Source: Halogeometricum borinquense DSM 11551
GTDB taxonomy: Archaea; Halobacteriota; Halobacteria; Halobacteriales; Haloferacaceae
DNA length: 32,000 bases
Direction of reading: 5' to 3'
NCBI RefSeq assembly: GCF_000172995.2
Contig: NC_014729.1
Span: 1,920,001 to 1,952,000 of the forward strand
Positions within the stretch are counted from its first letter, which is position 1. Every line of letters begins with the position of its first letter. The notes beneath the pieces were generated by a model, which was not told where the DNA came from, did not search any database, and was given only the letters and a program-made list of their open reading frames with translations. The position numbers and the translations under genes are program-made. Of the stretch, positions 1 to 32,000 are shown piece after piece.

Positions 1-600
1 TCACTTATCGCTGTCTACATTCTGTGTACGTCCAAGTGAATGGAACTCGTCATTCGGTCGCATGTCCGCGAACATCGCCATGCGGTTCGAGAGATTGAAA
101 AAGGCCGTCACCGAGGCAATGTCCCACATCGCTTCCTCGGAATACCCCACCTCGGCGAGTCGGTCTAAGTCGTCTTCGGTGACTTCGCGCGGCGACTCGG
201 TGAGTTTCACGGCGACGTCGAGCATCGCCATCCGCTTTTCGGAGATGTCCGCCTGCCGGTAGTTGGCGACAAGTTGGTCTGCAAGCGTCGGGTCCTTCGC
301 GTAGATGCGGACGAGTGCGCCGTGGGCGACGTTGCAGTAGTAACAGTGATTGACGCCCGAGACGGCGACGACGATCATCTCTACTTCCTCTCTGTCGAGT
401 GCGGTGTCGTCTACGAGAGCGTCGTGGTAGTCGAAGAAGGCGCGGAAGTGACTCGGCTTGTACGCAAACGCCGCGAAGACGTTCGGCGTAAAGCCCGAGC
501 GTTCTGTCTCCTCCTCGATTCGCTCTCGCAGATCAGCGGGCAGTTCGTCTTCGTCCGGAACGGGGAATCGCGTCATCGCGTCGTCGTCTAGTTCGACCAT
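1..600 (-). CDS. AhpD-like / carboxymuconolactone decarboxylase-family peroxidase-related protein
   Basis: 199-aa ORF with stop at 1-3. VNHCYYCNVAHG motif (CxxC of the AhpD-like fold). Palindromic CTTAAG TATA-like box at 624-629 is centred ~27 nt upstream of the ATG at 598-600, suggesting a leaderless mRNA. Confidence 0.75.
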   Translation of the reverse strand: MVELDDDAMTRFPVPDEDELPADLRERIEEETERSGFTPNVFAAFAYKPSHFRAFFDYHDALVDDTALDREEVEMIVVAVSGVNHCYYCNVAHGALVRIYAKDPTLADQLVANYRQADISEKRMAMLDVAVKLTESPREVTEDDLDRLAEVGYSEEAMWDIASVTAFFNLSNRMAMFADMRPNDEFHSLGRTQNVDSDK

Positions 601-706
601 GGATTCGAATATCCTGGTCGATGCTTAAGGACTGCTCCGCGCACAAGTCGTCTCGAAAACCAAGACTGTGGGAAAGCGATTAACCCCAGTCGCTCGTCGT
701 ACCAGT

Positions 707-1570
707 ATGTACGAACGCATCCTCCTCCCAGTGGACGGTAGCACCGGTGCGAACGAAGTGCTGTATCACGCGGGCGAGATAGCGCAGTGGACCGGCGGGA
801 GCGTCCAACTGCTGTTCGTCGCAGATACGGCCCGCGACAGCGTTACGGTCGTCGAAAACGACGTGGTTGACGCACTCGAACAGGAAGGCAGCGAGATAGT
901 CGATGAGGCCGGAGAAGTGCTCGATTCGTTGGGCGTGGAGTACTCGACGGACGTAGTGCAGGGCGATCCGGTGCCGACGATTGTCGAGTACGCAGACCGG
1001 TACGACTACGACGTGGTTGTCATGCCGACGCGGGGTCGGCAAGGGCTGTCGCGCCAGTTACTCGGAAGCGTCACTGAGAAAGTCGTCCGTCTCTGCGAGC
1101 AACCGGTCCTCACTGCCCGTACCGGGACCGACAGAGCGCTGGCGTTCCCCTACGAGCGCATTGTTGTCCCGACAGACGGCAGTCCGGCGGCGACGCACGC
1201 CGCAGAACACGCAATCGACGTGGCGGCCGCGCTCGATGCGACAATTCACGTTCTCTCCGCCGTAGACGACTCGCTCCTCGGCTTCGATGTCCGCTCTGCA
1301 GTCTCGGAGGCCGAAGGTGAGAAAGCGGCAAACGAGGCAGTAGAGAACGTTGCTTCGTCGGCGGAATCGCGCGATGTGGATGTGGTCCGTCACGTCGAGC
1401 GCGGGTCGCCGCACGAGATGATTCTCGACTGCGTGGCGGAAAACGAGGCGGACGCAGTCGTGATGGGGACGACGGGCAAACGAGCGGTAGACCGGATCCT
1501 TCTCGGGAGCGTCGCCGAGAAGACCATTCGAACCTCGCCGGTTCCGGTCGTCAGTGTCCGTAACGTCTGA
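707..1570 (+). CDS. Universal stress protein, tandem UspA domains
   Basis: Two Usp-like halves: RILLPVDGS...VVMPTRGRQGLSRQLLGSVTEKV and RIVVPTDGS...VVMGTTGKRAVDRILLGSVAEKT. Start moved from GTG 668 to ATG 707, which lies ~26 nt downstream of ATTAAC (679-684). Confidence 0.85.
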   Translation: MYERILLPVDGSTGANEVLYHAGEIAQWTGGSVQLLFVADTARDSVTVVENDVVDALEQEGSEIVDEAGEVLDSLGVEYSTDVVQGDPVPTIVEYADRYDYDVVVMPTRGRQGLSRQLLGSVTEKVVRLCEQPVLTARTGTDRALAFPYERIVVPTDGSPAATHAAEHAIDVAAALDATIHVLSAVDDSLLGFDVRSAVSEAEGEKAANEAVENVASSAESRDVDVVRHVERGSPHEMILDCVAENEADAVVMGTTGKRAVDRILLGSVAEKTIRTSPVPVVSVRNV

Positions 1571-1584
1571 CGCCCCACTGCCAA

Positions 1585-2091
1585 TTACAGCGTGACCGCA
1601 AGATAGAGCGCGGCGGCGACGGCGAAGATACCGACGCCGAACAAGCCGTAGTTGGCGAGTTTGTTGTCCGCGCGCCACGCCGAAATCGTGTACTCGTAGC
1701 CCGAGAGCGGCCACAGGAAGTTCACACCCGCAGGGGTGAGAGCGTCGCCGAGGAGGTGCGCGAACACGGTGAGAAAGCCGACGAGAAACCCGAAGACAAC
1801 GACGCTCCCGTCTGCGATGGCGGCGAGTCCGATGTCATCGACGCCCGCCAACACCAATCCCTGCCCGACGAGAGCGAAGACGCCGCCGACGAGGCCGGCA
1901 AACGCCAGCGAGTGCGTCGGACCGCGATGCGGGATTCCGGGAATCCGATGGTCTACGTCCGGCAGCATCGCCAACCAGAGCATCACCACACCGACGACGA
2001 ACGCGAGGTCCGGGCGACCGAGGTGGATGAGGGCGAAGCCGACGGGCGCAAAGACGATGAGCGAAACGCCGTAGTGGCCCTGACGGAACAT
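1585..2091 (-). CDS. Membrane-bound metal-dependent hydrolase-like protein (DUF457/YdjM-type)
   Basis: 168-aa polytopic membrane ORF with LPDVDHRIPGIPHRGPTHS and AHLLGDALT histidine motifs typical of the family. Confidence 0.7.
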   Translation of the reverse strand: MFRQGHYGVSLIVFAPVGFALIHLGRPDLAFVVGVVMLWLAMLPDVDHRIPGIPHRGPTHSLAFAGLVGGVFALVGQGLVLAGVDDIGLAAIADGSVVVFGFLVGFLTVFAHLLGDALTPAGVNFLWPLSGYEYTISAWRADNKLANYGLFGVGIFAVAAALYLAVTL

Positions 2092-2185
2092 ATCTTCGTC
2101 TCCCAGCGGAACGCCGAAAAACCGATTGGTCCGAATCGACGGCGGGGCGGGAAACCGTTATCTTCCGACACGACCTGTCTTGTTC

Positions 2186-3343
2186 ATGTTCGCCCCACTC
2201 ACCGACGCGTTGGCGGGTCTCTCAGCTATCGAGGCCACCGTCGGTCTCCTCCTTGTCTCTCTTCTCGCCGCCGTCGCGTTGGAGTTCGTTGTTCTCCGTG
2301 CGGCGCGACGATACGTCGTTCACACCGATAGCACGTACGACGATATCGTTTTCTCGGAGTTGCGCCTCCCCTTGGTTGTTACCGCGGCGCTCACGGGTGT
2401 GTTGCTGCTCACCCAGGTCCCTGCGGTCAGGGATTCGACGGTGTTCTCCGCCCAACTGCTGCGGAACTTTTTCGGTCGTCCCTCGCTCTCGCTTATCGTC
2501 CTCGTCTGGGCGTACGCGGCTAACCGTGTCGTGAACCGGTTGGTTGAGGAAGTGAACGACCGAGGCGGGCGGTTCGACTTCGCGCCCGTCTTCTCGAACG
2601 TCTGGACGCTCGTCGTCCTTCTCGGCGGTGCAGCCACTCTGCTTTGGCTGTGGGAAATCGAGATAACGCCACTGCTCGGGGCGGCGGGCGTTGCGGGGAT
2701 TGCGGTCGGGTTCGCCGCCAAAGACACCGTCGCCAACTTCTTCGGCGGTATTGCACTGTACTTCGACGACACGTACAAACTGGGCGACTGCATCGTCCTC
2801 GACGACGGCACCTCCGGATCGGTCGTGAAGGTCGGTATCCGCTCGACGACGCTACTCACCCGCGACGAACTGATGGTAACCGTGCCGAACTCCGTCCTCA
2901 ATGCGGCGAAGATTACGAACGAGTCCGCGCCCCAGCGACGACGGCGTATCCGGGTTCCTCTCGGCGTCGCCTACGGAACGGATGTAGATGACTTCGAAGC
3001 ACTCGCTATCGAGGTCGCCGAAGCGGAGTCGTTGGTCCTCGATTCACCGAAACCGCGCATGCGATTCCGCCGGTTCGGTAGCTCCGCACTGGAGTACGAA
3101 CTGCTCTGCTGGGTTGCTGCACCGACGCGTCGCCGCCGCGCCCAACACGAACTGAACCGCGCGCTCTATATGGCAGTGACCGACGCCGAGATAGAGATTC
3201 CGTATCCGAAACGCGACGTAACGTTCTCGACGGCCGCATCCGAACCGGATGCTGGTAGCGTTGTCTCAGTGCGAGACGACGGGCACGTTAGAGCGGACGA
3301 GACTACTCGGGTGGAAGCAGAGAGACCGGGCGACACCGACTGA
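2186..3343 (+). CDS. Mechanosensitive ion channel, MscS family
   Basis: TM helices followed by FAAKDTVANFFGGIALYFDDTYKLGDCIVLDDGTSGSVVKVGIRSTTLLTRDELMVTVPNSVL, the MscS pore helix and beta-domain signature. ATG 2186 chosen over TTG 2126; GTTATC at 2158-2163 lies ~26 nt upstream. Confidence 0.85.
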   Translation: MFAPLTDALAGLSAIEATVGLLLVSLLAAVALEFVVLRAARRYVVHTDSTYDDIVFSELRLPLVVTAALTGVLLLTQVPAVRDSTVFSAQLLRNFFGRPSLSLIVLVWAYAANRVVNRLVEEVNDRGGRFDFAPVFSNVWTLVVLLGGAATLLWLWEIEITPLLGAAGVAGIAVGFAAKDTVANFFGGIALYFDDTYKLGDCIVLDDGTSGSVVKVGIRSTTLLTRDELMVTVPNSVLNAAKITNESAPQRRRRIRVPLGVAYGTDVDDFEALAIEVAEAESLVLDSPKPRMRFRRFGSSALEYELLCWVAAPTRRRRAQHELNRALYMAVTDAEIEIPYPKRDVTFSTAASEPDAGSVVSVRDDGHVRADETTRVEAERPGDTD

Positions 3344-3413
3344 GGCCGTCACCACGCGGTGACAGAGCGGACGTGACCCGAAGGGGTAACTCGCGGGCGT
3401 TCCAATCGGGCGT

Positions 3414-3635
3414 ATGGCCGCACTGCTCCAGACGGTCGTTGCCGAGTTCATTGACGGATTCGTTCGAGCGTACGGACCGTTCTCGATCCCGGTGCTGTTG
3501 TTCGCCGTCGGTGCAGTCGGCTACATTGTCCTCGTCGTACTCGGCCGCGCGGGTGTTGAAGCGCGTCACTCCAGGGGAGAGCAGATGCGACCAGGTACGG
3601 CATCGGAAACAGCCGACGACGACGAGCGGCGCTAA
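3414..3635 (+). CDS. Small hypothetical membrane protein
   Basis: 73-aa ORF with one clear TM helix (FSIPVLLFAVGAVGYIVLVVLG), an acidic tail and fairly high third-position GC. It conflicts with an overlapping minus-strand ORF, so the call is uncertain. Confidence 0.3.
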   Translation: MAALLQTVVAEFIDGFVRAYGPFSIPVLLFAVGAVGYIVLVVLGRAGVEARHSRGEQMRPGTASETADDDERR

Positions 3636-3794
3636 CTCAGTGCCACGGGGCCGAATCGGGATCGATGACGCGCCGACTTCCGCCTCGTTCTCGTACATCT
3701 TCGCGGTGTCGATTGCCGGCAGTTCGAGGTCCGTCATGACCTCGGAGACGGCAGGACCCGTCAACGCTGTGCGAAATCAGAGCGGGCGTCCGCG

Positions 3795-6266
3795 TTACTC
3801 CTCGACGACGATTGTCCCTTCCATGCCTGCGGCCTCGTGCGGGATGCAGTAGTAGGGGTGTTCGCCGGCCGTCTCGAACGTGTGAACGTACGCGGTTCCT
3901 TCCGTCAGGGCGCCTTTACCGTTGTCCCATCCCTCTTGTGTTGCCTTTTCGGAGTCAAACCCGCCGGAGGCCCAGTACGTGGCTCCGTCGGGCAGTTTCT
4001 CCTCGCGCGCGACGACGTTGTGTGCGTCGCCCGCAGCCCACTCGAAGGCGACCGTGTCGCCGACGGAGACGGTGAGTTCGCTCGGCTTGAACGCGGCCGC
4101 TTTCGCTTTCACGACGTGGTCGGCGTCGGCCTCGTCTGCCGGAACGATGTTCGGTCCGCCCGTGTACTCAGTCTCGCCGCTCTCGGTCTCCGCTTCACCG
4201 GACCCGCTGGATCCGGCGGGAGCGTTCTCGATAGCACCGGCGACGGCGAACTGGGCGGTCGTCGTCGCGTCGGCGTACGCGTTCAGCGCAACCGTGACCT
4301 CGGAACCGGATTCGAGCGCGTTCTTCAAGTCTCTGATTTTGGCCTCGAACGTCTCGTAAGCGCCTTTGTCAGCCTCTTCGAGCAGTTCGTGGACCGTTGC
4401 GCCCTCGAAGTATTGGAAGGCCGCCTGCACGATGCCCGCGGCAACGCCGGAGAGTTCACCGGACCCGCTCGCAACGACGGCGTAGATCGCATCGACCGCT
4501 TTCGTTTCGTACGCCGTCGCGGCAGCGAACACGTCGCCGCCGTCGTTCGCCGCCGAGCGAACGGCCGACAGTTCGGACTCGAACGACTCGTACAGGTCGT
4601 GGTCGGCGTGTTCAAGCGACTCGTGGAACCCGCCAGTGTCCTTCTCGAAGGCGGTGAACGCCGACTTGATGACGGACGCGGCGCGGTCGGATTGGCCGAG
4701 TGTAGCAAGCGCCGCGGCGTCGAAGGCGCGGGCGGCCATGAACGCGCTCTCGGCGGGGGCCGAGTACGCGGTTCCGATCATCGACTCGAACTCAACGAGC
4801 GTCGAAAGGACGCCCTCGTGGTGCTTGGTTACGGCCTCGTCGTCGCCGTTCTTGTAGGCCGTGATGAGCGCCGAGAGGTGTTCCTCCTCGAAGCGGTGGT
4901 AGATATCCTCGCTCGTCTCTTCGACCGTCTCGTGGAAGCCCGCTTCGTTCACCTCGAAGCGCTCGAACAGATGTTGGGCGATTTCGGCTGCGACATCGTT
5001 CTCGCCGCGCTGGTAGCGTTCGTTCGCGTCGGCGAAGCGAGCGCGGAAGAACGCGGATTCGAGGACGGCGCTCGCCTCGCCGCCGACGAGCGCTTCGATG
5101 CCCGCCAGAAGCGCCGCATCGATCGACTCGACGGCGGACGCTCTCGCCTCGGCGTCGCCGTTTTTGATGGCTTTCCGGAGGTCCGAGAGACCACCCTCGA
5201 AGGACTCGTAGGCGTCGTGGTCGGCTTCTTCGAGTGCCTCGTGCGCGCGAGCACCCTCGAAGTCGGCGAACACGTCCTTTGCCATCTTCTCCGCCGCGTC
5301 GGACTCACCACGAGCGGCCAACCAGTCGACGTCGTAGACGCGAGCGCGGTAGCGCGTCAGGGAAGCGGCGTGGGCGTACTCGGTTCCGGGGCCGCTCAAA
5401 TTGGCGACCGCGGCGGCGTCGAAGCCGACCGACTGAAGCGCAGCGAGTTCGGCCACACCGGCCACTTTCTCCGGCGCGAGTTCGTATCCCGCCGAAAGAG
5501 CGGCACCGAAGGCCTTCTCGGCCTGCGTCTTCGCGGCTTCGGCGTCGTCCTTTTCGGCGGCGGAGACGGCCGACTTCAGGCCCCCCTCGAACGCTTCGTA
5601 CAGTTCGCTGCTTGCTTCCTCGACCGCATCGTGAACGGACGCGTTCTCGAAGTCTTCGAGGACGGACTCGCCAACTGTCGCCGCCGCTTCGGTCGAGTCT
5701 GCGGCGGCGAGCATCGCCACGTCGCGGGTGCGGACGCCGTACAGCGCAATCGAGAGTGCGTCGATGACTGGACCATCGACGCGCCCGCGCTGTGCTGCGA
5801 GGAGGTTCTGGTCGGCCTGCGATGCCATGCTCCGGGCTTCGTCAATGGACCCCTCGGAGAGCGCAGACCGGAGACCGCCGAGGTGTTCCTCGAACGACTC
5901 GTAGTTCGACTCGTTCGTCGCTTCGAGTTGTTCGTGTGCCCCCCACTCCCCGGACGCACCCTCGAAACGTTTGAACGTCTGCTGTGCGACTCCGGCACCG
6001 GCGGTCGTCTTCCCGGCAACGCCGAGTGCGAGCGCGTCGTACAGTCGGGCGCGGTACGCGTTCCACTCCGCCGCGACGGCAACGGCGGCATCGACGGACA
6101 CCGACGTTTCGGTCTCGGCCGATTCGGTTTCGGCGTCTGTTCCCGTGCCAGCGGTCTCTGCTTCCGTCTCGGCAGATCCATCGGATTGCGTATTACAGCC
6201 AGCGAAGGTGGCGGTCGCCGCTGCGAGCGCACTAGCTTTGAGTAAATCTCGTCGAGTTCGTCGCAT
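3795..6266 (-). CDS. Tat-exported lipoprotein: six ~110-aa helical repeats plus a C-terminal type-1 copper (halocyanin/plastocyanin-like) domain
   Basis: 823-aa ORF. N-terminus MRRTRRDLLKASALAAATATFAGC has a twin-arginine motif and a lipobox Cys, followed by an acidic Thr/Glu linker. Six repeats each carry F-x-x-FE ... H-x3-E(E) ... YE-x-FE. The C-terminus AHNVV ... YYCIPHEAAGM matches the His/Cys/His/Met blue-copper ligand pattern. Confidence 0.85.
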   Translation of the reverse strand: MRRTRRDLLKASALAAATATFAGCNTQSDGSAETEAETAGTGTDAETESAETETSVSVDAAVAVAAEWNAYRARLYDALALGVAGKTTAGAGVAQQTFKRFEGASGEWGAHEQLEATNESNYESFEEHLGGLRSALSEGSIDEARSMASQADQNLLAAQRGRVDGPVIDALSIALYGVRTRDVAMLAAADSTEAAATVGESVLEDFENASVHDAVEEASSELYEAFEGGLKSAVSAAEKDDAEAAKTQAEKAFGAALSAGYELAPEKVAGVAELAALQSVGFDAAAVANLSGPGTEYAHAASLTRYRARVYDVDWLAARGESDAAEKMAKDVFADFEGARAHEALEEADHDAYESFEGGLSDLRKAIKNGDAEARASAVESIDAALLAGIEALVGGEASAVLESAFFRARFADANERYQRGENDVAAEIAQHLFERFEVNEAGFHETVEETSEDIYHRFEEEHLSALITAYKNGDDEAVTKHHEGVLSTLVEFESMIGTAYSAPAESAFMAARAFDAAALATLGQSDRAASVIKSAFTAFEKDTGGFHESLEHADHDLYESFESELSAVRSAANDGGDVFAAATAYETKAVDAIYAVVASGSGELSGVAAGIVQAAFQYFEGATVHELLEEADKGAYETFEAKIRDLKNALESGSEVTVALNAYADATTTAQFAVAGAIENAPAGSSGSGEAETESGETEYTGGPNIVPADEADADHVVKAKAAAFKPSELTVSVGDTVAFEWAAGDAHNVVAREEKLPDGATYWASGGFDSEKATQEGWDNGKGALTEGTAYVHTFETAGEHPYYCIPHEAAGMEGTIVVEE

Positions 6267-6268
6267 GC

Positions 6269-6321
6269 TTTAGGCTTACCTAAACAATACAAAAACACTT
6301 CGAAGTTTAGGCACACCTAAT
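6269..6321. promoter_or_regulatory. Twin palindromes TTTAGG-N4-CCTAA(A/T) bracketing the promoter of the copper-repeat lipoprotein gene
   Basis: TTTAGGCTTACCTAAA at 6269-6284 starts 3 nt upstream of ATG 6266. TTTAGGCACACCTAAT is at 6306-6321. A T-rich TATA-like tract (minus strand GTTTTTG, 6290-6296) lies between them, ~27 nt from the ATG. Confidence 0.4.
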
Positions 6322-6337
6322 TGAAACGTTCGGGTAC

Positions 6338-7918
6338 TTAATCTCCTTTCGTTCCGCGGTCGCTGACGAATCTGTCGTACGCAGACGCGAAGTCTTCGTC
6401 CGACTCGGCCGCATCTTCCCACTCGTTCAGGCCGCGTTCTTCTCGGGTTCCCTCTATCGTGTTGTCGAGAATGAACGCGAACAGACCGCCGACGGCCATG
6501 CCCGTCGAACCGATGACGTAGACGGTGTGAGAGACGACTTGCGTTCCAAGGACGGGACCGAGGAAGGCGACGCTCTGCATCCCGTCTTGAAGCGCTTTCG
6601 CGGACCCGACGTTACCCATGTACGTGGGGACGGCGAGTCCGACGAACAGGGTGACGCCGACGATGAAGATGTTCCGCGAGGAGTCTAAATCGACGTACTT
6701 CAGATTCGAGAGACCGACGGCGACGATCTGCCCGAACATGGCGATGTAGAGACCGCCGACGATGGGGTCGGGGATGGTGGCGACGAGTTGGCCGAAGTAA
6801 CCGACGAAACCGACGACCAACATGACGGCCGCACCGACTTGGACGACGTACCGCGAGGCGACGCCCGTCAGCCCGATTGCGCCGATGTTCTCGGAGTAGG
6901 AAGTCGAACCCGAACCACCCATGAGTCCCGAGAAGATGTTCATGACACCTTCCATGCCGATGCCGTGGTTGATACGCTTCTCCGAGGGCGCGCCGATACC
7001 GGACAGTCGCGCGACGGCGTGGTAGTCTCCGAGACTTTCGATCATCGACGCGCAGACGCCCGCGAGCATGCCGATGATGAACGACGAACTGAACTGCGGG
7101 ATCCCGAACGCCATATCGCCGACGAGTGGAAGACCGACGGTGAACGTGTTCGGACCGCCTGCAAAGCCCCACTGGAGGGGATAAATCGGCATGAAGGCGG
7201 GGGCGGCGAGAACCGATTCGAGGTCAACGTAGCCGGGCGCTCCGGGAGCGTAGACTCCCGTTATCGAGAGAGCGGCCGCAACGAGGTAGGCGGCGACGAT
7301 TCCGAGAAGGACGGGGAACAGTTGGAACACGCGGTGGGCGGTGTCGATGTACTGCGAGAAGATGACGATGAGGACGAGAGTCAACGCGAGGAGTGAGATG
7401 TTACCGTCTGCGGCAGTGACCTGTGGCGTGTTGAACAGCGAGAGACCGATGAGCGCAATAGTCGGAGCGATGACAACCGGGGAGAGGAACGAGCGGAGTT
7501 TGCCGAGAAGACCGAAGTAGCCGACGGCGACTTCGATCACCGCGGCGGCGACGATTGCCCCCTGTAACTGGAGGAGCGCCGCCTGCCACTCCGGCCCGGC
7601 CGGGTTGGACGCGGTGACGACGCCGACGACGGCAAGCGCAGGTGCGAGCATCGAGAACGGTGCGCCTTGGACGATGGGATAGCGATTCCCGAACGTCGTC
7701 TGCGCCAACGTGGCGATGCCGGAAACGACGAAGAACGTCCCGACAAATCGCGGAACGATACTGTCGGGCATGCCGAGTGCGCCCGCGAGGATGAGCGGGA
7801 CGGCGATATTCGCGCCGACCATCGTGAGATAATGTTGTACGCCGAGAAGAAGAGAGGTTCCGAGCGGTGGTTCGTCTTCGATACCGTACTCCACGAAGGA
7901 ATCGTCGGACTGACTCAT
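6338..7918 (-). CDS. Nucleobase (xanthine/uracil) permease, NCS2 / SLC23-like family
   Basis: About 526-aa polytopic membrane protein with motifs such as QHYLTMVGANIAVPLIL, FGNRYPIVQGAPFS and SYSENIGAIGLTGVASRY. ATG 7918 (MSQSDD) chosen over TTG 7966. Confidence 0.85.
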   Translation of the reverse strand: MSQSDDSFVEYGIEDEPPLGTSLLLGVQHYLTMVGANIAVPLILAGALGMPDSIVPRFVGTFFVVSGIATLAQTTFGNRYPIVQGAPFSMLAPALAVVGVVTASNPAGPEWQAALLQLQGAIVAAAVIEVAVGYFGLLGKLRSFLSPVVIAPTIALIGLSLFNTPQVTAADGNISLLALTLVLIVIFSQYIDTAHRVFQLFPVLLGIVAAYLVAAALSITGVYAPGAPGYVDLESVLAAPAFMPIYPLQWGFAGGPNTFTVGLPLVGDMAFGIPQFSSSFIIGMLAGVCASMIESLGDYHAVARLSGIGAPSEKRINHGIGMEGVMNIFSGLMGGSGSTSYSENIGAIGLTGVASRYVVQVGAAVMLVVGFVGYFGQLVATIPDPIVGGLYIAMFGQIVAVGLSNLKYVDLDSSRNIFIVGVTLFVGLAVPTYMGNVGSAKALQDGMQSVAFLGPVLGTQVVSHTVYVIGSTGMAVGGLFAFILDNTIEGTREERGLNEWEDAAESDEDFASAYDRFVSDRGTKGD

Positions 7919-8241
7919 GAGATATCGCCGTCCATGTTCGTCGTTCGGGTCCGTTCCGACGCACAAATATCCCTCGTTGTCGCCCAGTTAGAGTTAGTAA
8001 ATCGACACCTTTCTCGGACGCGTTCGCGGAAATGGACGCGGTACCCCTGCGACTCGTGACGGCAGCGACATCACTGCCGCAGCGGCCGTTCGCGAACGGC
8101 AGGCATCACGCGGTATCTAGCGATTCACGGGCGTGGTGGCGTCTAACGACCCACGGATGTGGTGACACCGAATTTATCGGTGTCTCCGTGTTCGCCGGTG
8201 CAGTCGAGCGAAGTGACTGAGGCCGTTCCCGTTCTCTCCGC

Positions 8242-8724
8242 TCAGTTCTCAGCGACGGCGTTAACCGGCGAGATCCAGATGACGAGTTCGCCATCGCGCT
8301 TGATGACGCCCTCGATGGAGTCGTCTTTCTCTAACGGGGGTTCCTCGATTTCGTCCATCGAGACGCGGACGACTTGGTACACTTCGTCTACGAGCCACCC
8401 GATAGCGGCGTCGTCTTCGAACTTGTTCGAATCGAAGATGACGATACGCTTGGACTCGCCGTCGGCGGCATCGACGTTCAACAACGCCTTCGGGTTAACG
8501 ATGGACGTGGTTCGACCGCGCAGGTCCATCACGCCATCGACGTAGTCGGGGGCGTTCGGGACGGCAGTCAACGAACCTTTGTCCACGATTTCGGAGACGT
8601 ATTCGATATCGACGCAGTACGTCTCGTCCCCGAGTTTGAACTCCAGTACTTGTATCTCTCGAACGGACTCCTCGTCGGACTCGTCCGTGTTGGGTACGGC
8701 AGCAGTTTGTGGTTCCTGCGACAT
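8242..8724 (-). CDS. cheW: Chemotaxis coupling protein CheW
   Basis: Single CheW-like domain: QVLEFKLGDETYCVDIEYVSEIV ... VPNAPDYVDGVMDLRGRTTSIVN. ATG 8724 preferred; GTG 8754 is an alternative start. Confidence 0.9.
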   Translation of the reverse strand: MSQEPQTAAVPNTDESDEESVREIQVLEFKLGDETYCVDIEYVSEIVDKGSLTAVPNAPDYVDGVMDLRGRTTSIVNPKALLNVDAADGESKRIVIFDSNKFEDDAAIGWLVDEVYQVVRVSMDEIEEPPLEKDDSIEGVIKRDGELVIWISPVNAVAEN

Positions 8725-8785
8725 GGTGTATCTCCCGTGACGCACGAGCGTCACCGGCTTATCAGAATTCTCGCGTCAAATCGTG

Positions 8786-8839
8786 CATAAAGGTACGTAC
8801 CCGATTATCAGCCGTGATTCTCGCCGGGGAGCGTTTAAG
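8786..8839. promoter_or_regulatory. Divergent cheW / cheB-operon promoter sharing one 18-bp palindromic element
   Basis: ATTATC-AGCCGT-GATTCT at 8804-8821. Exactly 12 nt to the left is TTTATG (minus strand, 8786-8791); exactly 12 nt to the right is TTTAAG (plus strand, 8834-8839). Confidence 0.5.
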
Positions 8840-8887
8840 ACCCCTACTCAGGAAGAATAGTCATAGATGAGCGGTCAGAAAGCAGTC

Positions 8888-8938
8888 AGAACGGTACTGT
8901 CCGGACGCCGGCCGTTCGCCGGACTGCGGTACCGTTCT
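8888..8938 (+). promoter_or_regulatory. Extended hairpin in the predicted cheB-operon 5' leader
   Basis: AGAACGGTAC (8888-8897) pairs with GTACCGTTCT (8929-8938). Inner GTCCGG (8899-8904) pairs with CCGGAC (8919-8924). The apical part contains GCCGGC. Confidence 0.4.
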
Positions 8939-8976
8939 TCGCACGCCGGGCGCGTGCGGCGAACAATTCGAGAGGG

Positions 8977-10161
8977 ATGTCTTCGGGGCGGGTCACAGTG
9001 AGCACCGCATCGGGGTCGAACACGGCAGACGGCACCACGCGTGCTGTCATCGTTGACGACTCACGATTCATGCGGACACTCATTCGCACCCTCCTCGAAG
9101 ACGGGGGTATCGACGTAGTCGCAGAGGCGTCTGACGGGGCTGCAGCTGTCGAAACTGTCACAGAACACGCTCCGGACGTCGTGACGATGGACATCGAGAT
9201 GCCCGAGATGAACGGCATCGAGGCGGTCGAAGCCATCATGGAGGACTGTCCGACGCCGGTGTTGATGCTCTCTGCACACGCCGAAGACGACGCCGACGTG
9301 ACGTTCGAGGCGCTCGATAAGGGTGCCGTCGATTTCGTCACGAAACCGGGTGGGGAAGTAACCTCCTCGATGCCGAGCGTCAAGCGCGAACTCGTCGAGA
9401 AGGTCCAGTCCGCTGCCGCAGTGGACCTCTCGGCGACCGAGCGAACCAAGGGTAACGTCACTACTGCGCCCTCGCGCGACAGTCAGACGGAGACAGCGAC
9501 GACGCAAACCGACCGGAGCCGCGAGCGTGAACAGACAACCTCGCCGGTGTCTCCGGAATCACGACTCAAGCGGTCGTTCCCCGACGTATCGACGCTCGTC
9601 ATCGGCGCGTCCACGGGCGGCCCGAACGTCGTCGAAGAAGTTCTCGGCGAGTTACCAGCGGACGCGAACCTCCGCATTCTCGTCGTCCAACACATGCCGG
9701 AAGGGTTCACTCGTCGGTTTGCCGACCGCCTCGACACGCGGTCGGCGTACAACGTCCAGGAGGCGACCGACGGTGAGAAAATCGGCGCTGGCGAGGCGCG
9801 CGTCGCGCCCGGCGGGTCACATCTCGTTGTTGACCGAGATCGCAGAGGCCAACTCACGCTGAAACTGACGGATACCAAACCGGTTCACGGCGTCAAGCCG
9901 GCTATCGATCTCACGATGGCATCGGCCGTCGAGACCGTCGATGGGCCGTTGGCTGGCGCTCTCCTCACCGGGATGGGACGCGACGGCGTGGACGGCATGG
10001 GCCGAATCCACGAGGCGGGCGGACACACGGTCGCACAGGACGAAGCAACGTCAGCGATTTTCGGGATGCCGATGCGGGCAATCGAAACGGGGTGCATCGA
10101 GGTCGTTGCCCCCGCGGAGAAAGTCGCATCGAGTATTCTGGACGGACTAACGGAGGACTGA
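8977..10161 (+). CDS. cheB: Chemotaxis response regulator protein-glutamate methylesterase CheB
   Basis: N-terminal receiver domain (VIVDDSRFMR ... DVVTMDIEMPEMNG ... DFVTKP), a Thr/Ser/Glu-rich linker, and a C-terminal methylesterase domain (IGASTGGP ... VVQHMPEGFT ... LTGMGRDG). Confidence 0.92.
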   Translation: MSSGRVTVSTASGSNTADGTTRAVIVDDSRFMRTLIRTLLEDGGIDVVAEASDGAAAVETVTEHAPDVVTMDIEMPEMNGIEAVEAIMEDCPTPVLMLSAHAEDDADVTFEALDKGAVDFVTKPGGEVTSSMPSVKRELVEKVQSAAAVDLSATERTKGNVTTAPSRDSQTETATTQTDRSREREQTTSPVSPESRLKRSFPDVSTLVIGASTGGPNVVEEVLGELPADANLRILVVQHMPEGFTRRFADRLDTRSAYNVQEATDGEKIGAGEARVAPGGSHLVVDRDRRGQLTLKLTDTKPVHGVKPAIDLTMASAVETVDGPLAGALLTGMGRDGVDGMGRIHEAGGHTVAQDEATSAIFGMPMRAIETGCIEVVAPAEKVASSILDGLTED

Positions 10162-10164
10162 ACC

Positions 10165-12660
10165 ATGGACGAGGAACTATACCAAGCATTCATTACCGAA
10201 TCCGAAGAGAGCATCACCCAACTGAACAATTCACTGCTCGAACTGGAGGCGAACCCCGACGATACGGAGGCCATCGACGACATCTTCCGGCAGGCCCACA
10301 CGCTGAAGGGCAACTTCGGTGCGATGGGCTTCGACAACGCCGCGACGGTCGCACACGCCGTCGAAGACCTGCTGGACGAGATCCGCCACGAGCGACTGGA
10401 GGTGACGCCCGACCGAATGGACCTCATCTTCGACGGGATGGACGAGATTCTGGACATTCTCCACGACATCGAAGAACACGGCGAGTCCAAGAGCGACCCG
10501 TCGGATCTCGTCGAGGAGATTCGCGCTGCCGCCGAAGGAGAGGGGGACGCAGCGGGAAACGAGGAGCCGGCGACGACTGAGGACACGTCTTCGCAGGGAG
10601 ACGACGCCCTCGCCGTCGCCGCAGAGACGGTAGACCCCGACAGCGACGAACTGGCCGACACGGAACTCCTCTACCACGCCGCTATCGAACTTGACGCGGG
10701 AGAGATGAAGGGCGTGGACGCGGGCCTGTTCCTTGGCGGTCTCCCGGACGACCTCGACGTAGTGGGGTCGTCACCGGACATCGACAGCATCGAAGATGGC
10801 GAGTTCGAGGACGGATTCACCCTGTTCATCGCCGGCACGCCCGAGTCGGAACTCGGCCCGCTTCTGGCCGACCAGTGGAAAGTCGAACACGCCGAACTCA
10901 CCGACGTTTCCGCCATCCTCGCTGACGATTTCGACCCTGACACGGTAGCCGAGACCGCCGACGGGACGGGCACCGAACCCGCAGACGAACCCGAAGCGGC
11001 CGAACCTGCTGTTGCGTCGGACTCCGCGTCGGATCCCGAATCCACTGACGAAGACGCAGCCGACACCGACGAGAGTGAGGACGGCGCGGTCGAACCCTCG
11101 GAGGCTGAAGCGGCCGTCGCCGCCGTCGAATCCGCTTACTCCGACTCCGAATCAGCGGACGGAAACGAGACGGACGCTGACGGCGTGGACGACTCGTCCG
11201 CCGACGAGACGACAGCCGGCACCTCCGACGGCGCATCCGCTGGAGCCGATTCGTCGGCCGCCGCAAGCGAGGAGACGGCCAACGGAGACACCGCCGAGGC
11301 GAGCGATACAGACGACTCCGACGATACCGACGACGGAGACGACGCTAGCGACGACGGTGGCAGTGACGACAGCGGGAGCGACGGTGACAAAAAGGAGTCG
11401 AAGAAGTCGGACAAAAAGGAGAAAGACCGGTCCATCTCCGCGGTCAAGTCCGTTCGCGTTGACGTCGGCCAACTCGACGAACTCCACGAACTCGTCGAGC
11501 AACTGGTTACCAGCCGTATCAAACTCCGGCAGGCGATGGAGGGAGAGGCCGACATGACGAGCGGACTCGATACGCTGGACGAGTTGGACAAGATCTCGAC
11601 GAACCTCCAGAACACGGTGATGGACATGCGTCTCATCCCGTTGAAGAAGGTGTTCGACAAGTTCCCGCGCATGGTCCGCGACATCGCGCGCGAACAGGAC
11701 AAGCGCGTCCGTTTCAAGGTCGAAGGCGAGGATATCGAACTCGACCGGACCATCCTCGACGAGATATCCGACCCGCTGATGCACGTTCTACGGAACGCCG
11801 TAGACCACGGCATCGAGCTGCCCGACGAACGTGAGGCAAACGGGAAGTCCCGAACCGGGACCGTCGAACTCGCCGCACGGCGCGAACACGACACGGTGGT
11901 TATCACGGTCTCCGACGACGGCAGTGGTATCAACGCGGACGCTCTCCGCGACAAAGTCGTCTCCGAGGGACTGGCAACGCGCGACGAACTGAACGAACTG
12001 CCGGATGAGGAGGTGTACGAGTACGTCTTCCACCCCGGTCTCTCGACCAACGACGAGATTACGGACGTGAGCGGCCGCGGTGTCGGCATGGACGTGGTGA
12101 AAACCACTGTCGAAGCGCTCGATGGCTCCGTAGGCGTGTCGAGTACCCCCGGCGAGGGGTCGGTGTTTACGATCCGACTTCCCGTCTCCGTCGCCATCAT
12201 CAAGGTGCTGTTCGTCCGCGTCGGCGAACGCGAGTTCGGCGTTCCCATCAAGTACATCGACGAGATTTCCCGTCGGCAAGCGGTCCAGACGGTCAACGGT
12301 GCGGAGGTCGTTGTCCACGAGGACGACATCTTCCCGCTCATTCGTCTCCGCGACGCTCTCGACGTGGACATCGACGAACGCGACAGCGGGATGATCGTAC
12401 GCATCCGCCCGGCCGACAGACAGGTCGCACTCCACTGCGATCACGTCACCCGACAGGAGGAAGTCGTTGTCACGCCGCTGCAAGGGCCGCTCAGCGGGAC
12501 CAACGGGCTGTCCGGTACGGCGGTCATCGGTGACGGGAACGTTATCCCTATCCTCGATGTGAGTACGCTGGAACTCCCTGAGGGCGGAAAACAGGCGATG
12601 CGCGAGTGGACGCCGCCATCGAATGAGGACTCGGGTGAAGTCGAGGAGGCGGCGGACTGA
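10165..12660 (+). CDS. cheA: Chemotaxis histidine kinase CheA with a long acidic linker
   Basis: Hpt domain with FRQAHTLKGNFGAMG, dimerisation region, HATPase boxes (HVLRNAVDHGIE, SDDGSGI, GRGVGMDVV) and a C-terminal CheW-like domain. 831 aa, including a ~170-aa Asp/Glu/Ser/Ala-rich low-complexity insert. Confidence 0.95.
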   Translation: MDEELYQAFITESEESITQLNNSLLELEANPDDTEAIDDIFRQAHTLKGNFGAMGFDNAATVAHAVEDLLDEIRHERLEVTPDRMDLIFDGMDEILDILHDIEEHGESKSDPSDLVEEIRAAAEGEGDAAGNEEPATTEDTSSQGDDALAVAAETVDPDSDELADTELLYHAAIELDAGEMKGVDAGLFLGGLPDDLDVVGSSPDIDSIEDGEFEDGFTLFIAGTPESELGPLLADQWKVEHAELTDVSAILADDFDPDTVAETADGTGTEPADEPEAAEPAVASDSASDPESTDEDAADTDESEDGAVEPSEAEAAVAAVESAYSDSESADGNETDADGVDDSSADETTAGTSDGASAGADSSAAASEETANGDTAEASDTDDSDDTDDGDDASDDGGSDDSGSDGDKKESKKSDKKEKDRSISAVKSVRVDVGQLDELHELVEQLVTSRIKLRQAMEGEADMTSGLDTLDELDKISTNLQNTVMDMRLIPLKKVFDKFPRMVRDIAREQDKRVRFKVEGEDIELDRTILDEISDPLMHVLRNAVDHGIELPDEREANGKSRTGTVELAARREHDTVVITVSDDGSGINADALRDKVVSEGLATRDELNELPDEEVYEYVFHPGLSTNDEITDVSGRGVGMDVVKTTVEALDGSVGVSSTPGEGSVFTIRLPVSVAIIKVLFVRVGEREFGVPIKYIDEISRRQAVQTVNGAEVVVHEDDIFPLIRLRDALDVDIDERDSGMIVRIRPADRQVALHCDHVTRQEEVVVTPLQGPLSGTNGLSGTAVIGDGNVIPILDVSTLELPEGGKQAMREWTPPSNEDSGEVEEAAD

Positions 12661-13490
12661 TGGCGCGAACTGACTCGTCGTCGGATCCGACGTTCCGAGA
12701 ACTGCTCGACTACGTGGAATCGTCGTTATCGTTTGCGACGAGTTCGTACAACGACGCGTACCTTGACCGGCGAATCTCTGCACGGATGCGACGACGCGGC
12801 GTCGAGAGCTACGACGAATATCAGTCGCTGCTCGACGGCGACGAAGAAGAACAGACGGCGTTGTTGAACGCGCTCAGCGTTAACGTCACCAGCTTCTTCC
12901 GCAACCCCGAGGTATGGGACGCCCTCAGAGAAGTTATCGCTGACATCGCTTCCGACGGGCGCGTCAACATCTGGAGCGCGGCCTGTTCGGACGGCCGCGA
13001 GGCATACTCGATGGCGATGCTGGCACACGACGACGACCGAATCGACCCGAACAAGGTGAAGATACTGGGAACGGACATCAAGCCTGAGATCATCCGCGCC
13101 GCACGCGCGGGCGAGTATCACGCCTCGGAGACGAACGACATTGAAGAGCAACTCGAACCGCTCTCTCAGAACAATCGGTACGTCGAACGCGATGGCGACA
13201 TCTACCGCGTGACCGACGAGGTTAAATCCCTCGTGTCGTTTCGAAAGCATGACCTCGTTCAAGAACGTCCGCCGGACACGTTCGACCTCGTGGTGTGTCG
13301 AAACCTGTTTATTTACATCAACAGTGAAGCTAAACAGGCAATATTCGATACGCTCGGATCGGCACTCACGCCGGACGGCTATCTCACTATCGGGATGACG
13401 GAGACGATTCCGCCGTCGTGCCGCGACCGGTTCGATCCGGTCGAGAAACGACTTAGAATCTACCGGAACGCGGCAAACTCGAATCCGTGA
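12660..13490 (+). CDS. cheR: Chemotaxis protein methyltransferase CheR
   Basis: CheR-type SAM methyltransferase: TSFFRNPEVWDAL, IWSAACSDGREAYSMAM, DLVVCRNLFIY. The start overlaps the cheA stop (TGATG). Confidence 0.92.
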   Translation: MARTDSSSDPTFRELLDYVESSLSFATSSYNDAYLDRRISARMRRRGVESYDEYQSLLDGDEEEQTALLNALSVNVTSFFRNPEVWDALREVIADIASDGRVNIWSAACSDGREAYSMAMLAHDDDRIDPNKVKILGTDIKPEIIRAARAGEYHASETNDIEEQLEPLSQNNRYVERDGDIYRVTDEVKSLVSFRKHDLVQERPPDTFDLVVCRNLFIYINSEAKQAIFDTLGSALTPDGYLTIGMTETIPPSCRDRFDPVEKRLRIYRNAANSNP

Positions 13491-13499
13491 AATAACACG

Positions 13500-14384
13500 A
13501 TGAAAGCTGGCGAGAAAAAGGTCGCAGACACGAACGGACGGTTCCTCCAAGTCAAGCGTGGAGGGCGGAATCTAAACGATGCAAATTGGGCGAACGGGCG
13601 CATCCTCCTTTCGAACCAGCGTCTCGTCCTCGCTGGTACTGGCGGTAAGCGGACCTTTCCACTCTCGTCGATAGAGCAACTCGGTGGCCGGTTCGACGTG
13701 AACCAGCGCATCGCAACTGTTTCCGACTACCTCGCACTCCACTACAACGACGGCGAAGACGTGGTTCTCGTCGCGCCCGCGGATTTCGAGGAGTTCGAAC
13801 TCGAACTGTACGGAGCGTTGCTCAACTCGACGCGGTTTCTCGTCCGTCACCCGGCAGTCGAGGGTGGCGTCGTTCAGAACACCGAGTGGGAGGGCGCGCG
13901 ACTGAAAGTCGAAGAGGACGCAGTCAGCATTGCGACGGTCAACGGATCGTTCGTCAACGTCCAGTTGGACGACATCGGTGACATCGAGATGGGTCGGCGG
14001 ACTGTCCGCGACGAATCTCGAGAAGTCATCGAAGTCGAGCACTCCGACGACGAGGGGACGAGTCTCCAGACGTACGTCTCCGGCCCAGAGCGTCCCGTGA
14101 ACATCCTCAAGTCGTTGTTCCAAATCGGCGAAGAGCAGTCCGAGACAGCACTCGAACTGTCACAACAGGACAAACAGGTGTTGATGGCGCTATACTCCGG
14201 TGTCTCTCCGTTCGATATCCCCGCGTTCCTCGGCATCGACGTAGACGAAGTCGAAGAGCTGTTCGTCCGACTCATCGACCACAACGTCCTTGATGAGGTA
14301 CGCATCCGCCACGAAGTCGAACTCAACGCCCGTGGCCGGTCTATCGCTGCTGACGCTATCGACGATCAAGGCGCGAACATGTGA
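13500..14384 (+). CDS. cheF: Archaea-specific chemotaxis adaptor CheF (DUF439 family), paralog 1
   Basis: 294-aa ORF directly after cheR. It is a paralog of the ORF at 14639-15775, sharing V(R/K)HPA..GG.V and a C-terminal LY(S)G ... (I/L)D..E.E helix-rich region. Size and context match CheF proteins, which link CheY-P to the archaellum. Confidence 0.75.
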   Translation: MKAGEKKVADTNGRFLQVKRGGRNLNDANWANGRILLSNQRLVLAGTGGKRTFPLSSIEQLGGRFDVNQRIATVSDYLALHYNDGEDVVLVAPADFEEFELELYGALLNSTRFLVRHPAVEGGVVQNTEWEGARLKVEEDAVSIATVNGSFVNVQLDDIGDIEMGRRTVRDESREVIEVEHSDDEGTSLQTYVSGPERPVNILKSLFQIGEEQSETALELSQQDKQVLMALYSGVSPFDIPAFLGIDVDEVEELFVRLIDHNVLDEVRIRHEVELNARGRSIAADAIDDQGANM

Positions 14385-14638
14385 CGACGGGTCGGCGCGA
14401 ACGCGTCTGACCGACCCTGACGATTGCTTCTCCGAGAAACCGAGTGACAACGCTCCGTCGTCCGAGTTTGAGACGCGCCAGCCTGACGGAAAGAGACGTA
14501 CGTGCTTGCGACTCTCCGCGATAGCGAACGGCCAGAACAGAGACGAGAACAGTTAGAACAGCCGGGAGCAGGCGACAGCAATACCAACCGAAGTCAGCAT
14601 GCAATCGCGCGCGTAGTCAAGCAATGCTGATCCCCGAT

Positions 14639-15775
14639 CTAGACGTTGACATCCTCAATCTCTTCGTTGACGACGAAGCGGCCTTGCGGCGTGAGATCAC
14701 ACGGTAACTCCTCGTCTGTGATGAGGTCGTCGTCGAACAGTTCGGCGAGGCGGTGTTCGAGTTCGTCCTCCTCAAGGTCGAGCAGCGATGCGATATCGAT
14801 CTCCGGGCCGGTCGAGTACAGGCCAACGAGTACTTCCAGCGTTTCCTCTTCGATTTCCACGTCGCGCACGTCGCTTTTGATCCAGTGGTAGATCAGGCGG
14901 AGGTAACGTCCGAGGATGTTCATCTTCCGACGCGACCCCATCGAAATCTCGGTGGTGACGGTCTGTCCGTTTTCGACGTGCTGAACCGAGAGGACGAGTC
15001 GCTTTTCGTCGTCAATCGTTCGTTCGATGACCTCGAAGAAGATGACTGACGCGAGGTCGATCTCGAACGGCTCATCGCTCTCTCCGAGAACGTCGTTGCC
15101 GGGGAAGACGACTGACTCGTAATCGAGGTGCAGGCCAGTTTCTCGCTTCGGCGTGTCCATGACTCGCCCACCGACTTTGGCGGGATGTTTGACGAGCGTC
15201 GTCGATCCGTTCAGCGCCGCGCGGAACAGTAACAGCGAGAACTTCTCGATGGTCTCCCGATCGCCCCCGATGACCGTCGTCCGACGCCGGTTACCGACGA
15301 TATAACCGACCATCACGGTGTAGTCGAAGAACTCCTCTACTTCCGGCGGGACCTGTCCGACGGCAATGTCGAAGATGGAGGTGACGGGGACGACCGTCTT
15401 TGCCTTCGACGTGACGAGAATGAGCCGGTGCTCGCTCATCAGGACGCGGCCTTTCACCGGGTCGAAGGTCGCGTCTCCACCGGCGACGAAGTTCGCCACG
15501 AAATCGACGATAATGGATTCGCCGTTCTTCGATTTGCGAAGTCGCCGCTTCTTCTCGGCCTCAGTCTCCGGTTCCTCCTCCTCTCGTTTCTTCTGCCGGT
15601 ACGCTTCGAGCAGCTCTTCGCTCTCTGCACTCGTTGGGGCAGTTTCCTCGGCTGGCGAGCCTCCTGTTCCCCCATCAGTGCGGAGCACTCTGTCCTGACC
15701 ACCACCAGTATCGGTGGGTGAGCAGCGGGCATTCGAGTTCGATACACCAGGCTTAGAGTCACTATCATCCGTCAT
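14639..15775 (-). CDS. cheF: Archaea-specific chemotaxis adaptor CheF (DUF439 family), paralog 2, with ~85-aa disordered N-terminal extension
   Basis: 378-aa ORF. Core is homologous to 13500-14384 (LILVTSKAKTVVPVTSIFDI; LVKHPAKVGGRVM). Its ATG overlaps the arlJ stop as ATGA (15772-15775), making it the last gene of the arl operon. Confidence 0.78.
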   Translation of the reverse strand: MTDDSDSKPGVSNSNARCSPTDTGGGQDRVLRTDGGTGGSPAEETAPTSAESEELLEAYRQKKREEEEPETEAEKKRRLRKSKNGESIIVDFVANFVAGGDATFDPVKGRVLMSEHRLILVTSKAKTVVPVTSIFDIAVGQVPPEVEEFFDYTVMVGYIVGNRRRTTVIGGDRETIEKFSLLLFRAALNGSTTLVKHPAKVGGRVMDTPKRETGLHLDYESVVFPGNDVLGESDEPFEIDLASVIFFEVIERTIDDEKRLVLSVQHVENGQTVTTEISMGSRRKMNILGRYLRLIYHWIKSDVRDVEIEEETLEVLVGLYSTGPEIDIASLLDLEEDELEHRLAELFDDDLITDEELPCDLTPQGRFVVNEEIEDVNV

Positions 15776-17523
15776 ACGCTAATCAGTGCTCCTGCGAGCG
15801 ATGAGGTGGCGACGGCACTCGCACAGCCGATCCATACGAGCACCACGAAGTGGAGGTAGGCGTTCGCCTTGTGTCCGCCGTCAACCATCCGAATCATCAA
15901 CGACGACAACAGCGCGTTGAAGAGGATGATGAGTGCGAGTAAGTATTCGATCAGCGGGATATCGTAGACGCCCGCGTAAATGAGTTGCCCGAACTGCATC
16001 TGTCCGAGGTTCATCTTCGTCGAGAACGAGGCCAGAATCTCTACGACCTCCAGGCCGATGAAGAACGCGAACGACGCTGACGCCGTGATACCGTAGAGGA
16101 CGCCGATAAGCGTAACCGTCGCTTGTTCACGCTGACGGCGAAGTTTGACAATCTCGTTCATGTTGCTTGAGATGAGTTCGCCGAGTTGCTTCGGCGTCCC
16201 ACCCATCTGGCGGCCGATGTTGTACATCTCACTGAACTTCTGAATGAGGTAGGAACTCGCTTCGGCGGTGAAGAAGAACCACGACCGAGTCGGGCCGATC
16301 CGCATGTTGAGGCGGACGTACAACCGGTCGATCTCCCGAGAAAGGACACCGAAGTCCTTCGTCCGGAGCGTCTTCAGGACGGCGGTCGTCGTACTCTGCT
16401 TTGCACTCTCGGAGGCACCCAGCGCGCGGATAAATCCGGGGTACTCCTCGTCACGCTCTTTGATACGGTTCTCGTGCCGCCGGGCGATGATTCCCGGAAT
16501 CGCCAAGGGCGTGAGAGGGGCGGCGATGAGTAACGGGATAGGCGTATCGAGCATGACCGACTGCACGGACTGTCCAATCGAGGTGAATCCAGCCGTTCCG
16601 AGGGCAAGGATGCCGACCAAGACGAACGAGAGCGCAACGGCACCGTAAAGTGCGATGTCTATCTGCCGGTCGGCCTTCGTCCGGTATTCGCTTTGGACGT
16701 ACCAGAGCGGGTCGTACGGCGACATCGTCTTGATGACGTAGTAGAACCCGAGTTGGACGAAGACGAACAGGACGATGACTGCGGCGATGGTCAACGTTGC
16801 GTCGGTCCCAGTGAGGATTGGCAGGACGATTGCGTTGATGACTGCGAACGTCATCGACAGAATCATCGAGAGGTAGAGGTCCTTCATGACCTCGAGGTTC
16901 CCGAGTGCGCTCTCGTAGACGGTGATGTACTTTTGGACCATTGCGCTCTGCTCACCGAGAAGGAAGTCGTCAATATCCTGCCCCGCGCTGAGCGAGTACG
17001 CGAGCCTGTCGAGGAAGTCTGCAAGCGGCTTCGATGGAACCTGCCGGGCACGACGCTCACAGGCGTCGTCAAGCGACTGGTTCCACGTATCAACCAGTTC
17101 GGTGATGCGGCGCATCTCGATGGCGAGTTCGCCGTACTCCTCTTCTTTCCCCAGTTGTCTGAACACCGACACCCGGTCGATGTTCGTCGTCGAGAGGACA
17201 GTCATGTGGGTGATGAGGAGATGCAGTTGGTTCTCTAACCCTCGGCGTTGCTCTTCGACGAGGAGACGCGGGTACAACACCGCGCCAATGAGCATGAGCG
17301 CGCCTAAAAGGAAGATCGGGATACGGACGAGTAACGGCAACGGAAGCGCAATCGCACCGGCGAGCGATGCTATGAAGAACACCACCGCAGGGAGCAACAC
17401 CACCAGACCGTAGCGTCTGATGGGCATCGGCATCCGTTCGTACGACTCCAGTACGGAGTCAAGGAACGCTCTGACTTGCTTCGTCTGCGTTCCGAACTCT
17501 TCTCCGGTACTCGCCTCGGACAT
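15772..17523 (-). CDS. arlJ: Archaellum platform membrane protein ArlJ (FlaJ)
   Basis: 583-aa polytopic membrane protein of the GspF/TadC-like type, immediately downstream of arlI. Confidence 0.9.
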   Translation of the reverse strand: MSEASTGEEFGTQTKQVRAFLDSVLESYERMPMPIRRYGLVVLLPAVVFFIASLAGAIALPLPLLVRIPIFLLGALMLIGAVLYPRLLVEEQRRGLENQLHLLITHMTVLSTTNIDRVSVFRQLGKEEEYGELAIEMRRITELVDTWNQSLDDACERRARQVPSKPLADFLDRLAYSLSAGQDIDDFLLGEQSAMVQKYITVYESALGNLEVMKDLYLSMILSMTFAVINAIVLPILTGTDATLTIAAVIVLFVFVQLGFYYVIKTMSPYDPLWYVQSEYRTKADRQIDIALYGAVALSFVLVGILALGTAGFTSIGQSVQSVMLDTPIPLLIAAPLTPLAIPGIIARRHENRIKERDEEYPGFIRALGASESAKQSTTTAVLKTLRTKDFGVLSREIDRLYVRLNMRIGPTRSWFFFTAEASSYLIQKFSEMYNIGRQMGGTPKQLGELISSNMNEIVKLRRQREQATVTLIGVLYGITASASFAFFIGLEVVEILASFSTKMNLGQMQFGQLIYAGVYDIPLIEYLLALIILFNALLSSLMIRMVDGGHKANAYLHFVVLVWIGCASAVATSSLAGALISV

Positions 17524-17525
17524 CG

Positions 17526-19193
17526 TTACAACCTCGCCATATCGAACGGGAGGCCCTCCGCGCCGTCCCGTTGGAAGTCCTCGATGAGTTCGTTCACTTC
17601 GTGGTAGCCAGTGATGTTCTCTTGGATGGCGCGGCGGACGATTTCAGCACGGTACTCAACGTCATCGTAGATCTTCCGCGTGTCGTCGTACCCGAGGAGG
17701 GTCGCGATCTTCTCCTCCATGATGAAGGAGTTGTTCCGTCCCTGGAACACGATTTCGTCATCGACGGGGTCCCAGTAGAACGCCTCGCGCGTGACGACGC
17801 CGCCCATCTCCTTCGAGTAGCCTTCGATCTCCTGCACGCTGGTCACGCGGCGGAGCGTATCGTTGCCCCGTTTGACCCGGTTTTGGAACAGCGCAATGTC
17901 ACAGTTCGACATGAACGTCTCGGGGACATTGATCGGGTCGCCAGTGAAACGTTGAATCATCGAGACGATGTCGGATGCGTGGAACGTCAGCATCACCGGG
18001 TGACCGGTCTGTGCTGCCTGGAACGCCATCCGACCCTCTTCACCACGAACCTCCCCCACGATGATGTAGTCGGGGCGCGAACGCAGCGCGGCCGCAACGA
18101 GGTCGAACATGTCAACCTCAGAGTCCGCACCGCGGCCTTCGCGCGTGAGGAGTTGCTGCCACGTATCGTGCGGCGGCAGCACCTCCGCGGTGTCCTCTGC
18201 GGTGTAAATCTTCGAGTCTTGCGGGATAAACGAGAGGATCGCGTTGAGCGTCGTCGTCTTCCCAGATGCCGTCTCGCCAACAACGAAGATGGTCCGCTCG
18301 TTCTCTAACGCCATCCAGAGGTAGCCGCACAACTCCGGCGAGAGCGTCCCCCACTTCGTAATCTGGAATATCGACAGCGGAACGTCATCGCCCTGACGGA
18401 TGGTGAGGCTCGACCCTTTCAGCGACACGTCGTCGGAGTAGATGATGTTGATACGCGACCCGTCCGGGAGCGTCGAGTCCACGATGGGGTGTGCGTCGGA
18501 AACGGGGTCACCGATGCGTTCACCCATATTCCGAAGCCAGTTGTCGAACTGGTCTTTCGAGCCGAACTCGACTGTCGTCTCCAACAGACCGTAGACACCG
18601 TGGTCCACGTCGACCTGTTGGGGACCGATCACGTGAATGTCCTCGTTCGCCGGGTCGCGCATGATGGGTTCGAGCGGCCCCAGACCTACGATGTCGCGCA
18701 CCAAGCGGTACTGTATCTTCTCGTAGGTCTCCTCTGTGATCTGCATGGGCCCAATATCCAACCGTTGGATGAGTTCGTGGACCCGGCCCGTTTGTTTGCC
18801 TTCGAGGACGACAATCTCCTCCAGCAACTCCTCGATACGGTCCTCGTACTCCACGTCACCCTCCGGTGCGGGCTTCGATACGGAACGTTCGAGCAGTTTG
18901 TCTTTCACCTGATCGAATACCTCCTGTTCCTCCTCGTCGAGTTCCGGTTCGATAGCGTAGTACTTCGTCGTCTCCCCGAAGTTGCCGTACACTTGGGCGT
19001 AGATTGGCCCGCCGAGGTGGTAGATGATGTTCGGACGGCGAGATTCGTACTCACCCGACGCTTCCTCGACCAGCATCGGGAACTCCCCGGTTATCTGCCG
19101 GAAGCGCTTGAGGTGATCGCGCAGGTGCCCCCAGCGCATCGCGTGCTGTTTCAGGTCGTCGGACAGTTTCGCAGAGCCGTGTTCGGTCGCCAT
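17526..19193 (-). CDS. arlI: Archaellum motor/assembly ATPase ArlI (FlaI)
   Basis: 555-aa type II/IV secretion-family ATPase. Walker A VVGETASGKTTTLNA, Asp and His boxes (IIVGEVRGEE ... TGHPVMLTFHA). The stop of arlH abuts its ATG. Confidence 0.95.
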   Translation of the reverse strand: MATEHGSAKLSDDLKQHAMRWGHLRDHLKRFRQITGEFPMLVEEASGEYESRRPNIIYHLGGPIYAQVYGNFGETTKYYAIEPELDEEEQEVFDQVKDKLLERSVSKPAPEGDVEYEDRIEELLEEIVVLEGKQTGRVHELIQRLDIGPMQITEETYEKIQYRLVRDIVGLGPLEPIMRDPANEDIHVIGPQQVDVDHGVYGLLETTVEFGSKDQFDNWLRNMGERIGDPVSDAHPIVDSTLPDGSRINIIYSDDVSLKGSSLTIRQGDDVPLSIFQITKWGTLSPELCGYLWMALENERTIFVVGETASGKTTTLNAILSFIPQDSKIYTAEDTAEVLPPHDTWQQLLTREGRGADSEVDMFDLVAAALRSRPDYIIVGEVRGEEGRMAFQAAQTGHPVMLTFHASDIVSMIQRFTGDPINVPETFMSNCDIALFQNRVKRGNDTLRRVTSVQEIEGYSKEMGGVVTREAFYWDPVDDEIVFQGRNNSFIMEEKIATLLGYDDTRKIYDDVEYRAEIVRRAIQENITGYHEVNELIEDFQRDGAEGLPFDMARL

Positions 19194-19942
19194 TATGCAA
19201 CACTCCTGCTTTCGATGACGATGCCGATTCCCGACCGGACCGAGAACCCGATTCGGTCACCGACCTGTTCGCCCATCCCCGCAAAGCGCTTCACGAAGAT
19301 GTTCCGACGCACGTCGTTCCCGACCTCGACCATCTCCAACTGAAGGTACACGTCCGCGATAGACCGGAACGGTCCGATAGCGTCCTCGTCCACAGTGGAG
19401 GGGTCAACGGTGAGTATGATAGTCTTGTTCTTCGTCGTCAGCTCGCGGAAGAACGAGATAATTTCGAGAGCGGCCTGTCGCTCTTCGTTCTGACGAACGA
19501 GTGCTTCGAACTGCGGGTCGTTACGCAGGATGGCGTCGAACGTGTCGATGATGGTCACGTCCGCCTCCCACAGCGTCTCGGCCTCCATGAGTCGCCGGAG
19601 GAGTTGTTTTCGCTCGGAGGCGTTTCCGCCGGTTAGCGCGCCGGAGGCGTCTATCTCGGCCGGGATGAAAAGCACTTCCTCGTTGAGCAAGGGCTTCACC
19701 ATATCGTACTCCAGCGAGTGCATCTGGTCGAGGAAGCCACGGACGCCCAACTCCGTGGAGATGAGGGACGTAACGATATCCTCCTGACTGAACCCGTAGG
19801 TAAACCGCTGTGAGAGGACACTCTTTCCGGCACCATAGTCCCCTTCGATGAGGACGATGGCCCCGCGTGGGATCCCTCCACCGAGTTCTTTCTGCAACCG
19901 GTCGTGCTGTTGTAACCCGAGTGAGAATTGATTTGATTTCAT
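19193..19942 (-). CDS. arlH: Archaellum KaiC/RecA-like ATP-binding protein ArlH (FlaH)
   Basis: 249 aa with Walker A GDYGAGKS; lies between arlG and arlI. Confidence 0.9.
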   Translation of the reverse strand: MKSNQFSLGLQQHDRLQKELGGGIPRGAIVLIEGDYGAGKSVLSQRFTYGFSQEDIVTSLISTELGVRGFLDQMHSLEYDMVKPLLNEEVLFIPAEIDASGALTGGNASERKQLLRRLMEAETLWEADVTIIDTFDAILRNDPQFEALVRQNEERQAALEIISFFRELTTKNKTIILTVDPSTVDEDAIGPFRSIADVYLQLEMVEVGNDVRRNIFVKRFAGMGEQVGDRIGFSVRSGIGIVIESRSVA

Positions 19943-19945
19943 AGA

Positions 19946-20398
19946 TTACGTCCTGAATCTGAACGTCTCTTCGTCGCCGTCAACGACGAGTTTCACGCGA
20001 TGGTCTTCGTTATCAGCCAACGACAGGTCGCCGATGACGACTTTGACCACGCCGTGCGGTCCCCAGTGGGAGTCGCCGTCGGCGACAGTAACCGTGACAT
20101 TGGTTCGGTACTGTGCGTTCACGATGACGTCGAACGTCTGTCCAGTCGCCGGAAGGGTTCGCGTACCGGTGTTCTTCACGTACAGCGTGAGGTTCCCGGA
20201 ACCGGAGTCGTACACTGACGACTCGGAGTCGCTGATAATTTCTACGTCGGTACGGATGTTCTTCGACACGTCCGCTCCCCGATCATCGAGGGCGCTACTG
20301 ATGTCCGTCACCGTGTTGATAAGAACGCCCGAAACGCCTGCAGCGATAACGAGGCTGGCGATGAACAGGATGAGCGTCGGTGCGGAGACGTCTGCCAT
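19946..20398 (-). CDS. arlG: Archaellum stator-associated protein ArlG (FlaG)
   Basis: 150 aa. An N-terminal TM helix (APTLILFIASLVIAAGVSGVL) is followed by a beta-rich soluble domain (LTLYVKNTGTRTL). Position is between arlF and arlH. Confidence 0.8.
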   Translation of the reverse strand: MADVSAPTLILFIASLVIAAGVSGVLINTVTDISSALDDRGADVSKNIRTDVEIISDSESSVYDSGSGNLTLYVKNTGTRTLPATGQTFDVIVNAQYRTNVTVTVADGDSHWGPHGVVKVVIGDLSLADNEDHRVKLVVDGDEETFRFRT

Positions 20399-20401
20399 CG
20401 G

Positions 20402-20854
20402 TTAGACCTCCTCCAGCGTCGAGTTCGAGTCAGTGACGCCGTTTTCGGTGACTATCTTGACCCGTTTCGGTTCGTTGTCTACGGTGAGTTCGATCAGGAG
20501 CGTCTCGTTGGGTGCCCAGATGTCGGTGCCCGACGTACCATCGACAGTTCGCGTGGACCCGCTCGGCTGCTGATACTCGTTATTCACGAGGACCGATGTG
20601 TCGTTGGCCGACAGCGTCAGCGTTCCCGTATTCTTGACACGGATGTCCATCGGATAGGTTCCGCTGTTGTTGCTGTAGGTGACCGACGTGACGTTTATGC
20701 CCGTGTTGCGCCGTTCGAGCAGGTGTTCGCTGTTCGAGTCCTCAGCGTCGTTGAGCATTTCTGTCGTGTCCGACACAGTGGTGTACAGCGTCCCCGTAGC
20801 GATGAGTACGCCGAGGAAGATGATCGCCGTGGAACCACTAACGCCGAAGCCCAC
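20402..20854 (-). CDS. arlF: Archaellum stator-associated protein ArlF (FlaF)
   Basis: 150 aa. An N-terminal TM helix (STAIIFLGVLIATGTL) is followed by a beta-sandwich-like domain (IRVKNTGTLTL). It overlaps the arlCDE stop by 17 nt. Confidence 0.8.
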   Translation of the reverse strand: MGFGVSGSTAIIFLGVLIATGTLYTTVSDTTEMLNDAEDSNSEHLLERRNTGINVTSVTYSNNSGTYPMDIRVKNTGTLTLSANDTSVLVNNEYQQPSGSTRTVDGTSGTDIWAPNETLLIELTVDNEPKRVKIVTENGVTDSNSTLEEV

Positions 20855-22208
20855 GGTGACCCCCTCCTCGGTGCGACAGCTCTTCGAGCAGACGCGCCTC
20901 GGCGACGTCGCCCGCGAGTCGGCTGACGTACGTGAGGCTTTCTTTGTGGTGTTCGACGCGGAGGTCTTGTGGTTCCTCTGCCGTCGTCGAGGCGGCGGCG
21001 TTGCGAACGTGCGCGTTCATCTGTTTCTCGACGGTACGCGAGATCCATTCTTGTTCGCGGTACTGACGGAGCGCACGCGCAGCGCCGATTGCGCCACCGA
21101 CAGACACGAGGAATCGAGTCCATTCCAACGCGACTGACTCCGCGACGTAGCTTGCAGGTAACGACGCGAGGTAGACATCCGATGCTTCGTCCGTCTGTTG
21201 GGATGTCTGGTCGGCGGTCGTTTCGGCAAACTCGAACGAACCAGTATCGTCCGTCTCGGTCGTTGCAACTGGTTCGTCCGTGAGTTCCACGTCGTCTTCG
21301 GTGTCCGGTTCGCCTGCTTCGAGTTCTTCCTCCAACGTTTCTTCTTCTTCTTCTTCTTCCGACTCCGCATCTTCCTCGCCAACGAGTTCCTCTGTTGTCG
21401 GAATATCGTCATCCTCGACAGCTAAGTCGTCGGTGTCGAGAGGCGAATCATCGACCTCTTCGTCTTCTTCTTCGTCTTCTTCGTCCCACCCCTCCTCCTC
21501 TTCGTACTCGGATTTCAGATCGTCGAAGCTCGACCCACCGCTGGCCTCTTCTTCGTCATCCTCGACAACCGGCTCCTCGTCTCCGAGAATCTCCTCTGCG
21601 GGATCCTCCCGCTCGTTCTCGGCGAGTTCGTCTTCGGCGGCCAACTCCGCTTCTTCGGACTCTTCTTCGAGTTCACCGAAGTCTTCGTCGAAGAAGCTCT
21701 CTGCGTCCGCAGACGCGACATCGGGGTCGAGATGTTCCTCTTCTTCTTCTTCGGCGTCGAACAGACCGAACGACCCGCCGCCTTCTAGCCCACCCATCTC
21801 GCGGGCGTCGTCAACGAACGGGTTGATTCCGCGAGTGACCATCTCGTAGATGTCGAGCAGTTTGCGGACGGTATCGTCGAGTTCTTCGACGGTTTCTCCG
21901 ATCTGTTTGTTCTCTTCGCGGACGGTGTTGACGCTGGAAGACGTGGCACTGACCTCGTTCTCTAGGTCGGAGACGCGGTCTTCCAGTTCGGCGATGGTGT
22001 TGGGATCGACGTCCCCGCCGCCCCCTCCACCGAAGTCTCCGCCGTCGTCGTCGAAGCCTTCCATGTCGTCGTCTTCGAAGTCTCCGAAGTCGTCTCCGAA
22101 GTCGTCGAGGTCCTCGTCGAATCCGAGGCCGTCGGTTGCAAGACCGGTCCCCTCACCGTCAGACCGCGTCTCTTCGTCTTCCCCGTCTATCCAATCCATC
22201 ATTCCCAT
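20838..22208 (-). CDS. arlCDE: Fused archaellum switch protein ArlCDE (FlaC coiled-coil + acidic linker + FlaD/E domain)
   Basis: N-terminal FlaC-like coiled coil (IAELEDRVSDLENEV ... LLDIYEMVTRGINPF), a ~180-aa poly-Glu/Asp linker, and a C-terminal FlaD/E domain (YLASLPASYVAESVALEWTRFLV ... ALRQYREQEWIS). GGAGG lies 8 nt upstream of the ATG. Confidence 0.82.
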   Translation of the reverse strand: MGMMDWIDGEDEETRSDGEGTGLATDGLGFDEDLDDFGDDFGDFEDDDMEGFDDDGGDFGGGGGGDVDPNTIAELEDRVSDLENEVSATSSSVNTVREENKQIGETVEELDDTVRKLLDIYEMVTRGINPFVDDAREMGGLEGGGSFGLFDAEEEEEEHLDPDVASADAESFFDEDFGELEEESEEAELAAEDELAENEREDPAEEILGDEEPVVEDDEEEASGGSSFDDLKSEYEEEEGWDEEDEEEDEEVDDSPLDTDDLAVEDDDIPTTEELVGEEDAESEEEEEEETLEEELEAGEPDTEDDVELTDEPVATTETDDTGSFEFAETTADQTSQQTDEASDVYLASLPASYVAESVALEWTRFLVSVGGAIGAARALRQYREQEWISRTVEKQMNAHVRNAAASTTAEEPQDLRVEHHKESLTYVSRLAGDVAEARLLEELSHRGGGHRGLRR

Positions 22209-22361
22209 CCGTCTCGCCTCCGTTGTGGGTGGGCCGATCGGCCCCGCTCACCGGTCAACGAAACGCGGCCCTCACACCGCTGTTCCGTCGGTTCCCGATC
22301 GGATGGGCACTCCGACGTCGGGGAAACAGGTAGCATTGACTCAATTGTACAGTCATCAGTA

Positions 22362-22397
22362 CAAGAATGTTGCCACCAAATTATCAGCCGTGATATG
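22362..22397 (-). promoter_or_regulatory. arlCDE-operon promoter module (palindrome + 12 nt + weak TATA-like box)
   Basis: Gene-oriented CATATC-ACGGCT-GATAAT (22380-22397), then ttggtggcaaca, then TTCTTG (22362-22367). The 14-mer TTATCAGCCGTGAT is identical to the cheW/cheB site. Confidence 0.4.
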
Positions 22398-22452
22398 GCA
22401 TCACGACAGATCCGTTTGCTCTTTTGCGAACGCTTCAGACCGTGTGAGAAGA

Positions 22453-22488
22453 ATTATCCGCTTGGAAGACTGATGAGCGTACCGATAG
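22453..22488 (+). promoter_or_regulatory. Possible degenerate copy of the element upstream of the KaiC-like gene
   Basis: ATTATC-CGCTTG-GAAGAC (22453-22470), then 12 nt, then CGATAG (22483-22488) centred ~26 nt before ATG 22511. The proximal half-site matches only 3 of 6 positions. Confidence 0.2.
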
Positions 22489-22510
22489 CCTACACGGAGG
22501 GTCATCATCT

Positions 22511-23257
22511 ATGCCAGAGTTCGTAAAAACCGGAGTCGAAGGCCTCGACTCCATCCTAAACGGCGGCATCGTCAAGAACGCCGCGGTACTCATCAGCGGC
22601 AACCCCGGTACGGGGAAGAGTATCCTCGGTCTGCAGTATCTCTACAACGGCGTCGACAAATACGACGAAGGAGGAATCTACCTCACCTTCGAGGAAGCCG
22701 AAGACGACATCCAAGAGGCGGCAGAGTCCATCGGATTCGACCGGTGGTCGGAGTACGTCGAGGAAGGGAAGATCAAAGTGTACGATAAGCGCACGCTACT
22801 TCGTGACGGCGACTTCTCTTCGACGCTCGACCGGATCCTCGGCGACCTCCAGGACACGTCGTACGACCGACTTGTCCTCGACTCGCTAACGATGTTCCAA
22901 CTGTTCTTCGAAGACGAAAAGGAACAACGACAGTACCTCCTCAAGTTCATCGACATCCTGAAAGATAGCGACCTGACCTCGCTTTTGACTACCGAACAGT
23001 CTGCTATCTTCCCCGAAACGGAGATTGGACTGGAGAACTTCCTCACCGACGGGAACATCTACCTGATACAGAGCCCCGCCGGTGCGACGAGTAATCGGTA
23101 CGTCTGGGTGGCGAAGATGCGGAAACAGTCGATCAAGAATTCGATGTTCCCCCTCGAAATCAACGAGGGCGGGATTCAGATATACGAACAAGCGGCTGGC
23201 TTCTCGATGGTCGGTGAGTCGCCGCCGTGGTTCGGCGACGAGGGCGACTTAGAGTAG
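22511..23257 (+). CDS. Single-domain KaiC/RecA-superfamily ATPase
   Basis: 248 aa: TGVEGLDSILNGGI, Walker A GNPGTGKS, Walker B-like RLVLDSLT. Divergent from the arl operon and convergent with the archaellin genes. Confidence 0.85.
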   Translation: MPEFVKTGVEGLDSILNGGIVKNAAVLISGNPGTGKSILGLQYLYNGVDKYDEGGIYLTFEEAEDDIQEAAESIGFDRWSEYVEEGKIKVYDKRTLLRDGDFSSTLDRILGDLQDTSYDRLVLDSLTMFQLFFEDEKEQRQYLLKFIDILKDSDLTSLLTTEQSAIFPETEIGLENFLTDGNIYLIQSPAGATSNRYVWVAKMRKQSIKNSMFPLEINEGGIQIYEQAAGFSMVGESPPWFGDEGDLE

Positions 23258-23284
23258 TCTGATAAGGACGGTTGATCTGCGTAC

Positions 23285-23310
23285 CGATAATCGTATCACG
23301 GTGATTATCG
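23285..23310. repeat. 26-nt near-perfect palindrome built from GATAAT/ATTATC half-sites, in the convergent gap
   Basis: CGATAATCGTATCACGGTGATTATCG: 8 perfect base pairs plus 2 wobble pairs around a 6-nt centre. Lies between the KaiC-like stop (23257) and the archaellin stop (23511). Confidence 0.5.
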
Positions 23311-23510
23311 GGAGAGACGACAACCATCCTTATGAGGCCCTTCGAGCATCTTCACACCCGTTCTGCGGCCGTCTGTTTCCTAACGACAGCCATGTCTGCG
23401 TGATGAGGGCCACGCACTGGCGCTCTCGCTTGGATAGTGCTGCCGCTCTCAGGTTGATCTCTGCCAGAAATGAGTTGGAGTCGAAAGGCGATTCGAGGGC
23501 GTCGTCGAAC

Positions 23511-24149
23511 TTAGAGTTCGATCGGGTCGCCCGCGTTCTTACCGGCGAGTTGCTGGGGCATCGTCAGGATAACCTGCGTCGTGCCACCCGTACGACTCGT
23601 GATTTCGAGCGTGACCGAGTCACCGGTGTTGAGACCGTTCGAGTGACCCGCGTCGTTCGTACCGGCTTCGATATCCGAGGTGTTGATGGTTGCAACGTAG
23701 CGGTCGTTCATGCTGTTGAGAACACCGAACGATCCGTCATCGTCGGTGACCTTATCCAGACCAAACTCGTTAGCGTCGGCGGTCTTAACCGTTCCGTCGC
23801 CGTCACTCGTTGTCTGGTTCGTCAGCGTCTGCACCGTATCCGAACTGAGGTATTTCACCGACGTCTCGTTCATGTCCACACTGCTGGACCCGGCTGCCAG
23901 ACGGACGGTCATGTTGATGCTACGAATCGTGTCGTCACCGACGACGCCGTGGGTGTTGAGCACCTCGACGCGGTTGGTGACCTTGTTTACGCTCTGTTCT
24001 CCCGCGTCTTCTGCAGTCGCCTGCAGGAAGCCGGCCGTGTTCACGAGGACCCCCGCGGCGATTGCCGCGACGAGGACCATCGCGATGAACACGATGAGCG
24101 TACCGATACCGACCTGACCGCGGTCGTCGTTGTTGAATTTCTCGAACAT
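23511..24149 (-). CDS. Archaellin (ArlA/ArlB family; FlgA/FlgB in haloarchaeal naming), short type, duplication unit 1
   Basis: [43 protein letters not shown] is a class III signal peptide with an RG/QVGIG cleavage context and a hydrophobic N-terminal helix. ATG 24149 chosen over TTG 24158. Confidence 0.93.
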
Positions 24150-24161
24150 TTTATTCAATCC

Positions 24162-24842
24162 TTAGAGAGCGATAGGGTCGTTGTCATTCTTGCCCGCGAG
24201 CTGCTGGGGCATCGTCAGGATGACCTGCGTCGAACCACCGGAACGGCTCGTAATCTCGAGCTTCACGGAGTCGCCAGTGCTGACACCGGCGCCGTTACCT
24301 TCAACGACCGACGTGTTGATGATCATCTCGTAGCGATCGGCCTGTCCGCTCAGCACGGGGAACGAGGTGTCGTCACCGTCTTCCAGCGCGTACGCCGCGA
24401 ACTCCGTGTTGTTCAGACCGTCGTTGCCGAGCGCCGCTGCGCCATCGTACTTACTGACGTTGCCGAGCTTCGTGCCGTCGGCGTCCGTCGTCGCGTTGTC
24501 GTACACGAGGTTCCGTGCCGTGGTCCCACTCACGTACTTGATGGTGGTGTCTTCGAGTGAGACACTGCCGGAACCAGCGGCGAGTCGAACCGTCAGGTTC
24601 AGACTGTCGACCGCGAGACCGTCACCGGTATCGTTGACGATACCGTGCTCGCTAACGACGTCAACACGGTTAGTGACCTTATTCACACTTTCCTGCCCCG
24701 CGTCCTGTGCAGTCGCCTGCAAGAACCCGGCCGTGTTCACGAGGACCCCGGCAGCGATTGCTGCGACGAGGACCATCGCAATGAACACGATGAGCGTACC
24801 GATACCGACCTGACCGCGGTCGGTGTCAAATTCTTCGAACAT
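24162..24842 (-). CDS. Archaellin, long type, duplication unit 1
   Basis: [42 protein letters not shown]. Several N-x-S/T sequons (NLT, NAT, NVS, NNT, NTS). Start trimmed to ATG 24842. Confidence 0.93.
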
Positions 24843-24862
24843 AGGTTGTATATCTCCAGTTC

Positions 24863-24894
24863 GGTCCCCCACCCCCTCGCCGGAGGAGAAGACC
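24863..24894 (-). promoter_or_regulatory. 32-nt 5'-leader hairpin of archaellin unit 1
   Basis: mRNA sense GGUCUUCUCCUCC-GGCGAG-GGGGUGGGGGACC. A pyrimidine arm pairs with a purine arm; 12 of 13 stem positions pair, 4 of them as G-U wobbles. Identical to the copy at 26347-26378. Confidence 0.4.
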
Positions 24895-24921
24895 TACGAT
24901 GGTGACAATCAGATTGACATA

Positions 24922-24957
24922 CATAATCCTACGGCTCTAATTATCCAATTTGATATC
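24922..24957 (-). promoter_or_regulatory. Archaellin unit-1 promoter module
   Basis: Gene-oriented GATATC-AAATTG-GATAAT (24940-24957), then tagagccgtagg, then ATTATG (24922-24927). Confidence 0.45.
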
Positions 24958-25000
24958 TAGAAGAAGAGTTCCGAAAGGCGATACGAGAGCGTCGGCGAAC

Positions 25001-25636
25001 TTAGAGTTCGACCGGGTCGCCCGCGTTCTTACCGGCGAGTTGCTGGGGCATCGTCAGGATGACCTGCGTCGTGCCACCCGTGCGGCTCGTTATCTCGAGC
25101 GTCACCTGTTCTCCGGTCTTGAGACCCTTGTCGTGGTTGGCGCTGTCGCCCGCTTCGACCTTGGTCGTGTTGATAGTGACGCCGTAACGGTCGTTCATGC
25201 TGTTGAGCACGCCGAACGATCCGTCATCGTCCGTCACCTCAGTGAGGGCGAATTCGTCGGAGTCGGCCTCTTGAATCAGGCCCTCCGAATCGTCGTCGGT
25301 CTGGTTCGTCAGCGTCTGCACCGTCGTCGCGCTGAGATACTTCACCGACGTCTCATTCATATCCACACTGCTGGAACCGGCCGCCAAGCGGACGGTCATC
25401 TGGATGTTGCGAATCGTGTCGTCGCCAACCTCGCCGTGGGTGTTGAGCACCTCGACGCGGTTGGTGACCTTGTTCACACTTTCTTGTCCGGCGTCTTCTG
25501 CAGTCGCCTGCAGGAAGCCGGCCGTGTTCACGAGGACCCCCGCGGCGATTGCCGCGACGAGGACCATCGCGATGAACACGATGAGCGTACCGATACCGAC
25601 CTGACCGCGGTCGTCGTTGTTGAATTTCTCGAACAT
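25001..25636 (-). CDS. Archaellin, short type, duplication unit 2
   Basis: Same N-terminus as 23511-24149 and the same C-terminal [26 protein letters not shown]; the central domain is diverged. Confidence 0.93.
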
Positions 25637-25648
25637 TTTATTCAATCC

Positions 25649-26326
25649 TTAGAGAGCGATGGGGTCGTTGTCGTTCTTGCCCGCGAGCTGCTGGGGCATC
25701 GTCAGGATGACCTGACTGGAACCGCCGGAGCGGCTCGTAATCTCGAGCTTCACGGATTCACCAGTGCTGAGTCCTTTCGTCGGGGTGTCTTCAACGACAG
25801 ACGTGTTGATGACGATTTCGTAGCGGTCGCCCTGATTGCTGAGAACAGGGAACGACGTATCGTCACCGTCTTCGAGTGCGTACGCCGTGAATTCCGTGTT
25901 GTTCAGACCGTCGCTACCGAAGTTCTTGTCGTTCGCACTGACGTTACCGAGCGACGTGCCGTCGGCGTCCGTCGTCGCGTTGTCGTACACGAGGTTCCGA
26001 GCCGTGCTATCACTGACGTACTTGATGGTGGTGTCTTCGAGTGAGACACTGCCGGAACCAGCGGCGAGTCGAACCGTCAGGTTCAGACTGTCAACAGTGA
26101 GTTCATTGGCTTCGTCGTTGACGATACCGTGGGTGCTGACAACGTCAACACGGTTGGTGACCTTATTCACACTTTCCTGTCCTGCGTCCTGTGCAGTCGC
26201 CTGCAAGAACCCGGCCGTGTTCACGAGGACCCCCGCGGCAATTGCCGCGACGAGGACCATCGCAATGAACACGATGAGCGTACCGATACCGACCTGACCG
26301 CGATCGGTGTCAAATTTTTCGAACAT
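25649..26326 (-). CDS. Archaellin, long type, duplication unit 2
   Basis: [20 protein letters not shown] ... C-terminus [30 protein letters not shown]. Paralog of 24162-24842. Confidence 0.93.
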
Positions 26327-26346
26327 GTGTTGTATATCTCGAGCTT

Positions 26347-26378
26347 GGTCCCCCACCCCCTCGCCGGAGGAGAAGACC
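26347..26378 (-). promoter_or_regulatory. 32-nt 5'-leader hairpin of archaellin unit 2
   Basis: Same 32-mer as 24863-24894. It starts ~3 nt after the TATA-predicted TSS and ends 20 nt before ATG 26326. Confidence 0.4.
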
Positions 26379-26405
26379 TACGATGCTGACAATCAGAGTG
26401 TCGTA

Positions 26406-26441
26406 CATAACGCTACGGTTCAAATTATCTTCGGTGATAAC
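26406..26441 (-). promoter_or_regulatory. Archaellin unit-2 promoter module
   Basis: Gene-oriented GTTATC-ACCGAA-GATAAT (26424-26441), then ttgaaccgtagc, then GTTATG (26406-26411). The 16-mer TTATCTTCGGTGATAA is identical to the arlD site. Confidence 0.5.
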
Positions 26442-26573
26442 GGACCACCGGCACGAGGATGAATAAATTCTATGCGCACACGTGAGCACGTGCAACTGTT
26501 CGTTAGCAATTAGCAGAGATGAAAACGAAGGAGGGTGACGAGGACAGCGTGCGGGTGAGTTTCTGGTCGGGGA

Positions 26574-26912
26574 CTAGTCCCGCGCGATCTGACGCCAGAC
26601 GTCGTCGAGTTTGTTCTTGACTTCGGGACGCTCTGTGATCTGGATATTACACTCCTGTCCGTCAAAGCGGATGAGAATCTCGTCAACCTCGCGTCGGTAG
26701 ACGTTGGTACGTCGGTGCTCGTCGGAAAGGACCCTGTCGTGCAGTTCGAGAAGACCGGCGGAGGTCAGTTCTTCGATGCGGCGGTAGCACGTTGCAATCG
26801 GGATATCGAGCATCTCGCTGAACTCTTGTGCAGAGTGGGGTTCGTCTGCAGCCCGTAATATATCGGGGTTGTAATCGTTGCCCAGTGCTGAGAGGGTCCT
26901 GTCAGACTCCAT
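26574..26912 (-). CDS. Small winged-helix (ArsR/TrmB-like HTH) transcriptional regulator
   Basis: 112 aa. HSAQEFSEMLDIPIATCYRRIEELTSAGLL is a helix-turn-helix followed by a wing (RTNVYRR). ATTAGC (minus strand, 26936-26941) is centred ~27 nt upstream of the ATG, suggesting a leaderless mRNA. Confidence 0.8.
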   Translation of the reverse strand: MESDRTLSALGNDYNPDILRAADEPHSAQEFSEMLDIPIATCYRRIEELTSAGLLELHDRVLSDEHRRTNVYRREVDEILIRFDGQECNIQITERPEVKNKLDDVWRQIARD

Positions 26913-26935
26913 AGATGGAGATACTTCTGTCGTGA

Positions 26936-26971
26936 GCTAATGTGAATGTGTTGGTTATCTGGATGAGAAAT
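26936..26971 (-). promoter_or_regulatory. wHTH-regulator promoter module (possible autoregulation)
   Basis: Gene-oriented ATTTCT-CATCCA-GATAAC (26954-26971), then caacacattcac, then ATTAGC (26936-26941), which lies ~27 nt upstream of ATG 26912. Confidence 0.4.
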
Positions 26972-27142
26972 CGGACTGACGAAGGGGGTAACTGGTACCA
27001 GATGCTCTCAAAGCGCAGGTCAGTTTAGAGTGCTGTAGCTGTTTGTGGCGGGGCAATCGCGTTCCGGAGAACCCCATCCAATGGGCTCTGTTCTGTACTG
27101 GACGGCGATGGTCTTATTAGTTCGCCGTGGCCACCTCCCGGC

Positions 27143-27712
27143 ATGGCGTCCGACGACCCTCCCAGAGACCATCCATCGCGACGACGTGAGGAGGGTATCA
27201 TCGGACCGCGTGAGTTAGATTACACAGAGAGCAGTCGTGTGGCAGAACTGGAGGAGGGCCGGTTCGTCGTCGCCACCGACAACGACGGAACGCCGAACGT
27301 TGATGCGGACGAAGAGATACCCTCGGAGGAAGAACGAACGATAGAAGAACGCGGAAAGTTCGCCAGCCAACAGATGGCGCGGTACGTCTCAGACCGGGAC
27401 GCCGACTTCGGATTTGCGCTTACTGCGTCGTTCGAGGAGTCAATCGAACAGCGGGAACTGTTTTCCGACGACGTGGCCACAGCGTTCGGTGACATCGCTC
27501 AGTGGTATGCAAGCCAAGTCGAGGCCGATGCCTCCCCCGCGGAGGTACTCGGCATTCTCCTCCTCGCGTCGGACACTGACGTGACGTTTCCAACAAAAGT
27601 ACTCGCACCCGTGCTCCGCGAGCAGGGCCTGACTCTCGATGACTCCATCGGTGACCTCGTCGAAGCGCTCGCCGGGGATGGACTTCAGATACCACCACCG
27701 AACGAAAAATAG
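27143..27712 (+). CDS. Acidic hypothetical protein, no recognisable domain
   Basis: 189-aa ORF with coding-like codon bias. It has a disordered acidic N-terminal ~70 aa and a helical C-terminal part. TTATTA at 27114-27119 is centred ~27 nt upstream of the ATG. Confidence 0.6.
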   Translation: MASDDPPRDHPSRRREEGIIGPRELDYTESSRVAELEEGRFVVATDNDGTPNVDADEEIPSEEERTIEERGKFASQQMARYVSDRDADFGFALTASFEESIEQRELFSDDVATAFGDIAQWYASQVEADASPAEVLGILLLASDTDVTFPTKVLAPVLREQGLTLDDSIGDLVEALAGDGLQIPPPNEK

Positions 27713-27759
27713 CCGATTTAAGTTCTCTATCTCCTGTTTTGCTCCATCTCGCGGAGTGG

Positions 27760-27795
27760 CATATCAGCGCTGATAATGGGGGGGAAGGGTTTATA
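27760..27795 (+). promoter_or_regulatory. cheY-cheC-cheD promoter module
   Basis: CATATC-AGCGCT-GATAAT (27760-27777; TATCAGCGCTGATA is a perfect 14-nt palindrome), then gggggggaaggg, then consensus TATA box TTTATA (27790-27795) ~27 nt before ATG 27820. Confidence 0.55.
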
Positions 27796-27819
27796 CCCGA
27801 TTTCCAGGAAAGAAGGAGC

Positions 27820-28188
27820 ATGGCAAGCACCGTACTGGTCGTGGACGACTCAGCGTTTATGCGGAACCTGCTGAAGCAGTTGCTCGATGGGGAGCACGAA
27901 GTAGTCGGCGAGGCAGAGAACGGCGTCGAAGCGGTCGAGATGTACCGAGAACTCGAACCAGATGTGGTCACGATGGACGTCGTGATGCCGATTCGGAACG
28001 GCATCGAGGCGACAACCGAAATCAAGTCGCTAGACCCCAACTCGTCGGTCATCATGTGCACGTCCGTCGGACAAGAAGAGAAGATGCGCGAGGCCGTCGA
28101 GGCCGGTGCTGACGGCTACATTACGAAGCCGTTCCAGAAGCCGAACGTGCTCCAAGCTATCGACGACGTGGTGAGCGTCGAGGCATGA
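27820..28188 (+). CDS. cheY: Chemotaxis response regulator CheY
   Basis: 122 aa: VLVVDDSAFMRNLL ... DVVTMDVVMPIRNG ... GYITKPF. ATG 27820 chosen; TTTATA at 27790-27795 is centred ~27 nt upstream, with AGGAG just before the ATG. Confidence 0.93.
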   Translation: MASTVLVVDDSAFMRNLLKQLLDGEHEVVGEAENGVEAVEMYRELEPDVVTMDVVMPIRNGIEATTEIKSLDPNSSVIMCTSVGQEEKMREAVEAGADGYITKPFQKPNVLQAIDDVVSVEA

Positions 28189-29384
28189 ATCTCGACGTCC
28201 AGTCGTTACGGACGTTCAGCCGCCTCGCACACTCCGGTGCGGAACGTGCTGCGGGGTCGCTGTCGCAACTCACCGGCATCGAGACGTTCGTCAACGTTAC
28301 GAAAATCGAAGTCAGCACGCGAGCCGACGTGGAACGTGAGTTCCGCGAACAGGATCTCGTGACTGTCCATATCGGATTTAACGGCGGCATCGACGGCCGG
28401 ACCGTCCTCGCGTTCGACCGTCAGGAGGCCGTCCAGCTCGTCGATGCACTCGTTCCCGGTGCTGCAGACCAACCGGACGGTGAGATGGCGACGAGCGGAC
28501 TGAAGGAACTCGGAAACATCATGCTCGGGGGCTTCCTCGACGGATGGGCCGACTACCTCGATACGTCTATCGACATCACCACGCCGACGTACGTGGACAT
28601 GCAGACGGAAGGGGCGTTAGAAGACATCACCGGCGACTCCGGATTCCAGATGGCGACGGGCGACGACCACGTCCTCGCGTTCCGGAATCAGTTAGATACG
28701 GACGATCAACAGGTCGGCTTCCATATCTACATGCTCCCGACGCACGATTCCATCAAGACGATTTCCCGCATCGCGGGCGATGGATCGACGGCGGTGCCGA
28801 TAGAGACGTTCACGTCCTTCTCGAACATGATTTCGGACGGTGCCGAACAGGCGTCCGATGACCTCACGGCGATGACCGGCATGGAGTCGGTCGTCGAAGT
28901 GAGTCGCCTGAGTTTCGTCCCGATTGAGGCGGTTCCGATGGAACTCACTGACGCGACCCGTCGTGGTGTCGTCTTGGAGTTCATGGGGACGCCCTCCGGG
29001 TATATCGCTATCTTGTTCGATGAAACGTCCGCAGACCGCGTTGCGGACGCACTCATGCCCGGTATGGAAGCTGACCCGGCCATGCAGCAGAGTGCAATCC
29101 AAGAAATCGGCAACATCGTCACCTCCGGATTCATCGACGGGTGGGCGAACGCGCTAGAGACGACCATCGATATCTCACCGCCGACGTACGTGGACGACCT
29201 CGGCTCTGCCATCATTGACCCGTTGGCAACCGAACTCGCGCAGGCGCAAGAGTACGCTTTCCTCATTGACTCGGCTATTCGCACTCCGAACGACGAGTTC
29301 ACGTGCGACATCTATGCGCTTCCGAACGAAGCCGAACTCCGCGATGCCTTAGACCGTCTCGGAGCGGAGGTACAACAGCCGTAA
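28185..29384 (+). CDS. cheC: CheC-family CheY-P phosphatase, duplicated CheC domain
   Basis: 399 aa with two CheC-like halves, each starting with a ...AAGSLSQLTG / AEQASDDLTAMTG helix and carrying LKELGNIMLGGFLDGWA / IQEIGNIVTSGFIDGWA active-site-type motifs. ATGA overlap with the cheY stop. Confidence 0.85.
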   Translation: MNLDVQSLRTFSRLAHSGAERAAGSLSQLTGIETFVNVTKIEVSTRADVEREFREQDLVTVHIGFNGGIDGRTVLAFDRQEAVQLVDALVPGAADQPDGEMATSGLKELGNIMLGGFLDGWADYLDTSIDITTPTYVDMQTEGALEDITGDSGFQMATGDDHVLAFRNQLDTDDQQVGFHIYMLPTHDSIKTISRIAGDGSTAVPIETFTSFSNMISDGAEQASDDLTAMTGMESVVEVSRLSFVPIEAVPMELTDATRRGVVLEFMGTPSGYIAILFDETSADRVADALMPGMEADPAMQQSAIQEIGNIVTSGFIDGWANALETTIDISPPTYVDDLGSAIIDPLATELAQAQEYAFLIDSAIRTPNDEFTCDIYALPNEAELRDALDRLGAEVQQP

Positions 29385-29439
29385 CGAGGAGACGACACCG
29401 AGCGTCTACCTCGTGTCGTCTCCCCCCGAACAAACCACG

Positions 29440-29949
29440 ATGAAAGTTTACACGAGCAACACGACCGAAACGCGCACGCTACCAGAGCGCACGAAAGTCG
29501 GTATTGCAGACTACGCCGTCGCAACGGGCAACGCAACGTTGACCACCAGCGGTCTGGGGTCGTGTGTAGGGATCGCACTCTACGACAGCCAAGCGGGAGT
29601 TGGCGGCCTTGCACACGCGATGCTCCCCTACGCGGACGGCGATACGGACGAAGCGAAGTACGCCGATACCGCTATCCGCGCACTCCTCGAGGCGATGGTC
29701 GAGAAAGGTGCGAAACGTCGGCGAATCCGCGCCAAGATTGCCGGTGGGAGTACGATGTTCGAGTTCTCCTCGGCCGATGGCAGCATCGGTGAACGAAACG
29801 CTGTCGCCGCCAAGGAGACACTCGCCCGAGAAGATATCGACCTCGTCGCCGAGGATGTCGGTGGCGAGCACGGGAGGTCACTCGAACTCGACGTCAGCAA
29901 CGGCAATCTCGAGGTTCGAAGTGCCCACGTGGGCAAAGACACGATCTGA
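29440..29949 (+). CDS. cheD: Chemoreceptor glutamine deamidase CheD
   Basis: LTTSGLGSCVGIALYD ... GGLAHAMLP ... AKIAGGSTMF. ATG 29440 chosen over GTG 29413. Confidence 0.9.
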   Translation: MKVYTSNTTETRTLPERTKVGIADYAVATGNATLTTSGLGSCVGIALYDSQAGVGGLAHAMLPYADGDTDEAKYADTAIRALLEAMVEKGAKRRRIRAKIAGGSTMFEFSSADGSIGERNAVAAKETLAREDIDLVAEDVGGEHGRSLELDVSNGNLEVRSAHVGKDTI

Positions 29950-30177
29950 GTCCGTCGCCCGTTCGCTGAACCATTTGCTCCGTTACGTGTTGTCACCCGT
30001 CCTGTTCCGTCCTGTTGGTGACTGACTCCGAACACGCGCTATTCTCGATCTATTGTCCTCGGATGGACCATCGTTTAGCCGACCATGCAGTCCGGCGTCC
30101 AATCGACGGCCAAACTGCAAGCGAATCAGTTCGTCGCAGTGGCTCCGAGGGCCTGTACGGGGGCTATTCACTGAAAG

Positions 30178-30213
30178 GTTATCTTCGGTGATAATCACGG
30201 GGGCAGGTTTATC
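30178..30213 (+). promoter_or_regulatory. arlD promoter module
   Basis: GTTATC-TTCGGT-GATAAT (30178-30195), then cacgggggcagg, then TTTATC (30208-30213). Same spacing and G-rich spacer as the cheY module. Confidence 0.5.
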
Positions 30214-30310
30214 AAGCACCCGCGGCTGGTTTGCACCAACGCACCCAGTCTCCGACAGAGGGAGATAGCCGTACGGCGTCGTCGTGCCGTCGTGCGAGCG
30301 AGGTGAGGCC

Positions 30311-31327
30311 ATGAAGATAGACCCCGACAACTACGACCTACGCGAACTCCGGCGCATCGCCGACGAACGACGCACCGACCGAGGCGGAAGCGACGACACA
30401 GAGCGTCGCCGCGACTACGATGACGGTCACCGCGGTCATGACGACGGTCACCGCGGTCATGACGACGGTCACCGTGGCCATGACGACGGTCACCGAGAGT
30501 ACGATGATGGACACCGTAGTCACGACGACGACCACCGCGGACGCGATGGTGGACACCGTAGTCACGACGACGGACGCCGTGGGCGCGACGATGGCCGGCG
30601 CTCCCGAGATGGATCTGACCGCGGTGACAGAAACGGCCGTGACAACCGCGGCGAGCGCCGCGGACGCTCCCGGCGGGAAGATAATCTCCGTCGCCCCCGC
30701 GAGGGCTACAGCGATCATGCGGAGGCTCACGACGAAGTCGTCCGTGCAGACCAAATCGCAAACCGATTCGGCCTGGGTGGAAACGGAACGGGCGGCAGCG
30801 ACGGGCGTGGGCGGGGCTACGACGAACTCGGCTACGAGCGCTCCCGCGAGGACCGGTCGTACGACGGGTACGACTTCGAGGAGGTTGGCGAATTCCGGTT
30901 CGATAACCCGGTCCACGACCGTCCGCGCGGCCGTGCGGGCGAGGCACTTCGGAACAACCAACTCGAGCAGTTGCTCATCCACGAGACGGCGGCCGCGGGC
31001 GGGTCGTTGGAGAAGCCGTACCTCTCTAGCGTCCCGAAAGAATACGCCGCAGAACGTGTCGTCTTCGACTGGCTGGAATTTCTGGTCCTGAAAGGCGGAT
31101 TCAAGCGAACGATGGACGCGCTTCGGTACTACCACTCCGTCGATTGGATCACCGAGGATGTCGAGACCGAACTGCACGACTATCTCATCGGCTTCTCGGG
31201 CAACGTCTCGGACACGACGGAGTTCGACGTTGACGACCATCACCTCAGTCTCCTGTACGTCGCACAACTTGCTTCGATGGCCGACGGCGTCGAGACGAAA
31301 GCGCGTAGTCCGTCTGCGCTCCGTTAA
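30311..31327 (+). CDS. arlD: Archaellum protein ArlD (FlaD/E domain) with an N-terminal His/Asp/Arg heptad-repeat region
   Basis: C-terminal FlaD/E domain (PYLSSVPKEYAAERVVFDWLEFLV ... ALRYYHSVDWITEDV), a paralog of the ArlCDE C-terminus. ATG 30311 is preceded by AGGTGAGG; GTG 30284 is an alternative start. Confidence 0.82.
   Translation: MKIDPDNYDLRELRRIADERRTDRGGSDDTERRRDYDDGHRGHDDGHRGHDDGHRGHDDGHREYDDGHRSHDDDHRGRDGGHRSHDDGRRGRDDGRRSRDGSDRGDRNGRDNRGERRGRSRREDNLRRPREGYSDHAEAHDEVVRADQIANRFGLGGNGTGGSDGRGRGYDELGYERSREDRSYDGYDFEEVGEFRFDNPVHDRPRGRAGEALRNNQLEQLLIHETAAAGGSLEKPYLSSVPKEYAAERVVFDWLEFLVLKGGFKRTMDALRYYHSVDWITEDVETELHDYLIGFSGNVSDTTEFDVDDHHLSLLYVAQLASMADGVETKARSPSALR
30419..30607 (+). 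repeat. Nine tandem 21-nt (heptad) repeats inside arlD
   Basis: GACGACGGTCACCGCGGTCAT-type units encode DDGHRGH x3, then DDGHREY, DDGHRSH, DDDHRGR, DGGHRSH, DDGRRGR, DDGRRSR. They decay into an RG/RD-rich tail up to ~30670. Confidence 0.85.
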
Positions 31328-31388
31328 GCGCGCGACACTGACTGTTTTACGGACAAGACTTTTCACCTCGTTACGCTACGGTGGTCGT

Positions 31389-32000
31389 ATGGCGGAGGAT
31401 GGAACAGACGAAGATGCCTCGTTCGACGACGAAACTGCAAAGGGACCAACCCCGGTGGGGGTAAAGCTGGGAAGTACGCGAACGATACTCCAGTTTTACG
31501 ACGGTGACGGCGATCTGGAGACCGTTCGGACACTCACCTGTCTGGCAACGTACGAAGACGCGCTCACGGGTGACGAACGCGTCCTCTACGGGGAACAGGC
31601 CGCACAAGAATACCCAGACAGCGTCGAGTACATGCTCCGTTCGGGGCTGCCGGAGAACGACGACGGAGCCGAACTCGCAAAGAAGTTCTTTAGCGAACTG
31701 GTGAATGCGAACGGTCTGGACGGCGACAGCGCGGTCGTCTATGCGATTCCCACGATAGACAACGAACCCGGCCTGCGGAACCTCAACCGTGTCATCGAGG
31801 AAAGCCCGGTCGGTGACGCCCTCGTCCGGAGTTTCCCCGAATCGCTCTGCGGTGCGATTCCGGCGTTCGGAGACGAGTTAGAGGCAATCGACAGCGTGTT
31901 CGCCGCGATCAACATGGGTTCGACCAACCTCGAAGCCTCGGCGTACCGGCACGGTGAACAACTCTCGCCGTTCGTCTCGGGTGCCGTTACCGGCAACGAG
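31389..32000 (+). CDS. ParM/actin-like ATPase (ASKHA fold), 5' partial; runs off the window
   Basis: Hand-translated open frame of 204 codons with no stop before the window end; it is absent from the supplied ORF track. The translation begins MAEDGTDEDASFDDETAKGPTPVGVKLGSTRTILQF ... The later region AVVYAIPT ... SFPESLCGAIPAF ... IDSVFAAINMGSTNLEAS matches the phosphate-1 / connect / phosphate-2 layout of ParM-like actins. TTTTCA at 31360-31365 is centred ~27 nt upstream of the ATG. Confidence 0.6.
   Translation, partial: MAEDGTDEDASFDDETAKGPTPVGVKLGSTRTILQFYDGDGDLETVRTLTCLATYEDALTGDERVLYGEQAAQEYPDSVEYMLRSGLPENDDGAELAKKFFSELVNANGLDGDSAVVYAIPTIDNEPGLRNLNRVIEESPVGDALVRSFPESLCGAIPAFGDELEAIDSVFAAINMGSTNLEASAYRHGEQLSPFVSGAVTGNE

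Follow-up and report, generated by a model that had tools for sequence, protein, structure and literature searches.

The 32,000-nt stretch of the Halogeometricum borinquense DSM 11551 chromosome analyzed here (hereafter, the window) comprises a haloarchaeal motility island and, in its first 8 kb, unrelated genes, as determined from Pfam scans of long open reading frames (ORFs; table 1). The closest relative is Halogeometricum limi, whose ArlI has 96% identity with the one encoded in the window. Intergenic regions upstream of che and arl transcription units have a composite element in which an 18-bp palindrome is followed by a spacer of 12 nt and a TATA-like hexamer. A preliminary description listed the element at eight sites, and all of the sequences that it quoted are present in the window at their positions.

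Table 1. Genes and composite elements in the window. Boxes are palindrome-spacer-hexamer elements (predicted CsmR boxes), named with their hexamer and the unit downstream; scores are from the position weight matrix described in the text.
Feature	Position	Strand	Score (bits)	Remarks
usp, mscS, DUF5059/cupredoxin protein, permease	first 8 kb			non-motility genes
cheW	8242-8724	-		divergent from cheB
Two-fold symmetric divergent promoter, 54 bp	8786..8839	both	23.9 toward cheB; 19.9 toward cheW	one palindrome, ATTATCAGCCGTGATTCT, 8804-8821
cheW/cheB half-sites	8806-8809; 8816-8819			TATC; GATT
cheW TATA, TTTATG	8791..8786	-		12 nt from palindrome
cheB TATA-like hexamer, TTTAAG	8834-8839	+		12 nt from palindrome
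cheB-cheA-cheR-cheF	8977-14384	+
Second cheF, then arlJ-I-H-G-F-CDE	14639-22208	-
Box + TTCTTG, arlCDE-arlF-G-H-I-J operon	22362..22397	-	20.7	palindrome 22380-22397
KaiC-like gene, positional orthologue of cirA (HVO_1212)	22511-23257	+		Pfam KaiC ATPase, 2.8e-51; synteny
Four archaellin genes	23511-26356	-		two pairs, 24872..23511 and 26356..25001
Box + ATTATG, archaellin pair 24872..23511	24922..24957	-	28.4	best score in the window
Box + GTTATG, archaellin pair 26356..25001	26406..26441	-	25.0
csmR orthologue, 112-aa winged helix-turn-helix (wHTH) protein	26574-26912	-		Pfam HTH_20/HTH_24; presumed binder of the boxes
DUF7500 gene	between csmR and cheY
Box + TTTATA, cheY-cheC-cheD	27760..27795	+	27.5	apparently leaderless, ATG at 27820
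cheY-cheC-cheD	27820-29949	+
Box + TTTATC, arlD-like gene	30178..30213	+	25.7
arlD-like gene	30284-31327	+

The palindrome is strongly overrepresented and confined to intergenic DNA. Across the window, ATC-N6-GATAAT has six matches versus 0.09 expected from whole-window dinucleotide shuffles, and TATC-N6-GATA also has six, versus 0.12 expected. Because intergenic DNA is richer in A/T, the pattern test was repeated on intergenic sequence alone (2,567 bp, 55% GC, 2,000 Markov-1 simulations), where the six matches to ATC-N6-GATAAT compare with 0.018 expected. There is no palindrome match in the 29 kb of coding sequence of the window. All six palindromes are intergenic and have GATAAT toward the gene, with a T/A-rich hexamer exactly 12 nt beyond. 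Five of the six are exact matches to TATC-N6-GATA, and the cheW/cheB palindrome carries GATT. Flanking bases A6 and T11 are both kept at cheY, arlCDE, and cheB/cheW, and one side is missing at the arlA and arlD sites.

The combination of palindrome, 12-nt spacer, and hexamer is exactly the ChIP motif of CsmR of Haloferax volcanii. The element is already known from this sister genus, where it was studied by ChIP-seq, RNA-seq, and genetics, and its identification in the window is a confirmation and not a discovery. CsmR, a winged-helix protein of 13 kDa, is the product of HVO_1209, a gene located upstream of arlA1 (Nussbaum et al., PLoS Genet June 2026, PMC13286277; preprint, bioRxiv 10.64898/2026.02.03.703544, February 2026). 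Its ChIP-seq motif is ~34 bp, promoter-proximal, and semi-palindromic (TATCA-N4-TGATA), adjoins the TATA box, is present in 50 of 65 CsmR peaks and missing from the other 15, and has a consistent position relative to peak summits (PMC13286277). Targets include HVO_1203, 1207, 1210, 1213, and 1224/1225, corresponding to arlD-side, cheY, arlA1, arlCE, and cheB/cheW (PMC13286277). The CsmR regulon is wider than motility, with 65 genes at high-confidence ChIP peaks, including a peak adjoining rdfA (HVO_2174), a shape gene that is raised, as is sph3, in a csmR deletion strain; KaiC-like CirA (HVO_1212) is a partner regulator (PMC13286277). In a literature search for earlier descriptions of the motif, only this paper and its preprint were found. 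The statement in the preliminary description that no regulator or operator had been described for haloarchaeal archaellum and chemotaxis genes is thus out of date since February (preprint) and June 2026.

Synteny, gene length, sequence identity, and a primer match indicate that the wHTH gene of the window, previously put forward as encoding the candidate binder, is the csmR orthologue. Like HVO_1209, it is 339 bp long, and its neighbors are also those of HVO_1209, with cheD-cheC-cheY and an HVO_1208-like gene on one side and two arlA genes followed by cirA on the other. The encoded protein is 84-88% identical to those of syntenic Haloferax genes. The published primer for the downstream arm of the csmR deletion matches Haloferax sp. 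Q22 (L015) directly after the stop codon of the orthologue, and Haloferax marisrubri has identical copies of two ChIP motifs where they would be expected. The presumed cognate regulator of the boxes is encoded in the window itself, next to the archaellin genes, in line with what the preliminary description had suggested.

A position weight matrix (PWM) derived independently of the motility promoters recovers the same sites. The PWM was built from 44 H. volcanii CsmR ChIP motifs located outside the arl/che cluster (ungapped, 34 nt); no orthologous promoter contributed. When both strands of the window were scanned (64 kb), seven of the previously listed sites occupied ranks 1-7, all directed gene-ward and scoring 19.9-28.4 bits, against a background with a mean of -22.8 bits (sd of 8.7). 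The next match (18.4 bits) comes from reading one of the palindromes in reverse. In the intergenic control, the seven matches of at least 19 bits compare with 0.0025 expected. Selection on the core only still yielded a T/A peak at motif positions 30-34. Intergenic regions of the non-motility genes score 5 bits or less. The repeated element is thus confirmed for seven of the eight sites. Because the two archaellin sites reflect a paralogous duplication, independent promoters amount to five palindromes (six promoters), not eight.

Boxes of the window correspond to CsmR peaks of H. volcanii. Those of cheY, arlA, arlCDE, and cheB match their H. volcanii orthologues even in the TATA variants that mark individual promoters (TTTAT, GTTAT, and TTCTT). 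The cheY box is almost identical to peak 133 (HVO_1207, cheY; ATATCAGCCTTGATAATGGGGAGGAAGGGTTTAT in the peak vs. ATATCAGCGCTGATAATGGGGGGGAAGGGTTTAT in the window), and the cheW/cheB element is near-identical to its orthologue, peak 138 (HVO_1224/1225; TTATCAGCCGTGATTATCCCCGCCGAGTGTTTAT vs. TTATCAGCCGTGATTCTCGCCGGGGAGCGTTTAA). The box at 26406..26441 is orthologous to peak 134 (HVO_1210, arlA1), with which it has the stretch CCGTAGCGTTAT in common. The arlCDE box is orthologous to peak 135 (HVO_1213), and the motifs of both end in TTCTT, unusual in place of a TATA. The box of the arlD-like gene is the positional counterpart of peak 132 (HVO_1203), and related loci score 21-27 bits at the same place. 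The two archaellin boxes of the window are paralogues with nearly identical leaders and different central spacers (CAATTT vs. TTCGGT). The occurrence of the same 34-bp motif at orthologous peaks agrees with the original proposal of a motility-regulon operator positioned just upstream of the BRE/TATA.

The arlCDE region differs among genera in what the palindrome faces. In the window (22209-22361), the arlCDE box predicts a start at ~22337; the first start codon available, at 22208, is ~129 nt farther downstream, and the median distance between motif end and aligned start in related loci is 153 nt. These distances imply that the leader is long and conserved or else that the start has been misplaced. 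Read toward cirA, the arlCDE palindrome of Haloferax loci also faces a TATA-like AATTT/TATTT in register (15.6-20 bits; e.g., L013 6775-6808, L037 6745-6778), and cirA may therefore share the arlCDE box in that genus. In the window, unlike in Haloferax, the palindrome read toward cirA (22380-22413) is without an in-register TATA.

The spacer between cheW and cheB has a single palindrome for two promoters. The center of the palindrome is at 8812/8813 and that of a TATA hexamer is 24 bp away on either side; the hexamers are thus in register in both directions, and the bidirectional arrangement claimed for this spacer is correct. All related loci with coverage of the spacer have this layout. At the predicted transcription start of cheB, ~26 nt after its TATA-like hexamer, a block with sequence TAGATGAGCGGTCA (8863-8877) is conserved from Halogeometricum to Haloferax and could represent either an initiator or an element of the 5' leader. 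A peptide encoded by a leaderless ORF at 8867 is unlikely, as the ORF is out of frame with cheB (start at 8977), 44 codons long, and arginine-rich, with conservation of about the first four codons. A hairpin in the cheB 5'-UTR (8888-8938) is no stabler than shuffled sequence (z = -0.8).

In H. volcanii, mapped transcription start sites (TSSs) place the downstream hexamer where a TATA box is expected. Primary 5' ends in H. volcanii have been mapped by dRNA-seq (Babski et al. 2016, PMC4983044). Relative to these, the 34-nt motif ends at -26, -25, and -26 for HVO_1201, HVO_0227, and HVO_1410, respectively, so the downstream hexamer occupies -30..-25, the canonical TATA position, as the preliminary description had argued. 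In the same register, half-sites are at approximately -58..-55 and -48..-45 and the dyad center is near -52, close to the value of -50 proposed earlier. Applied to the window, this register predicts starts at about 8761 (-), 8865 (+), 22337 (-), 24897 (-), 26381 (-), 27820 (+), and 30238 (+). In the window, 24 nt separate the cheY hexamer from the ATG, which begins 25 nt after it, as expected for a leaderless mRNA, and in 32 loci the distance of the cheY ATG to the downstream hexamer stays at 25-27 nt (median of 26 nt from motif end). At HVO_1410 (peak 145, among the most enriched), TATC and GATA are 7 nt apart instead of 6, and the 12-nt spacing of GATAAT to TATA is kept; the half-site nearer the TATA seems to be the one that fixes the register.

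The region between the cheY TATA and its ATG has an imperfect dyad of its own, GATTTCC-A-GGAAAG (27796-27812; GATTTTCGGAAA in Haloferax). It is located at about -20..-9 and is conserved in more than 30 loci. CGATTT is also found after the cheW TATA, as is ACCCGAT after the TATA of two other promoters, Haloferax cheB and HVO_0227. The dyad near the cheY TSS could be a second operator or an element of the promoter class.

Boxes are conserved at orthologous promoters across genera. We searched 44 ArlI-anchored loci (881 kb) with the PWM, scoring as a match any site of at least 15 bits. There are 231 matches versus two in Markov controls. A match is present in upstream regions of cheY (32 of 33), cheB (24 of 25), cheW (16 of 16), and arlCDE (32 of 35), as well as at 37 of 43 archaellin operon starts. 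None of the 64 upstream regions of cheF genes and none of the four of permease genes has a match. Boxes are found in seven genera (Halogeometricum, Halopelagius, Halobellus, Haloferax, Salinigranum, another Haloferacaceae genome, and Halomicrococcus), and CsmR of Halomicrococcus is only 59% identical. When cheY upstream regions were stacked on the ATG, with no use of the motif, conservation set in only at about -62. The sequence from there toward the gene contains a conserved block with constant TATC and GATA and a freely variable center of four bases. Positions C5 and G12 are invariant in the box. In four distant loci (Haloglomus, Natronomonas, Natrialbaceae, and Halococcoides), neither a strong box nor csmR was found within the range examined.

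The eighth of the listed sites, upstream of csmR (26936-26971, minus strand), is not a CsmR box. It has a single half-site and its score of 3.1 bits is background; the best PWM score anywhere in the csmR-DUF7500 spacer of the window is 4.6 bits. Because the site scores so low and is not conserved (one of 34 csmR upstream regions in related loci has a match), autoregulation of csmR is unsupported in Halogeometricum. In Halobellus (L006-L012, L031, L036, and L043), a TATC-N6-GATA-like core is located ~57 nt upstream of the csmR ATG (e.g., GTATCAGCTGTGATATCC), in the csmR/DUF7500 spacer and without an in-register TATA. Neither the window nor Haloferax has this core, which suggests autoregulation of csmR in Halobellus or, alternatively, regulation of the DUF7500 gene there. 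A weak match (26492-26525, minus strand; 14.3 bits; TTTTCATCTCTGCTAATTGC...) is located in the window between the archaellin box and the stop codon of csmR. The spacer between the convergent cirA and last archaellin genes (23275-23309) has an inverted repeat, GATAAT-N12-ATTATC, around TATCACGGTGAT, of which the half-sites are one base closer than those of a CsmR box and the PWM score is only 12.8 bits. The H. volcanii counterpart of this spacer has an antisense RNA, hvo_1211s, and a RosR site.

The elements are very probably operators for the winged-helix CsmR encoded in the window, with binding in this organism deduced from the H. volcanii system. A factor other than CsmR, such as another wHTH protein or a TFB/TBP paralogue like the CsmR-regulated TFB variant HVO_0226, could in principle recognize the palindrome, with CsmR cross-linked indirectly. 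Evidence for CsmR in H. volcanii consists of ChIP-seq and a motif, and the paper reports no EMSA or footprint (PMC13286277), hence an indirect association is formally possible. The motif is also welded to the BRE/TATA at a fixed register, as expected of a promoter-class element, and HVO_0226 is itself a target of CsmR, de-repressed in both csmR and cirA deletions. However, the motif is in 50 of 65 peaks and at a consistent position at CsmR summits, a palindrome with half-sites 10 bp apart fits a wHTH dimer and not TFB, and csmR and box co-occur across genera, with both missing from the four distant loci in the range examined. We therefore regard recognition by another factor as improbable.

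Readings in which the palindrome is not an operator fare worse. The hexamers ATTATC and GATAAT are A/T-rich and TATA-like, and isolated GATAAT is more frequent in the window than expected (14 occurrences vs. 4.7), as would be the case if the hexamers were TATA boxes of additional or divergent promoters. But mapped TSSs at three H. volcanii CsmR-box promoters are 25-26 nt after the downstream TTTAT and not after GATAAT, which rules out GATAAT itself as the TATA box, the cheY ATG keeps its distance from the downstream hexamer in 32 loci, and invariant C5 and G12 and dyad symmetry are alien to a TATA box. This makes the possibility very remote. That the sites resemble each other by chance, or by duplication of promoters without function, is effectively refuted. 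The two archaellin promoters are clearly paralogous copies, but the other promoters have nothing in common except the box, the six pattern and seven PWM matches far exceed those expected in intergenic-composition controls, and the box is kept across genera while its flanks diverge.

Under the preferred reading, in which CsmR binds the boxes, a dimer would contact the TATC and GATA half-sites, the centers of which are 10 bp apart, or one helical turn. This spacing would place the wHTH dimer on one face of the helix. The register is fixed, with 24 bp between the centers of palindrome and TATA, and the site would extend from about -59 to -44, abutting the BRE/TATA of each che/arl promoter. An effect on recruitment of TFB/TBP is likely given that the site abuts the BRE, a view shared by the authors of the CsmR study (PMC13286277). 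At cheW/cheB, one dimer site would serve two mirror-image promoters.

The sign of regulation is less straightforward. In H. volcanii, deletion of csmR abolishes motility, yet arl/che transcripts are up (log2FC of ~+0.7 to +0.9), and overexpression of csmR leads to hypermotile rods (PMC13286277). HVO_0227, which adjoins one of the most enriched peaks, is up ~40-fold in a csmR deletion and ~80-fold in a cirA deletion (PMC13286277). The authors of that study keep activator, repressor, and dual functions all possible (PMC13286277). The preliminary description noted that the position of the palindrome is typical of archaeal activator sites; an activator role is in doubt, given that the csmR deletion in H. 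volcanii raises target transcripts and yet abolishes motility. We suggest that CirA-dependent dampening of these promoters is the best current reading, with activation possible at other growth stages. On a further reading, which we consider rather unlikely, the box would be more than a site for repression or activation and, with its welded BRE/TATA, would define a distinct promoter class conserved from Haloferacaceae to Halomicrococcus. A CsmR dimer bound 24 bp upstream of the TATA would serve such promoters as a specificity factor that can be switched, and at cheW/cheB a single dimer might coordinate two mirror-image pre-initiation complexes, possibly with a dedicated TFB paralogue and CirA.

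Until 2026, no answer had been given to how haloarchaea control their archaellum and chemotaxis genes, and the window does not present a new kind of system. It and its relatives indicate that the CsmR box architecture is not peculiar to H. volcanii, each box being conserved across seven or more genera. Such conservation supports CsmR as a general regulator of motility and shape in the group. Conservation across genera and the symmetric geometry of the divergent promoter exceed the content of the H. volcanii paper. What is added here is modest and comprises the seven-genus conservation of each box, the symmetric cheW/cheB promoter, the lack of an autoregulatory box in the genus, and the HVO_1410 spacer. 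For the design of binding and spacing experiments, the loci offer natural variation in which half-sites are invariant, the center is free, and the register is fixed.

Regulators of other archaea resemble CsmR in fold or in position. Phr is a heat-shock repressor that binds across the TSS, and its operators differ from CsmR boxes. Phr and PH1932-type archaeal wHTH proteins (PDB 2P4W and 1ULY) are the nearest solved folds for CsmR; Foldseek matches CsmR to Phr (PMC13286277). In a sequence search with CsmR against the PDB, PH1932 was the top match, though marginal and not significant (E = 0.25). EarA sites are a repeated 6-bp consensus and not a TATC/GATA dyad, and the dyad of the window is likewise not an EarA-type repeat. 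EarA is a clear activator, whereas targets of CsmR rise upon deletion of csmR. Like CsmR, EarA of Methanococcus maripaludis is a wHTH protein that binds just upstream of the BRE, at the arlB2/fla promoter, and it is thought to aid TFB recruitment; the two are unrelated, with no similarity in sequence or structure, and an EarA-like regulator is absent from H. volcanii (PMC13286277). Sulfolobus acidocaldarius combines dedicated regulators of the archaellin promoter (ArnR/ArnR1) with post-translational phosphorylation in the Arn network, paralleling the proposed CirA-CsmR axis. ArnR and ArnR1 are membrane-bound activators from a different phylum, and neither their motif nor their protein family is common to CsmR.

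With the CsmR system of H. volcanii, by comparison, the window has in common the core TATCA-N4-TGATA, the 34-bp composite with TATA 12 nt after GATAnn, the target promoters, and a regulator that adjoins the archaellin genes with KaiC-like cirA nearby. The system in the window, known here from its sequence, differs in belonging to another genus and in having two archaellin operons, each with its own box.

Follow-up and report, generated by a model that had tools for sequence, protein, structure and literature searches.

A Halogeometricum borinquense ortholog of the motility regulator CsmR, the arl/che boxes it probably reads and a csmR promoter that appears to lie outside its own regulon

The window, that is, the whole stretch of 32,000 nucleotides of Halogeometricum borinquense DSM 11551 that was analyzed, contains the whole of a haloarchaeal gene cluster for motility and chemotaxis. 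A short regulatory gene, csmR, sits in it between the archaellin genes and the cheY operon. The genes considered here are as follows.

8242-8754 (-): cheW (Pfam)
8977-14384 (+): cheB, cheA, cheR and cheF (Pfam)
14639-22208 (-): a second cheF (cheF2), arlJ, arlI, arlH, arlG, arlF and arlCE (Pfam)
22511-23257 (+): KaiC-like gene, counterpart by position and family of cirA (HVO_1212) (Pfam KaiC, 2.8e-51)
24162-24842 and 23511-24149 (-): second archaellin pair (gene calls)
25649-26326 and 25001-25636 (-): first archaellin pair (gene calls)
26574..26912 (-): csmR, ATG start, coding for 112 aa before the stop; product a winged-helix protein of ArsR type (HTH_20), orthologous to HVO_1209 (CsmR) of Haloferax volcanii
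27143-27712 (+): DUF7500 gene
27820-29949 (+): cheY (27820-28188), cheC and cheD (Pfam)
30284-31327 (+): arlD (Pfam Arch_fla_DE)

The ATG of csmR is the most upstream start available in the ORF; public gene calls bear out the ORF calls and include an identical protein in genomes of Halogeometricum borinquense. Pfam HTH_20 matched residues 18-57 of the product (score 36 bits, cut-off 27, E 6.8e-9). The first-pass annotation, made from the letters of the DNA, had described a 112-aa winged-helix protein encoded upstream of the archaellin genes and in the same orientation, divergent from the gene preceding the cheY operon, and the only DNA-binding protein of the cluster; these statements were borne out, the last of them among the ORFs searched. 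All four archaellin genes (23511-26326) are on the strand of csmR, 218-248 nt downstream, and the DUF7500 gene is read in the opposite direction across a gap of 230 bp, with cheY-cheC-cheD following it. Pfam found no HTH domain in any other large ORF; this search covered cluster ORFs of at least 100 aa and the gaps examined. The KaiC-like gene is convergent with the archaellin genes, a position that it also has in H. volcanii, where cirA was reported to modulate the output of CsmR (PMC13286277).

CsmR has been characterized in H. volcanii by Nussbaum et al. (PLoS Genet 2026, PMC13286277; bioRxiv February 2026) by means of gene deletion, overexpression, RNA-seq and ChIP-seq. Deletion of csmR removed the archaellum filaments and abolished swimming; overexpression produced hypermotile cells locked as rods. 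The ChIP-seq experiment gave 65 high-confidence peak-associated genes, and 50 of the 65 peaks contained a motif of ~34 bp in which the semi-palindrome TATCA-N4-TGATA adjoins a TATA box, ~13 nt upstream of it; the targets are archaellum, chemotaxis and cell-shape genes (PMC13286277). Within the arl/che region, peaks were reported at HVO_1200/1201, 1203, 1207 (cheY), 1210 (arlA1), 1212/1213 and 1224/1225. The gene itself, HVO_1209 (338-339 nt), is located between the uncharacterized HVO_1208 and the genes for ArlA1 and ArlA2, with CheY and CheC encoded beyond HVO_1208 (PMC13286277).

The window protein aligned with Haloferax proteins along its entire length (residues 1-112, 112/112) at 86-88% identity. 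Its closest homologs, all of 112 aa, were found in Halogeometricum (91-99% identity) and in Haloferax, Halobellus and Halopelagius (83-88%). The primers used for deletion of HVO_1209 and the 34-mer of the arlA1 ChIP motif, both given in PMC13286277, matched exactly the flanks of the ORF in one Haloferax locus (L010), the protein of which is 87% identical to that of the window. The gene order cheD-cheC-cheY-DUF7500 facing a divergent csmR-arl block was retained at loci with at least 77% identity wherever the contig was long enough. Because protein length and neighbors, the primer and ChIP-motif matches and the gene order agree, we assign the ORF, by sequence comparison, as the Halogeometricum borinquense ortholog of CsmR, a predicted protein of 13 kDa. 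The function given to it here would then be one transferred from the 87%-identical H. volcanii ortholog. A regulator of the motility palindromes is therefore already in the literature (2026), and what we offer in this respect is a correct annotation, not a discovery.

Association with motility genes was seen well beyond these two genera. We collected homolog loci from scans with one genome per species and considered the best 80; an archaellin gene was within 1.2 kb of the homolog in 66 of them, directly downstream and co-oriented in 40, directly upstream and divergent in 26. About four of the other 14 loci were cut by contig ends. The phylogenetic co-occurrence with archaellin genes, which the first-pass annotation had named as a check, is thus present in 66 of the best 80 homolog loci, and a STRING analysis in the CsmR paper agrees with it (PMC13286277).

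An AlphaFold2 model of the protein (mean pLDDT 81.8) has four helices, a wing of two strands, two more strands and, at the C-terminus, a short helix of low confidence. The top Foldseek match in the PDB was Phr of P. furiosus (2P4W, E 5.6e-5, query-normalised TM 0.72), followed by PH1932 and then by ArsR/SmtB proteins; PH1932 was also the best PDB sequence-profile match (E 7.5e-4, residues 5-105). Over 74 columns the winged-helix core superposed on CzrA, CadC and SmtB with rmsd of 1.1-2.6. By its Pfam match CsmR belongs to the ArsR-type HTH_20 proteins, and its predicted fold is Phr-like. Phr and PH1932 (1ULY/2CWE) are archaeal ArsR-type winged-helix proteins that share with CsmR the winged helix and an extended beta-hairpin, and they bind palindromic DNA as dimers, as is proposed for CsmR. 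They are, however, ~190-200 aa long and carry a long C-terminal helical dimerisation domain, while CsmR with its 112 aa lacks that domain; the target-normalised TM is 0.43 and the identity 19-24%. Phr acts as a repressor that sits on the transcription start; unlike Phr sites, the CsmR boxes lie upstream of BRE/TATA.

The CsmR paper places the protein in the Lrp/AsnC class (PMC13286277), and JGI annotations do the same. Members of Lrp/AsnC are small dimeric winged-helix regulators, as CsmR probably is, but CsmR lacks the feature that defines the family. The RAM effector domain (an alpha-beta sandwich) is missing, with PF01037/AsnC_trans_reg unmatched even at E <=1, and what follows the HTH helices in the model is the wing pair, two more strands and one short helix; membership was rejected on this ground. 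No Lrp/AsnC structure appeared among the top 50 Foldseek matches, and the PDB profile match to the Lrp/AsnC entry 2p5v had an E of 0.76. HTH_24 gave a faint match (19.8 bits, cut-off 21.9). TrmB (18 bits where the cut-off is 25.6) was rejected as well, as were IclR, HTH_11 and Sta1, each below its own cut-off in the Pfam or NCBIfam scans, which yielded generic HTH families alone. The family, which the first-pass annotation had left undecided, therefore settles in part: of the HMMs it had named, ArsR (HTH_20) is above cut-off and TrmB below. We characterize CsmR as ArsR/Phr-like.

Binding sites were sought with a position weight matrix derived from the published set of 50 CsmR ChIP motif sequences and applied as a 16-bp core or as a 34-bp box with TATA (full-34). 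The training sites include orthologs of promoters in the window, so the scores of window sites are not fully independent; a search with the plain palindrome consensus, which is independent of the ChIP-trained matrix, found 25 matches in the window against 7.2 expected. Core scores of at least 14 bits occurred at nine window positions against 0.5 in shuffled sequence. Six boxes reached 21-30 bits in the full-34 scan, each of them oriented toward an arl/che unit and each with a TATA-like TTTAT ~13 nt downstream.

8805..8820 (+): CsmR box between the divergent cheW and cheB-cheA-cheR-cheF units; full-34 25.7 (+) and 21.4 (-); equivalent to H. volcanii peak 138, HVO_1224/1225
22381..22396 (-): CsmR box between arlCE-F-G-H-I-J-cheF2 (a unit starting at 22208) and the cirA-like gene; core 20.3, full-34 22.4 when read toward arlCE; counterpart of H. 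volcanii peak 135, HVO_1212/1213
24941..24956 (-): CsmR box, promoter of the second archaellin pair; full-34 29.5, found in the consensus search
26425..26440 (-): CsmR box TTATCACCGAAGATAA, promoter of the first archaellin pair, followed after 13 nt by GTTAT; full-34 25.7; orthologous to the motif of H. volcanii peak 134 at arlA1, one mismatch to the plain consensus
27761..27776 (+): CsmR box, promoter of cheY-cheC-cheD, with TTTAT ending at 27794; full-34 30.3; orthologous to H. volcanii peak 133, HVO_1207
30179..30194 (+): CsmR box, promoter of arlD; full-34 26.9; equivalent to H. volcanii peak 132

The first-pass annotation had argued that a dimeric winged-helix protein would be a natural reader of the 6-N6-6 palindrome found at these promoters. 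That expectation agrees with the literature: its element WTTATC-N6-GATAAW is the published CsmR ChIP motif (PMC13286277). By sequence and position, the window boxes are predicted to serve the same transcription units as the H. volcanii ChIP peaks, and the spacing of box and TTTAT at cheY suggests a nearly leaderless cheY transcript. In 39 close loci, matrix scores were at least 19.6 bits at arlA1 promoters and at least 21.4 bits at cheY promoters. The parallel with H. volcanii extends from the protein (the same 112 aa in length) and its neighbors (DUF7500/HVO_1208 divergent, archaellins downstream, a cirA-like KaiC gene beyond) to the TATCA-N4-TGATA box ~13 nt upstream of TATA at equivalent arl/che promoters. 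A difference is that Halogeometricum has four archaellin genes arranged as two pairs with one box per pair, whereas H. volcanii has two archaellin genes. The CsmR regulon, in terms of box, TATA spacing and target units, is thus conserved in Halogeometricum and across Haloferacaceae, and this conservation helps to tell core CsmR targets from Haloferax-specific ones.

The promoter of csmR itself is a different matter. It had been proposed at first pass that this promoter carries its own copy of the motility element, with a half-site GATAAC separated by 12 nt from a TATA hexamer ATTAGC. The two hexamers, and a block that lies between them, are located as follows.

26954..26959 (-): GATAAC, the proposed proximal half-site, -47..-42 from the csmR ATG; present, a chance hexamer and not a CsmR box
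26941..26955 (-): conserved csmR-promoter box ACCAACACATTCACA, -43..-29 from the ATG; conserved block in 39 orthologous promoters
26936..26941 (-): ATTAGC, the proposed TATA hexamer, -29..-24 from the ATG; not conserved, CAAGCC in Haloferax

Both hexamers and the 12-nt spacer are exactly as claimed, but the element scores at chance level. Its core had 6.0 bits (rank ~90 of 63,970 window positions), and the full 34-bp box with TATA had 1.9 bits against 7.9 for the weakest training site. A combination of half-site, spacer and TATA scored 3.1 bits, which was matched or beaten at 348 of 63,954 window positions; an intergenic region of 230 bp should therefore contain more than one match as good as this. 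Across the 39 orthologous csmR promoters the GATA core varies (GTAACC, ACAACC, CGACC), and AAC(C) is the sole part of GATAAC that is conserved, being the 5′ edge of the conserved box. Given chance-level matrix scores and no conservation in orthologous promoters, we rejected GATAAC-N12-ATTAGC as a CsmR site. The csmR-promoter core did not exceed 11 bits in any of 2 Halogeometricum loci, 17 Haloferax loci and 3 others, nor in Halopelagius, the high scores of the arlA1 and cheY promoters in the 39 close loci serving as positive control. The H. volcanii csmR promoter resembles the Halogeometricum one in having no box.

Published occupancy data were consulted on the same point. The H. volcanii ChIP lists assign no separate summit or motif to the HVO_1208/1209 intergenic region, and a separate peak at the csmR promoter was accordingly dropped from consideration. 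Peak 134 (1099278-1100228) culminates at the arlA1 box and extends leftward in a long shoulder over the csmR gene and promoter; weak binding of CsmR at the H. volcanii csmR promoter may be compatible with this shoulder. Autoregulation of csmR receives no discussion in the CsmR paper (PMC13286277).

What is conserved at the csmR promoter is the sequence between the two hexamers. In the 39 orthologous promoters we saw a 15-bp box, ACCAAYACATTSACA, at an invariant position (-43..-29), with variants in Halobellus. A stricter 10-nt pattern of the box core occurred at the csmR promoter only, within the window and loci L001-L039; as this box, the ACACATT box, occurs in that scope at csmR promoters alone, it was rejected as a shared regulon motif. 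Because it lies roughly where the csmR promoters of Haloplanus have their canonical TTTATT, we infer that it is probably a non-canonical core promoter (BRE/TATA region), or else an operator for some other factor. As core promoter it would put the csmR transcription start near -8..-6. The dRNA-seq tables of H. volcanii list no sense start for HVO_1209 and one antisense start inside the gene; for the neighboring HVO_1208 they give a leaderless transcript with TATA at -28. One could speculate that a non-canonical BRE/TATA of this kind may be used by a dedicated TFB/TBP paralog. Alternatively, the box may be the operator of a regulator above CsmR, which, if true, would add an extra tier to the hierarchy that controls motility and shape.

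Some other genera do have strong palindromes at their csmR promoters. In Halobellus, core scores of 14-20 bits were observed at -65..-85 in 12 of 12 loci; four Salinigranum loci had a half-degenerate copy (14-16 bits) at -21; in Haloplanus (5/5 loci) and one uncultured lineage a near-perfect GTATC-N5-TGATAAC was present at -19..-3. For comparison, the chance expectation of a core of at least 14 bits in such a promoter region is ~0.004. The Haloplanus-type box sits between the canonical TTTATT (-35..-30) and the csmR ATG, a location that, as read from the sequence, is the classical position for an archaeal repressor. With palindromes of this strength at the csmR promoters of certain genera, self-control therefore appears to vary by lineage: to judge by these promoters, some lineages seem to have it and this one seems to lack it. 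The wider proposal, in which csmR autoregulation varies between lineages and csmR is uncoupled from its own regulon in Haloferax/Halogeometricum, where a csmR-specific box takes over, is one that we consider possible rather than probable.

We thus come to a joint reading, to which we give a probability of roughly 0.82: the ORF is the CsmR ortholog, it would govern a six-box arl/che regulon, and csmR would lie outside its own regulon in this lineage. Two competing accounts touch on the identity of the protein and on its promoter. By one of them, CsmR binds its own promoter through GATAAC, 12 nt and the ATTAGC TATA, and thus autoregulates a leaderless transcript. The hexamers and their spacing are indeed there, GATAAC occurs 16 times in the window where 8.5 would be expected, the csmR promoter of H. 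volcanii falls under the left shoulder of peak 134, and palindromes occur upstream of csmR in other genera. Yet the scores of 6.0 (core), 1.9 (full) and 3.1 (half-site with TATA) are those of chance matches, both hexamers vary among the 39 orthologous promoters in which the intervening sequence is kept, and GATAAC is only ~3 nt, not 12-13, from the conserved box, should that box be the core promoter. Moreover, H. volcanii has no reported ChIP summit or motif there, and its csmR mRNA is steady across conditions and growth phases (PMC13286277). We regard this model as very improbable, and autoregulation, as the first-pass annotation had it, finds no support in this genome. Still harder to credit is the account in which the protein is a generic ArsR/SmtB metal or stress sensor that happens to be encoded near archaellin genes. 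HTH_20 is the sole Pfam family above cut-off and the public label is 'ArsR family transcriptional regulator', as such a sensor would have it; against this, an archaellin gene is the immediate neighbor in 66 of 80 homolog loci, in many genera and in two arrangements, in H. volcanii the ortholog acts directly on motility and occupies arl/che promoters in ChIP, and the structure comes closest to Phr and not to a metal-sensing member of ArsR. The H. volcanii genetics already contradict this account.

The reading of csmR as a motility regulator outside its own regulon then raises the question of the sign of regulation. The first-pass label of 'candidate master regulator' survives insofar as CsmR genetics and ChIP show it to act on the motility palindromes; 'master activator' would be too simple, as the arl/che genes bound by CsmR rise, and do not fall, in the H. 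volcanii deletion strain (PMC13286277). This creates a paradox, for the same strain has lost its filament. A simple way out would be that CsmR is essentially an arl/che repressor and that motility is lost indirectly, for instance through mis-timed or unbalanced expression or through loss of a CirA-dependent step. The strongest rise in the H. volcanii deletion was indeed that of genes with promoter-proximal, motif-containing peaks, with arlA1 going from 19 to 313 normalised counts in mid growth. The archaellin promoter also has an AT-rich element ~21 nt upstream of the box, to which transcription might switch in the deletion strain. Against a pure repressor speak the position of the box upstream of BRE/TATA, which is the usual one for archaeal activators, and the phenotypes: overexpression raises motility and locks cells as rods, and the deletion strain is without filaments. 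In addition, deletion of cirA lifts arlA1 >200-fold, far above the effect of csmR deletion, and the authors infer that CsmR acts positively upstream of BRE/TATA with the KaiC-like CirA as counterweight (PMC13286277). We hold the repressor view to be rather unlikely, though by no means negligible, and lean to a dual role, in which CsmR together with CirA would restrain basal expression and CsmR in excess would activate.

A CsmR dimer would insert its two recognition helices into successive major grooves of each box and, positioned just upstream of BRE/TATA, would modulate the recruitment of TFB/TBP. Its output would be set jointly with CirA, encoded beside the archaellin genes. With no box at the csmR promoter, the csmR-specific element would probably drive low, steady expression of the regulator. 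Relative to the published work, the additions made here are the lineage-variable autoregulation, tentative as it is, the csmR-specific promoter element, the correction of class and the conservation of the regulon.

A comparison with archaellum regulators of other archaea can be made as well. ArnR and ArnR1 proteins are larger and membrane-anchored, with transmembrane helices. We rejected an ArnR-like identity for CsmR, which has 112 aa, no hydrophobic stretch and a compact soluble model. In Sulfolobales, ArnR/ArnR1 with ArnA/ArnB form a system of dedicated archaellum operon regulators with post-translational modulators, and the proposed pairing of CsmR with CirA would be conceptually like it. 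According to the CsmR paper, EarA and CsmR are similar neither in sequence nor in structure (PMC13286277). Nevertheless, EarA of the euryarchaea Methanococcus and Pyrococcus works much as CsmR does: both are small winged-helix proteins with binding sites on the upstream side of the archaellin promoter, cells need either protein in order to make archaella, and overexpression of either boosts the motility apparatus or its output. The two differ in the effect of deletion, which lowers archaellin transcripts in the case of EarA and raises them in the case of CsmR.

At their own promoters, csmR homologs of other genera carry strong palindromes of the CsmR type, and their positions fell into three groups; the CsmR paper (PMC13286277) makes no mention of these own-promoter palindromes.

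CsmR-type palindromes at csmR promoters (position relative to the csmR start; L numbers, homolog loci in other genomes)
-35 to -3 (span that includes the TTTATT box): L064, L069, L071, L075, L080 (Haloplanus) and L040 (uncultured lineage)
-65 to -85: L005, L018-L022, L024, L027, L029-L031, L034 (Halobellus)
-21: L033, L035-L037 (Salinigranum)

The Haloplanus promoter reads TTTATT-N10-GTATCtaaacTGATAAC-N2-ATG; its palindrome lies over the likely TSS, a position of the repressor type. The csmR promoters of Haloferax and Halogeometricum have no strong palindrome of the CsmR type. For H. volcanii, ChIP peak 134 (CP001956.1, 1099278-1100228; PMC13286277, supplementary table S11) is strongly asymmetric, with a left flank of 701 bp and a right flank of 249 bp as measured from the summit; therefore the entire csmR gene and its promoter are situated within the peak. 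The asymmetry could be a fragment-length effect or could reflect a weak secondary binding event.

The following elements of the window flank csmR:
26425-26440: CsmR box of the archaellin promoter
26462-26469, minus strand: AT-rich block AATTTATT, 21 nt upstream of this box
26479-26492, minus strand: GC-rich repeat or palindrome CACGTGCTCACGTG, preceding the AT-rich block
26992-27001: perfect 10-bp palindrome CTGGTACCAG, between csmR and the divergent DUF7500 gene
27113-27119: TATA box CTTATTA of the DUF7500 gene

AT-rich blocks along with CGCGTRCGCG-like palindromes occur upstream of the archaellin box at the equivalent position in Halogeometricum, Halopelagius and Haloferax loci. One could speculate that the AT-rich block serves as an additional TATA box; transcription from it would start within the CsmR box, and a single bound CsmR dimer could then repress an upstream promoter while assisting the downstream one. 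Such a two-promoter arrangement, if true, would offer a speculative route to the paradox of the csmR deletion, with transcripts up and filaments lost.

On the other side of csmR, related genera have inverted repeats at the place equivalent to that of CTGGTACCAG, but the sequences differ from it (for instance, CCGGTGG-N7-CCACCGG in homolog locus L001 and CTCA-N10-TGAG in Haloferax). The DUF7500 promoter has no CsmR box; its TATA box is canonical, centred 27 nt upstream of the ATG (27143), in agreement with the leaderless TSS mapped for the ortholog HVO_1208. In H. volcanii HVO_1208 is highly expressed and changes modestly upon csmR deletion (log2 fold change 0.3-0.7).

In the CsmR protein itself, we saw that the C-terminal motif (E)VKNKLDDVWR (residues 100-112, window 26574-26612) was nearly invariant among 54 homologs; L102, D103 and W106 were invariant, and N100, K101, D104, V105 and R107 were conserved at ≥90%. 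This conservation suggests a partner-binding or dimerisation helix. Model confidence was lowest at this motif (pLDDT 46-52). The CsmR paper ascribes lower conservation to the C-terminal part and names it as a possible target of the KaiC-like protein CirA (PMC13286277).

Two further features lie in the window:
23511-26326: four archaellin genes
~31390-32000, plus strand: ORF beginning MAEDGTDEDASFDDE, downstream of arlD and extending past the window end

The archaellin genes are organised in two pairs, each in tandem, whose products are 225/211 aa and 226/213 aa long; a conserved 5′ leader and a separate CsmR box lie upstream of each pair. H. volcanii has one pair (arlA1/arlA2). No HTH was evident in the ORF translation, read by eye for the part within the window; the ORF occupies the position of HVO_1202 in the H. 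volcanii ArlD/HVO_1202 unit.
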